A stretch of 64,000 bases of DNA, taken from the NCBI GenBank assembly GCA_964016885.1, contig OZ024743.1:296980001-297044000 (forward strand). Direction: 5' to 3'. The notes beneath the pieces were generated by a model, which was given only the letters and a program-made list of their open reading frames with translations, was not told the origin of the DNA and did no database searches. The translations under genes and the position numbers were made by a program. Positions 1-64,000 of the stretch are shown piece after piece. Source of the DNA: Eledone cirrhosa (taxonomy: Eukaryota). How positions within the stretch are numbered: the stretch's first letter is position 1; every line of letters begins with the position of its first letter.

Positions 1-1008
1 TTAATTTTGTGTTTAGAAAATAACAAAATACTCATACATAAAATTGGTATTGAAAAGGTTGAATAATAATTTCATCTCTTTGGATATCAAATAGAAAATT
101 ACCTCACCCCAACACAAAAAAATAAAAAGAAAGGAAACAGTTGAAAAAAAAACAATAAATTTAAGATTGCTGAATGTATAATCTATAATGGTAGCTGACT
201 CACTTCACAAATACTCTTTTAGCATTTATTAAATCAATGTGAAATGTGTGGTTTAGTGGTCAGGGTTTTGGGCTTACAGCTGTAATGTTATGGGTTTGAT
301 TTCTGGACCAAATGGCGTGTTGTGTTCTTGAGCAAGACATTTCATTTCATGTGATTCCATTCCATTCAGATGACAATATGAGTATTGGCAGCATCCTATC
401 TTAGAGTGAATCTTGTACTTTGATTTGCTTAATGCTAGTAAAACTGGGATAATTTCTGGCCTGATGAGGTCTTGGGCTTGGAAAAAAAAAACTTTAACTA
501 TAAACAATCAATGCCTTTGTTGAACATAACACTCTAGTAGAGATTAAATTACATTTTGCAGAATATATTTTGCAGAATGCATCATGTTTGTAAAATTTAA
601 GTTACTTTTTGTAGAATGTAACACTTTTGTAGAGTTTAAATTACTTTTTGTAGAATTTATTTTGTAGAATATATTTTCCAGATCATAGTAACATTTGAAG
701 ATTAATGTATATCATAATTGTTTGCTGGATTAGTGGATATAATAAATATTTGTGGTACTGAACATATTAGTTCTGAGTTATTGAATCTCATGTATAATAT
801 ATTACTGAATATTGCAACTACTGTATAGATCCATGGGTAGAGTTTAAATCTAGAGGAGTGAGTATGGCAATATTTTTCCTGAGTTATGGAACATAGTGTT
901 CTTTGGATTACTGAACATGTAATATTTTGTAAATTTTGTAGGGTATGAAAGGATTTCTAGCATTACTGAGTGATGACCTCAATGGTTACAGTTGCTAATG
1001 GAATATTC

Positions 1009-1226
1009 TGTAACATTATTGCTTGTGTAACATTATTGATTGTGTAACATTATTGCTCATGTAACATTATTGTTTGTATAACATTATTACTTGTGTAACA
1101 TTACTGTTTGTGTAACATTACTGATTGTGTAACATTATTGCTCATGTAACATTATTGCTCATGTAGCATTATTGCTAATGTAACATTACTTCTTGTGTAA
1201 CATTACTGATTGTGTAACATTATTGC
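1009..1226. repeat. 17-bp tandem repeat (TGTAACATTATTGCTYR), about 13 copies
   Basis: Read directly from the sequence. Confidence 0.9.
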
Positions 1227-3050
1227 ATTGATTAAATAAAAACATTAGCAAATGGAGTTCCATCAGTTTCAATGATGAGTGTTTCAGTTGTCCAATCAAC
1301 AGAATGGTCTACTCATTAAATTAGCATATAAGTGGCTGAGTATTCCATAGATATGTTTTCCCTTAATATGGTTCTAATAGAGATTCCCCATGACATGGTG
1401 AGACAAAGCAGACCTTTTGAATTACAGATACAGTCCATCTAATGAGCTTCTAAATAGTTTTCATCAACCCAATTTCACTCATAAGGCTTGGGTTATCCCA
1501 AGGCTATGATAAAAGATATTTGTCAATATGCTATTTTCAGAAGAGTTTCACATATCTTTCTATGCAATGACAAGATAAAAGCAGTTTTGAATTTCTTAAT
1601 AAGTTACTTAATCATTTATAAATCGAGAAAAACATGAGTTTTTCTAATCATTTCTGAAATAATAATTTTTACGTGGCTTAGTGATTAGGGTGTTGGGATC
1701 ATGAATATAATCTTGTGGGTTCGATTTTCTTATGACTCAGTATCTTTGAGCTTCATTTTACATTGTTCCAGTTCACTTGGTTGAAAATGAGGACCAGTAG
1801 CTGGAGATGACCGTTGCCTTGTATGTCAAATAACAATCAGATTGTTAAAGAAAGAAGATCCATACCTCCAAGTATAAAAAAAATAGCCCTCAAGAAAAGA
1901 CGTATAAAACACACCAAGGGAGCTTAAAAAAAAAGGACTGGCATCTTGTCGAGCTGGGAGTCCTGTATTCTCAGTTATTTATTGCCCTTGAAGCAGGGAT
2001 AAGTTCTGAGCTTCATCCACCCCATACAAACATGGAAGAATGGACATAAAATGGTAACTGTAATTAATTCTAACACTTTATAAATATTTCATTTCTTTTG
2101 ACAAAATTAGACAAAACTATTTAATCATTTGAAATTTAACTTTAGCCTGATATTTCTAATGAAAGATATTGCCTATGGTTTTCAAATAATTTTAAACATA
2201 ATCAATTTAAAGGGAGTTAGCAATATAATTAATTTTTTATTTTTAATCTGGTGTTTTGAACATAAATGTGCTTACATAAAATTCATGATGGAACATTTTT
2301 AGATAAATATAAACACTTAAAAATAAACAGCTTTATATCGTAGAACCAGAGGCAGCTTCATATCAAAAGGGTTAATAAAAAAGAAGACTAATGATGTTTA
2401 ATGATATTTGCATTGAATCATACGGAAAACCATAACTAAGTAAGCATTTACAACTGATTGGTGATTGTCATAAGCAATCAAAATAATAGTTAGACAGCTC
2501 AACCATGCACTTCTTATAGAAGAATGAAAGGTGAAATGAAGTAGCTAGTACTCCAGTGAATTTATTGCCATAAGAATAAATATTATTGCAAATGAATCAT
2601 ATATAGATTGTAACGAGTTAGAAATTTAGGACCTAAAATTAATCCCACTTTTCGTGCAGTTTGAAATAAAAGAGATCCAACTAATAAAAAAATTTAAAGA
2701 TTTAAATAAAATGAAATATCTTTTATATTTGAAAAAGGATTGCAGTTTCCAAAATATAAAATGGTAGAGTCCTATGTGAGGGTGGAAGAATGGTATTACA
2801 TTTTCTCTTTTTATTTATTTGTCTCATCCATTAACTTAAAAGAATAGTAATACCACCATATATATCATTGTGGAATCAAAGCAGACAAAATTGTGAATAT
2901 ATACTAAGGAAAAGAAAAAGATTTAAACAAAATTTCATTCAGTAATTTATTGAAAACTGAATATCTCTGAATGCAAATATATGTTTACATATGTATATGT
3001 GTATGTTATCATCATCATTATGCAAATCATCAGCATTTAATGACTTATAC

Positions 3051-3083
<33 letters not shown>

Positions 3084-3158
3084 CAACCAGTACTTATTAT
3101 ATATATATATATATACACACACACATATATACACATATACATCTACATATGCATGATG

Positions 3159-3195
<37 letters not shown>

Positions 3196-3677
3196 TGTAT
3201 ACATACATATAATATGCATAATTATATGTATGTTTGTATATATACATATACACCAATATGTAGGACATATATAACCATCAACATCTCATAAATATAAATA
3301 TACTGAAATGAAAAATGAAAAATGAAAAATGAAAAATGAAAAATAAAAAATAATGACATGTTAATATGAAGGAATAAAGAAAACTTTTTTTTTTAATTTT
3401 TTCTTTCTGTTTAGCTATAACACTGAAAACAAAATATCTCTCATATGTTTTCGACCAAATTTGGATTAACTTGATTGATTTGAAAAGAAAAGCCAAACAG
3501 GATCAACAGATAGAAATGTTTATGATTTTAAAATGCAATTGTATCATGTGATTAAAGAAATGTCATTTAAGAAAATTGTGTTGCTAAATAATTATGTATA
3601 ATTGCAATGTTAAATGTTGAAGGGAAAATTAGTTATAGGTAAAATATTGATCTCAACTTAAATTTTCTTAAATTATT

Positions 3678-3723
<46 letters not shown>

Positions 3724-3805
3724 TAAATATATATATGTTAAGTATTTCCGTAGGAAAGGTAAAGGAAAGAAGAGTGCTCTATGTATTGTACAGAGCTATT
3801 TAATT

Positions 3806-4029
3806 ACATAATAAACAGCACAATATAATTATTCCATTACTGAAGGTTTCGAGAAACTAGATGATTCTTACAGAAATGTCTTGCTTGGTCATCAGACAAA
3901 ACAATTATGTTTTGTCTATCCAAAACATAATTGTTTTGTCTGATAAATGAGCTAGATGTTTCTGTAAGAATTATCTAGTTTCTCGAAACCTTTGGTAATG
4001 GTATAATTATATTGTGTTGTTTATTATGT
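3806..4029. repeat. Fold-back inverted repeat, 109-bp arms and 6-nt loop
   Basis: 3806-3914 against the reverse complement of 3921-4029 gives 12 mismatches and no indels; (TA)n nearby on both sides. Confidence 0.92.
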
Positions 4030-5368
4030 TATATATATATATATATATGTATATATGATAATGATTTCTTTTGCCCTATGGCTGAACTCTTACCATTTTG
4101 CATATATAATTCAATGTTAATTTTGGATAGGGATTGACTTAGTTTCCTTGCTTTCATAACATCTTTTCTTTTTTCTATATTTTCTAAAAGCCTACTTGAT
4201 GGCACTTGCACTCACATATTACAGGTCATTCTGAATATCTCCTTAAAATGCATCCAACCAAATATAAACTGTATGGTAATCTTTTTGCAATCACTGATGC
4301 CACTGGTAGGAGATGCTTACATTTTGCAAGATATTGTTGGAGAGCTAAGCAAGATTCATAAATGATATGCTCCTATGTTCACCTGATAAAGTTATACAAG
4401 GGCTGGCCATCCATAAAATAAAACCTCCACCAACCAGTACTGTATAGATATGGGAATTTACCCTGCTGTCCTCCTGAATACTATGTGGGATTGAGATGAG
4501 TGGTGTCATCAAGTCAGACAAATCCAAGCAAACTCGAGATGAAAGACCCCCTTATTTGAAATGAGTAATGTAAGCATTGATATTTTCTGAAGGGAAGTGT
4601 GTTAATAAGATTGCTTACGAACAAATTGAATTTTCACTTTTTTCTCTTAAAGCTTCTAGAGAATTTCCTAGAAATTTTGGTAAATTTCTACATATATCAG
4701 GACTACAAAAAGTAGTTGATATGGAAGCCCTGAGACTGCAAAATGAGAGGAAAACAAATTGGTTATAATTTAGTTTACCTTTAATAAATACTATATTTAG
4801 AATGTTATAAATACTTAAAACATTTGTATTCAGTTATTAATATGAGATGCAATACAGTAGGCAATTTGATTTTGTTTTAATTAATTATTGATTTCAAAAA
4901 CATAAGAAATTCAAATCCTGAAATCATTGGAGGGGTGGTATAGTCAGATAAGTTGACATCCCTAGTTATCCGGTACTTGGTATATTTATGCTGGAAGCAT
5001 GAATGAATTAAGACATTTAGAGGCTCTTAGTACTGAAGAGATTATGGCACTCCCATATACTGTATATAGAAAAAAAATATATATGGGGCTCCTTTACACA
5101 AGGCCCTAATAATGTATTACTCAATGGTTAATTCAGAGTTGACTGGAAGGATGAAAGACAGAGTCAAACTTAGTGTGATTTGAAATCAGAACATAAAGAA
5201 ATTTAACTGACTTCCCACAAGACAGTTTGTCTTTAGCCTCTACTAACGTCTGCCAATAAAACATAAATATTTTTAAACAGCTTAGAGTTAGAAAATATGA
5301 AATTGACAAAATAATTTTTGCTGACATTGGCCCAAGCCCAGAAACTTGGTGGAACGCAGGGGAAGTTA

Positions 5369-6223
5369 ACTAGTACTTTATTAACTATTACTTTATTGAC
5401 TGGTACTTTATTAACTGGTATTTTATTGACTGGTACTTTATTAACTATTACTTTATTGACTGGTACTTTATTAACTGGTACTTTATTAACTGGTACTTTA
5501 TTAACTTTTACTTTATTGACTGGTACTTTATTGACTGGTACTTTATTAACTGGTATTTTATTGACTGGTACCTTATTGACTGGTACTTTATTAACTATTA
5601 CTTTATTGACTGGTACTTTATTAACTGGTATTTTATTAACTGGTACTTTATTGACTGGTACTTTATTAACTGGTATTTTATTGACTGGTACTTTATTGAC
5701 TGGTACTTTATTGACTGGTACTTTATTAACTGGTACTTTATTAACTGGTACTTTATTGACTGGTACTTTATTAACTGGTATTTTATTGACTGGTACTTTA
5801 TTGACTGGTACTTTATTAACTGGTATTTTATTAACTGGTACTTTATTGACTGGTACTTTATTAACTATTACTTTATTGACTGGTACTTTATTAACTGGTA
5901 TTTTATTAACTGGTACTTTATTGACTGGTACTTTATTAACTGGTATTTTATTGACTGGTACTTTATTGACTGGTACTTTATTAACTGGTATTTTATTGAC
6001 TGGTACTTTATTAACTATTACTTTATTGACTGGTACTTTATTAACTGGTACTTTATTGACTGGTACTTTATTAACTGGTATTTTATTGACTGGTACTTTA
6101 TTAACTGGTACTTTATTAACTGGTACTTTACTGACTGGTACTTTATTGACTGGTACTTTATTAACTGGTACTTTATTGACTGGTACTTTATTGACTGGTA
6201 CTTTATTAACTGGTACTTTATTG
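5369..6223. repeat. 15-bp minisatellite (ACTGGTACTTTATTR) x57, expanded inside a SINE
   Basis: 855 bp equals 57 units; the unit matches the ACTGGTACTTTATT segment of SINE family A, and SINE sequence continues on both flanks. Confidence 0.95.
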
Positions 6224-6297
6224 ACTTCAGAAAAATGAAGGCAAAGTTGAGCTTGGCGAGATTTGAATTCAGAACATTAAGAGTTGGAAGAAAATAA

Positions 6298-6479
6298 TAA
6301 TAATTGTTTCTACTTTTGGCACAAGGCCAGCAATTACCCAGTGCATTACTGGTACTTTATTTTATCGACCCCGTAAGGATGAAAAGCAAAGTTAACTTCG
6401 GCGGGATTTGAACTCAGAATAGCAAGTGCCGTAACTCTTTGTGTCAAAGCATGGCGTCCGACCCTCTACCAATACTGCC
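6298..6479 (-). mobile_element. Young tRNA-related SINE, family A
   Basis: Box-B-like GAGTTCAAATCC and body GGGGTCGATAAAATAAAGTACCAGT...GCTGGCCTTGTGCCAAAAGTAGAAACAATTATT; close copies at 20875, 28587, 51515 and 62095. Confidence 0.8.
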
Positions 6480-7129
6480 TAATAATAATATTAGATAAAT
6501 ATCTAAAATAAAATAAAATAAAATAAAATAAAATAAAATAAAATAAAATAAAAATAAATAAATAAGTAAATAAATAAATAAATGTTAGAAACTTTATATA
6601 ATCAAATATCCTGGTTTGTAAATATAAGTGATATAATGTAACTTATAAATCTATAAACATATTCACTTTTCATGTTTGATTCATGTTTAGTGTCTGAAAA
6701 TACATTGTAACAAAATGACATGTCTTGTTTTGTTATTTTTTATTTGATATATCCAACAGAGATTCAGTAAAACAATTATTGGTATATTTATTTTTCAAAT
6801 GTAGGAGAGGGAACCAAATGTTTAGTGTATGGTTAATAAAAATAAAAAAAAAATAAAAAAAAAAACAGGTAAAAAAAACATGAAAGTTGAATGAATGATA
6901 AAACAATAAAAATAGACCTTTATGTGTGTGTTTAGTTATATATAAACATATATATATAAAAGAAAATAAATTATTAGATAATATACTTTATTAAATGATA
7001 AAAGTTAAAAGAAAGAAAAAATTGGAATTGTTATAAAAAATATTACTTTTAAATAAAACATTTAATATGATAACACTTTAAAGAAAAACAGAAAAAGAAA
7101 AGAAAAAACAAACATGTTTTATGATTTCA

Positions 7130-9370
7130 GTTTGATATGCTTTAATATTTAACAAGTTTGATATTTATTTTAACAATAGGCTTCAATAGATATGTTTTTT
7201 ATATATATAATATGATAGAAAAAAAATTAATAATTGTAAAAATAAGATAATATTGCTTTTCAAATTTGATTTTTTTTAAATGCGTTAAATTAAAAAAAAA
7301 GTTGATAGAGATATCAACAATGAAGATGTTATTGCTTATTTGAATATTTTCATTGAAAATCTAACCTGATATTGCTTCAAGAGAATGAGAAAAAAACAAA
7401 TTATTTTATAGTTTTATATGACAATTTAATATAAGGAGTCACTTTCCATTTTAAATTCGATCACTCCTGATATTTTCCATTAGGAACTAGACAGTCAGGC
7501 TTGTATTATATATATGAATAAGTTTTCAAGAAGAATAGTTTATTTACAAAATCTATGAGATCTATGAGATAATATTGTTTTTCATATCTCAGTATCTAGG
7601 CATTACTAAGTGAATACTCACAAGCAGTTTACAAAACCTATAAGACTATATTGTCTTTCATAACTGGTCTTCTGGGTCTAAATAAATGGGTGCTGATGAA
7701 CAGAAACAACTGTGAAATACATGTATCTATTGCTATTGTTCTGATTCTGGTGTTGCTGGGACATGATCACATCTTAAAATACTTACAGAAAGACTAAATA
7801 AATGCATGTTTATCATACATAAACATATTGTATATAGGTTCACATATGCCTTTAATTTTAAAGAAAATAAATTATGTAAACAAGCCTCAAACAGTCTGAA
7901 GAATGATATTCAATAAGAACATTGGTTTAGATATGTTAGAGTTTATCATTTGGGGTTAATGTAAAGACAGAGTTTAGTCAAACAAGCTCCAAATAGTCCT
8001 AGAACTGAAGAATAATATTTGATAAAAAATTGGAGCATTGGTTTAGATACATTATGAGTTGCCATTTGACACTGTTTAGAAACGGGTTTGTGACACACTG
8101 AAAATGGAAGGCATTTATAAGATGTTATATCCCCCAATTAGTTCAAGGACCAGAATAAATATATTCCAAAGAAATCATTTTCTTTACATTTTCATTAAAT
8201 TGTAACCCAAGTTTTATAATGGAATGTGGCTTTTATGTCACCCTGTAGTTATCAAATTTGATATCTATTTTAACAATATGTGTTTTCTTAGAAAACTGAA
8301 TAAATGGAAAAATGTGTTGGTATGCTTTTTGAATAATTGAATTGTTGTACCAAAATATGCATTAAAGTCTTTTTTTATGAATCTTATTGCTTATTTGAAT
8401 ATTTTTTAATGGAATAATCTGGTCCAATATTGCCTTAAGAGTATAAAAAACAGATAAACATATTTTATAGCTTAAGTTAATCTGAATATAGAGTGGTGCA
8501 AAAGTTATTTTCCATTTAAAATTTGAACACTTATAATTATTTCTTTAGGAGACTTGCTTGTCAAGCTTGCATTATATGTAAATAAACTTTCAACAAGAAT
8601 AGTTTGTTTATAAACTCTATAACACAATATTGTCTTACATACCTTGGCATCCGGGTATTAGTAAATGAGTGTTAGGCTGTGAAATACATGTATCCACCAC
8701 TCTTACCCTGATTCTGAGTTAGTATAACATGATCATAGTTTAAAATACTTACAGCTAGACTAAATGTATGTTTATTATACATAAACATATTGTGTATTGG
8801 TTCATATATGTTCATACATTAGTTTAAAAAAAAAAAGAATAATATTCAATATGAAATTGGAGCATTGGTGTAGATACATTTCAAGTTGTCATGGATCACT
8901 ACCTAGAAAGGAGTTCAACTGCGTAAAACTGAAAATGGAATGCATTTATGAGGTGGTATGTTCTACAATTAGATCAAAGTATTTCCCAAGGTCCCAAATA
9001 AAGATATTCTAAAGGGAAAATGTCTTTACATTTTCATTAAAAAAATGGTATTAAAACTTTAAAATGGAAAGTGAATTTTGTGTCACTCTGTAGTTATCAA
9101 ATTTGATATTTATTTTAACAATATGCTTCTATAGATATGTCCTTTTGTTTGGTTAGAAAATGAAAAAATAAAAATAAACAATAATAAATGAGTAAATTAG
9201 AATAAATAAATAAATGTAAAAATAAATTGGTATTGCTTTCCAAATTGAATTGTTGCAAAAATGTATTATAAATGATTTTGATAAAGGTATTGGTCATGAG
9301 AATTTTATTGCTTATTTGAATATTTTTCATTGAATAATTGACAGAATCTGATAAATATGTCAAACTCAAT
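7130..9370. repeat. Old tandem duplication, about 0.85-1.1 kb unit, about 2.3 copies
   Basis: Shared anchors TTTGATAT.TATTTTAACAATA (about 7157, 8257, 9102), ATTGCTTATTTGAATATTTT (7331, 8386, 9307) and CTGTGAAATACATGTATC (about 7711, 8677). Confidence 0.8.
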
Positions 9371-10004
9371 GTATAAAAAAAGGTGGTGGTGGTGGTGGTG
9401 GTGGGGGGGGGGGGAGTTATTGCTTTTGAAGTTGAGGGATGGAAAGGGAGGGGGGATAAAAATAGTGTCTTAAATGGTCAGACCAGTCAGTGTGTTAACT
9501 TTACTGATTGCCCATGAAGAACAGAGATAGTATTGGATTTTTAAAACACTTTATATATTGTATATAAAATGTTTTGATAAAGATATTTCAGCTATTTATC
9601 CCCCACATTATTGGACAGGAAAATATTATTGCTTGTATAATAGTCATGGACAAGAAAATTTATTAAGTTATTGCTTTTCGAATACTTTTGAATAAATTTC
9701 AGAAATTTCATAAATTTCATGATTTTCATAAATTATACGAAATACTTATTTCCTATGAATACAAAATGTTATTATTGCTTTTGTGAATATTTGGTTTGTA
9801 AATAGGTTTTAAAAAATTGTTGTGACTTGTTTTCTTTTTATAAGGTATAAACAAAAACATTATTGCTTTTTAGAATATGTTCATGAAATGAGTTTGAATT
9901 TGGAAGTTTTTTTTCATCAGCACATGGTGATAAAGTTTATATAGAATGACAACAGATTTTCTTTTTTTTTTAGACAATTCAGTGGAGAGAGGAAATTATT
10001 GCTT
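7251..10004 (-). promoter_or_regulatory. Cluster of 12 candidate miR-137 target sites (AAGCAAUA on the minus strand)
   Basis: Plus-strand TATTGCTT at 7251, 7330, 7370, 8385, 9231, 9306, 9418, 9627, 9669, 9773, 9861 and 9997, identical to the 5' end of miR-137; six are followed by GAATA; transcription is not shown by sequence alone. Confidence 0.6.
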
Positions 10005-10357
10005 TCTGTAATTTTATCTTAATGGGAAAAAATAAATTATTTAAACAAAATGAAATAGATGGAACATGTAGATCAACTTCATGTAGCACAGTTGTTGAAG
10101 AGAAAACATTATGGACATGTTCAAGAACAAAAGAAAAATATGAACATTTATATCAGAATATCAGAGGATTGATTGAAAATTTAAAGTGTATTAAACTTAT
10201 TTTTATTGATCTCATAAATTAGCAGCGGATCGGCATAAAAATTATTAATTTAAAATCTTAATTTGATTAACACCAATTATTCTAGTAAGAAAACCTTTGT
10301 TAACTAACTAACTGTGTATATATATATATATAGTTAGAAAAATAATATAATCCCTTA

Positions 10358-10401
<44 letters not shown>

Positions 10402-13400
10402 TAAGGGATTATATTATTTTTCCCCTTTTAACTGATATATTTGCTTATTATATTGCATACAAAATACATTTGTTTATCCTTAACTCATCTTGTTTGAGAT
10501 GAATTATAAGATATGCGATTCAATTTTATTCTAGTCTAAATGAGAAAGAAATATCTAAAATTAACTGTTTGTTAGCGTTCAGTATTCAAATTTTATTTAA
10601 CATATTTTTCCATACATTAACAATTATATGTTTAGCTTAGAGACTTTTTAATCCATGCACCATATTCAACACATTAGCATCTAGTATTTGTTTTATAACT
10701 AAATCATTGTTTAACACATGCGCACACACACATACACGCACACACACACACACACACACATACATTGTATTCAATCTATAACAAACTAATATACGCTTAA
10801 ACTATTTTTTAGCAAACAATTATAAAATCTTTTAATTCCTTAAAAAACATCACCTAATATGTCTTGGGCTGTTTAATATATCCACAATAACCAACAAATT
10901 ATTGTTTTTACATTATTAATGTTACATATTTATATTTATCTAACTTAGAATTTCCAAACAATGTGTCATATAACCTACTGTGTCATGAATAATCTCTAGG
11001 TTTATCACAAAATTAAGTCAAATCTGATCTATTTCTGCAAATCTTTGTCTATGAAGTTTACTTTTGAGATCTTACAACTCTGCATACAATGAGGCACACT
11101 ACTGTTGACACATACTATGATATTTAACTGTTTATTAATGAATTTTATTAATTTCACCCCATGAACCGTACTTTATTGTGTCGTGAAAAGAATTTCATTA
11201 TTAAAAAGTGTGTCGCCAATGTGAAAAGTTTGGAAAACCGTGGTTAAGCCACTGTTGAATCTTTAAATTTGAATAATTGCTAATTCTTACACTTAGATAA
11301 TTACAATCATATCTTTTCATTTAGCTAATCACAAACTGATAATTAAATTTGGGAAATCAATGTTCAGTCTTTATGTTTGATTTAGTGAAATACAAAACTG
11401 ATATTTGCTTTGATTTTACTCTAATCTGAGTCAGTACAGATTAACTATCCTGGCCTTGTGCCAAAAGTAGAAACAATTATTAGATCCAGTCAGTTGACTT
11501 GTATCTATTTATTTTGCTCATTTACTTGGTCTTTCTAATACATAATCTACAATATTTAGAGAATATGTTATCTAATGATCTTAGTTTTTAGCCATTAGAT
11601 CACTAATCAATATGACATTAATGTATATTCAAGTAACAGCAGTATAGAAGATTCAAGATAAAAAAGGTTTCCTCAGATTGAAAACTACTGTAATTATCAT
11701 CGAAATTTTAAACATTTTTCTTTTCCTTTAAAATAAAAATCGAACATAGTTTTTATACATATTCTCTTTTGATTTGTATTTGTTTTATGAGATATTTCAT
11801 AAGGGTTTTAAGGGTAATTAAAATTTTAGGAAGGCTAAAATGAAAATGAAAATTTGTGAACATATGAACTTTGACATAGTTTTATCAATATCAACAGGGA
11901 ACAATTAACAACAATTTTAATATTTTTTAGTGTGGTAGGGGTTATCAGAATATCTTTAAATCTCATCATATGAGAAGGGAAGTTGAATTATAACAAATGA
12001 GAAAATGTGCCAATGTTATTGAGGTAATTGTTAGAGCTTAAACAAGTTCCATACTTTTGAAGTTGTTGGCTTTTGTTTCTTTTGTAACTTGCTCATTATT
12101 TCAGTATTACATATAAAAACTGATATGAATGAAATATTCTCTGATAACAATGATGATGATGCCGGGAAAGGGGAAAAGGACAATGAGGAAGTTTATTATT
12201 ATAATGATCATCATTACCATCATCACTTTCACCAGGATAAAGCAGAAGTTATTGTTATATTATAAAGCATTTTAGATGTCGAGTTAAATTTGATCTTTCT
12301 TTTCTAATTTCTTATTGAAGATAATGTTACAAACTTGAGAGATAGGTTGCTTATACATTTTAGTTTATTAATTTAGTGAATAATTAAGAAATTATCTAAT
12401 TGATTGATAATAAAACCAAAAGGAAACCAACCTGAGTGTGCATTTTAATTGGTAGTATGATCCCTTCCTAAGTTTACAACAATATAGTTTCAACACACAC
12501 TTTAAGATCAAGAGTGTCTTGTCAAATATAGACAAGAATAAAATATCAAGTATTGTTGTTATGTAACAATCAATGTAATGTTTTGTATGATATCGGTTGA
12601 GCATCTTCCTTAGAAGACATGCTTCACTTCTGTGTTTCATTGAATAGGAATACAACAAGATTAGTTGTATGTGAAAGAATTCTTTGCCAGAGTGTTATAG
12701 TGACAATATATAGCAATAGAAAGATCATTTAATGGAAGAAGAGGAGGATAAAATGAAACCTGTAAATGCTGGTTATGAAAATGAACCATAGCAGAATAGA
12801 AAAAAAAAAAAAATAAAATAAAAATGTAAAACTATATTAGCGATATAACTGAACCACTTAGTTCATTAGATAAAGAGTTTTTTCAAATAACCTGAGTTCA
12901 CAAAATGAGGTTTTGTATCTGTCATTTTCAATTTTTGTTAAATATAATGTAAATTGATTGAACCCCTAATTAGTTCATACTGAAGAAACACAACCATGTT
13001 GAAACAGCTGTCTACAATATGAAAGGAGGAAAATATTATAGTTGAAATGTAATTAAATTAAATAAATATTAAATGAAAATAATATGGTGTAACTTACTTA
13101 TTTAATGAAAGAATACACTTTTAACAAGACTTTTATCTCTTGCAAAAACAAAATGTTTTCTTTTATATTTAAATTATTAAGTTGTTGAATATATTTCCTA
13201 AGTTATAGCAACATCTACTATCATTTTGCACCACATTTGTGACAAAGGGGAAAATGATAATGATAATGAAGATGATGATGATGATGAGCAGGAGGAGAAG
13301 GAAGAGGAGTAACAGGATGAGAATAATGTGGACAATAGCAATTATCTTTGTCTGTTGACTAGGCACACAGCCAATTTGTTTAAGTAGAGAGATGTGCAGT

Positions 13401-14494
13401 ATATTATTGGGACTTATTTGATCTATTCTGGAAAGTCGAAAGGCAAGCTCAGGTTAACTATAGTAATTTTTAAAAGAAAACTAAATATTGCAAGATATTC
13501 AGCCTGGGACTTTACCATTTCTTCCAACTGCTTTTGTAAAGTTTTCTTCTTTAAATTATGGTATGGAATATCTGCAAATAATCTTAATGATTATTTATAA
13601 ATTTAATTATTCATTTATAAACTTTATCATTAAAACTTCCAAATTTTTTTTTGAAAATGTAAACAACTTACAATGATCACAACTTGTAAAGTAAACATTT
13701 TTTATGGCTCACAGGCACAAAAAGCAAGTTGACAAATTCACATTTTCATCATAAATAGATGACTATCAAAACTATTATCAATTTGCTGACTGTTGCAGAA
13801 ACATTGTTATACATATTCAAAGAAATTCATTCTTCTTTTGTACACATTCTTACATCCCAGAAGAACAATTGAGAGGCAAATAACAGAAACCACAAAATTA
13901 AAACAAAACAAAATATCAACAAATTTCATATTCCTGAAATATATGATAAAAAATGGAATCTTATATCATAAATTATATTTGGAATATCATTTTAGAATCA
14001 TCATAATTGTTTTAGGAATGTTTTTACTTATGTAATCATCAAAATATTTAACAACTAGAATGCATTGTTATCACCCGTTAACATCTGTTCTCATGTTTTC
14101 TCATCTGACTAATTAACTGTTGGTGTTGTTTGGTAAATGACTATGCCAAGTTCATAAGGAATGATTTAATTACCAGTGCAAATTCATTAAACAATTTTTG
14201 TTATCAATTATGGCATCAGAGAACATTTTTGTATTAACAAACACTTTGGGCGATTTTTCAAGTAAAAAGAAATCATCCCCTAAATGAAGTGATTCAATGA
14301 TTGCTAGTAACTTAAAAAAATATACAGATTCTAAAATTTTCTATGAATCAAGAAAGAATAATATCAAATAATTATCAAAGACCCCCTTAAAATGTTTGAA
14401 ACATTTTAATGATAGCTTAAGGAATGTCATCAAGAATTCTCTTTTAAGTATTAAATGTTTTGTGACTAAGGATTTTTTTCTGTCTTGTAGGTAA

Positions 14495-14716
14495 CCCTTT
14501 CATGACCATATTTATAATGAAATATACTCTTTCAATTAATGCAGAATTTTGGATGATTTACTCAAATGATTATTTCTTTCCTAATATAATAACTTAAAAT
14601 ATGGTTCTTGTATAGTATCATGTTGGAATATATAAATTCATATAGGAATCGTTTGAAATGGGTGGTATTCTTTCATAGAACTAGGTCTGGTTTTGGCCAG
14701 GTTGGTATCAAAAGGG
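14495..14716. mobile_element. Older piggyBac-type MITE, family 2
   Basis: TAA-CCCTTT...GGTATCAAAAGGG-TTAA; related ends at about 2371 and 33347, reversed copies near 42740-43005 and 57580-57800. Confidence 0.6.
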
Positions 14717-15315
14717 TTAAAGCTTATCACTGGAACTAGTTTTATTCTGTTAAGTATGTTGATTTTGTCTTTGATTTTGTTCCATTGTTAAAATTATTTA
14801 AAGGAGTAACACTCGAACACACAAATGTTGTAACACACAGGATAATATTATAGATATAACCTTACTCCTAACCCAACATTTTGGCTCCATCAAAATGAGA
14901 CTTCTCTATAAAACCAGAGGAAGAAAAACAACCCCTTCAAAAGCTCCGCTTTTGTAACATTAAAGGGAGATAGCAAGAAAGATGAAAAAAAAAAACTAAC
15001 TTTTTCAGGAGGGGCAAGAAAATAAATTATGCCTTCTTCGAAATATTTTTTGAATGAAAATTTTAGAAGTGAACAAGCTTCTGATTCTAAAGTCAAGTTA
15101 AAAAGACACAAATATTTAGACAATTTTCAAAGCGTTAATAATATTACTAGACAATTTACAGAAATAAATCGCCATTTATAAAGGTTTTTATTATTGGTGT
15201 AATTTATTTGTATATATATAAAAAATTTACTGGTAAAAATTTTAAACCAGACTTAGTGCATATTTGTATTTTTGCATATTTAAATATGTTTGTATGTGTG
15301 TTTATCACAAGTAAT

Positions 15316-15317
<2 letters not shown>

Positions 15318-15405
<88 letters not shown>

Positions 15406-15457
15406 GACACACATACATATGTATATATATATATGTATATTTGTATGTGTGTGTATG

Positions 15458-15539
<82 letters not shown>

Positions 15540-15835
15540 TATGTATATATATATATACATACATGTATATATATATATATATATACACACACACATATAT
15601 GTGTGTGTGTATATATATATACATCCCCACTCATATATAAATGCAGGCATATATGTATGGATCTTTTTACATATGTATGCACGCATCTTCTTGTGGATTT
15701 TGTAGAGCAGGTTTCTATTACAAGAAACTTTTATCAGCCAAAATATACACACAACGTATCTATATATCTCTATAAATATATATTTACACATACACACATA
15801 CACACACACACACACACACATACACACATATATAT
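15318..15835. repeat. Compound (TA)n/(TG)n/(CA)n microsatellite block
   Basis: Read directly; many other (TA)n, (GA)n (17436-17535), (GAT)n, (TATG)n (40095-40238) and (AAAAT)n (6505-6580) tracts occur across the window. Confidence 0.95.
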
Positions 15836-16133
15836 AGTGAATTAATAAACAACTAATACAAAATATGTTGGTGTTATCTGACTATCTAAAAATGAGCTTT
15901 CCACCTTAGTCTTTTTACGGAATGTTCAAGACAGATCAAAATGGTGCTTCTGCTTATTACAGCTGCATTAAACAAATTTGATGGAGAGTGTGTGACTGAA
16001 GGGATGTAAATTTCTGAAAATTACTTTTATTTTATGGTAGTTATTTACTCTAAGTTTGTATTGAAAAAATTAGTGCTGTGTTTCTCATTTGTACAGTTGA
16101 ACAAAATAATTTACTTGTATATATATATATGTA

Positions 16134-16219
<86 letters not shown>

Positions 16220-16535
16220 TATATATATATCTAGGGAGTGTAACTTGGAGTTACTGCAGGTTCACCCGGGTGAGCACTCGATGTTTAGGTTCACTTCTGT
16301 GTTGAGGTGTAAGCTATACAGAGTGTAATATCTTGAAAGGAGTAACCAAGGAAGATTGGTTACTCCTTCATTAGTAATGAAGGAGTAACCAATCGTCCTT
16401 GTTATCCTTTGTATTGTGTGTACAAATGAAACAAACTAGCACTCAAGAGTACTTTTGCCTGTATAAACATGCAAGTATACATACATTTTTAAATTAATAT
16501 CTTTTTGCCCACTAAATGTTTTAATGATTACAATA

Positions 16536-16577
<42 letters not shown>

Positions 16578-16612
16578 GTATGCATTTACATACATATCTA
16601 TATATCTATATC

Positions 16613-16643
<31 letters not shown>

Positions 16644-17430
16644 GTGTGCGTGTGTGTGTGTATGTGTGTGTGTGTGTGTGTATAAACTCTGCAACACCTA
16701 CAAAAACAGCTAACATAAAGATTCACTGAGAAATACGTGTAGACTCAGATGTATAACAAGATCTAAAGATTTGCATACCAGATGTTAACGTTCAATTTGT
16801 AATATAAATATCAATATCAACAGATTAGATGTAAAACATTTATAAGATTCCTTTAACACAATAATATTTCACAAAAAAACATAATGATAATAATTATAAT
16901 TATAGTAATTATAATAATAATTCGAATACATAAGTAATAGTTGTATGAATGAATTTCAGGAAATTACCCCCCAAATAAAAAAAAAAAAAAATCAAAGAAA
17001 TGGAAAAAAAGCATCGGTAAAATATATCCAACCATTTTTCACTTTAGAAGAATTGCTCTTGATAGTTGACACAAACATTTGAAAAAAAACAAACAAAAAC
17101 AACAAACAAAAAACATGTGTAAGAGCTTGTGAAGAACCAAACTTTTTCTTTTGTTTTACAATATGTATATTTTTTAAACCAATGTGTTAGAACAAGTAAC
17201 TGTGGTGGATTTTACTTGATTGGTCCTTTGTAAACCACATGGTTGGCTGGTTGGTTCAATTGAAAAGTTTCCAACCCACTCACCCCTAAACACCCCATAT
17301 GGTCAAGCTTTTTGTAATCCATATTCTTATTTGTTCTCTTCTAACAGATTATTTTCTTGTTGGAGTGTGGGATGGAGGGTTGATTTAAAACAAGAATAAT
17401 GTTATCTTACTAAAGAGAAAGAAAGAAAGA

Positions 17431-17538
<108 letters not shown>

Positions 17539-17763
17539 ATAGCAGTATCAACAACATTAACAATGATAACAATATTCTGAACATATATTTAAAAGACTGT
17601 CTCCCTTTTCTAAAAAGTAGCATGTTATAGTAATGTCATTGACCATTTCCAAAGACATTGCCACATTGGCCATCATCACTGGTTTGTTTTAAAGGATTAT
17701 TGCAATGGTTTCTGTTCATTTATTCTAAACCAGGGTATATTGACTATGTGATTTCTGATATGG

Positions 17764-18393
17764 TTAACCATTTGATCCAAGAGAAGGATCTGATGTTGTT
17801 CCAATATATCCATAGTTAACATGCTCTTTAACACCCAGATCCTCTTGTGAGATCTTCAGTGCTGGGTTAATTTTACCATTCATTTCTAGTGTTGGCGTGA
17901 TTGCTGTCAATTCATTGGCTGGTTCTCTCATGGCAAGGGCGATAACTTCATCTGGTATATTGACAATGCACATAAAAACATCATAACGCCGAGGTAGATG
18001 GGCATTCTCAAAGAGATATTTGAACACATATGAGACACCTGCTATTGTTCCAAGAGAAAGAAACATCGACAAGGTTTTGAATGGAAACATTTGAAGCTTT
18101 TCCTCCTCATCATAGAAAGGATAAAATATGATGGGTTCGATAAAAAGTGTGGGTTCCCCTCCTGAAAGGCGCATGAATATGCCAACTATATAGCCAGCTA
18201 ACGATCCATAGGTGTTTGCCCATTCTAAATACACGACAGTCACAAGCTGTGGGAACAATATTACATAGACAAAATCGGAGCAAAGATACCAAAGATCATA
18301 CACCGATGTCACCTTTAATGCCATCGCAGTTGCAAGAACACCAACGCCAAATATAGCTATACGCATCACCCACAGGATTTCTTGGTCAGATGC
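17764..18393 (-). CDS. SLC5A7: CHT1 coding exon 8 (last), 630 nt including stop
   Basis: Acceptor TCTTTTCCAG|; [18 protein letters not shown]...[17 protein letters not shown]...RLSGGEP...FPFKTLSM...; TAA at 17766-17764; the eight exons sum to 1713 nt, 570 aa plus stop. Confidence 0.96.
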
Positions 18394-19269
18394 CTGGAAA
18401 AGACAAAAAAAACAGCATTTATAAAATCTGCAGAAGATTTATGAAACTTTAACATAAAATCTAATATGATAAAGATATTGGCAAGAAAGTTTGTTAAAGG
18501 AATAGAGATGACACAGTCACAGAGATGACACAGAAATTAGTACTGAAGATTTGAATAGTAATAACTTAGTAACAACAATAGTAGGAAAAATCTATAAGAT
18601 TTGGGATGTGTGGAATATAGAAAATAGTTACTGATTGAAAATAATGGGGGAATATGTATTGAGAACCTGAAGGGAAAAAATGATTAAATAAAGAAAAGGT
18701 ATAAAAATATTTCATTTAAATATAATGTTTATATTTTGTTTTTCTCTTATTCACAAACAGCTGCAACAATCTAGCTAGGTTTAAAACAAAACTACAGTTT
18801 AAACATACATTAAACATACATTAAAAAAACACAGTTTAAACATACATTAAAAAAATCTTTTAGTAGACTACCTAAAAAAAAGAACGTCACAGTGAAACAT
18901 GAAAATGCTCCAATATATTTGCTGAATGTGTTAAAGGGTTTTCAACCTTAAATCTTATTCAACTCTTTATTACAATTTCTTTCCTCCTTAACCATTTGCA
19001 TAAAGGTAGCAGCATTTACATGTGACCTAAACATTTTATGCAAGACTTCACAAAGGAAGCAGCATCTACATGTGACCTAGATATCTTATGCAAGACCTGC
19101 ATGGCTTTCAGAAGCCCAAACCTTAAATATATCTTCCAACAAAGACATTGCAATCTAAACTTCTTCAACAACACTGATATATAGTTACTGATAACACCAC
19201 TTTCTTGATCATGATATACAGTGTAATTACATCACACATGTATAACATTTATATAAAAGATTTCTTTTT

Positions 19270-20310
19270 ATTTAGTAGGTCTGGAGGAACCCAGGGGTAG
19301 ACTACGAGCAAGACGGTTGGATAACATTTATGTTCTCAATTGGTCTTGCTTGGGGATTCAGCTGGATCTATAGGAGACAGATGCTTTTGATAGGACCTGC
19401 TGGAAAACATGCTTCAAGTCTCTGCCCCCATGACCCTCCCAAGAAAAAGAAGAAAAAAGGAGGAGGAGGGGAATTACGAAATGCATGTAGCTGCTACAGG
19501 CTCTCCAAAATCAGAGATTTTGTTTAAATGGCTGCAAGTTGACTCCTGTAGGAAAGAGATAAATAGAGAGGGATGAGTTTAGAGATTTGTACAGGACCTT
19601 AGGGTGACAAGGAGGTGACATGACATGGGGGTTGAGAGAAGGAGAGACAAGTGAGTCAGGAATATCTGAGCGGTAGTAGTAGTATGAAGCCTGTCAGCTT
19701 CAAGAAGCCTGAGACCATGGTAGTAAATGTAGAAGAGACAGAGAGAGGTGACAGTACATCTGAGTGCCAGAGGATGTAATGTCATTTAATTAAGTGGGTT
19801 TTCTCTGGACACAGTTTAAGATATTAGTGTGTGCAACAATAGCACAAACCTAGATATAGAAACAGTTCTTTATTTTTGGTTTCCCCTAACTAGATTTAAA
19901 TCTCAATAACTAGAAAATACTCCAGCTTAACTAATTAACAACTTCTATAGAGAAAAAATGAAACCTTTACTGGAGCATTACTAAAATATCTGGAATGGTA
20001 TTGCTGCAATGCATAAAAATTATCTTACTTTGCTTCCCAGATTAGATCATTTGATTTATTGACAAAACCCCTCTCACTAACAAATGTGTTATTCCTTCTC
20101 TTTTTCTCTTCTACTACTATGACTTTTGTTCATTTGAGCTAGCAAGCTGTATACCTACTTCAAATTCACCTGATGCAGCTGTATCTCCTCTTCTACCTCT
20201 TACCTTACCTACATCATCTCCCAAATACTGTACTAAAGGCATTACCCAATCTTTCTTCTTCATTACTGTAACCCTCTGAAATTTCTTCCCTGACTATATT
20301 TCTTTTTACA
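19270..20310. mobile_element. Decayed CR1/Jockey-like LINE fragments
   Basis: Minus-strand LALRCTVTSLCLFYIYYHG resembles a CR1-group RT C-terminus; 19270-19450 is repeated at about 43320-43530. Confidence 0.4.
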
Positions 20311-20342
20311 GAGAGCAACCTACAGAAATTGAAGCTTTATAG

Positions 20343-20679
20343 CAGAGTGGGTACTATCCCACCCCTTGGAGAGGGGTGATCGAGAAGGTCCAGGGTGCGC
20401 TGTGGCCTAAGGAGGCAGTGGGAGCAGTAGAGATGATATAATAGTATATAAATGATACATATGATATATGAATATAGTAAAATAAAAAAAATATATTTAT
20501 TTATACATAGTATATATTATATTTTTTATTACATATAAATTAACAATTTTATTTATAATATATTATTTACAATTTTCCTGTAGGTAGGTCTCTCTGGATA
20601 TAGGGTTGGAGTGGGTGGGTAGTGAGGGTATTATGTGGCCGTGAGCGGGGTGGTGGCTCGAAAAGTTTGAGAACCTCTG
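20343..20679. mobile_element. hAT-type MITE
   Basis: CAGAG... and ...GTTTGAGAACCTCTG ends; 8-bp TSD CTTTATAG/CTTTATAT (7 of 8 match). Confidence 0.6.
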
Positions 20680-20717
20680 CTTTATATAAACTGTATTAAC
20701 ATCATAACATTATCAGT

Positions 20718-20820
20718 GCCGAGGTTAACCCTGCCTTTCATCCTTACGGGGTCGATAAAATAAAGTACCAGTAATGTACTGGGTAATTGCTGGCCTTGTG
20801 CCAAATGTAGAAACAATTAT
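20718..20820 (+). mobile_element. SINE family A, 5'-truncated, inverted relative to 20875-21061
   Basis: GCCGAGGTTAAC...GGGGTCGATAAAATAAAGTACCAGT...GTAGAAACAATTAT. Confidence 0.8.
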
Positions 20821-20874
20821 CAGTCTATAAGAGCCTGTAGTGGTCGTAGTGACTGACATCCTGCTTACTACAAA

Positions 20875-21061
20875 ATAATTATTTCTACTTTTGGCACAAG
20901 GCCAGCAATTATCGCAGTGTATTACTGGTACTTTATTTTATCGGCCCCGTAAGGATGAAAGACAAAGTTAACCTCAGCGGGATTTGAACTCAGACCATAA
21001 AGGGCCGTAACTCTTCACTGCAAAGCATGGCATCAGACCCTCTACCGATACTGCCAATCCA
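20875..21061 (-). mobile_element. SINE family A, full length
   Basis: Near-identical to 6298-6479 and 28587-28771. Confidence 0.8.
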
Positions 21062-21411
21062 CAAAATAATAAAACAATAAGACACAGGCATGACACTTCA
21101 CAGCCATATGGTTTTGAGTTCTATTGCACCTTGGGAGTGAATTTAGTAGATAAAACTCTGTAATACTGTAAAACAGTTGATGTTAGGAAGCATATCAAGT
21201 CATAGAAGCTATGTTAAAATGGAACAACAAATAATCCCTTGATCAGTCAAATTTTTGAGGACTATGCATTATTTTGAATAAAACACTAACTATAATGACC
21301 TGTCCAACCAATGTCAGCAGGAAAAGCAGACATAAAATAATGATGACTCATGAGCCAGTAATATCTTATCCATTCAGTCATCTAAAAAAGGTTAATAAGA
21401 AAACTACTTAC

Positions 21412-21623
21412 TTTTTGGCGAAAGATTAGCTTATATACATTCCGAGCAAACATGGAAGCTGCTGAGAGAATAGAAGAATCTGCCGAAGACATGACAGCAG
21501 CAGATATAGCTCCCAAACCGAAAAATGAAACGAAATCAGGGCACATATACTGCAGACAGAGAGGCAAGACAAGTTTTAGGTTGTTTCCTTCTGGAGCATG
21601 TCCATATTCAGTCTGGTTCCAGT
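21412..21623 (-). CDS. SLC5A7: CHT1 coding exon 7, 212 nt
   Basis: Acceptor TTTCTTTCAG|; DWNQTEYG...[52 protein letters not shown], with the NQT glycosylation sequon and the [10 protein letters not shown] motif; donor |GTAAGT. Confidence 0.96.
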
Positions 21624-21675
21624 CTGAAAGAAAAGAAAAAACATTAAATAGGATAAATTATTATTGCTTATTTGT

Positions 21676-21758
<83 letters not shown>

Positions 21759-21842
21759 AAAGGTAAACAGAAATAAGAACACAATCGGTACAGTATATGG
21801 AAGGTATATATTAGGTTAACACTTGATATAGCAGGAAGAGGG

Positions 21843-21877
21843 TTTTAACATTTCGGATGCAAGTCCTTCGTCAGAAG
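21843..21877 (-). ncRNA. Degenerate minimal hammerhead motif, probably a Penelope pLTR remnant
   Basis: Minus strand CTT-CTGACGA-A-GGA(CTTGCA)TCC-GAAA-TGT-TA-AAA; near a (TA)n tract; stems I and III are decayed. Confidence 0.5.
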
Positions 21878-21969
21878 AAAGAATGAAAAATAAAATAGAT
21901 TAAGGGGACGGGCAGGATGGAATTGGAAAAAATGTCTTTAGATAAAAATAATAGGTCCATTCATGTTGA

Positions 21970-22245
21970 CTTGGTACCACAACATCCAGTCCAAACTAAA
22001 GAGGTCGTGTAGCCGTCACGACAAAATAGCATCCAGTCCACGCTGTAAAGTGGTCGTGTAGGAGACATGGTAAAAAGGCTCCCAGTCCACACTATAAATG
22101 TGTTTAGTGTTAGGAAGGGCATCCAGCCATAGAAAATCTGCCAGATATAGTCCTATATGAGCGAGACATGGTTACCCGATTAATCTTGTCTCAAGTGGGA
22201 CAATTCCCATCTAACCCATGCTAGCATGGAAAATAGATGTTAAAC

Positions 22246-22287
<42 letters not shown>

Positions 22288-22288
22288 A
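21970..22288 (+). mobile_element. SINE 3' part with about 42-bp internal subrepeats and an RTE-like tail
   Basis: CATCCAGTCCA.ACT.TAAAG.GGTCGTGTAG three times, TTAGGAAGGGCATCCAGCC, CCATGCTAGCATGGAAAA and (GAT)n; similar copies at 29800-29975, 40885-41175, 52770-53105 (-) and 63530-63845 (-). Confidence 0.7.
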
Positions 22289-22886
22289 TATGTATATATA
22301 TATTGTTTACAATTTATGTTGCATGGTTTACCAGTGGGTAGATCTGATCATTCCAGTTAGCAAACTATGATATAATAAATTAAAGCACTCAATGTTATAC
22401 AAATCATCCATTGTAGATCTGGTATCTCATGGTTGGTGCAGAGACCAAGTTAAATATTTATTTAAAAGACAACAGAAGGCAGGACTCAAAATATTCTTTT
22501 AATATTGCAAAATAACAATATTCATTTCTATGGCCTGGTTACATCATCAGATCATGACATAATGAAGTGTTATATATATATATTGAATATGCTGAGGAAT
22601 ATGCGACCAAAAAATCAATGGTAGAAGGGGTTGGTTTAAATTTTGGGTCAATATTTTGATCATTTTCATCAACTTCAAATTCTACGTAAATAAGGTTTAG
22701 ATTTTTGCCCATTTCTCAGACATAAAATAGTGGGGTCAGCTTATATTCGAATATATATGTGAAAAAATAGACATTAAAGGGTGATGATATATATATATAT
22801 ATATATTATTTGTGTATAGTCGTAGCTATGGTGCTTCCGTAGACAGTATGCCAAAATTAGCACTCGATATTCATCAGAGTAGAGTG

Positions 22887-23004
22887 TATATATTATCAAG
22901 AAAACGAAAAATCAGTGATGCATCTGGACTTAGTTTATTTCGTGAAACATTTGTAACAAGAAATAAACTAAGTCCAGATGCATCACTGATTTTTCGTTTT
23001 CTTG

Positions 23005-23014
<10 letters not shown>
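22887..23014. repeat. Perfect inverted repeat, 55-bp arms and 18-nt spacer
   Basis: TATATATTATCAAGAAAACG...TTTATTTC / GAAATAAAC...CTTGATAATATATA, running into (TA)n. Confidence 0.92.
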
Positions 23015-23057
<43 letters not shown>

Positions 23058-23404
23058 GTATCATTATCATCATCGTTTTTTCATCCGCTTTTCCATGCTT
23101 GCTTGGGTTGGATGGGTCCTTCTTAGCATGGCATCTCTCCACACATTGCTATCCTTTGCAATAGCCTCTGTGAGTTTCAGTGATTTGAGGTTAGCTCTCA
23201 CAACCTTTGCCCAGGTCTTTCTTGGTCTACTTCTACCACAACCTCCTTCCACTGGTATTTCCTGACACTTCGTCACCTATTGATTATTGTCCATGCACAT
23301 CAGATGTCGAAGCCAATGCAGTCTTCTCTCCTGCACACTACCTCAAATTTCTCTTATATCCAGCTTCTCCTTCAACTCATCCAAGCTCTACTACTTTCTC
23401 ACAC

Positions 23405-23405
<1 letters not shown>
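23058..23405 (-). mobile_element. RTE LINE 3' fragment
   Basis: KCQEIPVEGGCGRSRPRKTWAKVVRANL...WRDAML; CAAGCATGGAAAA plus (GAT)n tail. Confidence 0.8.
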
Positions 23406-23447
<42 letters not shown>

Positions 23448-23651
23448 CGTTTCTGAATTTGTTTAGCAAGATTCTTTATCTGAAAACGTGGGTTGAAACC
23501 GATATTGTTATACTTTGGGAGGGTCATGTTGCCAATAAGAAACACACGCACCAGTTGCTTTCACTTCAATTTATTATAATAAATTTATAAATTTAGCAAT
23601 TTATAAATTTCTGGTTGGTTGGTTCCACAACCAGATGGTTGTTTATATATT

Positions 23652-23694
23652 GTCAAAGTTCTTTCGTCACACATTCTGTGACCTCTTCAGTGAC
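23652..23694 (-). ncRNA. Second copy of the hammerhead motif, sense to the CHT1 pre-mRNA
   Basis: Exact reverse complement of 27752-27794 within the inverted arm. Confidence 0.75.
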
Positions 23695-24359
23695 TGGGGA
23701 TTCTTTTCTTTGTTTTTGTGCCTCTCCTTTGTTCTGTCCTACGCCATCTTGTTTCTGTGTGTGTGTTGTGTGCTCAGTCTGCGCATGCGCCACATCCGGG
23801 TGTCTGTGTGTGTTTGTATTCGTTTATTTATTTGTTTATTTACATGTTACAGGTTGGTTGTTTGTTCTATGTGCGTGTGTGTTTTCATTTTGTCCTTAAT
23901 TGTAAGTTGTGATGTTGCTGTTCCACTCATGTTTTCTATTTAATTTTGGTTGTAATTCTTTTATGTTTATTGCCTCTGTGATTTGTCTAAACATTACGTC
24001 TTTTCTGTGTGTAGATTCTATTTTTATTTCTATGTTCTCTAATTTACCCTTATGTTCTATTTTAGCATGTTGGTAGAGCACAGATGATTCTTTACTATCT
24101 TGAAGGTCTCGCCAGTGTTCATTTATCCGTTCCCCTACACTACGAGCTGTCTCACCTATGTACACTATATTTTTGTCTCTACATTGTCCTTCAGTACATC
24201 TTATGCTATATACTACATTTCTAGTTTTACAGTTAATATGGGGGCTTAATTTACAGGTTATACATTTCTTATCTATACAGGGGGGTCTTTGAAAAGGGTA
24301 TGTCTTGCTAATAAGTGTTTTTACAGAGGTACCTGGTCTTTCTACTATCTTAAAGTATC

Positions 24360-27300
24360 TTGATTACTTTAGAGAATACCAATAGATATCCCGACAAAAT
24401 TGACGGTATAAATATGGCCGACATCTCATTAACTGATGAGTTCAACAACAACAACACAAATATATACGGCAACACTATGGTCGACTCTGATGAATTATTT
24501 GTATTACAACTGCCACCTAAGTATGCGACATTCAAGAAGGTAAATATAATTAGTTGTTTGTCAGAAATAGAAAAATCATTTACAAAATTACGTTGGAGCC
24601 TCAAACACAAAAACAAAAACAAAAGTAACAACACACGCACACACATATACAACACACATCCCAACAACAACAGACACACACACAAACAACAATAACAACA
24701 ACACACACATCAACAATAATATCATACACAGAAACAACAGACACGCAGACACAAACAACAATAATAACACACACAACAATAACAACACACACAACAATAA
24801 TAACACACACGGAGACAACAACAACAACACACATCAACAACAGCACACATCAACAACAACAACAACACACACACATTCAATGCCTCTCACCACCACCACA
24901 ATCTTAACAAACACACAGACACAGAAAACAGGTAATGAAAGTAGCACAGAAATAAGGGAAGGTAATAGGATTGAAAGGAGAAGGGAGACTATGGACAGAG
25001 AAAATAACCAAGACGAACACACAGACACATAAAATAGAGTAGATAATAACAATGAGCCAGATGAAAGAGACAGGAGTAATAATGAGAGACATAGAAACAA
25101 CCATGAGGCTGTTGATGGAAATAGAAATAGAAACAACACAACTAACAATAACAATAGCACTAGTACACATAAAGCAGCAGCCTGGAACTCTACTTTTTAT
25201 AATCCCTCCGATAAGTCGTTCGACCTGCGACGAGTCCACGCCACGACTTTACCTTTTAACAAACGCACACAATTGCCGTCGCAGGTCGATGAACAAACAG
25301 AAGCACAATTTAGTATAGCTAGATGTAAACTTAGAAATATTATAGAACAGTATAGCAAGAAGCATAATAGAATGGAGGCCCAGCAACTGAGAGAAAAACC
25401 TGCAAATGGCTTGTGTAAGCTCATGCAGCGCTCGCGTAATGGAGAGATAGCATGCTTTCCAACAGACAAGTTTGGCAGAATGTCGGTTGACAGTCTGCCA
25501 AACTACATCCAGGAAATGCAACCCCACATCACTAACACAAGAGAAGTAACACCACAAGAGCATGAGGATAGAGAAAAAGCCTTCAATGCCCATATGGTGA
25601 TGTGGACGAATATAATGCAGCCCCCAACAAAAGGACTGCCAACAACTTCCAGGCCTGGAACAATGACGTGCCAGCGTTGTATGGGCTTCGAAAAGACCAT
25701 AAAACGGGCAGTGACCCTGTCACGGGACCACCAACACGGCCAGTCTGTGGAGCTAACATTGCTAGTAACTACAGACTGTCCTACTTCCTCTCCCTGATCA
25801 TACGCCCCATCATTGAAATGTCCCCAGATGTATGTGGCAGCACGGAGGACCTCCTCAGACGAATCGGCGAGAGTAACCGATCTAGGGACCTAACAAACTG
25901 CATAATAGGAAGTATGGATGTTGTGTCCCTGTATCCATCTATTGACGTGGATTTTGCTGTGGAGAAATGCGTAGAAATGATCAGTGAGAGCAATGTTGAG
26001 TTCCGTGGGATTGATACCAGTGAGCTGGGACTCCTACTTAAACTTAATAATTACCTAGACACATATGACCTTAGCAACCTGTGCTCTACAAGACCAGCAA
26101 GAGGCAGACCATCTCAATGGCCAAGAAAACCCACACAGATAGATGGAACGGGTGGACCAGAGCCATACGGACACCCGAAAACCACGATGAACTAAAGAAA
26201 ATGATTGCACATGCGGTGGGGGCCAGCATAAAATTAACCCTTAAGGAACATATGTTCAAATTTAATGGAAAAACATATGCCAAAGAGGAAGGAGCAGCCA
26301 TTGGTGTTAGCATTGCAGGCGACATAGCTAACTTATTCATGGTATGGTGGGACAGTAGACTTAAACTTAAACTTAAAGAACAATTAGAAGACTCCTTAAC
26401 CCTGATAATGTACTCCCGCTACGTTGATGATATAAACATCGTAGTTAAAACACCCCCACTAGAGAACAGTCAGGAATTATAGAAAAACACAATGGAAAGC
26501 ATCCAGCAAATAGCTAACTCCATCCACCAGAGTATTAGAGTTACTATAGACTACCCAAGTAAACACCCCAACCATCGATTACCTGTACTAGACACAGAGC
26601 TCTGGTTAGATACCATTAATAACAAAAAACAAATCCTCCATTCCCATTATGCCAAACCCATGACTTCCAAATATCTGATCCACCGAAACTCAGCTGTTTC
26701 GGACCATACCAAAATCAACATACTGATTGCGGATTTGGTACGGGTGATGAGAAATGTGTCCTGCATGTGCAACCCCGAAGAACTAGAGAGACACATACAA
26801 CACTTCATCCACCGTATGCAGTTCTCTGGTTACAATCAGAGAGATAGAATCAGAGTGTATAGAGGAGCCAGAACCAAATGGGAAAAAAATGGTAAATAAT
26901 GACACAAATGGGACCTGCCCCTTGTATAGGAACAAATTTTGGAATAGAATAGAAAGAACTAGGAATAAGGCTAATAGATAAACTCATGGTATAATAGCAA
27001 TAAATACCAGAGTGTAATGTTCATCGATACAACCCCTAGAGGTGAATTAGCTTACAAATATAGAAGGGCCCTAGATAAACATAAACTCAATATTAAGATA
27101 GTAGAAAGACCAGGTACCTCCGTAAAAACACTTATTAGCAAGACATACCCTTTTCAAAGACCCCCCTGTATAGATAAGAAATGTATAACCTGTAAATTAA
27201 GCCCCCATATTAACTGTAAAACTAGAAATGTAGTATATAGCATAAGATGTACTGAAGGACAATGTAGAGACAAAAATATAGTGTACATAGGTGAGACAGC

Positions 27301-27550
27301 TCGTAGTGTAGGGGAACGGATAAATGAACACTGGCGAGACCTTCAAGATAGTAAAGAATCATCTGTGCTCTACCAACATGCTAAAATAGAACATAAGGGT
27401 AAATTAGAGAACATAGAAATAAAAATAGAATCTACACACAGAAAAGACGTAATGTTTAGACAAATCACAGAGGCAATAAACATAAAAGAATTACAACCAA
27501 AATTAAATAGAAAACATGAGTGGAACAGCAACATCACAACTTACAATTAA
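24360..27550 (+). pseudogene. Disrupted RT plus GIY-YIG ORF of the Penelope-like element
   Basis: Split over ORFs 24360-24695, 25273-, 25602-26195, 26081-26482, 26492-26899 and 27017-27550 by frameshifts and stops; AAC/ACAC low-complexity stretch at about 24600-25160. Confidence 0.85.
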
Positions 27551-27751
27551 GGACAAAATGAAAACACACACGCACATAGAACAAACAACCAACCTGTAAC
27601 ATGTAAATAAACAAATAAATAAACGAATACAAACACACACAGACACCCGGATGTGGCGCATGCGCAGACTGAGCACACAACACACACACAGAAACAAGAT
27701 GGCGTAGGACAGAACAAAGGAGAGGCACAAAAACAAAGAAAAGAATCCCCA

Positions 27752-27794
27752 GTCACTGAAGAGGTCACAGAATGTGTGACGAAAGAACTTTGAC
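27752..27794 (+). ncRNA. Minimal type I hammerhead ribozyme motif in the Penelope pseudo-LTR
   Basis: GTCA-CTGAAGA-G-GTCACA(GAATG)TGTGAC-GAAA-G(AA)C-TT-TGAC: stem I GTCA/TGAC, 6-bp stem II, 2-bp stem III; minimal hammerheads are known from PLE pLTRs. Confidence 0.75.
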
Positions 27795-27936
27795 AATATA
27801 TAAACAACCATCTGGTTGTGGAACCAACCAACCGGAAATTTATAAATTGCTAAATTTATAAATTTATTATAATAAATTGAAGTGAAAGCAACTGGTGCGT
27901 GTGTTTCTTATTGGCAACATGACCCTCCCAAAGTAT

Positions 27937-27974
<38 letters not shown>

Positions 27975-28031
27975 TTATACACATTGTAGCCATGAAGCTA
28001 CATACATCAGTGACTGAAGTTCCATGCTTAA

Positions 28032-28246
28032 CCCTTTAGTTTTCAAACCGGCCAAACGCGGCCAGAATTCTCTACCTCTTTCTGTTGAAACTGGCTGTAA
28101 CTGGTTTCTCAAACCGATGTTAAGGTATTGTTTTCAAAATAAATACTTTCAAAATCTCATAGATTCGATATTATGTGAGATTATTATGTGAGGTAAAGCC
28201 TTTACCATTAAAATAGTATATATAAAATAATGTGAATGCTAAAGGG
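28032..28246. mobile_element. piggyBac-type MITE, family 1, copy 1
   Basis: TTAA-CCCTTTAG...CTAAAGGG-TTAA (TIRs plus TTAA TSD); internal sequence similar to the copies at 36612 and 49968. Confidence 0.85.
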
Positions 28247-28366
28247 TTAAGGGCATGGAATTTAAGGCACCTTGAGTCCTTTAGAATATCACATACAAGG
28301 CATGATTTTTTTTGTTAGATAACATTTATATATTAGGAAGTCCTTTTGTGAAAGATTTGTCTTTAC

Positions 28367-28496
28367 CTGTGGAGGCAGCAACAGCACCAAAAAGAATAGC
28401 TGGGAGAGCCATAATGATGCATCCAAAAGCTGCAATATATGACAGCATTTTTGCTTTAAATGCAGACTTGGATGATAGCACACGTTGGAAATATGC
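28367..28496 (-). CDS. SLC5A7: CHT1 coding exon 6, 130 nt
   Basis: Acceptor TTTTCTAG|; [43 protein letters not shown]; donor CAG|GTAAAG, phase 1. Confidence 0.95.
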
Positions 28497-28586
28497 CTAG
28501 AAAATAGAAGAGAAATAAACATTAGTTACAAGTTTTATGAAGAAAGTAACACTTAGTATATGATTACTACATAACATATATATAAA

Positions 28587-28771
28587 ATAATTGTTTTTAC
28601 TTTTGGCACAAGGCCACCAATTATCCCAGTACATTACTGGTACTTTATTCTATCGACCCCGTAAGGATGAAAGGCAAAGTTAACCTCGGCGGGATTTGAA
28701 CTCAGACCGTAAAGGGACGTAACTATGCTGGAAAGGATGGCGTCCGACTCTCTACCGATACTGCCAATCCA
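28587..28771 (-). mobile_element. SINE family A, full length
   Basis: Same body and head as the other family A copies. Confidence 0.8.
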
Positions 28772-29476
28772 CCGGACCTTTAGTGGCCATGATCATAATT
28801 TCAAGTTCACTTACCATGCCAGCATAGGTTTGATGGGTTGTGACAGCAAGCCCATTGCAGAGGCGGGTGGGGTGGGGGAATACTAGATAGCACTTCCCCT
28901 CACACTTATGGTATCATGTTATTCTGAAACTCCACCTTAAGCCACATACTCTCCAACACCAAAGTTTGATAACAGACCTGTGCCATGGTCCTAAATGAGG
29001 TCCCTCCATCCTGTTTAATCTCAGATTGTGACAAACTGTCTAGCCCAAGCCAGCATGGAAAGTGAATGTAACATGAAAATGATGATGATGATGATGATGA
29101 ATACAACTAATGTTTTATGTATGTATATATGTATGTATATATATATGTATGTATATATATATATGTACGTATATATGTATGTATGTATATAAGTATGTTA
29201 TCTCTTTCTCTTAATTTCGAGTATGTTTTTTTTGACCGGCCACCTTCCTGGTGGCAAGGTTGTAAAAGTATGTATGTATATATGTATGTATATATGTATG
29301 TGTGTATGTATGTATGCATGTATGTATATTATTTTAATTCATTCATGTATGTATGGATCTGTAGCTCCTCTCCTGATACAGTTGTAGGGGCACTCATAGT
29401 GACATACAGCATGTTTTGGACATTTAAATCTGGTGGAGCCCATCTCTTCTCCATGCCTGAACACAGCTGGTTTCTT

Positions 29477-29524
<48 letters not shown>

Positions 29525-30901
29525 TTGACCCTAGCATTGGACTGGTATTTTTTTTATCAACCTTGCAAGTATGAAAGGCAAAGTTGACCATGGCAGGTTT
29601 TAACAAAGAGTGCAGAGAGCTAGAACAAGTACCATGAAGCAGTTTATCTGACATTTTAATGACGCAGCCAATTTACTGCTTTAGATGGGGTAGACATAGG
29701 CTTCATAAGTTCATAAGCCATAGAGAAGGCAACCCATCAAAGAGAGCAGTCATTCTGAATAAAAACTGATAAGGGTAGAGAAGACCCTTTAGTTCGGTAA
29801 GAGAACCTCATTAGTGCTGGTGGTATGAATAATGCGCCCAGTCCATGCTGTAAAGAGGTTGGTGACAAGAAGGGTATCCAGCCAGTAAAACCTTGCCAAA
29901 ACCATGCATCATCATCAACATCATGTCCAACCCATGCAAGCATGGAACAACAGACGTAAAATGATGATGATTAAATACATATATAAGGGAAAATTGGTAG
30001 CTTTTTGAACAGACTTCAATAATTATCTATATTAAGCAAAGCCACACAGTAACAAATACATTTTATCTACACAATATAAGACTAGATGAGTGGGTGACTT
30101 GACAGAGTTGTTAGAGTGCAGTATTTATCCCAGCCCTTTATATCAACTTTGCATGTTTCCCCTTTAAGGGGGGGGGGGGTCACTAAAATAATGGACTAAA
30201 TCATGGTGGTGGATTGGCAGAATTATTAGAACATTGGAAAAGATGGACAAATGCTTTGTGGTATTTGTTTTAGCTCCTTATATTCTGAGCTCAAATAGTG
30301 TTGTGGATGACTTTATTGGTAGACTTACTCTACCACCCAGTTTAACTTGGTCCTTGGTGTGCACTCTGTTGCAATTATTCAGACTTGGTCTTCATGAGGA
30401 TACTTTATTCTCTCTTTCCCACCAGTCTAAAAGACCCTGGAGAGGATCAGAAGTACAAATAGATACAAGACTTATGGCACTGTTATTAATCCAATTTGTT
30501 GTGATACTGAACAAGGTTGACAGGATTTAGACAAGATATATTAAGTAAGCTATGGTGGTTATCATCAATGCGTCACCAAAATTGGTACATCAGCAGAATT
30601 AGTAGAGCGTTGGATGAAATGCTGTTGTGGTATTCAAATCCAGCTGGGGACAACTTTTCCTTTCATCCTTTCAGAAGTGATAAAATAAAGTACAAGGGTC
30701 GATATAATCAACTTTCCCTTCTCCCCAAATTGCTGGCCTTGTGCCTAAATTGGAAGCCATTATTACATCAATGAGACACCATTCCCATAGCTACAAGCAA
30801 TGGTGACACACCATTTGTTCCTTTGCAGAACAATGAAAGCTGATAACCAGTGCAGTCACTTATTTCTGCCCAGGGACTGTTGTTATTGATATTTTACATT
30901 G

Positions 30902-32130
30902 ATACAAAGCCTTACATACAAGGTCTTACATACAAGGAATACATACAAAGTCTTACATACAAGGTCTTATATACAAGGTCTTACATACAAGATCATATAT
31001 ATACAAGATCTTACACACAAGGTCTTACATACAAGGTCTTACATACACTGTCTTACATACAAGGTTTTACATACAAGGTCTTACATACAAGGTCTTACAT
31101 ACAATCTCTTACATACAAAGTCTTACATACAAGGTTTTACAAACAAGGTCTTACACAACAAGGTCTTACATACAAGGTTTTACATACAATGTCTTACATA
31201 CAAGGTTTTAAATACGAGGTCTTACATACAAGGTCTTACACAGATACAAGGTCATAGATATAAGGTTTTACATACATACAATGTCTAAGATATAAAGTGT
31301 TAAATAGATACAAGGTCATACATAAATACAAGGTCATGCATGTATACAAGGTCATACATTTATACAAGGTCATACATTTATACAAGGTTCATGTATACAA
31401 GTTCATGTATGTATGCATGGTCATACATTTATACAAGGTCATACATTATACTAGGTCATACATGTATATAAGGCCATACATATATAGAAGGTCTTAGATA
31501 TAAGGTCTTACATAGATGCAGAGAAAAAAATGGTCTTACATAGATATTAGTTCTAAAATATAGATCTCAAATAGAGAGTCTAAGATACAAAATCTTAGAT
31601 TATAAAAGTTCATACATGAATACAAACTCTTACATAGGCTCAAGGTCATGCATATAAGGTCTAAGATACAAAGTTTTAGACAGATTCAAGATTTTAGACA
31701 AATACAAGGTCATACATACAAAGTCTAAAATACAAGGTTTTAGATAGATACAAGGTTTTAGACAATTACAAGGTCATACATAAAATGTCTTAGATACAAT
31801 GTCTTAGACAAATACAAGGTCATACATACAAAGTCTAAAATACAAGGTTTTAGATAGATACAAGGTCTTAGACAATTACAAGGTCATACATAAAATGTCT
31901 TAGATACAAGGTCTTAGACAAATACAAGGTCATACATACAAGGTCATACATACAATATCTAAGATGCAAAGTCTTAGACAAATATAAGGTCATACATACA
32001 ATGTTTAAGATACATGGTCTTAGATACAAGGTCATACATACAATGTTTAAGATACAAGGTCTTAGACAAATACAAGGTGATACATACAAGGTTTTAGACA
32101 TATACAATGTATTAGATACAATGTCTAAGG
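30902..32130. repeat. 16-bp-based minisatellite (TACAAGGTCTTACATA) with diverging sub-arrays
   Basis: Read directly; accounts for the YKVLHTRSYIQGLT ORFs. Confidence 0.9.
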
Positions 32131-32223
32131 TACAAAATATGAAGTGTCATTAGCTAAAATACATGTTTAAAGTAAAAAGAATGTCAGTGTGTAGTTAAAA
32201 TGAAAATAAAAGAGTTGTCTTAC

Positions 32224-32376
32224 CTGCCAAGGAATTCCCCCAAATATCAGTAAAAGATAGCTGTCTGTGTAACTACCTATGTATTTAGCATCAACACCTT
32301 TAATCCAGTTAGTTGTTGCATTTATTGCAATGTTGTGGGCTGCTTTGTGGGTCATAGCAAATGGAAGAGAAATCCA
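32224..32376 (-). CDS. SLC5A7: CHT1 coding exon 5, 153 nt
   Basis: Acceptor TTGTTATAG|; WISLPFAMTHKAAHNIAINATTNWIKGVDAKYIGSYTDSYLLLIFGGIPWQ; donor CAG|GTAAGA. Confidence 0.95.
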
Positions 32377-33054
32377 CTATAACAAAAAGATAAAATTTAG
32401 TTAGAAAGTTCTATCATGCATTTATGAAGGAGAATTACTTGGGTGATGACAGACTTTCTTTCATTGTTTTGAAAATACTTTTTGGTTGATCTATCAAGGG
32501 AATTATCTATTATATGTATCCTAATTCTAGGGTTCTATGAGTTAAGGTGCTACTAATGAAATTTAATAAAATTTTGTTATACATGTTCATGAATAAATTC
32601 TTTATGAATAAATTTTTTTTCTAAAATAATTTTTGTTTCATTTAAAGTCTTATAAATAGGGTGGAGATTTTCTATAAAATAAAGATATGGGTTCTGCAAT
32701 TTTTGGAAAATTGTAAAATGGTTCAGCAATAAAATAAGATTCAGAACAACTAATCCAGTCTCTAGTAATTCACAGATATTTTCAACTTGCTCAAATAGAA
32801 AACATGCCATTCAATATGGAGCTGATATGGACTCCTTAAGCCACAGTGAAGGCAACTCATCTTGGAGAGTAGACACTGAATAAAAACTGTTATATTGTGG
32901 AGAAGACTCCTGAGTCCAGTATGACAACCTCTCTAATGCTGGTGGTATGGATAATGCATCCAGTCCATGCTGTAAAGTGGTTGTGATTGAAAGAGCATCC
33001 AGTCAGAAAAAACCCTACCAAAATTATGGAATGCCCAACACATTTCTCATGAAA

Positions 33055-33347
33055 TACACTTTCACCATGTTTGAATAACATTTTAAAATAATCAGGAATA
33101 TTGTGTGTTTTAAAGAAAATAATTAACTTTGTCATTATTAAATTGATGTTTAAAAAATAGCTCCACAAAATGTCCTTACATAAAATCATTATAGAAAGCT
33201 TAGATTTAAATATAAAGATTTTAAAGTAGGCAGTTTGGCATCAGACAAATCCTGATAGAAGGTTTTTAGATAAATACAAGTATTTAAAAATAAACAGCTA
33301 TATGTCATAGAACAAGGGTAATTTTAAGTGGTTTGTTATCAAAAGGG
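33055..33347. mobile_element. Older piggyBac-type MITE, family 2, degenerate
   Basis: Ends ATCAAAAGGG-TTAA and resembles 2070-2371 (AAAATAAACAGC...TAGAAC); left boundary approximate. Confidence 0.5.
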
Positions 33348-33408
33348 TTAAAAAATTGAGTAAACTCTATCATATAATAACAATTAAAAAATGCATACAA
33401 TTACTTAC

Positions 33409-33557
33409 CAGGCCGAAAAAGATGAAAAACAGTTGTAGCACATCTGTATAGGCGACTGAGTAAAGTCCTCCAAAAAGTGTGTAGAATATAGCAATACAAG
33501 CTGAGACGATGATGGATATGTTTGTATCAAGCTCAAGGATTACAGCCAAAGTAGCCC
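33409..33557 (-). CDS. SLC5A7: CHT1 coding exon 4, 149 nt
   Basis: Acceptor TTATTTCAG|; [50 protein letters not shown] (SSF family YT.[11 protein letters not shown] motif); donor |GTAAGT, phase 0. Confidence 0.96.
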
Positions 33558-34369
33558 CTGAAATAATAAGGGAGAAAGATAATATGCCATGTCCATATTA
33601 AGAATTCATCCTCGTATTTATTCTGTTTTACTTGACTTTGACATAAGGATAAGAAATCAAAGAATTTTGTGTTAAGGTTTAATCATAACTTTTCACATTG
33701 GTAAATATGTCTGGAGTATGGAATATGTATGTATATATGTACATACATATATGTATAAACATAGATATATTATTCTTAGTTCTTAATTCACCCATAACTC
33801 CTGGTGGAGGTGTAGGGCCACTATAGTGAAATACAGTGTTTTTTGGTCATTTTTCAAACCTGGTAGAACCCACTTCCCCACCAGGATTGAACACAGTAGA
33901 TTCCTTCCAGAGAAAAAGAGGAAGTAAGAAAGAGATATAGAGGAAGAATTGATTCTACTACTAGACTGGCACTTTTTTTTTATTGACCTTGAATGGATGA
34001 AAGGCGAAGTTGACCTTGGTAGGATTTAAACTGAGAAAGCACAGAGTAGGAACAAATATTGCTAAGCATTCTATCTAATGTTCTAATGACTCTGACAACT
34101 TACATACATACATCCACCCACCCCTCCATATCTATATATATGTACGTATGTACATGCATACACATCCACCCACACATTCACATATCTATATATTAATATG
34201 CTTATACCTACGTACCGTATGTCCGACGATGTGTGTCATGCTTTCAGTAATATAAATAAAAGTCAAATGGCGTCCGTGAGATGTGCTAAAACAATGGAAG
34301 TGGGGTGGTAAACAATCTACGAAAATCTATGAGGAGAGAAAATCAAAGAGCGTAGCAACGTTTGGAAAG

Positions 34370-34695
34370 GAGAGGGGGGGGGTAATAATATATTTAGAAA
34401 GAGAGGGTTAAATATAGAGAAAGGGATGGGTTATTATATATATAGAGAAGGGGGTTATAATATATATATATAGAGAGGGGGTTATAATATATTTAAAGAG
34501 AGGGGTTTATATATAGAGAAAGGGATGGGTTATAATATAGAGAGAGGGGTTATAATATAGAGAAAGGAGGGTTAAAATATATATAGAGAGAAGGGGTTAA
34601 ATATATATATAGAGAGGGTGGTTTTAATATATAAAGAAAGGGATGGGTTTATATATAGAGAGAGGGGGTTTTAATATATTTAGAGAGAGGGGATT
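34370..34695. repeat. Degenerate purine-rich minisatellite (AGAGAGGGGGTTATAATATAT-like)
   Basis: Read directly from the sequence. Confidence 0.75.
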
Positions 34696-36167
34696 ATCCG
34701 TGAATTTTTTCATGGATCCAGCTAGTATTAATAAACATATGTATGTACATAAATACATACATATGTTCATATACACATATATATATATATATATATACAT
34801 ATGTAAGTACATATTATATGTGTGTGTATACACACACACACACATATGTTATGGTATGGACCCATAACTCCCGAGGGAGTCATTGGGTCACCATATTTAG
34901 ATATGCTATTTCTTAGGGCATTTTAAAACCTGGCAGAGCCCATCCCCTCTCCAGACCTGAGTACAGCAGATTCCTTCCAGAGAAAGATAGAAAGTGAGAG
35001 AAAGGAAATGAGAAAGAGATATAGAGGAAGAATTGATCCCAGTACTACACAGATGCTTTTTTATTGACCACAAAAGAATAAAAGGCAAAGTTGACCATAG
35101 CGGGATTTGAACTCAGAGAACAGAGAGTCAGAATAAATACTATAAAGCATTGTATCAACATTCTAGTGTCTCTGCCAAGTCATCATATATGTATGTTAAA
35201 AAATAAGTATATTCTAAGCCCAGAGGCTCAACAAGCTTAAGTATATCCCAGTTTTATTGATATTATGGGACTGAGAGTAAAGGATGCCAGTCTATTACAG
35301 ATTTGACTCCCAGCTGCTTTTGGTACACCTTTTTAGTCGCGTTGAGTTGAGCTAGGTGAAAGGAAATGTTTTGCTCAAGAACACAACATGCGCTCAAACA
35401 ATTGAACCAATGACATTACACATGTAAGTCCAACACACTGTTGGACCCCTGACTACTGAACACACGAACAACAGACATGAATTGCCACTGTCCATATTCA
35501 CTAAACCATTCACTAAACCATGACACTCAAGTGTTTGGCTTGAAAGTACCACCAAATTCAGTGCCTAAACATAGGATCATCCCCAGCCTATCAAATTATA
35601 CTTTAAACAGATAGCAATTTGAGGCACTGTTTTGCACAAAGCTGAAACAACCATGACACACCCAACTTTTGACATGAAATTACCACAAAATTCAATGCCT
35701 AATCATGTGATCTTCCTCAACCTATCAAATTATACATCAACAATATAGCAATCTGAGCCACTTTTATTGCATAAAACTGAAAGAAATTCCCAACATCAGT
35801 TAGATGTGAGTTACAAGTTAGCATAGCCACACATCTTTCCATCCCTCTTAACTTTTGAAAAATCATAAAACTTGTGAAACCAGTAAAGTTATAAGTTATA
35901 AATAAACCTTCTTAAAGACTCCAATTGTATTTTCAACTTCTTTTTCTTATATATATATATATATATAAATATTTCCTCAACTTTTCAACCTTTTCTTTTT
36001 CCAAACTTTACTCATTCTTGATGAAGGGCTAATATCTGTATCTGATACATTGAAACATTCATTTTCCTTTTCTAACAAATATGAAACAAATATATGTTAA
36101 TATTATTGATTTAAATATTTATTGTAATTTACATTATTAGTAATATATATAAATGAATTATACATAC

Positions 36168-36323
36168 CAAGAGCTGAAAGTACAGCAGCTGACCAAAAAA
36201 CTTCTCCAAGAAGAGCTGGTAAGTACAACAATCCACCCATACGCTCCCCATATTTAATCTGGAAGGGGTCAAGCATGGTAACATATCCCTGTGTACGCAT
36301 CTTTTCAGCAAAGAAAAGACCGC
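36168..36323 (-). CDS. SLC5A7: CHT1 coding exon 3, 156 nt
   Basis: Acceptor TTTTTCAG|; [53 protein letters not shown]; donor |GTATGT. Confidence 0.96.
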
Positions 36324-36611
36324 CTGAAAAATATTAATACAGTTTGTATTTATGTTTAGATTTACATGTAAGTGATGCAGGCACCAACACACACACATAC
36401 ACACATGTACACACACACACACATGCACACAAATACACACATAGACACATAGACACACACACCCACAGAGACTTGCACACACACATACACAAATAGATAC
36501 ACACACACACAACCATGCCAAAAAAAGGTTGGGTAAACTCTTCACTTGAATATTGGTGCTACAATAAAATGTATCTAGTACACTCTATAAAGTCATAGAA
36601 ATCATGTTTAA

Positions 36612-36832
36612 CCCTTTAGCATTTAAACCGGTTGTATCCAGCCAGAATTCTCTCACCTCTTTTTTGTCAATCCGGCCATAACTGGCCACTCATGCTGATG
36701 TTAAGGTATTGTTCTCAAAATAAATAATATCAAAATCTCATAGATTCGACAATATGTGAGATATTTATGTGAAGTAAAGCCTTTACTGTGAAAATACAAT
36801 AGTATGTATTGAGTAATGTAAATGCTAAAGGG
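36612..36832. mobile_element. piggyBac-type MITE, family 1, copy 2
   Basis: TTAA-CCCTTTAGCATTTA...TAAATGCTAAAGGG-TTAA. Confidence 0.88.
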
Positions 36833-36953
36833 TTAACTAAGAGTGTAGAGGTTGCCTTTGTTTTTCTTTGTTTTACTTTGTTGTTTTTGTGATGTATCTT
36901 TGAAAAGCATAATAGATGTTAGTATAAAAGATGGTAAAAGCTTTCTAACTTAC

Positions 36954-37061
36954 CAAAAATAAGACTTAGGGCATATCCAATGGGTGCCTGACACCAGAAT
37001 AATCCATCACGAACAATAATTTCTGCCGTTCCATTGATGTAGGCACCTCCAACCCAGGTTG
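36954..37061 (-). CDS. SLC5A7: CHT1 coding exon 2, 108 nt
   Basis: Acceptor TTTTACAG|; translates [37 protein letters not shown]; donor |GTAAGT; phase 1-1; absent from the ORF track, found by reading. Confidence 0.96.
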
Positions 37062-37339
37062 CTGTAAAACAAAATAAAAATATGAGTTAAAAAGTTAACA
37101 CTAAACTTATATGGTTTTCTAAAATCATGTAGCAATGTTAATAAATTGATATTTGTTCTGCTCTTGTTACATTCTGAGTTCAAATCCCACTAAGGTTAAA
37201 TTTACCTTTCATTTTTCTGGCAATTGATAAAATATACCACCAGTCAAATACTGGGGTGGATTTAATCAACATTTCCTCTTCCCCCAAATTTGTTGGTCTT
37301 GTGCCTTAATTAGAAATCAATGTTAATACATTGAAAGCA

Positions 37340-37536
37340 TGAGTGTAAGCTGAAAAGTTCATGGGATGGCCTGATACTCTCATGGAATGACCAAATGAGG
37401 TTTCTTTTTCAACATAATCCATGGGAAAAAGCAATGCAGTTATTAATAGGAAGAGTTGAAATTAATGCATGCAAGATTTCACAGCCCTAGCATCACTCCT
37501 TTATAGTAAGCCTGTGAACTTTTCAGCCATCCCTCG
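37340..37536. mobile_element. Tc1/mariner-type MITE
   Basis: TIRs GCTGAAAAGTTCA / TGAACTTTTCAGCCATCCCTCG-TA; inverted homologue at 41889 and a partial copy near 43975-44080. Confidence 0.65.
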
Positions 37537-37799
37537 TACTTAGTGATGAGTGAGAGAGAAAACATATAGTATGACATAAAAATATCATATATATGGATGG
37601 TTTCCTTAATATGCCTGAGTACTGCATCAGTTTGGTGTGTAGATATGATTTTTACCTTGATGTGTTTTAGCGAGCCACCATGTGGAGCTAAGTACTGCAT
37701 GGCCAATTCTAGCCAGACTTGTTTCCTGACATGGACGTCCCGTCTAACACATGCAAGCATGGAAAAATTGACACTAAATGGTAATGATGATGATGATGA

Positions 37800-38715
37800 T
37801 ATAAAGAATTAGAAAACAAGTTCCATCTATGGAAACGGAATTTGGAATCAAAAGGTCTGAGAGTAAACTTAGCCAAAACCAAAGTGCTAGTGAGTAGGAA
37901 AGAAGATAGAACCCTGATCCCTTCAGGGAAGTGGCCCTGCTGCATATGTAGAAAAGGAGTAGGCATAAACTCTATATGGTGTACCCAATGTAAATCTTGG
38001 GTACATAAGAGATGTAGTGGGAAAACAGGTAGACTAACAGGAAGAGAAGACTTTGTATGTAGAAAATGAACAGGAGTAATCAAGGGGAAGATTGTCAGTG
38101 ATATAAACCTCTTAAAGTCAGGTCCACAGAAGTGGTTGATGGCTTCTGTTATCTAGGTGACTTAATCAGCAGTGGAGGAGAGTGCTCTGAGAGCATAATA
38201 GTTAGAATAAGGATAGATGGAAGAAGTTTAGAGAGCTACTCTCACAGTTGACAACAAAAGATTTCTCCTTACCTACAAAAGGATGACTGTATGATCCCTG
38301 TGTGCGAAGTGCGATACTGCATGGTAATGAAACATGGGTAGTAACTACAGAAGACATACGTAGACTGGAGAGAAATGAAGCAGCCATGCTTCATTGTATG
38401 TGCAATGTAAATGTCAGAAAAAGGCAGAGAGAGCTTGGTTGAACTGAGGGAAAAGTTGGATTTAAGAGGAATTCGAGGTATGCGCATGGATGATGATTGT
38501 TGGGTGAAGAAATGCCAAAATATAGCAGTGGAAAGAAGCCACAGTAAAGGTAGACTGAGAAAGACCTGGGCAGAGGCAGTGAGAGCTGATCTCAAATCAC
38601 TGAGACTCAAAAAGTAAATGACATAGAAATGTGGTGAGTGGAGAGATGCTGTGCTAAAAAGGACATATACAACCCACGCAAGTGTGGAAAACACTGATGA
38701 TGATAATGATGATGA
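37800..38715 (+). mobile_element. 5'-truncated RTE-clade LINE, 3' end
   Basis: LESKGLRVNLAKTKV (RT C-terminus), Cys-rich WPCCICRKGVG..CTQCKSWVHKRC, FCYLGD, GRLRKTW..VR.DL; CAAGTGTGGAAAA plus (GAT)n tail; stops and frameshifts. Confidence 0.85.
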
Positions 38716-38717
38716 TT

Positions 38718-38748
<31 letters not shown>

Positions 38749-40092
38749 CACCCATATATATGTATATAAACCCATCCTAGCGTGGAAGATAGACGTTAAA
38801 CGATGATGATCATGATATATACTGATAGTATTCATGTTAGTCAGAATGGAGAGCCAATCAAATTACAAAATCTATGACGGCTTATAATTTATTTCTATTG
38901 GCTGTTTTTGAATTTCAATGTAAGATACAGTAACATTTCTTCACAGATCAGTCTTTAAATTCCCCAGAATAGCTGAAGCATTTTTGTTTGGGCTAAAAAT
39001 AACTACACAACTTCTTATTTGATGCAGTTGCTATTTTTCTCCAATTTCTGTATTTTTGTGGGATTGTTTTTGTGTTATTGTGTTATTGATCAGATGTTCC
39101 ATGTTTACTGTTCTGTCTGTAAAAATCATAATGATTATTTTTTTTTAATAAGAGATTTCCATGGTGATGATGTTCAAATGCACACTATTATGTTATATTT
39201 TCCTTTCAATGTTGATGTTAGAGAGATAAAATGAATTGGGTTAAGTAGTTATTGCATGTAAAATTATACTTTTATAATTTTGTTTTTAATTCTTTTACAC
39301 TTTCACTGATTTCAGTCATTAGACTATTACCATGCTGGAGCTCCACTTTATTTAGTTGATCATATCAACCCCAGTACTTATTTTATCAATCTCGGTTTTT
39401 GTTGAACTGTTAAGTTATAAGATTTAAACACGGGCATAAATACAAATGTTTCTGAGGGGTCAATAGATCTGACCAAGTACTGACTTAGTCTGTAACAACC
39501 CATCCAGCTCATGCAAGTATGGACGAAAAAAATGTTAAATGATGCTGCTGGCAATGATGATCATATACATACATATCTGTGTGATATTAATGGAAGTGAA
39601 AATTAGTACTCAATAACGAAGTAGAGCTTAAATAGTCTTTATCATGAATAAGTGATGAATCTTGTTATTTTGGACTTTCACCTGTGTACTCACAAGATCA
39701 TTAGACAAGTTTTATCTGATGTTCCTCTGAATACACAACTGAAACTCAAGAGTGACAAAATTTCACCACTTAGCTTTAATAAAGAATATGTATATATATG
39801 TATGCTGGTGACATAATAAAAATCATCCAGTCCACACTGTTATGTGATTAGTGTTAGGAAGGTTTTTGCAGTTTTCCTCTACAAAATTTCACTCACAAGA
39901 CATATGTTAAACTGAGGCTACAATATATATATATATAAAGAATTAGTATATCTACCAACATATATATACAGATGCATACCTATGCTAGCAAATATATAGG
40001 TTTTGTCTTAGTTTATTTTCTTTCAGAAACTAATTAGTTGGAGTGAAATTTTAGTAAGTAAGTTAATTTTTATAATTTTCTTATTTTACGTC

Positions 40093-40181
<89 letters not shown>

Positions 40182-40238
40182 TGTATGTATGTATGTATGT
40201 ATGTATGTATGTATGTATGTATGTATGTATGTATGTAT

Positions 40239-40695
40239 CAAAGGGCAAAGGAGCTCTTAAGAGTCAATGGCCATCCAAAATCACCGGGAGTGATGACCCC
40301 TTAGCCTTTGTCAAGGCAGAATTCTAGGAGAAGGAAAACTCTGATATAACACCTGCAACCCTGATGGTATCCAATGATGTTGACTTGTTCTTCTTTTTGG
40401 TAAATATCATCTTGGTTAAGAGAGTGGGACTGGCTTTGTGCAGTGCCTTTGCTCACTATAAAAGCTTCACGGCACAGGCATTGCTTTATATCTGGAGATC
40501 TCTCTGCACTTGTCATCACATAGTACCATGGGCCCAGCACTATGTGTCAATAATTGTCACAGGTGTAGTGTTTGTACCAGAGTTTTCAAGTCGTTGGCTG
40601 GACTAAAAAGTCACACTTGTTCAGCACATCGGTAGGGGTTCTCCTACATGGATATAAAGTAGTGGCCGTACTCGAAAACGAGTTGGCAGCCACCA
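40239..40695 (-). mobile_element. Probable LINE 3' end embedded in a (TATG)n microsatellite
   Basis: More GC-rich decayed insert with (TATG)n on both sides; on the minus strand it runs into an (ATAC)n tail; family not identified. Confidence 0.45.
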
Positions 40696-40752
40696 TGTAT
40701 GTATGTATGTATGTATGTATGTATGTATGTATGTATGTATATATATATATAT

Positions 40753-40824
<72 letters not shown>

Positions 40825-41176
40825 TCATCATCATCATCATCATCGTCATTTTACGTCCGCTTTTCCCTGCTTGTAAAGTTATGTTGGTACCACGACATCC
40901 AGCCCGAAACAAATGAGGTCGTGTAGGTGTCACGACAAAAAAAACACACAGTCTACGCTGTAATGTGGCCGTGTAGGTAACACGGTAAAAACCTCCCAGT
41001 TCCACACTGTAAATGTGGTTGGTGTTAGGAAGGGCATCCAGCCGTAGAAAACCCACCAGACAGTCCTATGTGAGCAAGACAACCACTCTTGCCTCAAGTG
41101 GGAAAACACTCGTACAAACCCATGCAAGCGTGGAATATGGATGTTAAACGATGATGATGATGATGATGATGATATA

Positions 41177-41456
41177 TGGAGGCATATGGCTTAGTGGTTA
41201 GAGCATTGGTCTTGCAATCGAAAGGTTGTGAGTTCAATTCTCAGAATGGGTGATGTGTTGTTTCCTTGAGCAAGACACTTTATTTCCCATTGCTCCAGTT
41301 TACTCAGCTGTAAGTGGACGTGTAGGTGCCATGGAAAAAAAAGCACCCATCACTCACTGTAAATGAGGTTGGTGTTAGGAAAGGCATCCAGCTGTAGAAA
41401 TCAAGCCAGAATCAGTTCCCATTCCACCCTTACAAACAGGGAAAAGCGGACGTAAA

Positions 41457-41488
<32 letters not shown>
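41177..41488 (+). mobile_element. tRNA-derived CORE-like SINE, family B, with RTE-like tail
   Basis: Box A TGGCTTAGTGGTTAGAGC, box B GAGTTCAATTC, CORE-like CCTTGAGCAAGACACTT, tail GGAAAAGCGGACGTAAAA(TGA)n. Confidence 0.8.
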
Positions 41489-41888
41489 ACATGTAGCAGG
41501 GAAAGTAGACATTAAAAGGACAATGATGATATATACAGCCATAAGAATGTATCAGGCTAGAGTCAGATGAATAATGGCTGGGTGGGTGGTGTTTAGAGAA
41601 GGTGTTTTTTTAATAATGGATCAACGTTTGTTAAATTGGATGGAATGTAATTCTCCTTCTTAAATGTTATATATCAACCTCGTCCTCTTCATCAACATCA
41701 TTTAACATTCACTTCTCCATGTTGGCATGGGTTAGATGGGTCACATACCAAGTCATTATTCAATCAGTGATACTTTTCTCCTTAACTGGCTCAGAGGAAG
41801 CATCTTGCCTTACATACATTCTGGTTTTTGCATGGTTTCTACAACTGGGTGCCTCTCTTATCACCAATGTAAATGGATATGCCATGTA

Positions 41889-42086
41889 TGAGGGTTGGCT
41901 GAAAAGTTCATAGGGTGATTATGAAGGAGTAATGGTAGAGCTGTGAAATCTTGCATGCATTAATTTCAACTCTTCTTATTAATAACTGGATTATTTCTTT
42001 ACAGGGATTATGTTGAAAAATAAACCTCATTTGGTTATTCCATGAGAGTATCTTGGTCAGACTATGAATGTTTCAGCTGACACTTG
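41889..42086. mobile_element. Tc1/mariner-type MITE, same family, opposite orientation
   Basis: TA-TGAGGGTTGGCTGAAAAGTTCATAG...CTATGAATGTTTCAGCTGACACTTG; interior is the reverse complement of 37340-37536. Confidence 0.65.
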
Positions 42087-44084
42087 GACATAACATAACT
42101 TTGTTATAACAATGCTTGGAGAAAATATATTTATGACACACTGTATTTTGAACAAGAATCATTGATCTTGTGGATCACTTATTGTTTGGTAAAAGTACAA
42201 CTGGTTTTAGAGGAGTCCCTAATAAGAAATTCCTGCTTCTTTTTGTCTAGTTTTTTAAAAGAAAAATCGATTTTAGAGGGAAATAAGTAAATAATATTTA
42301 AAAAAAATTTGAAAAATTATTTTTATGAATAATATTTTAAAATAACAAAAAAATTCCCAAGGATTTAAATGATTGAAGATGTGAAGTAAATAGAATGTTT
42401 GCAATTAAAGAAGAATATGGAGAATATTATTATTTTATTATTATTATTTTTTCTTTTCAAAAAAATTTTGAATAATTTTTGGATAGGAATTAAAATGAAC
42501 CACATATCCTGATAATTGGTTTCCACTCCTTTCTGCAGATAATAGAGCAGGGGGTGAGGGGGGGGGGGGGGAAGAAGAAGAGGAATACAAAGAAGAGGTA
42601 GAAGAAAAGGAGGAGGAAGAAGAAGAAAAAGGAGAGGAGTAATTCTTTTTATTCACCGAGACAATTGTTTAGTCAGCTATGTAATTTTAACAACAGCTCT
42701 GGGCTAGCAAACAAGAAAAATCACATCTTTAAAATATTAAAGATAATCCTTCTCATACAAACCAGCCTGAAACTACCCTTGGTTCTATGATACAAAGCTG
42801 TTTATTTCTAAATGTTTATATTTATCTGAAAACCTTGTATCATAATTTTAAGTAAGAGCCTTTGTAAAGTTATGCTCCAAACACCAGCTTAATAACAAGA
42901 AAGTTAATTATATTATTAAATCTCTTCAAATTATTCACTATTTTCAAAATGATTGCAACATTATATGCAATGCCTTACATTAGAATTATGGTAATTAAAA
43001 GGTTGAAATCTGTCCTATGCCTAAGGACTCAACAAGCCAGAGTTTAACTTGATTTTAAAAATGTTAACTGATTAAGAGTACAAGACTTCCTCACTAGATG
43101 GATGGGATGCCAGTCCATTGCAGCATTAACTCTCCAGCTGCTGCTTCATCGTCATCATCATCACTGTTTAATGTCCATTTTTCCAGGCTAGCATGAGCTA
43201 GACAAGTTATCCTGTTGTGAGCAATGCCAGGTCAGGTGACCATGCCTCACTCATACAGAACTGATTTTGGATTGGTTTCTACAGCTGGATGCCCTTGGGC
43301 ATATAGGCATGTGGTTAGAGTGTCTCAGGAAAGAATCACTGGGCAGATTTTACAGGCAAAACCAACAGGCAGGAGACTCAGGAGTAGATCCTGAGCAAAA
43401 TGGTTAGATAACATCCATGAGTTTATTCTTGCTTGGGGATCTAGCCAGATCAGTCAGGGACAGTTGCTTCTGACAGGACCCTCTGAAAGGAGTGTTTGAG
43501 GACTCAGCCCCCACAACCCTCTCAGGAATAAGTGTGCTCATTTATTTCTGAGTGAACTAGGGCAACATAAAATGTAATGTATTGCTCAAGGACACAATGT
43601 TCTGACTTCTCTGGAAAGTGAAATTATAACCTTACAACCATAAGCTCAAAACCTGAACCATTAACCCATGCATATTTATAAGTTAGTATATAACTGTCTG
43701 TTATTAAAGAGTCACAATGTTCTACAAATTAAATACTTGTGATAGATTTAATCAGGTGATATATGTAACAAGGGTAAGAGATCTAAAGCATTTTATTGCT
43801 ATGCAGGAGTTATGATTTTTTTGTTAGGTATTTTATATAAAAAAAATCTTCAGCAAATTTTAATTTATCTGCTGTCACTCAAGAACTGAATATGTGGGCT
43901 CAATCTTACACTGCTTAAAAATAAAAAAAAAGGGAAATAGAAATGTTTTTTGTTGATAAGCAACCATTTTGTTAAAACTGCATTGTTTCTTTCCAGGGAC
44001 TATGTTGGAAAATAAACCTCACATGGTTATTCCATGATAGTATCTTGGTCAGCCTATGAACTTTCCAGCTGACCCTTGTATGCA

Positions 44085-44975
44085 TGTTACTTTGAACTCT
44101 GAGTTCACTGGTATTGTCTGTAACGAACACTATGCCATCTGAAACTCTAATCAGTGATCACCTCTGGTCAAGGTGGTAATATATATATATATATATTACT
44201 TTAATCTCTGAGTTTACTGGTATTATCAGTGATTAATACTATATATTTTACTATATCTGAACTCGACAAAATGATGCAGGATTACACCATATCAATTACT
44301 TGCATCCTGACATAACCTTGAAGCAACAACTCTCTTTACAGCATCTGCTGCTTGAAATGATCGTGGTGTAGCCGTTGTCGTCAACACTAAACTATTACCT
44401 CTTCTTTTGTTTATAAGAAAGTTGGTGAACATACTTTTATTGCCAACATTAAGGGAAATCCGAAACCAAAAAGGAAACAATGATTACTTGTTATTGTCCT
44501 CACAATGTAATGTCTGAAGAAGTTGTAAATTTCTATCAAAAGTTGAGCAACACCATTGAGAATCTTTTTGCTTCATTGAGAATCTTTTTTCTTCAGCTTC
44601 AATGGAGGGATGACTCAAGAAGAAGAAGAAGTAACATACTATATCACCCAAGACTCTAAACAGTGACCATTTTGTGGTGGTCAAGGTAACGATGTGTATG
44701 ACTTTAATCTACAAGTTTACTTGCATTGCCATCTAAACCTCTAAACAGGGACCATCTCTGGTCAAGACTTTGATCTCTGAATTTACTGGTATTCGCTATG
44801 ATTAACGCTATACCATCTCAGACTCTAAACAGTGACCATCTGATTAAGTGTTCAAGGTAATATTACGTATATTACTTTGATTTCTGAGTTTACTGGTATT
44901 TTATTTCCTTTCATTAATATTATGTCATCAATGACTCTAAACCGTGACCATCTGTTGGTGAAAATGATAATATGT
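44085..44975. repeat. Degenerate 70-110 bp tandem units interrupted by a LINE remnant
   Basis: Recurring ACTTTRATCTCTGAGTTTACTGGTATT and GACTCTAAACAGTGACCAT. Confidence 0.65.
44290..44590 (+). mobile_element. LINE APE-endonuclease remnant
   Basis: Frameshifted GVAVVVN...IANIKGNP...MITCYCPHN...EEVVNFYQKLSNTIE. Confidence 0.5.
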
Positions 44976-45720
44976 GCAAAGATTCCAAACAGACTTTTGG
45001 AATGCTTTCAAGCATTCTGTTTAAATAAAATGATTTAAAATACAAATATAATAAAAATCATAATCTGCTGCTCAAACATTCTTGCGTTTATATGACAGAA
45101 TTTATTTAGATTATCACCAATGTAGGCACACTGTCAAAAAGTTTCACCACTGAAATATATATTGATTTTAGATGAGATCTTATTGATATCTTTCTGACTG
45201 TTCATCAAAGTATTTTGATAGGATACAGTTAATACTTTAGACCTAACCTGTTATCCCAGCATTCCAGTATCAATATGTTTTACTACAGTCCACCAACCTA
45301 ATATTCTATTCTGCTACATATTTCTGTATATTACTCTTACTAACAGTTTTCTGCTCAACTCAGTCATCATTTTACAATGTTGTTCTAACCTAAGTTCTTA
45401 GGTTAGGCATTGCTGCGATTTTTGCCAAGTTTGTACACTGATTATCGAAAAATCAGAGTTTATTACTTATATATCTGCACTTCAGAACATTGGACAAACA
45501 TAAACATTTTATGATATATAGTTTTGTATCATAATACCAGGAGCAGTTTCTGGTGGGTTAGAATCAAACAGGCTAAGTTCAAAACAGACAATGTCAGATC
45601 AAACATGTGCAAATCAGGATTTTCTTATAACCACTAAGTCATTGGAAGATATCTTACCAATCTCTGGTACCTACAAAATTGGATAACAGTCAATGTGATG
45701 CTATGTAGCAGTTAGCTATC

Positions 45721-45753
<33 letters not shown>

Positions 45754-46249
45754 GAATTAGTTGACTTGCAGTACTTGCTATCTCTGTGACAGGAAAATAA
45801 CAAGCATTTATAGATTCTTGACAGCACTTCACCTTGAAATCCTTACTCACACCTTAATTACCTCAAGACTAGATATATACAATTCTTTGTTAGATTCAAA
45901 GGGTCAAATATAGATAAGATGTTTAGAGTGCTATAACCTGTTTAATATTCAGTACATGCAATTGTAAGTATAGAGACTGAAGTTTTGTTGAGAAATATTT
46001 TTAATGACTTAATAAAGCTATTTATAAAACATATGATAATGTTAAGGTGGTAAATTGACAGAATTTTTATAATGTCAGATAAAATGTGTTGTAATAGTCA
46101 TTCTAAATCTCTGTGCTCTGTGTTCAAATCCTACATAAGTCAACTTTGCATTCTATCTTTTTGGGGTTGATAACATACCAGTTCAGTACTCTGATCGATT
46201 TTACTTCTATCTCACTTCCATGCATGTATATATACAAACATACATATAC

Positions 46250-47100
46250 AAAATATCTGATTCACAAAAAAGATAGGGATGAAGGCAAAACACCTTAGAT
46301 GTGACAACAAATGCAGACTCTGCAGAATTAACATTGAAGATGTCACACATGTCATAAGCAACTGTCCAAAGATCTAATCATGGTACTATCTCCCTATGAG
46401 GCATGATGTAATAGCTAAAACATTGTACAATGCAATCCGTAGAAAAGATAGCCCCACAATAAACATATAAAAAGTTACAGCAATGTGGAAGACATACATA
46501 CACATAATATAAAAGAGTACTGGTGGAATATTCCAGTCAAAACCCCAATAAAATGCAAGCATAACAGACCAGATATAATGATATGGGACAGGGAAAAGAA
46601 GACATGCGCAGTAGTGGAACTCAGCTGCCCAGCAGATGCCAATATAATATTAAAGATTAGCAAAAAGGATAATATCTATGCAGAACTAATGAGGAATCTG
46701 CAGATACTCCCCCCTGACTATACCTTCAGATTTATACCTGTGGTTATTGGGGCACTGGGATATATTAGTAACTGCTGCAGTACAAATCTCGAGAAGCTGG
46801 GCTTCACAGAACCAGAAAGAACTCGACTAATTAGGTAGTAACAAGTCCAATCCATTAATGGAACAGTAAAAATGTGTAAAATATTCCAAAATTTCTGTAT
46901 GTAATAACTGCATGTACACATGTACAGATACAAAACATATAACTCAAAACATCCACATTCACACATACAATAACATCCATAACTACACACACACATGCTG
47001 ACATATCTGCCTAGTTGATGTTGTTGAAATTCCAGTGAAAGAGTCTTGTGTCTATGTTAGAAACCGACTCTCTTTCTATTGGTAAAAATTGATAGAATTA
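46250..47100 (+). mobile_element. 3' fragment of an RLE-type non-LTR retrotransposon (R4/Dong-like)
   Basis: CCHC knuckle CRLCRINIEDVTHVISNC, RHDVIAK, restriction-like endonuclease HNRPDIMIWD...VVELSCP...K.NIY, and IPVVIGALG; in-frame stops. Confidence 0.8.
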
Positions 47101-49606
47101 TAAAATCACAAGTACATACATACATACTCTTTTATTCTTTTACTGGTTTTAGTCATTAGACTGTTACTTTGTTGGAGATGGGTGGGTAGGTAGTGATAAT
47201 GGATGAGTAGATAATGATTGTGATGGCAAATTTCCTTCCATATAAGAGGACAGAGTGAGGACTGTTTACAGAGTAAGTCAACACACTCCATCTTGGGCTG
47301 AAGTTGTTACAATACAATAGCACTGAAAATACGGATAAAAACGAAAGTAAACTTTGAAAAGTCCTAACACTAACATTACCTTCAAAATCAATATTTCATA
47401 AATAAAGCACTTGTATGACTTCTAACTTATAGATTATAGGTTCACAACTACCGTTATTATTTTACTCTTTCTATCAAATGAAGAAAAACGAAATGGGGCT
47501 GGATGACATTTAAAAAATTTATCTATTGAGGTTGCCATGTGAAAAATGAAAGACCACTGTAGAGGCCATGCCAAAAAAGAGTGTTGCCTTATACATCAGT
47601 TGATATCTCTTTCCTTCTTGCTACTAAAAAGCTACATCTTGCTCTGCCCCATAGATATTTACTGTTTAGTCAAAGGTGGAATGGTAGTACCTATGATCCT
47701 TTTCAGTGCCTATGAGACTGGTGGGAAGAAAGGTAAGAAAGTATCCTCAAACTGAAGACTTGGCCCAAATATTTGCAACATGTTGGACTCTAAAGTAATC
47801 CAAGGGCCACATGGTGATGTTAAACAAAGCAGTGGACTAAGCCTATCACCTAAAGAGACCAAACTGAGATTTGAACTCAGAACATAAAACAAACACCACA
47901 AGGTGTGTTATCACACTCTCTTATAATTCTGCTAATTCATTGCCTCAGACTTGGTCTATTACTTTATTTTATTGATCCCAAAAGAATGAAAGAGAAATTG
48001 AACTGTGCTGGGATTTGAACTCAAAGTGCAGGAAGCTAGAACAAATACTGCAAGGCATTTATACTCATGCTCTAATGGCTGCCAATTCACCTGTTTTTGA
48101 TATTTTTATTACTCCAATTTATTCCTCAAGGTGAGAAGTTCATACTACACAGGATTTCACAATCTCACACATCCTTATTTCCTACATGCACTTCACAAGA
48201 AAAATTTCAAGTATCTTAAGCTGAAAGTTTAACTTCCAAAGTTCTTTCACTACCAACTTCCTATATATCTACTGTGTTTCAATAAACTCCCAGAAATAAT
48301 TTGAGTGTCCCTAATAACCTTTTCAATTCTGCTATAGTATCCACTATTCTCTTATATCCCTCTGTCCCGTATCTAATGCCTCTTCTATGTGAATGTGTCC
48401 TAACTTGTAGATACCAAATGCCTTGCACCATCACTTTTTAGTAATTAGTCTCATCAACACCCTCTCTGCTGTATTCTATATTATTGTACTACAACTATGC
48501 AGTGGGTGTAACCTCCGATCTGTCCATTCTGCAATGCTTAAAAAATCTATAACATTCTTCTGTAACAAAATTAATTATAATTTCACATTTTTCTTTCAGA
48601 TTTTCCAATATGAAAGGCATGTAATGTATTAAGTTTGAAATTGAGTTCCAGATCAATATTTACTCTTGTCCTTGGTAATTACTATAGATAAGGAGATAAG
48701 CATGTGACCTTATGATTACAGTGTTGACCTCACAATAGCAAAGTCATAGGTTCAATTCTGAAGCTGAGCATGTCCTTTCATGCTGCTTCAGTTTAATCAG
48801 CTGAAAATAAGTAGCAGTAACAGCTGGAGTTTAGTTAACATTACAATGGACTGGTATCCTGTCCACAAGGGAGTCGCTTACTGTCATGTACACATCTTGA
48901 TCCACCCAACTGAATCTTAACCCTAATATGGTCCTCTCCATGGGTACTAACTTCCCTCAGAGGAAGTGGGTGTCTCTGAATTGGCACAGGTGTCAGCCAA
49001 TTTAATGCAGCCATGCACTGTTGGAGGCTGTGTCAATCAGCAGCTTGGCAATGTGGTGTGCCAGAGCAAGTGGCTCAACATATACTGAGAGAATGCCTGG
49101 ATTTCTACCTACCTAAAAATAGTAACCTCACACCCTAATCCCACTACCATGACCTGGTTACAATGTCCAAGGGACATCACATAATTGTAGCTATCTCATA
49201 TACAAAAAGTCTTTCATGTACCACTACATGAAACTGGGATAACTTTCAGCCTTAAGGTTTGAGACAGACTTTAAATAGTTTCAGTCTAGTTGAATCTATT
49301 TAATCCTACTTATAATACTAATGGCTTTTGGAGAGATATGATCATTACAACATGCCAAGTTCCCTTCACTTAATATTTATTGAGCTATGTGCCTTCAAAA
49401 TGCCAATAAAATAGATAACATTAACTAAAATACATTCCCTCCCCCTCCCCATCCCTCGTCCCTTCTTAACTCCCCCACTCCCCTCTCCCCCTTCTCCGTA
49501 CCCTCCTATTCCTCTCCCTCTTCACCTCTCAACCCCTTCCCTCTACCTCCAATTCTTTCTCCTCGTCTCTTTTCCTATATTCTTTTTCCAGGAATCAAAG
49601 TTCATT

Positions 49607-49647
<41 letters not shown>

Positions 49648-49967
49648 TTAACATGATAATGAACAAATTTGATTCCTGGAAAAAGAATATAGGGAAAGAG
49701 ACAAGGAGAAAAAGCAGAAAAACCAAAATAGGTGCTGTATGGTTAAGGTGCCCACTTCACAGTCATGGAATTTTGGTTTCACTCCCATTGTGTGGCACCT
49801 TGGGAAAATGTCTACTGCTATATACTAAAGTAGGCTGGGGCCCTATGAATAAAATGTTGTTGATAGAAACTACAGAAGCTCATTTAATATAGGTATGTAT
49901 ATATGCATTTGGGTGTGTGTACATGTGAGCATGTGTGTGTGTTTGTGCCTATGTTTATGACCCTTAA

Positions 49968-50174
49968 CCCTTTAGCATTTAACCGGCCATATCTGGCCCA
50001 AATTCTCTCCTCTCTTTCTGTTTAAACCGGTCATAACTGATACCTCATACTGACGTTAAGGTATTGTTCTCAAAATAAATAATATCAAAATCTCATAGAT
50101 TCGATATTATGTGAGGTAAAGACTTTACCATGAAAATACAATAGTAAATATATAGTAATGTAAATGCTAAAGGG
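49968..50174. mobile_element. piggyBac-type MITE, family 1, copy 3
   Basis: TTAA-CCCTTTAGCATTTA...TAAATGCTAAAGGG-TTAA. Confidence 0.88.
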
Positions 50175-50347
50175 TTAATTCAACAAACAAGAGATTGATA
50201 CAATAAGTACCAGACTTGAAAAACATACATACAAGGGACAATATGATTGACCAAATCCCTTTAAGGCATCGCTGCAGTCTAATGAATATAAAAGAATAAA
50301 AAAAATATTTTCAATTTAATTGAATATCACGTGGAAGCATGACTTAC

Positions 50348-50522
50348 CTGTCATTGTAAATATTCCGACAAGCATTCCTAGATTCCGCCCAGCTAACATC
50401 ACATCGTCACTGTCGGCTTGTGCACCTGTTTGTTTGGACTTGCGACCAGCCCATATTCCAACGAATAAGATTCCCAAGTAGAAGATAACAATAGCTAAAA
50501 CTCCAGCAATGTGCACAGCCAT
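50348..50522 (-). CDS. SLC5A7: High-affinity choline transporter (CHT1, Na+/solute symporter family), coding exon 1, 175 nt
   Basis: ATG at 50522; [30 protein letters not shown]...[18 protein letters not shown] matches the CHT1/CHO-1 N-terminus; donor CAG|GTAAGT at 50348/50347, phase 1. Confidence 0.96.
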
Positions 50523-50567
50523 TGTTGTGGTCTTTATGTACTTGAAGCCTCTCAGTGATTGTCAAGT
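50523..50567 (-). other. SLC5A7: 5'UTR part of the first coding exon of CHT1
   Basis: Strong acceptor TTTTCTTTCTTATTTCAG| 45 nt upstream of the ATG implies an upstream non-coding exon. Confidence 0.7.
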
Positions 50568-51514
50568 CTGAAATAAGAAAGAAAACCTCATAAGTATAAC
50601 AATCATTTATATTTTATATGAAGCATTGTGAGATATGTTCGGAGAAAGCCAGTACAATGTAAATTAGAAATAGCAATGGTGAAAACTAGAATAGAGTTTA
50701 GTACGAAAAGCAAGCAACAGTTTATCCTTTTATCATATATTGTATGATATTTCAAGGTTAGCACCTCTTTTTTTTAAAAGAAAGGAAATGGAATGTGATG
50801 TTGAAATGGAATGTGGTGTAGAAATTAGGTCACCTGTCACCAATCCTCCAATCCCCAAAAATTAGAAATCAGAGCTATATTTCTTACAATCCTTCATATA
50901 AACCCTATTGCTTTGTTGAAATTCCTTATCTTTTTTAAGTGATTTCCCAAACATTTTGTTGTGGAAAATTTATACAATTTTCTAAAAATTTCCAATGCAA
51001 ACCCATATTTATATTTGACAGTTAGTTCCCACCACCCTCTTCCACTTTGTGGTTTCTCACAAGTTCAGATTTCTGGGTCACATATTGAAACTTCCCAAAA
51101 CCAAGTCTGTGACATACATCTAATGATAAGGTGTGAGAAAGCCAGGCTGGCAGAAGAGACAATATCTGGGGCATATCAAGGAACTATTAGACCATCGACA
51201 TCAGCTGGTGGGACCAGAGGATATCACTAGCCTACCTAAAAAAAATTCTGATTCTATATTATAAATTCATTCATTTTAAAGTGTTTATATTTAAATATAA
51301 GTCTTCTATTGTACTGTTATGTAAAAACGCATTTGTTAATTTGTGTTCCACACACTAACTTAATGATGGAGAAGTTAGCCTATTTCATTGAACTCTTTGA
51401 CATTAAAAGTCATCATTTAAAAAGTCCATTGGAACACATAGACAGTGTATTCCATTTGAAATATGGTCATGAAAGATTTAAATAAGGATGTATTCTTATA
51501 TATAACATAACGGT

Positions 51515-51726
51515 TTCTGATCTAGGCACAAGGCCAACAATTCTGGGGGAGGAAACAATTGATCAAATCAACCTCCAGTGCATTACTAGTACCTTGTCTT
51601 ATTGACCTCATGAAGATGAAAGCCAAGGCTAACCTCAGCAGGATTCGAAATCAGAATGTAATGGGCTGTAACTCTATGCTGCAGAGCATGGTGTCCGGTG
51701 CTCTACTGATACTGCCAATCCACTGC
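51515..51726 (-). mobile_element. SINE family A variant
   Basis: GGCACAAGGCC...GATACTGCCAATCC with an extra GGGGGAGG segment. Confidence 0.7.
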
Positions 51727-51727
51727 C

Positions 51728-51775
<48 letters not shown>

Positions 51776-52626
51776 CGAAGGAAATGTGGTAAGGAACCAA
51801 GTGGACCATAACGTTCCTATATATATATATATATATATATATATAGGAACATTATGGTCCACTTGGTTCCTTACCACATTTTGTTATATATATATATATA
51901 TATATATATGTAACAGTTACTTTGATTAAATAAGTTAATATACAGACACACATACAAACATACATACATACATATACAAACATATACACACACATACAAA
52001 CATACATACACATACATAAACATACACATATACACTTGCTCACAAACAGTTTTCATATGTCTAAACATACTGATGGCATTTATATGTACAGTATAACAAT
52101 GATCAGACAACTAAATTTATGCCATCAATAAGAGAAAATGTCTAGACATATGAATCACAACAAAGAGAGTGTTCTTTACTCTATGGTATTTGAGAAACTT
52201 TACATAGTTTTAAAAATATCAAAGAAGATATGGGTTGTATTCATGAAGACATATATTTGATATGATGTGAAGCTACAGGAAATATAACAAAGTGACTGAT
52301 TGGTTAAGATGCTACACTAATCCATATGTGATTAGCTCATGTTTCTATGAAATATTCAATTCACTATATCATTAGATAAGCCATCTTACATCCATTATGT
52401 CAATTGATGAAGCGTGAAATTAGATGCCATTCCCATTGCAGAATTAAGTGATTAGTATTAAGGAGTACAACTATCCACGGAACATCCCCACATCATATAT
52501 GTACAAATCTAGAGGGTTATATACTGGATAATTATTTCATCTATGCTGGCTTAGAAAAAAGGATTATCATCATCATCATCATCATTCTTATCATTATCGC
52601 CATCATCATCCTCATCATCATCATGG

Positions 52627-52680
<54 letters not shown>

Positions 52681-53500
52681 CCATCAATGCAGTCTAGTAA
52701 TTGAACCCACGAGATTATGTTAAGTCTAACAACCTTACCACTAGGCCACATGCCTCCACATCATCATCACCATTTAATGTATATTTTCCATGCTTGCATA
52801 GGTTACATGGGCTGCTCTGTTATGAAGTCAACCAGGTTGGGTGACCTCATCTTGCTCATATAGATCTGTTTTTTGTTTTTTGTTTTTTATAGCTGGATGG
52901 CTTTCCTAATGCCAACCACTTTACACCATCTACTGGGAGGTTTCTGTGTGGCATTACCACAACCACGTTACAGGGTGGACTGAGTGCTTTTCATTGTGAC
53001 ACCAAGATGACCACTTTACAGAGTGGATTGGAAGTTTTTTGTCAGTACAAGCACCTTACATGAACTGGGTGCTTTTTTGTCATGGCACCAGTACGACCAC
53101 CTAAAAATGTAAATGGTTATGTTCTGACTATATTTCTTTATATAATGACAATATTTCATTGTTAAGATGTATTTGTATGCTTTTAGCCCACCTTGGCAGT
53201 ATTCTGGTATTAATGATGTTTGACTAAATCCAACCAATCCAATATTTTGATCTGTTTATTACTGTTATTTACACTGATTTCTGCACCAATCAGTGATTAC
53301 TTTACATTGTTATGATTACTGTCAAATTTGTACCATTCTCCATGAACCCAGTATTCTGTTCTTCCACACACTTCTGTTTACCAATATTATTGACACCAAT
53401 AGTTTCTATTTGAGCATTGACACCTGTTATTAAATTGTTGAGTTTGGTTTTGTGTTGAGCAGTATTATCTTTATTAACCTTTTTGTTACCATATATCTAT

Positions 53501-53700
53501 ATGGAGGCACGTGGCTTAGTGGTTAGAGCATTGGCCTTGCAATCGAAAGGTTGTGAGTTCAATTCTCAGACCGGGTGATGTGTTGTTTCCTTGAGCAAGA
53601 CACTTTATTTCACATTGCTCCAGTTTACTCAGCTGTAGAAATGAGATGATAGGGACTGGGGCCCATATTACAGTGGTCGTGCAGGTGCCACGGCAAAAAA
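53501..53700 (+). mobile_element. SINE family B, 5' part
   Basis: Near-identical head to 41177; older copies at about 241-420, 1669-1800, 48700-48850 and 58870-58970. Confidence 0.78.
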
Positions 53701-53719
53701 GCATTTGTTTTTATGTGTT

Positions 53720-54830
53720 GACAGCAGTGATTTACATTTGTAAAGATTGCAAGTTTCTGTATGTGATGCGATGGTTGAACTTATCATCATGATTGGTGAA
53801 TTTAATGGACAAATTAGGCAAGATCTTGTCAGCTACTCCAGTGTATATGGAGTCTTGTGGATACAGTATGAGGAAGGATCAAGGTTTTTGAAGTTTTGTT
53901 ACATATATAAACAAATATTTACCACACTAATTCCAGGAAACTGATCAGCCACCTCATCAACAATAAATAAGGTCAACATGCAAGCCAGATAGATTTCATA
54001 CTCACAAGGAAATAGGATGGCAACTGGTTGAGGATATTTAGTCCTGTTCCAGTAAAAAAAAAAATGTACCACTTAAGATAGACTCAGTATGAAAGTTAGA
54101 TAGATTCAAAGACACAAAACAATCTGGCGATAAGAAGTATGGAAACTAAAATATCTCTTGACTAGATGTAGACTTAAAGAAATACTAGTTGACATATATG
54201 AAGTAGAGGGGGGGGGGGATATAGAAACTTTTAACAAATTACAATTGGGTTTTTCTCAAAAAACAACCTGTTGCAAGCTACAGAACATTTTGGGGGATAG
54301 AGTAAAGTTCCAGCCAGATGGAAAGTGACAATGTGGAACGATACCTTAGATGGAACTACAGAGGCTAAAAGACAAGCCTGGAAAGAATACAATAAAGGGT
54401 GTTTGAGCAGAAAATATCATCAGCCAGCTAGAAGAAAAGCTCTTATGTCAGGTATATGGAGTGAAGTTGAAAGTAAGAATTTGCCAATGTTCTGCAATGA
54501 GGAAATCACATTCCATATTCCTAAGAGGTGTGTCAGTGCAAATCAATACATCATTGGAGAAAAGTGTGTACAAAATGATAGCAGTACACTTGTCTTCACT
54601 GATGCTGAAACAAAAAGTGACTTGGAAATGTTGCTATCAGAGGTTGCTCAATGAGGAGAATTCATGAGAGGGAGAGAGTCTATAACAAATATACCAGTAA
54701 GAGAAACCAGCTCTTGAAGTTGACATGTCAGTGGCTGAAAGCATGATTGGAGATGTGAAGGCATGAAAGGCAATTGCCTCGTCAGAGATAGTTGCTGAAA
54801 TGCTGAAAATATCCAGTGAACTAGATAAGG
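53720..54830 (+). mobile_element. Heavily decayed RTE LINE, endonuclease to pre-RT region
   Basis: IGEFNGQI...YGV...EEGSRFLKFC and SQIDFILTRK-like remnants; many stops. Confidence 0.55.
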
Positions 54831-56546
54831 TTTATGATAATTAATTTATTGAAACAAGCTACAAGATTATTTAATTTTCTTGAATATAAATACAATGAAT
54901 TAGTTACTATTTTGTTCTTGACATAAAGGCATAAAACTAATATAATAAAAATGAAAAAATTACTTTCTGTTAAACATTTTATGCTTCATAGAAACATAAA
55001 ACTACAAACATCAACACGAACTAATAAAATAGAAATGAAAAAAATAATTTCTGTTTATCATTTTATGCTTCATAGAAATGTAGATCTTTAAACATCAACA
55101 CAGACATGTTTGGTTGCACACCTCTGAGGTCTTCTCTCTGTTAGCTTTCACTACCAGTAACATTTAAACATAAGTCTTTGGCTTATAACATTGTTAAATA
55201 ATCCAGACAAGTGAATGTGTTCTGCCTTTATCTGCTGTTATTGTCAATTAGTCAAGAGAAGCCACTTGAGGCCGTTCTGATATTGGATTGGGTATTGACA
55301 TAATCAAAGAAGATTTCCAAAGATACTGACATACACATTGCAAATAAACACTCTTATACAAATACTTCAGATTTTTCTCTCTCTCTAAATTCGTTTCTAT
55401 TTTGTATTTTTCTTCTATTTTTACTTCTCCCACTGAACTTTATTTAATTTCTTTTCCTTTCACTCAGCTCTCTTTCTCATCTCTTCCTTTCACCCAACTC
55501 AATCTCTATTCTCTTCCATCCATTCATATTCATTTCTCTTCTCTCCTCTTTCCACCACTCGGCCTCACTCCTCTTCCTTCAACCCAGTCCCATTACTCTT
55601 CTCTCCTCCTCTCCCATACTCTATTTCCTTTTCTTTCACTCAAACCTACTATTTTTCTTTCCTCTTTCCTCCATTCAGCCATCTTTTTCACTTTTCTTCC
55701 TTTTACTCAACCCTTTTATTCTCTCCCCTCCACTCATTCAACGTCCCTTCTACTCGACCCTATTCTTCTCTTCCTCCAATCATTCAATGTACCTTCTCCT
55801 CAACCCCTTTACTCTTCTCTCTTTCTCCACTCAGCTCTCCCACCTCCGTCTACTCCTCAGTTTTATTTCTCTCACACTTCTTTCCATTAAGATCTATTTC
55901 TCATCTTTTTCTTCCACTCAACTCCATTTTTCTTCTCTCCTCTTCCTTCCAATCAGCTTCAGCATAATTTTCTCCTTCCCTTCCAAATATATGAATTCAT
56001 AATCTGGGGCTAAATCTCTGATCCCTCTTCCTAGCAGAAGGTGATTTCAGGGTTCTAGGGTTCAATTTGGGGATTTCAGAGTGGAAATTGTTTTTTGGTT
56101 GAAAGACAATTAGATTTTTTTTATCATTATTCACCCATTTTTTATGATATGTATTTTCCTTAATGATGCCAAAAAGGAAAAGACAGGAACCAATCATAAC
56201 ATTGAACTTAGGAAATTATGCTTCCATTGACGTTTCCATTGCTGATACTATCTGCTGGCTGCAATTCCTGGCAAGAGGAGGTGAGATTTGAACTCAAAAT
56301 ACACAGAGCTGGATCAGATACTACAAAGAATCCTGTCTGACACTTTAATAATTCTGTCAATGCAATACTCTTGGATGGGTTCTTTATTGTTTACAAAAAG
56401 ATGAAAGGCAAAGTTAACCTTGATAGGATTTGAACTCATCGTGCAGAGAGTTGGACAAATACTGTGAGGCATTTACTTGAATGCTCTAATGAGTTCTAAT
56501 TCACTGCTTTAAGGATACTAATATTACTTTACTATACGGATTTTAA

Positions 56547-57135
56547 TATTATGCGAGGAGGATGCTCTGAGAACATAATAGCTAGAATAAGGATAGGATG
56601 GAAGAAGTTTAGAGAGCTACTCCCACTGTTGACAACAAACTGTTTCTCCTTATGTACAAAAGGATGGCTGCATTATGCCTGTGTGTGAAGTGTGATGCTA
56701 CAGGGTAGTGAAACATGCACTGTGACTGCAGAGGACATGCATAGACTGGAGAGAAATGAAGTAACCATGCTTTCTTGGATGTGCAATGTAAATGTGAGAG
56801 AAAGGCAGATCTTGGGTGAACTGAAGAAGGAACTGAGTTTAAGAGAAATCCAAAGAAGTGTGCAAGAGAGAAGACTGCATTGGTATGGGCATGTGATGTA
56901 CATGGATAATAATCGTTAAGTGAAGAAGTGCCAGGAAATCCCAGTGGAAGGAAGCTGCAATAGAGGTAAATCAACGAAGACCTGGGCAGTGGCATTGAAA
57001 GCCAACCTTAAATCACTGTGACTCTCAGAGGAGATGATGAAGAAACATGAAGAGTAGAGAGATGCTATGGCAAAAAAGACTTGTTCATCCCACGCAAGTG
57101 TGGAAAAATGGATGTAAAAACAATGATGAGGATGA
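56547..57135 (+). mobile_element. RTE LINE 3' fragment, same family
   Basis: MLQGSETCTVTAEDMHRLERNEVTMLSWMC...RRLHWYGHV; strongly similar to 38180-38700. Confidence 0.82.
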
Positions 57136-60100
57136 CAAGACTGCTAATGTTAGATTAATGTGATGTTATGTAATGTATTATATTGTATCTGGCCTCTTAA
57201 TATGTGTCATAAAGCCATGGAACTGCACCAGAAATGTTGTTACAGATGAATTCAGAATGCAAAGAGTTTAAAGAGCTACTGCAAGACATCTCATCCAATG
57301 TTGTAACAAATCATCCAGTTCACTGCACTGAACTGATACTTTATTTATCAATCCTGAAATGATGAACAACAAAGTTGACCTTAGTGGGATTTGAACTCAG
57401 AGTGTAGAGAACCGTTACAAATACCTTAAGGCATTTATTCCCAAGTTCTAGTGATTTTATTAATTCACTGCTGTTTTGTTGTAGACAGGACTACTTTTTT
57501 TATTATCATATGTAGTAGTGGTGGTTGGGAAATCAATGATGGTAAACTAATAAAGGGATGAACACAGAATGACCTCATTCCTTTTAATACCAACCCAGCC
57601 AAAACTGGCTCTAATTCTATGAAACAAAATGGTCCAGTTTAAAGAGTTTCGATTTAAATTATATTTTTCCAACATAAATTTTTATAAAAAACATGTGTTA
57701 AGTTACTATCTTAGTAATGAAATTATTTATAATTTTAGTAAATCCTTCAAAATTTTTCATTAATTAATTGAAATAGAATTTCATTAGAAATATGATCTAA
57801 AATAATGTAAAGAAATATTTCAGTGGAACTGTATCATTCATAAGGTTGCAAATAATGTGACAAAAGTTTTGAAAATAAATATAAAGTAAACAATGTTTGT
57901 GTGTTTTTGAATGGCTAAATGCTTCAGTTTCAACATATGGTCTCAGATAAAGACATTTGCCAGCCGTGGGGTATTGCTGCACCTCCCAAAATAAATTGTT
58001 ATGGAAAATTTAGTTATTTTTGTCAGAAAATTATAAATGTCTGCACCCTCAAAATGATAGAAGCAATATGCTTATGCTCAAAATTTCAAGAGCTTTGGCT
58101 AGGGTAGCAAAACTTTGAGGGAAATGTTACATAAAGAAGATAACAACTATGTGATATCTTCACTTCACTAAACACTGTATCTTACTGAGAATATATATCA
58201 AGAAACACTGATTTAATCCTTTAAATCAAGAAAACCATTATTGACCTCAGGAAATTAAATTTCATGAAGGAGATGATGCAGGACCAAGCTGACTAGCAAT
58301 ATGCCATAATATATAAGACACAACCACCTGTATAAGCACTACAACACAAAAATGAAATCTAGTGAGTCACTGGAGGTTAAAGTGTTGATGATTGAACAGA
58401 GACAATATACAGTTTGAGAGAACCATTCAATCTGGACGAACAAGTAACAACCTCTCTAGTACTTTTGTCACAACAAAATACACTCAGTACACCATGTACA
58501 AATGTAATGTTAGTACCAGTACATTTTGTAAAGTGATAGTGGCTGTTTGATAAAAAATGCTCCAAGTATATTTTGTAAAGTGGTTGGCATTAGGAAGTGC
58601 ATTAAACCATATGAGTCATGCCAAATATGGAACATGTGAGCAAGATGAGTTACTCATACTAGAGTGGTCTCAGATGGTGACAACCATCCAACCTATGCCA
58701 ATATGGAAAGCAGATGTATAATGATGAAGATAATGATGATATTTTCTATCTCCTTTTCTTTATTTATTGACATGTAAAATTTTCAATATTTATTCACATT
58801 AAACAGTTGGTTCAATATAATTTTTTTTGAGAATTTTTCAAAGTAAATAAATATTTACAGCATATATTACAAATATGGTTGTATGGTTAAGAAGTTTGCT
58901 TTGCAACCACATGGTTTTGGGTTCTAATCCCACTGTGGTTCACTTTAGGTAAGTGTCTTCTACTATAACCTCAATAAATAAGACAGTGTAGCTTTCATAT
59001 ATATTTCCACTTGCTCTTTTACTCAATTAGACTCAGTAAATGAAAATGAAAATTTAATGCTCAGCTAATTTCAGTCTCTCACAAGTTTCTCCATTCCCAA
59101 AATTCTCTCACCATTATGCATTTATTTGTCTTCTTGGCAATTTCAATAACTTTTAGTTTAAATGTTGCTGTATATTTGCAGGTGTTTTCACAAAACGATG
59201 GAAAAAGTTTGACACTACTAGTTTATTCTACAAAAGCTATATTTGAACTGACTTCAGTGGAATTGCAAAGAAAGGATCTGACCTGACTTTGATATGACAC
59301 ATTTTTAAATTAAAAACATTTCTATGTTGAATTCTTTCATTTCACTTTTTATCTCTTGTCTAATTTTTTAATGCTTAAACTAACATTTAAATTAATGTTG
59401 TTTTTTTTTCCGATAAAATATTATCAGATATTTCAGTGTCATACAGGGTCATTGATCACTGTAGCTGAGAGTAATCATTGACAGAAGTGTGTTCAATAGA
59501 ATCCTGCATCAAGGCAGGAAGGAATCAAAATTCTGTTATGTTGTGAAACAAGAGCAAAGCACTTATGGAAACAAAAATAGATCAATCGTATTTTATTACA
59601 AGTAATTTTGACAGTATGAAACTGATAGTAATAATATATCATTCGTATATTTCAGTCTAGCTGTGTTGCTATCCATAGCTATGTTTATATCTGCAAACGA
59701 CAGGCAGACTTGTGTTACCAGGATTTAAGTTCCTAAAATATACTGTAATTATAGTAACTACTCATTCAGAGATAGGGTAATTATAGTGAACTACTGGTAA
59801 ATATACATCAGTCTAGTTTTCTATAAAACGTGATGATGTTATATACTGATGTAGTAATACTATAATCTTAATGAAGTTTGGCCTAGCTGCATTGATACCA
59901 ATAACTGTTTTCGTGGCTGGCAAGCAGATGAAGATGAAATGAAATATTTTATAAAAATAAATATCATCACACTTTTTAAGAGCAATGATTTATCTAGATA
60001 TTATTGATCAATATCAAAACATAAATGAATGAAACTTCATAGGCTTGTGTTTCAGGTGTTCATGAAATTAACGTATAAATGACTGAGCATTCCACAAACA

Positions 60101-61009
60101 CATGTACCCATAACCGAATTTCCAAGGAAATTCGGCATGGCACAGTGAATAGCAAGGCAGGCTCTTTGAATTACAAGTATAATCTATCCAAACAGTTTCC
60201 ATCTACAAAATTTCACTCACAGGGACCCCATTTGGTCATAATAGTGAGAGTTGGGGAGAGCGGGAGAGACAGAGGCAGTGGGAGCTTGGTTTCTTTGTAT
60301 TTGAACTTCGTGTATATGTATATATTTATTTACCACATCACATACACATTAATAGTTAATCTCACCAATTGTTTTGGGGACACCATTATCTCTTTCTTAC
60401 ACATCCACAAGATGATTTATTTTTTAAGAGTCCAATTTACAAAACTGACAAAAAGAATGATAAAAGAAAGGTATGAGTCAACGCCTGACTATGCTAAATT
60501 ATACTTTCCCAAGATGTCACCTAATAATTACACATTTGGCCAAAACCAAAAATTCCAGTATTTATAATAGGGATGTGGGCTTATTTATGATTTTTCAGTG
60601 AAGTAGTTAATAAGATGTTTGTGTTGATGCATACACCATAACATTGAATAATATAGAAAAAAAATTTCCTCATCATAGCATTTGTGTTCAAGATAATATC
60701 CTGATTCACATGAGATGCATGGGAAAATCCAAAGTTTTTTGGCCAATAATAGGAGGCTAAAAATATGATGTGAAAATTTAGATTCTAACATATATACTGA
60801 GGCTACGTATATATGAGTATACACACACACAGACACACATACACACATACACAGACACACACACACATACATATATATATACCTCTCCCTTTTTCTCTCT
60901 CTCTTCGTGTGAGCTCAACCATCGGGCCCTAACTTTTAACTATACATACACACTATTGAGTACTTACTCAAATATGGTCTTACTAGTCTAACTGGTAACT
61001 CCCAATCTC

Positions 61010-61054
<45 letters not shown>

Positions 61055-62094
61055 CTCTCTCTCTCTTTCTCTCTCTCTCTATATATATATATACATATTG
61101 TATATAGTTGGATAAGTTGTACCTATTTCCACAAAATTATGAGGCAAAATTCTAGCATGCTACTTATCAATTACAAAACTTTAATTAAAAATATATGATG
61201 CATTGTAAATGTTGTATATAAAATGAAGATGTGACTTATCTACAGGGGGTGGCTTATACATGTATATATGTGGCGATTCAATGACTTGTAGATTGTGAAA
61301 TTTGAACCCCAAACTATATCAATTTATTCCTGGCATGGTAAATGTTCTACACAATAATAACACATGGAATAGAAAGATGAAATTACTAATTCCCTTTACC
61401 ATAATTTACTGGTAATGTAATCACAAAATCAATTGGAGATTACCTCGTAATATTTACGTTAATTAGGCAAAGTATTGATACATTTGAGAGAGTCACAATA
61501 TTCTTTCAATTTCACATGATTATAATTCTACCGAGTAGCTTAATTAAGCTAAACAATTTATCTAAATCTATTGTGGAAATGGTCATCAGAATTAGCACTG
61601 AGACAGACATTTTGTCTTTAATATATTCCACTCAAAGAAATTAATTCTATAAATTTAATTTGCTCAACTAGTAAACAAAAAGAAATTTTTGTTGTCTTTT
61701 TTTTGAGAAATAGAATTACTGTTTTCTTTTAGTGGAAAAAACAAAACAAAAGCAACAAACAAAAAATAAAAATAAGAACAAAATGCAAAAGTATAACAAC
61801 AGTAAAAGACAAAAACAAAATCACCTCAATTTATATTATCCCTCGTTTAGTAAATTGTAGTAGTGTGATTAGCTTAATTACCATGGTTATTATTCTGCGT
61901 TGCTCTGAATTGATAATTGTGTGGAGGGGTAGAATATTGGTCTCCATGAATAAATTAATTTGATAGGAGACAATAATTTTTATTAAATGGAAAAAACAAA
62001 CAAAACAAAAGCCAGTAGCTACAATAACTGAAAGGGTAAGAAGTTTGTCACATAACTAGGGAGTTCAAACCTTAGGGTCTGAATTCAGAAATAT

Positions 62095-62306
62095 AATGAT
62101 TTCTAGTATAGGCATAAGGCCAGTAATTTGGGGGAGGGGAAAATCGATTAAATCGATCCCAATATGCTACTGGTGCTTTATTTTATCGACCCCGATAGGA
62201 TGAAAGGCAAAGTTAACCTTGGCAGGATTGAACTCAGACAGTAAAGGACCGTAACTCTATGCTGCAAAGCATGGTGTCTGACTTTCTACCGATACTTCTA
62301 ATCCAT
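62095..62306 (-). mobile_element. SINE family A variant
   Basis: TTTTATCGACCCCGATAGGATGAAAGGCAAAGTTAACC...CTCTATGCTGCAAAGCATGG. Confidence 0.75.
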
Positions 62307-62329
62307 CGTCTTTGAATTCAGAAATATAA

Positions 62330-62850
62330 TGTTTTACATCCATTTACCCTCAAGCTAGCAGGGGACATGATGTACAACAACTTATTCTTCACCTCCAACC
62401 TTGTTGCTTCAGCCACAAACCCAGGCTCTGCTGCCCACAATCCAGAGGAGAGGAAGATAGTGACATACTGGGGCCTGACTGACCACTTCCTCTTTGCACT
62501 GGTCTTCATTTATACCTCTAGTGTCCTGGGTCCCTACACTGCTGACCCCCCGGAAAGTTGGACAGATGGTGGCTCGCTTGAGGAAGGAGTCCCATGAGGT
62601 GGGATGGCTGTTGTGGATGACTTTGGACATTCTCTGTAGTAACGCCTTTGCCATTTTGTCCACAAGCATGGCTGAGGCACCTCTCAGACATAGGTCTGTC
62701 CCTCCTCCTCTCGCTTTCTTTCGTTGCTTGATCCTTTACTTTGATCCTTTTCTTTTTCTTCTTTACATTTCCTTTTTTTCTTCCATTTTTGTTCCCTTTA
62801 ACCTCTTCAGTGCCGTAGACAAGATAACTCATCTTAACATGTTTGAATTC
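62330..62850. mobile_element. Probable decayed retroelement fragment
   Basis: GC-richer block with overlapping short ORFs and no splice context; family not recognised. Confidence 0.3.
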
Positions 62851-63841
62851 CTTTCCAATAGTTTATAACTTCAAAGCTAGATGGGGTTTCTAGTTTATTG
62901 ATGTGATGTTTGTCAATCATTCACATATGTATTGTTAATAAATGTTTTACTGAAGAAAATCTCGGCACAGCAACTGTAGCTGTGTAAAATATACGCGACA
63001 GTCAACGGGTTAATAATGTGTTTTCTTTTTATTAGATACTGCTTGACTATTTTTATATAAATTTTCTTTGATTAAATGGTCAATTTTTTTACAAAAAAAA
63101 AAAAAAAAAAGGAAAAGACAAATTAGATTGGATGAGACATTTTGAGGTAGTATTTCTACAGCTGGATGCTCTTCCTGACACCAACCCATACTTTATTTAC
63201 AATTATGGTATATACCATTCATCTTTGCTGAATTGGAGTATGAGCTGTTTATGCAGAACGTAAACAAATGTCACTGGTTACTTTAAGCATCGTCAATATG
63301 AAGATGCATGTGATAAACTGATGCATATGCAAACACATGCACACACACTCAAACATACACATACACATATATATGTGTGTGCGTGTGTTTGTATATGCAT
63401 CAGTTTGTTTGGAAAATGGTGTAATAAAAAACCTTGTATGACACAACTTCTCCCTTGATTTGAGTGCTCTACCAACTTAAGATATTTATTATGAAATTCA
63501 ACTACCCTCTCTCTATATATAGGTATATATCATCATCATCATCATCATCACCATTTTACGTCCATTTTTCCACGTTAGTATGGGTTAGATGAGTTGTCCT
63601 ATTGTGGGCTCTGCTAGGTCAGATGTCCATGTCTTGCTCATACAGGACTGATTTTGGCTTGGTTTCTACAGTTGGATGTCCTTCCTAACGCCAATTTCAT
63701 TTACAGTGAGTACTGGGTGTTTTTTGTCATGATGCCTACACGACCATCTTATAGTGTGGGCTGGGAGCTTTTTGTCGTAACATCTACATGACCACTTTAG
63801 AGTGTGGGCTGGGTGTTTTTAGTCATGACACCTACACAACC

Positions 63842-63901
<60 letters not shown>

Positions 63902-63910
63902 AACAAGTAA

Positions 63911-64000
63911 GACCCCGACGGCTGAGCTCAAGCCGTTTCGACGGCTAATTCTGTACTGAATGAAAAATTAATTCTGGTATTTAAATAGCCGAACTTATCA
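63911..64000 (-). ncRNA. Candidate hammerhead ribozyme cut by the window edge
   Basis: Minus strand TGATAA-G..CGGCTA...TAGCCG.C-GAAA-CGGCT(TGAGCTC)AGCCG-TC|GGGGTC; GUC triplet and 6-bp stem III; next to (TA)n. Confidence 0.5.

What the first reader, a model, noticed from the sequence alone, without database searches (positions are those of the whole stretch)
7251..10004. Dense cluster of 12 perfect miR-137 seed sites downstream of CHT1: candidate hyper-targeted 3'UTR or miR-137 sponge
Seen: TATTGCTT occurs 12 times in 2.75 kb (7251, 7330, 7370, 8385, 9231, 9306, 9418, 9627, 9669, 9773, 9861, 9997), all on one strand, plus near-misses at 8321, 8428 and 9746. In the other 61 kb I saw it about three times. 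A rough base-composition expectation is about 0.1-0.2 per 2.75 kb. The six sites at 9418-9997 have unrelated flanks, so tandem duplication does not explain them. Known (from memory): miR-137 is a conserved neuronal bilaterian miRNA, human UUAUUGCUUAAGAAUACGCGUAG and fly UAUUGCUUGAGAAUACACGUAG, so the minus strand carries AAGCAAUA 8mer sites. Inference: either choline uptake, the rate-limiting step of acetylcholine synthesis, is under unusually strong miR-137 control, or a separate lncRNA or circRNA buffers miR-137 as CDR1as does for miR-7. I know of no description of this, but cannot check the literature.
Basis: partly seen in the sequence, partly recalled or inferred. Interest (0 to 1): 0.92.

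Follow-up and report, generated by a model that had tools for sequence, protein, structure and literature searches.

The report
miR-137 array in choline-transporter tail
Downstream of an octopus choline-transporter gene (CHT1) lie twelve perfect seed matches to the neuronal microRNA miR-137, likely in a 10-kb mRNA tail where they would let miR-137 throttle acetylcholine supply, and the same gene in a group of annelid-like worms keeps miR-137 matches too, so the link is likely ancient.

Summary
Confirmed: 12 TATTGCTT at the stated places (0.06-0.12 expected), or 9 independent ones after collapsing an old 1-kb duplication. The genome has one mir-137 gene, and all 12 are 8mer sites for it on the minus strand. 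Six also match guide nt 11-15 (0 of 28 background 8mers do). None pairs with nt 9-10 or 17-22, which fits repression sites rather than slicing or decay-trigger sites. One public run that behaves like RNA covers 7219-14628, with a sharp edge near 7200 and depth falling towards CHT1. This fits a minus-strand 3' end, but strand and the link to the CHT1 stop (17764) are not shown. Independent support: after the CHT1 stop of an annelid-like clade, miR-137 sites number 20 sense against 1 antisense (6.1 expected), and all 5 long loci keep one site pair. Other animals show no excess. Best reading: a hyper-targeted long CHT1 3'UTR (0.75). A circular sponge is not supported; a separate lncRNA is not excluded. 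Repression itself is untested.

The parts
7251..7258 (-). miR-137 8mer site (lineage A, duplication unit 1)
7329..7346 (-). miR-137 8mer (7330-7337) with match to guide nt 11-15 (lineage B); 18 nt identical in all three duplication units
7370..7387 (-). miR-137 8mer with match to guide nt 10-14 (lineage C); 40 nt from the previous site
8384..8401 (-). miR-137 8mer (8385-8392) with nt 11-15 match (lineage B, unit 2)
9231..9238 (-). miR-137 8mer (lineage A, unit 3)
9305..9322 (-). miR-137 8mer (9306-9313) with nt 11-15 match (lineage B, unit 3)
9418..9425 (-). miR-137 8mer, unique flanks
9627..9634 (-). miR-137 8mer, unique flanks; the only site that also pairs nt 9
9669..9685 (-). miR-137 8mer with nt 11-16 match; strongest predicted duplex (-16.3 kcal/mol); 42 nt from 9627
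9773..9789 (-). miR-137 8mer with nt 11-15 match
9861..9877 (-). miR-137 8mer with nt 10-15 match
9997..10004 (-). miR-137 8mer, seed only
7728..7734 (-). extra 7mer-A1 site for miR-137
8321..8435 (-). two decayed sites (8321, 8428): the unit-2 copies of lineages A and C
9746..9762 (-). degenerate site: broken seed, nt 11-16 match kept
7113..9380 (.). old tandem duplication of about 1 kb, about 2.3 copies (units begin near 7113, 8208, 9058), 79-86% aligned identity
7164..7169 (-). AAUAAA, candidate poly(A) signal (inferred cleavage near 7145); its duplicate is intact at 9109-9114 and mutated in unit 2
7219..14628 (-). stretch covered by contigs of RNA-like run X4, depth 59, 24.9, 18.4, 26.5, 12.6 from low to high coordinates; strand inferred, not shown
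17764..18394 (-). last coding exon and stop of CHT1 (SLC5A7), 96-97% identical to Octopus and Argonauta CHT1
17764..50522 (-). whole CHT1 coding span, 8 exons
7189..9140 (-). three 7mer-m8 matches to miR-190 (7189, 7930, 9134; first and last are duplicates); not above chance (0.8 expected)

Best explanation
The twelve motifs are seed matches to miR-137 that likely sit in the distal third of a ~10.6-kb 3'UTR of the CHT1 mRNA, where miR-137-loaded Argonaute would repress that mRNA strongly and so limit choline uptake and acetylcholine synthesis. Shown: the mir-137 gene, the 8mer matches, the extra match to guide nt 10/11-15/16 at 7 of 12 sites with 1-3 extra target bases in between, no pairing at nt 9-10, RNA-like coverage from 7219 to at least 14628, and sense-strand miR-137 sites after the CHT1 stop in an annelid-like clade. 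Inferred: minus-strand polarity, a 3' end near 7145-7219, continuity with the CHT1 stop, and repression by deadenylation and translational block rather than slicing or miRNA decay. Inferred history: an old miR-137-CHT1 link whose site number rose in octopods, by point gains and by a 1-kb duplication that copied three sites and the poly(A) signal. Most likely role (inferred, by analogy with fly miR-190 on VAChT/ChAT and miR-7 on VGAT): a gate that keeps transporter protein off or low in miR-137-rich neurons that transcribe the gene.
For: Enrichment. One mir-137 gene, 75 bits against a cut-off of 56.7. 12 of the 13 TATTGCT in 7145-17763 have the eighth base T, against 28 of 127 in background; this fits a guide starting UAUUGCUU, and O. 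vulgaris Mir-137-v1_3p has A at position 2 (PMC9699675 table S4 row). GAATA 2-5 nt after the 8mer: 6 of 12 sites (4 of 9 independent, binomial P about 1e-4) against 0 of 28 background 8mers and 0 of 127 7mers. 6 of the 44 genome-wide matches to the extended pattern lie here and no other two are within 0.8 Mb (pattern chosen after seeing the cluster). Site B is identical over 18 nt in three copies whose mean column identity is 71%. Run X4 (87.8 Mb of contigs, 0.92 of the words) steps from 59 to 0.6 at the edge while run X1 stays at 8-9.5. The + strand neighbour ELAPOR2 stops 27.8 kb before 7219, and the AG at 7217-7218 is a poor acceptor, 53% pyrimidine against 89% for an ELAPOR acceptor. Annelid-like clade: 20 sense sites against 1 antisense, 6.1 expected, in 35.9 kb; 5 of 5 loci reaching over 2.5 kb past the stop keep a site pair. 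Two sense 8mers lie 14-16 kb after the presumed ChAT stop, one pairing nt 1-9 and 11-18.
Against: X4's library type is not on record and contigs cannot show strand. The contig edge (7219) lies about 70 nt short of the cleavage expected from AAUAAA at 7164-7169. Site-level conservation in a second octopod could not be read: only 40 of 506 difference rows were shown. CHT1 relatives outside the annelid-like clade show no excess: 4 sense, 4 antisense, 4.1 expected in 25.3 kb, one locus with 9.9 kb downstream. Two of five lineage A and C copies have decayed. VAChT has only one 7mer-A1 site after its stop. A 10.6-kb UTR is far above the octopus median of 350-380 nt (PMC9699675). None of seven tested 7-mers from other annelid blocks is enriched in the octopus region.
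Confidence: 0.75

Rival explanations
1. The sites lie in a separate minus-strand polyadenylated lncRNA of about 7.5-8 kb that starts near 14600-15000 (or is a fragment cut from the CHT1 3'UTR) and binds miR-137 to buffer it, a linear counterpart of CDR1as.
For: X4 depth falls to background (2.4) at 15015-15202; longest ATG ORF on minus in 7145-15300 is 82 aa; central mismatches at all sites avoid slicing.
Against: Sense-strand miR-137 sites follow the CHT1 stop at 2.3-3.3 kb in annelid-like loci, among other conserved short blocks typical of a 3'UTR, which ties the sites to the CHT1 mRNA. The fall in depth is within about threefold of a 3'-bias fit and lies beside long AT microsatellites. 12 sites is far below the 71 of CDR1as (PMC4165365).
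Confidence: 0.13
2. The RNA is on the + strand and the motifs are miR-137 guide mimics: a Gul-like lncRNA next to a transmitter gene that pairs with miR-137 sites in other cholinergic mRNAs and shields them.
For: Precedent: fly Gul, next to Gad1, carries three miR-7 guide matches and frees VGAT (bioRxiv 10.1101/2025.09.05.674572). Strand is not shown; an AG lies just before the contig start at 7219.
Against: Gul has a 22-nt uninterrupted match to its target; the longest match between any cluster site and a miR-137 site in 40 kb around VAChT and after ChAT is 11-14 nt (only these stretches were tested). The variable 3-4 nt loop before GAATA is what pairing to the guide predicts, not pairing to a target. 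Annelid-like loci have the motif in target orientation on CHT1's strand. Poor acceptor at 7218.
Confidence: 0.04
3. The cluster is the eroded remains of an old short tandem repeat, or an array for an RNA- or DNA-binding protein, and resembles miR-137 by chance.
For: Part of the cluster is duplicated; a minisatellite elsewhere carries the same 8mer many times; two copies have decayed.
Against: Tandem Repeats Finder reports no array over the sites. What is retained is two separate blocks that both match the guide in the right order and spacing. The same guide's sites are conserved after CHT1 in another phylum.
Confidence: 0.05
4. The region is a circular RNA sponge formed by back-splicing, as CDR1as.
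For: A weak acceptor-like AAG with 78% pyrimidines lies at 10019, 15 nt ahead of the first site on minus.
Against: X4 contig 9423-10331 runs through 10019 unchanged and coverage continues to 14628 with a gradient; no GT(A/G)AG donor at 6900-7250; no back-splice joint over the cluster among the 15 joints shown.
Confidence: 0.03

Closest known systems
Drosophila miR-190 on cholinergic mRNAs (PMC10413644; passages read)
   Same: A neuronal miRNA acts through 3'UTRs of acetylcholine-pathway genes; VAChT and ChAT reporters were repressed and ChT is named as a predicted target.
   Different: Different miRNA; three sites in the ChAT UTR against 12 8mers here; function shown there, untested here; the passages searched do not mention miR-137 (0 occurrences).
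Drosophila VGAT 3'UTR with three miR-7 8mers, and lncRNA Gul (bioRxiv 10.1101/2025.09.05.674572; abstract, passages and section 7 read)
   Same: A transmitter transporter mRNA carries an unusually high number of 8mers for one neural miRNA, which gates its translation by cell type.
   Different: Three sites in 522 nt, called the most for miR-7 in the fly genome, against 12 in 2.75 kb some 8-10 kb after the stop; no Gul-like partner was found in the stretches tested.
Vertebrate ONECUT2 3'UTR (PMC10356556; passages read)
   Same: Very long 3'UTR (14,575 nt) with many sites (up to 26, 13 highly conserved) for one neural miRNA, miR-9; proposed to be both target and competitor.
   Different: Transcription factor, vertebrate, other miRNA; here a transporter in an invertebrate, with sites packed in the distal third and half of them 3'-paired.
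CDR1as/ciRS-7, circular Sry and circ-ZNF91 (PMC4165365; passages read)
   Same: Many seed sites for one miRNA in a short stretch (71 for miR-7; 16 for miR-138; 24 for miR-23).
   Different: Those are circular; no sign of circularity here, fewer sites, and the RNA likely belongs to a coding gene.

Membership tests
Canonical miRNA target 3'UTR (8mer sites) | Cognate miRNA gene present in the same genome | tested here: met
   One RF00694 match, C27:679189-679260, 75 bits
Canonical miRNA target 3'UTR (8mer sites) | Match to guide nt 2-8 plus A opposite nt 1, above chance | tested here: met
   12 sites against 0.06-0.12 expected; the guide's 5' end is taken from an O. vulgaris table row, not from this species
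Canonical miRNA target 3'UTR (8mer sites) | Region is transcribed | tested here: met
   Run X4 shows an RNA-like depth step and gradient where run X1 is flat; its library type is not on record, so RNA is inferred
Canonical miRNA target 3'UTR (8mer sites) | Right strand and same molecule as the CHT1 coding sequence | tested here: inconclusive
Canonical miRNA target 3'UTR (8mer sites) | Sites conserved above flanks in orthologous DNA of relatives | tested here: inconclusive
   Organism B holds 8928-10091 at single-copy depth but site-level rows were hidden; gene-level conservation in an annelid-like clade is met, in other animals not
Canonical miRNA target 3'UTR (8mer sites) | Co-expression, Argonaute binding and repression | not testable with these tools
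   miR-137 is listed as broadly expressed in O. vulgaris neuronal tissues (PMC9699675 table S5 row); nothing on binding or repression
CDR1as-type circular sponge | Back-spliced circular RNA with bounded, even coverage | tested here: not met
   Gradient and run-on to 14628, no donor at the low end, no back-splice joint among 15 shown of 365; X4 may be poly(A)-selected and miss circles
CDR1as-type circular sponge | Many seed sites without central pairing | tested here: met
   12 sites; 1 of 12 pairs nt 9, 0 of 12 pair nt 9-10
CDR1as-type circular sponge | Abundance high enough to titrate the miRNA | not testable with these tools
   Contig depth is a poor measure of expression
Target-directed miRNA degradation trigger (criterion recalled) | Extensive pairing to the guide's 3' end | tested here: not met
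   Longest 3' match is 5-6 nt at nt 10/11-15/16; no in-register match to nt 17-22
Gul-type guide-mimic lncRNA | Long uninterrupted complement centred on a target's miRNA site | tested here: not met
   11-14 nt at best, tested only against 40 kb around VAChT and after ChAT
Cluster of mir-137 genes | Each motif in the arm of a pre-miRNA hairpin | tested here: not met
   76-nt folds of -1.8 to -14.9 kcal/mol with no precursor-like stem, against -20.6 for the real precursor; Rfam finds no mir-137 in the window

The most novel reading that the evidence does not exclude
miR-137 is an ancient brake on acetylcholine synthesis in lophotrochozoans: it targets the choline transporter in annelids and molluscs (and ChAT through a near-complementary site), and octopods turned this into a 12-site switch by gaining sites and duplicating the end of a 10-kb 3'UTR, so that transmitter identity in the cephalopod nervous system is set after transcription by miR-137, as by miR-190 in flies.
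Probability: 0.4. Interest if true: 0.82.

Novelty: new variant of a known kind. Interest (0 to 1): 0.66.

Why it matters
High-affinity choline uptake is the rate-limiting step of acetylcholine synthesis (established knowledge, recalled). Twelve 8mers for one miRNA in one invertebrate transcript is four times the count called the genome maximum for fly miR-7. If these sites work, they give a direct, mutable handle on how cholinergic output or identity is gated after transcription in cephalopods. They also point to a target of miR-137 shared by two phyla, for a deeply conserved neural miRNA whose old targets are poorly known (recalled). The locus also records how a target strengthens: point gains plus a duplication of the UTR end, with selective decay of some copies.

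Tried and rejected
mir-137 gene cluster: rejected, no hairpins. Part of the + strand neighbour ELAPOR2: rejected, its stop is at C4:296959441, 27.8 kb away. Decay-trigger sites: rejected. Pair pattern as a genome-wide rank: swamped by a minisatellite, 99 of 100 listed rows; a true genome-wide rank of 3'UTRs could not be run. The run search listed no holder on record as RNA, which is no evidence either way; X6 (RAD-seq) gave only repeat reads. miR-190 sites in the octopus region: 3 seen (2 independent), 0.8 expected, not significant. Seven other 7-mers from annelid blocks: no excess in the octopus region. No further miR-137 8mer in 30 kb beyond the two ChAT-side sites. A PDB search of the first exon did not separate ChAT from carnitine acyltransferases; ChAT is called by synteny with VAChT. 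An unanchored alignment of the five annelid regions did not align the miR-137 blocks; the alignment-free word count found them once each in the same order. Earlier notes of the scan: none near, none by sequence, two unrelated miRNA clusters by words.
Full report
Observation. The 12 positions are exact; the window holds 15 TATTGCTT on + and 1 on -. In 644 kb of other DNA from this genome (20 stretches left of the window, 40 spaced stretches, window 20001-64000) the 8mer occurs 27 times on both strands, or 0.058 per 2754 nt. 1000 dinucleotide shuffles gave mean 0.119 and maximum 2. Among all non-low-complexity 8-mers in 533 kb left after tandem-repeat masking it is the top cluster (P 2e-21; next best 7 copies, 2.5e-13). 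An old ~1-kb duplication, about 2.3 copies at 79-86% aligned identity, accounts for part of it: the first six perfect sites and the near-misses at 8321 and 8428 come from three ancestral sites, leaving 9 independent sites, P 2e-17. Density alone is not unique: a minisatellite on C1 carries the 8mer many times.

Context. The window lies at C4:296980001-297044000 of a 3.0-Gb genome. An 8-exon CHT1/SLC5A7 gene lies on minus from 50522 to its stop at 17764; its last exon is 96-97% identical to Octopus and Argonauta proteins and 80-88% to the other cephalopod-like proteins tested. The cluster lies 7.8-10.5 kb after the stop. The next gene to the left is ELAPOR2 on +, whose stop is 27.8 kb before 7219.

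The miRNA. The genome has one mir-137 gene; its 3' arm reads (U)UAUUGCUUGAGAAUACACGUA. A row of table S4 of PMC9699675 gives Ovu-Mir-137-v1_3p an A at position 2, so I take the guide to start UAUUGCUU; all 12 motifs are then 8mer sites on minus. Of 13 TATTGCT in 7145-17763, 12 have the eighth base T, against 28 of 127 in background. The motifs are not precursors: none folds like the real hairpin.

Six of 12 sites (4 of 9 independent) have GAATA, guide nt 11-15, 3-4 nt after the 8mer where the guide has 2 nt; 0 of 28 background 8mers and 0 of 127 7mers have it within 2-5 nt. A seventh matches nt 10-14. One site pairs nt 9, none nt 9-10, and none reaches nt 17-22 in register. From established knowledge (recalled), this is seed plus 3'-supplementary pairing with a small target bulge: tight binding, no slicing, no miRNA decay. 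Six of 44 genome-wide matches to TTATTGCTTWN{2,3}GAATA are here and no other two lie within 0.8 Mb; the pattern was chosen after seeing the cluster and the counts may be lower bounds. Site B is identical over 18 nt in all three duplication units, while two of five copies of A and C have decayed.

Transcription. No listed run is on record as RNA. Run X4 holds 0.92 of the words of 7000-10300 with only 87.8 Mb of contigs. Laid on 6600-15310, its contigs cover 7219-9152 (contig of 2193 nt, depth 59), 9423-10331 (24.9), 10411-10716 (18.4), 10772-11477 (26.5) and 11456-14628 (12.6), against 0.61 in bin 6891-7181, 2.5 at 6600-6795 and 2.4 at 15015-15202; run X1 is flat at 8-9.5. I infer that X4 is RNA and that the sharp edge with falling depth is the 3' end of a minus-strand polyadenylated molecule; AAUAAA lies on minus at 7164-7169. 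A second species (organism B, run X5) holds 8928-10091 at its single-copy depth, but only 40 of 506 difference rows were shown, so site conservation is unread.

Other animals. A scan of metagenome contigs with the CHT1 last exon returned 47 loci. In 24 of the 25 for which I located the last exon the stop could be read. Thirteen form one clade whose best named matches are annelid proteins (Capitella, Lamellibrachia, Paralvinella). After their stops lie 20 sense miR-137 7/8mer sites against 1 antisense, 6.1 expected in 35.9 kb; these loci are related, so the count is not of independent events. The other 11 show 4 against 4, 4.1 expected in 25.3 kb. All 5 clade loci that reach over 2.5 kb past the stop keep a pair of sites 34-42 nt apart at +2.3 to +3.3 kb. 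Two of the five are 90% alike, the rest 46-55% in alignment. The pair are 2 of about 11 blocks of 9-15 nt shared by all five, the look of a conserved 3'UTR. In three loci the first site also matches guide nt 9 and 11-16. In L144 the 7mer-m8 occurs 7 times against 0.8 expected, rank 3 of 5355 7-mers: a second, independent amplification. The octopus and worm sites cannot be aligned, so shared ancestry against convergence is open.

Other cholinergic genes. VAChT is a single-exon ORF at C12:41163550-41165430; an acyltransferase 160 kb downstream on the same strand is ChAT by synteny (one search did not settle it by sequence). VAChT has one 7mer-A1 site 1.4 kb after its stop. Two sense 8mers lie 14.0 and 15.8 kb after the ChAT stop, one pairing nt 1-9 and 11-18 (-23.2 kcal/mol). 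Its pattern has 56 matches genome-wide, the mir-137 gene among them; by simple arithmetic one such match in a chosen 20-kb strand has odds near 2e-4, before allowing for the after-the-fact pattern and lower-bound counts. Whether ChAT's RNA reaches it is untested.

Mechanism. Most likely (0.75): a long CHT1 isoform carries the array, and miR-137-Argonaute represses it without slicing, limiting choline uptake. Matches, site anatomy, coverage and the annelid sites are shown; strand, continuity and repression are inferred. Rivals: separate linear lncRNA (0.13), chance or protein-binding array (0.05), Gul-like + strand mimic (0.04), circular sponge (0.03).

Known systems and novelty. It works like the fly miR-190 control of cholinergic mRNAs (PMC10413644, passages) and miR-7 control of VGAT (bioRxiv 10.1101/2025.09.05.674572, abstract, passages and section 7), and is built like the ONECUT2 3'UTR (PMC10356556, passages). 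It fails the tests for CDR1as-type circles (PMC4165365, passages) and decay triggers. PMC6108476 (passages) screens the human genome only and has no 'miR-137' in its text. Ten searches (listings and abstract starts) showed no paper on miR-137 sites in CHT1 or in octopus targets; most subscription papers are not in that library. PMC9699675 (passages, supplement PDF search, tables S4 and S5 rows) does not mention choline, but its data files S1-S4 were cut and unread and may list these sites for other octopuses. Verdict: a real feature, a new variant of a known kind, interest 0.66.

Noticed in passing
L126:6270-6285 and L126:8092-8099 (C12:41511270-41511285, 41513092): Two sense miR-137 8mers 14-16 kb after the presumed ChAT stop; one pairs guide nt 1-9 and 11-18 with a single bulge, a candidate decay-trigger or very strong site, with the same core as the conserved annelid CHT1 site.
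   Followed up: partly
L125:3403-5154; L131:5965: Four miR-190 7mer-m8 matches 1.1-2.8 kb after the ChAT stop and one 8mer 1.5 kb after VAChT, recalling the fly; three of the four sit in AT/AC-repeat-like context, so chance is not excluded.
   Followed up: partly
L144, L155, L158, L160, L172, first 4.1 kb after the CHT1 stop: About nine further conserved 9-15 nt blocks; some resemble seed matches of miR-87, miR-2 and miR-71 families (names recalled, not tested).
   Followed up: no
window 7556 and 8588: A contig of organism B joins 7556 to 8588, a hint that it has one 1-kb unit fewer, which would date the duplication.
   Followed up: no
window 10019: Weak acceptor-like AAG with a 78% pyrimidine tract on minus, 15 nt ahead of the first miR-137 site; X4 reads through it unspliced.
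   Followed up: partly
window 5366-6226: 15-nt minisatellite, 57 copies, giving long spurious ORFs on both strands.
   Followed up: no
window 23500-27900: Broken retroelement in CHT1 intron 6 with reverse-transcriptase-like and GIY-YIG-like frames and a duplicated 3' part (23896-24363 and 26978-27550), Penelope-like by recall.
   Followed up: no
window 41187-41244 and 53510-53573: Two near-identical tRNA-like matches just over the Rfam cut-off, probably tRNA-derived SINE heads.
   Followed up: no
G000 C1:13665476-13672733 (L043-L071): 42/47-nt minisatellite with TATTGCTT in every unit; if transcribed on the opposite strand it would carry over a hundred miR-137 8mers without 3' pairing.
   Followed up: no
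G000 C27:679189 and C27:1444025: mir-137 and mir-190 genes lie 0.76 Mb apart on the same contig and strand.
   Followed up: no
L134, L135: Tandem C2H2 zinc-finger genes on minus begin about 29 kb after the ChAT stop.
   Followed up: no

Follow-up and report, generated by a model that had tools for sequence, protein, structure and literature searches.

Strand, number and host of the miR-137-like motifs

Within a 64,000-nt window of Eledone cirrhosa DNA, one short AT-rich interval repeats a motif that reads like the 5′ part of the microRNA miR-137, raising the question of what binds there and in which molecule. Of the 16 copies of the 8-mer TATTGCTT in the window, 12 lie on the + strand within 7251-10004 and four elsewhere. 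Shuffling the window gave a mean of 5.1 copies and a maximum of 11, and none of 100 shuffles reached 16. At the density found in random sequence (15 copies per 340 kb, from 34 random 10-kb genome stretches read on both strands), 0.06 copies would be expected in the array interval, versus the 12 seen. Among 8-mers using all four bases, TATTGCTT is the commonest in 7141-17763. All of the motifs that an earlier note had named at this locus were found where it had placed them.

Because the + strand reads as the miRNA itself, the target of these sites would be a minus-strand RNA. Collapsing duplicates (7330/8385/9306 and 7251/9231) leaves nine independent sites, and all nine lie on the same strand (p=0.004). 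The mir-137 gene has a single match in the genome, on contig C27 (75 bits, over the Rfam cut-off), and its 3p arm consists of the seed block, two bases and then GAAUA, the second block that the earlier note had assumed for this species. No Rfam miRNA was found in the 64-kb window. The idea that the motifs are clustered mir-137 gene copies on the + strand was rejected, since 82-nt segments fold with −4.2 to −14.9 kcal/mol compared with −25.7 kcal/mol at the real locus.

The stop codon of a high-affinity choline transporter gene (SLC5A7/ChT) lies 7.8-10.5 kb before the array, and gene and sites share one strand. This host gene had been overlooked in the earlier note. It has eight exons on the minus strand, running from an ATG at 50522 to a TAA at 17764 and covering residues 1-570. 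Its last coding exon with the stop (17764..18396) shares 97% identity with a protein that bears the name O. bimaculoides high-affinity choline transporter 1, a figure that applies to this exon only, and is spliced in run X4 to the exon at 21411. The seven upstream coding exons (21406..50522) have tblastn bounds of 50522-50346, 37086-36946, 36366-36166, 33558-33409, 32400-32224, 28496-28353 and 21654-21406. The product belongs to the SSF family (PF00474), and the last exon matches ChT1 in the PDB with E=1e-46.

Run X4 is a single run from a single study and of unrecorded kind; we judge it RNA-like from one spliced contig: this contig joins 18392 to 21411 and leaves most of the last ChT intron uncovered, so X4 behaves as RNA. 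Two stretches downstream of the coding region were examined for X4 cover, and both are covered, 7219-15300 (interrupted at skipped repeats) and 17545-17763. A long X4 contig ends at 7219. Contig depth is about 5 over the coding exon, climbs to 59 at the array and drops to about 2 below ~7200, where X1 is flat; we give this pattern from one study little weight, and it fits a 3′ end near 7200. An AATAAA poly(A) signal on the minus strand (7164..7169) lies just past the last site and is followed by a U-rich tract at about 7120-7080, which gives a predicted distal 3′ end near 7140. The array is therefore likely to occupy the last 2.9 kb of a ~10.6-kb ChT 3′UTR (7140..17763, minus strand). We infer the single transcript from stop to 7140, as X4 contigs show neither strand nor ends and no one contig spans from the ChT stop to the array. 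Between 7000 and the ChT stop the minus strand carries 20 AATAAA motifs, including proximal ones at 17719, 16026 and 15187-15203, so shorter ChT isoforms are possible.

The same observations bear on an alternative in which the sites are real and belong to a separate minus-strand non-coding RNA, or to a stable cleaved 3′UTR fragment downstream of ChT, acting as a sponge or carrier for miR-137 much as CDR1as does for miR-7. Twelve sites for one miRNA are unusual in an mRNA, pairing by seed and 3′ block with a bulge between them withstands slicing, which a sponge requires, the proximal AATAAA motifs just listed could end the ChT mRNA early, and the examined cover leaves 15301-17544 between its two stretches. 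However, starting at the array the cover continues up to 15300, and starting at the last exon it continues down to 17545, in each case to the end of the stretch examined; neither a splice joint nor an ORF nor an Rfam family points to a second gene there. No back-splice is among the X4 joints listed (one run's contigs, with 59 further rows), and the poly(A) signal after the array argues for a linear end rather than a circle. Like CDR1as/ciRS-7, the locus offers a dense same-strand array for one neuronal miRNA in a slicing-resistant form; unlike CDR1as/ciRS-7, it has far fewer sites and shows no sign of circularity or of a separate non-coding RNA. We regard a sponge RNA as unlikely, and the ChT 3′UTR as the better host.

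The conservation observed for the sites is paralogous only. A ChT paralog on contig C2 has no sense sites in the 20 kb downstream of it. Downstream sequence was scanned at 19 of 26 ChT-like metagenome loci, mostly over <1 kb and at 36-60% identity, and it held one 8mer (locus L067) and no array; these loci are uninformative on conservation.

Seed pairing and the second block

All 12 sites offer perfect Watson-Crick pairing to nt 2-8 with an A opposite nt 1 of the UAUU isoform of miR-137, and 9 of the 12 do so for the UUAUU isoform. The three copies of one triplicated site (7329..7346, 8384..8401 and 9305..9322, all sites being on the minus strand) are 8mers for both 5′ isoforms with 5 nt of 3′ pairing at offset +2, as is the site at 9772..9789. 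The site at 9668..9685, again an 8mer for both, has 6 nt of 3′ pairing at offset +1 and the strongest predicted duplex (−16.3 kcal/mol; the 12 sites range from −8.6 to −16.3 kcal/mol), and that at 9860..9877 pairs 6 nt from nt 10 of the UAUU isoform at offset +2. At 7370..7386, 40 nt from the 7330 site, an 8mer for the UAUU isoform (7mer-m8 for UUAUU) carries GAGAAT at offset +3 instead of GAATA, pairing 6 nt to nt 9-14. The remaining five sites have 3-4 nt of 3′ match only, that is, no real 3′ pairing. Four of these are seed-only 8mers, at 7251..7258, at its paralog 9231..9238 (the unit-2 paralog at 8321 lacks one seed base) and, for both isoforms, at 9417..9425 and 9996..10004; the fifth, 42 nt from the 9669 site, is an 8mer for both isoforms with a 4-nt 3′ match (9626..9634). 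Nine of the 12 sites exceed the regional median unpaired probability, a descriptive measure of accessibility.

The earlier note had proposed an architecture of seed, bulge and 3′-supplementary block, and the letters bear it out: GAATA follows TATTGCTT after 3-4 nt, a spacer 1-2 nt longer than in the miRNA, at 6/12 array sites versus 0/15 seeds in random genome stretches. A contiguous 3′ match of at least 5 nt at offsets 0..+4, reaching into nt 13-16 of the miRNA, is present at 7/12 sites, or 5/9 independent ones, compared with 0/15 random seeds (Fisher p=0.003); against a 5% positional null the same 5/9 gives p=3.5e-5, and 20 of 5000 decoy miRNAs with shuffled 3′ ends score as well as miR-137. 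When the offsets are loosened to −3..+8 the signal weakens (1/15 random seeds, p=0.015; 88/5000 decoys), and 8 of 26 seeds have such a loose-offset run in a mixed set of genome loci that was in part selected. The 3′ signal thus resides in the shared register.

Across the genome, TATTGCTT-N3,4-GAATA has 225 matches and the reversed control 117 (both counts may be lower bounds), and the expectation at background rates is ~355, above the 225 matched. There is therefore no genome-wide association of seed and GAATA, and the enrichment is local, which answers the earlier note's concern that the pairing might be equally common everywhere. With the leading T included, TTATTGCTT-N3,4-GAATA has 73 matches genome-wide, six of which are inside 2.55 kb of the array. 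The sole other close pair of such matches flanks a SINE. A candidate second array at C13:39.67 Mb was rejected as two SINE-flank copies.

These numbers also bear on whether the likeness to miR-137 is incidental. The motif might instead be recognized, in two parts, by a DNA-binding factor or RNA-binding protein, or have arisen by chance in AT-rich DNA and been multiplied by tandem duplication; A+T makes up 73% of the triplicated region, GAATA is common on its + strand (21 in 2851 bp), and the spacer is kept in the three copies. Yet the nine independent sites all share one strand and lie outside the dispersed repeat of the region, and the spacer varies in length, which is unusual for a DNA-binding dimer. 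The commonest 5-mer after the seed is exactly the GAAUA of the miRNA (6/12, versus 3/12 for the best 5-mer upstream), and with the local GAATA rate as the null, its presence at 4/9 independent sites is still significant (p=9e-5). We consider a non-miRNA origin improbable. The preference of the earlier note for miR-137/AGO as the ligand over a DNA-binding factor is supported by the strand polarity and by the co-orientation of the sites with a transcribed gene.

The 5′ end of the motif speaks to the isoform of the miRNA. The final T is kept in 12 of 13 TATTGCT motifs (9/10 independent, p<1e-3), which fits the isoform starting UAUUGCUU that the earlier note had favored. That isoform is not the sole fit, because nine of the 12 sites also pair as 8mers with the UUAUUGCUU isoform. 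The base before TATT, which had been called variable, is T in 9/12 sites and in 6/6 of those with GAATA, so that description was overstated; the leading T is enriched (7/9 independent sites, p=0.007-0.016, versus 3/15 random seeds). Judged by its letters, the array looks tuned to both 5′ isoforms, UAUU- and UUAUU-starting. We take positions in the published O. vulgaris miRNA table to be counted from 0, judging by the sequences of miR-124, miR-1 and miR-71. The entry 'Mir-137-v1' in that table has an A at position 2 (PMC9699675, table S4) and would then be the UUAUU form; its 'v1' label implies a second O. vulgaris miR-137 form. The snail studies, in the passages that report miR-137, give the UUAUU form (PMC7328434; PMC5834643).

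The extent of 3′ pairing is informative for a further alternative, that the array sits in the ChT 3′UTR and acts mainly on the miRNA, through target-directed decay (TDMD) of miR-137 in cholinergic neurons. Clusters of TDMD sites are reported to exist (PMC12573233), and three of the 12 sites (7370, 9669 and 9861) reach exactly 6 contiguous 3′ pairs, none having more; according to an excerpt of PMC10899785, 6 is the lower bound for 12 of 13 validated TDMD triggers. The array resembles those triggers in being dense, same-strand and slicing-resistant for one neuronal miRNA. Its pairing, unlike theirs, stops short of the miRNA 3′ end: pairing at every array site ends at or before nt 16 of the UAUU isoform, which would leave the 3′ end in the PAZ pocket, and the duplexes are weak over the range given above. 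In the same excerpt, the solved TDMD structures show 3′ pairing over 9-10 nt, and extended pairing of the TDMD type toward the miRNA 3′ end was found at no array site. Decay of miR-137 as the main effect is accordingly the most improbable of the alternatives.

Duplication of the predicted 3′ end

Part of the array arose by an old tandem triplication (7110..9350) that copied the poly(A) region together with the sites, with units at about 7110-8260 and 8230-9120, a partial unit at 9090-9350 and 71-77% identity between them. Three of the six GAATA sites hence represent one event, bearing out the caveat of the earlier note that 7330, 8385 and 9306 are copies of one site. The three copies agree completely over a 22-nt block with the bipartite site, which is the longest three-way invariant run (20/10,000 permutations). 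Comparison of the copies suggests that this identity reflects selection. The invariant block takes in spacer and flank as well, and the poly(A) region has another long identical run, leaving room for a contribution by gene conversion or another constraint.

An old dispersed repeat fragment at 8552..8810, with a paralogous counterpart around 7626-7854, holds none of the sites. The repeat was rejected as their source, since the sites lie outside it and none of four sampled repeat loci (L002-L005) has TATTGCTT. The array shows a route by which miRNA sites can grow in number, namely the tandem duplication of a 3′ end.

A candidate brake on acetylcholine supply

The best explanation, to which we assign a probability of roughly 70%, is that a dense miR-137 array in the ~10.6-kb ChT 3′UTR is bound by Argonaute-miR-137, which represses ChT without slicing. 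Argonaute-miR-137 would dock by its seed, after which 5-6 3′ pairs would form across a 3-4-nt target loop in a register of nt 11-15 of the UAUU isoform (starting at G11, offset +1/+2) or nt 12-16 of the UUAUU isoform; with nt 9-10 left unpaired, cleavage would be blocked. The many sites would add up in deadenylation and translational repression, the two pairs of sites 40-42 nt apart may cooperate by the spacing rule for neighboring miRNA sites, and the nine dual-isoform sites would make repression robust to shifts in processing. Use of a proximal AATAAA (for example at 17719 or 16026) would strip all sites from the mRNA. Choline re-uptake limits acetylcholine synthesis, so in neurons rich in miR-137 the array would place a threshold on cholinergic capacity. 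Expression of miR-137 in O. vulgaris is broadly neuronal (PMC9699675, table S5), which in our view makes thresholding of choline uptake likelier than a simple exclusion of ChT from non-neural cells. The longest 3′UTRs of O. vulgaris are used by neural genes.

The gain in affinity from the second block may be small. Pairing at the array sites is short and AU-rich, and miR-137 lacks GG, CG or GC at nt 13-16, a class of miRNA for which passages of PMC8940178 suggest weak 3′ pairing.

Multi-site 3′UTR targets and supplementary sites are known kinds; the density and register here are unusual. Several long 3′UTRs, those of lin-14 for lin-4, Hmga2 for let-7 and Zeb1-Zeb2 for miR-200, carry roughly 5-9 sites for one miRNA and undergo strong, switch-like repression, and these genes encode developmental transcription or chromatin regulators. 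The ChT array is like them in that a single miRNA has numerous sites along one long 3′UTR, and unlike them in that its host is a neurotransmitter-supply transporter and that its 12 8mers lie within 2.75 kb, in part through tandem 3′-end duplication. With a perfect seed and A1, an unpaired center and 3′ pairing from G11 or over nt 12-16, the sites follow the positive-offset mode of McGeary et al. 2022 (PMC8940178), as far as its excerpted text describes it, and their +1/+2 offsets are those of the lin-41/let-7 and cog-1/lsy-6 sites in the same text. The lin-41 sites are compensatory, with an imperfect seed, whereas the array sites have perfect seeds. Supplementary sites account for ~5% of conserved mammalian sites; here they make up 7/12 in one UTR, nearly all in one register. 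A molluscan precedent, in the part of PMC5834643 that describes it, is the Lymnaea CREB2 3′UTR, where miR-137 has a seed site in a neural mRNA with a predicted duplex of −13.5 kcal/mol, within the range of the array; CREB2 has one site in a transcription-factor mRNA, in contrast to the array of 12 at ChT. An excerpt of PMC11653618 reports that miR-137 overexpression in cholinergic neurons of the mouse striatum leaves ChT and ChAT unchanged, suggesting that a miR-137-cholinergic link, if real, is lineage-specific.

A second gene of the acetylcholine pathway provides a lead. Of six PF00755 genes located in the genome, the one on contig C12 is ChAT by the best match of two of three exons tested, the third matching CrAT slightly better, and one of its exons carries a VDNIR motif shared with solved ChAT; the genes on C1, C2 and C6 match CrAT, CROT and CPT2. 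About 14 kb past the ChAT stop, in single-copy sequence on the sense strand, lies a near-perfect miR-137 site, at C12:41511269, with nt 1-9 and 11-18 paired (−23.2 kcal/mol). This pattern, which was defined after the site had been seen, has 11 matches in the 3-Gb genome, one of them mir-137 itself, versus 5 for the control. Half of the interval between the ChAT stop and the site is dinucleotide repeat, and it holds many AATAAA motifs. Downstream of the other acyltransferase genes and the ChT paralog, 6 of 10 stretches have no sense sites and none has an array; sense sites number two in L032 and one in L033, both behind ChAT, and three in L037. VAChT was not found as an ORF of at least 120 aa in C12:41.284-41.526 Mb.

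Taken as a lead only, the ChAT-linked site would allow a broader, tentative idea that we consider doubtful. miR-137 might be wired to the octopus acetylcholine supply, with the array repressing ChT, the ChAT-linked site either repressing ChAT or destroying miR-137 in cholinergic cells, one miRNA gating transmitter identity or strength, and alternative polyadenylation serving as the release switch.

We know of no worked-out octopus miRNA-target pair. In the literature searched we found no report of ChT as a miR-137 target; the main text of PMC9699675 mentions neither '137' nor 'choline', and its conserved-site list (data S3) may already hold some of the sites. The same paper proposes that miRNA expansion and long 3′UTRs underlie the complexity of the octopus brain. 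The array is an unusually strong, testable candidate in this setting: it would join an old neuronal miRNA to the rate-limiting gene of a main transmitter system. Its sites form a natural series that varies only in spacer and 3′ pairing, in which the positive-offset mode and dual-isomiR targeting can be tested in a natural UTR. If the explanation that we favor is true, the array would let miR-137 act as a brake on acetylcholine supply.

Decayed sites and the poly(A) region of the triplicated unit

Two decayed paralogous miR-137 sites lie in unit 2 (copy 2) of the old tandem triplication, one at window 8321, which lacks a single seed base and is followed 3 nt further on by GAATA, and one at window 8428, which carries a G:U wobble in the seed. 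Both are candidate 3'-compensatory sites. A poly(A) region also belongs to the triplicated unit (window 7150-7180, 8255-8280 and 9100-9125); AATAAA is present in copies 1 (7164) and 3 (9109) and absent from copy 2, and a 13-nt invariant block adjoins its position. The AATAAA of copy 3 could act as an alternative end, leaving only 7 miR-137 sites.

Separately, the inferred ChT 3'UTR contains a perfect 43-bp inverted repeat centered on (AT)20 (window 10337-10422), a possible ADAR substrate.

Repeats and mobile-element remains

A minisatellite of 57 copies of a 15-bp unit (window 5366-6226) adjoins SINE-like sequence. The first unit of a 17-bp tandem array (window 1009-1226) contains TATTGCTT at 1017, a copy unrelated to the miR-137 array. 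Within a ChT intron (window 23896-27907), ORF fragments judged by eye to be reverse-transcriptase-like and GIY-YIG-like are accompanied by an inverted partial copy and are Penelope-like. Two stretches (window 41187-41244 and 53510-53573) resemble tRNA weakly, scoring at the Rfam cut-off, and are probably the heads of tRNA-derived SINEs.

miR-137 sites elsewhere in the genome

No sense miR-137 sites were found in the 20 kb downstream of a divergent SLC5A7 paralog (39% identity; G000:C2:161522869-161523390, stretch L028). Besides the ChAT-linked site, nine more genomic sites are complementary to the seed of miR-137 and to 8 nt of its 3' part, among them G000:C4:347127046, C6:65587323, C1:234708645 and C3:232009634.

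Approximately 14 kb behind ChAT, a near-perfect miR-137 site (+ strand; L032:5269-5286, G000:C12:41511269) sits in a single-copy island amid microsatellites, and a second 8mer lies at L032:7093. The near-perfect site would pair through the seed and a further 8 nt on the 3' side, with one miRNA base bulged, and its predicted pairing is TDMD-like.
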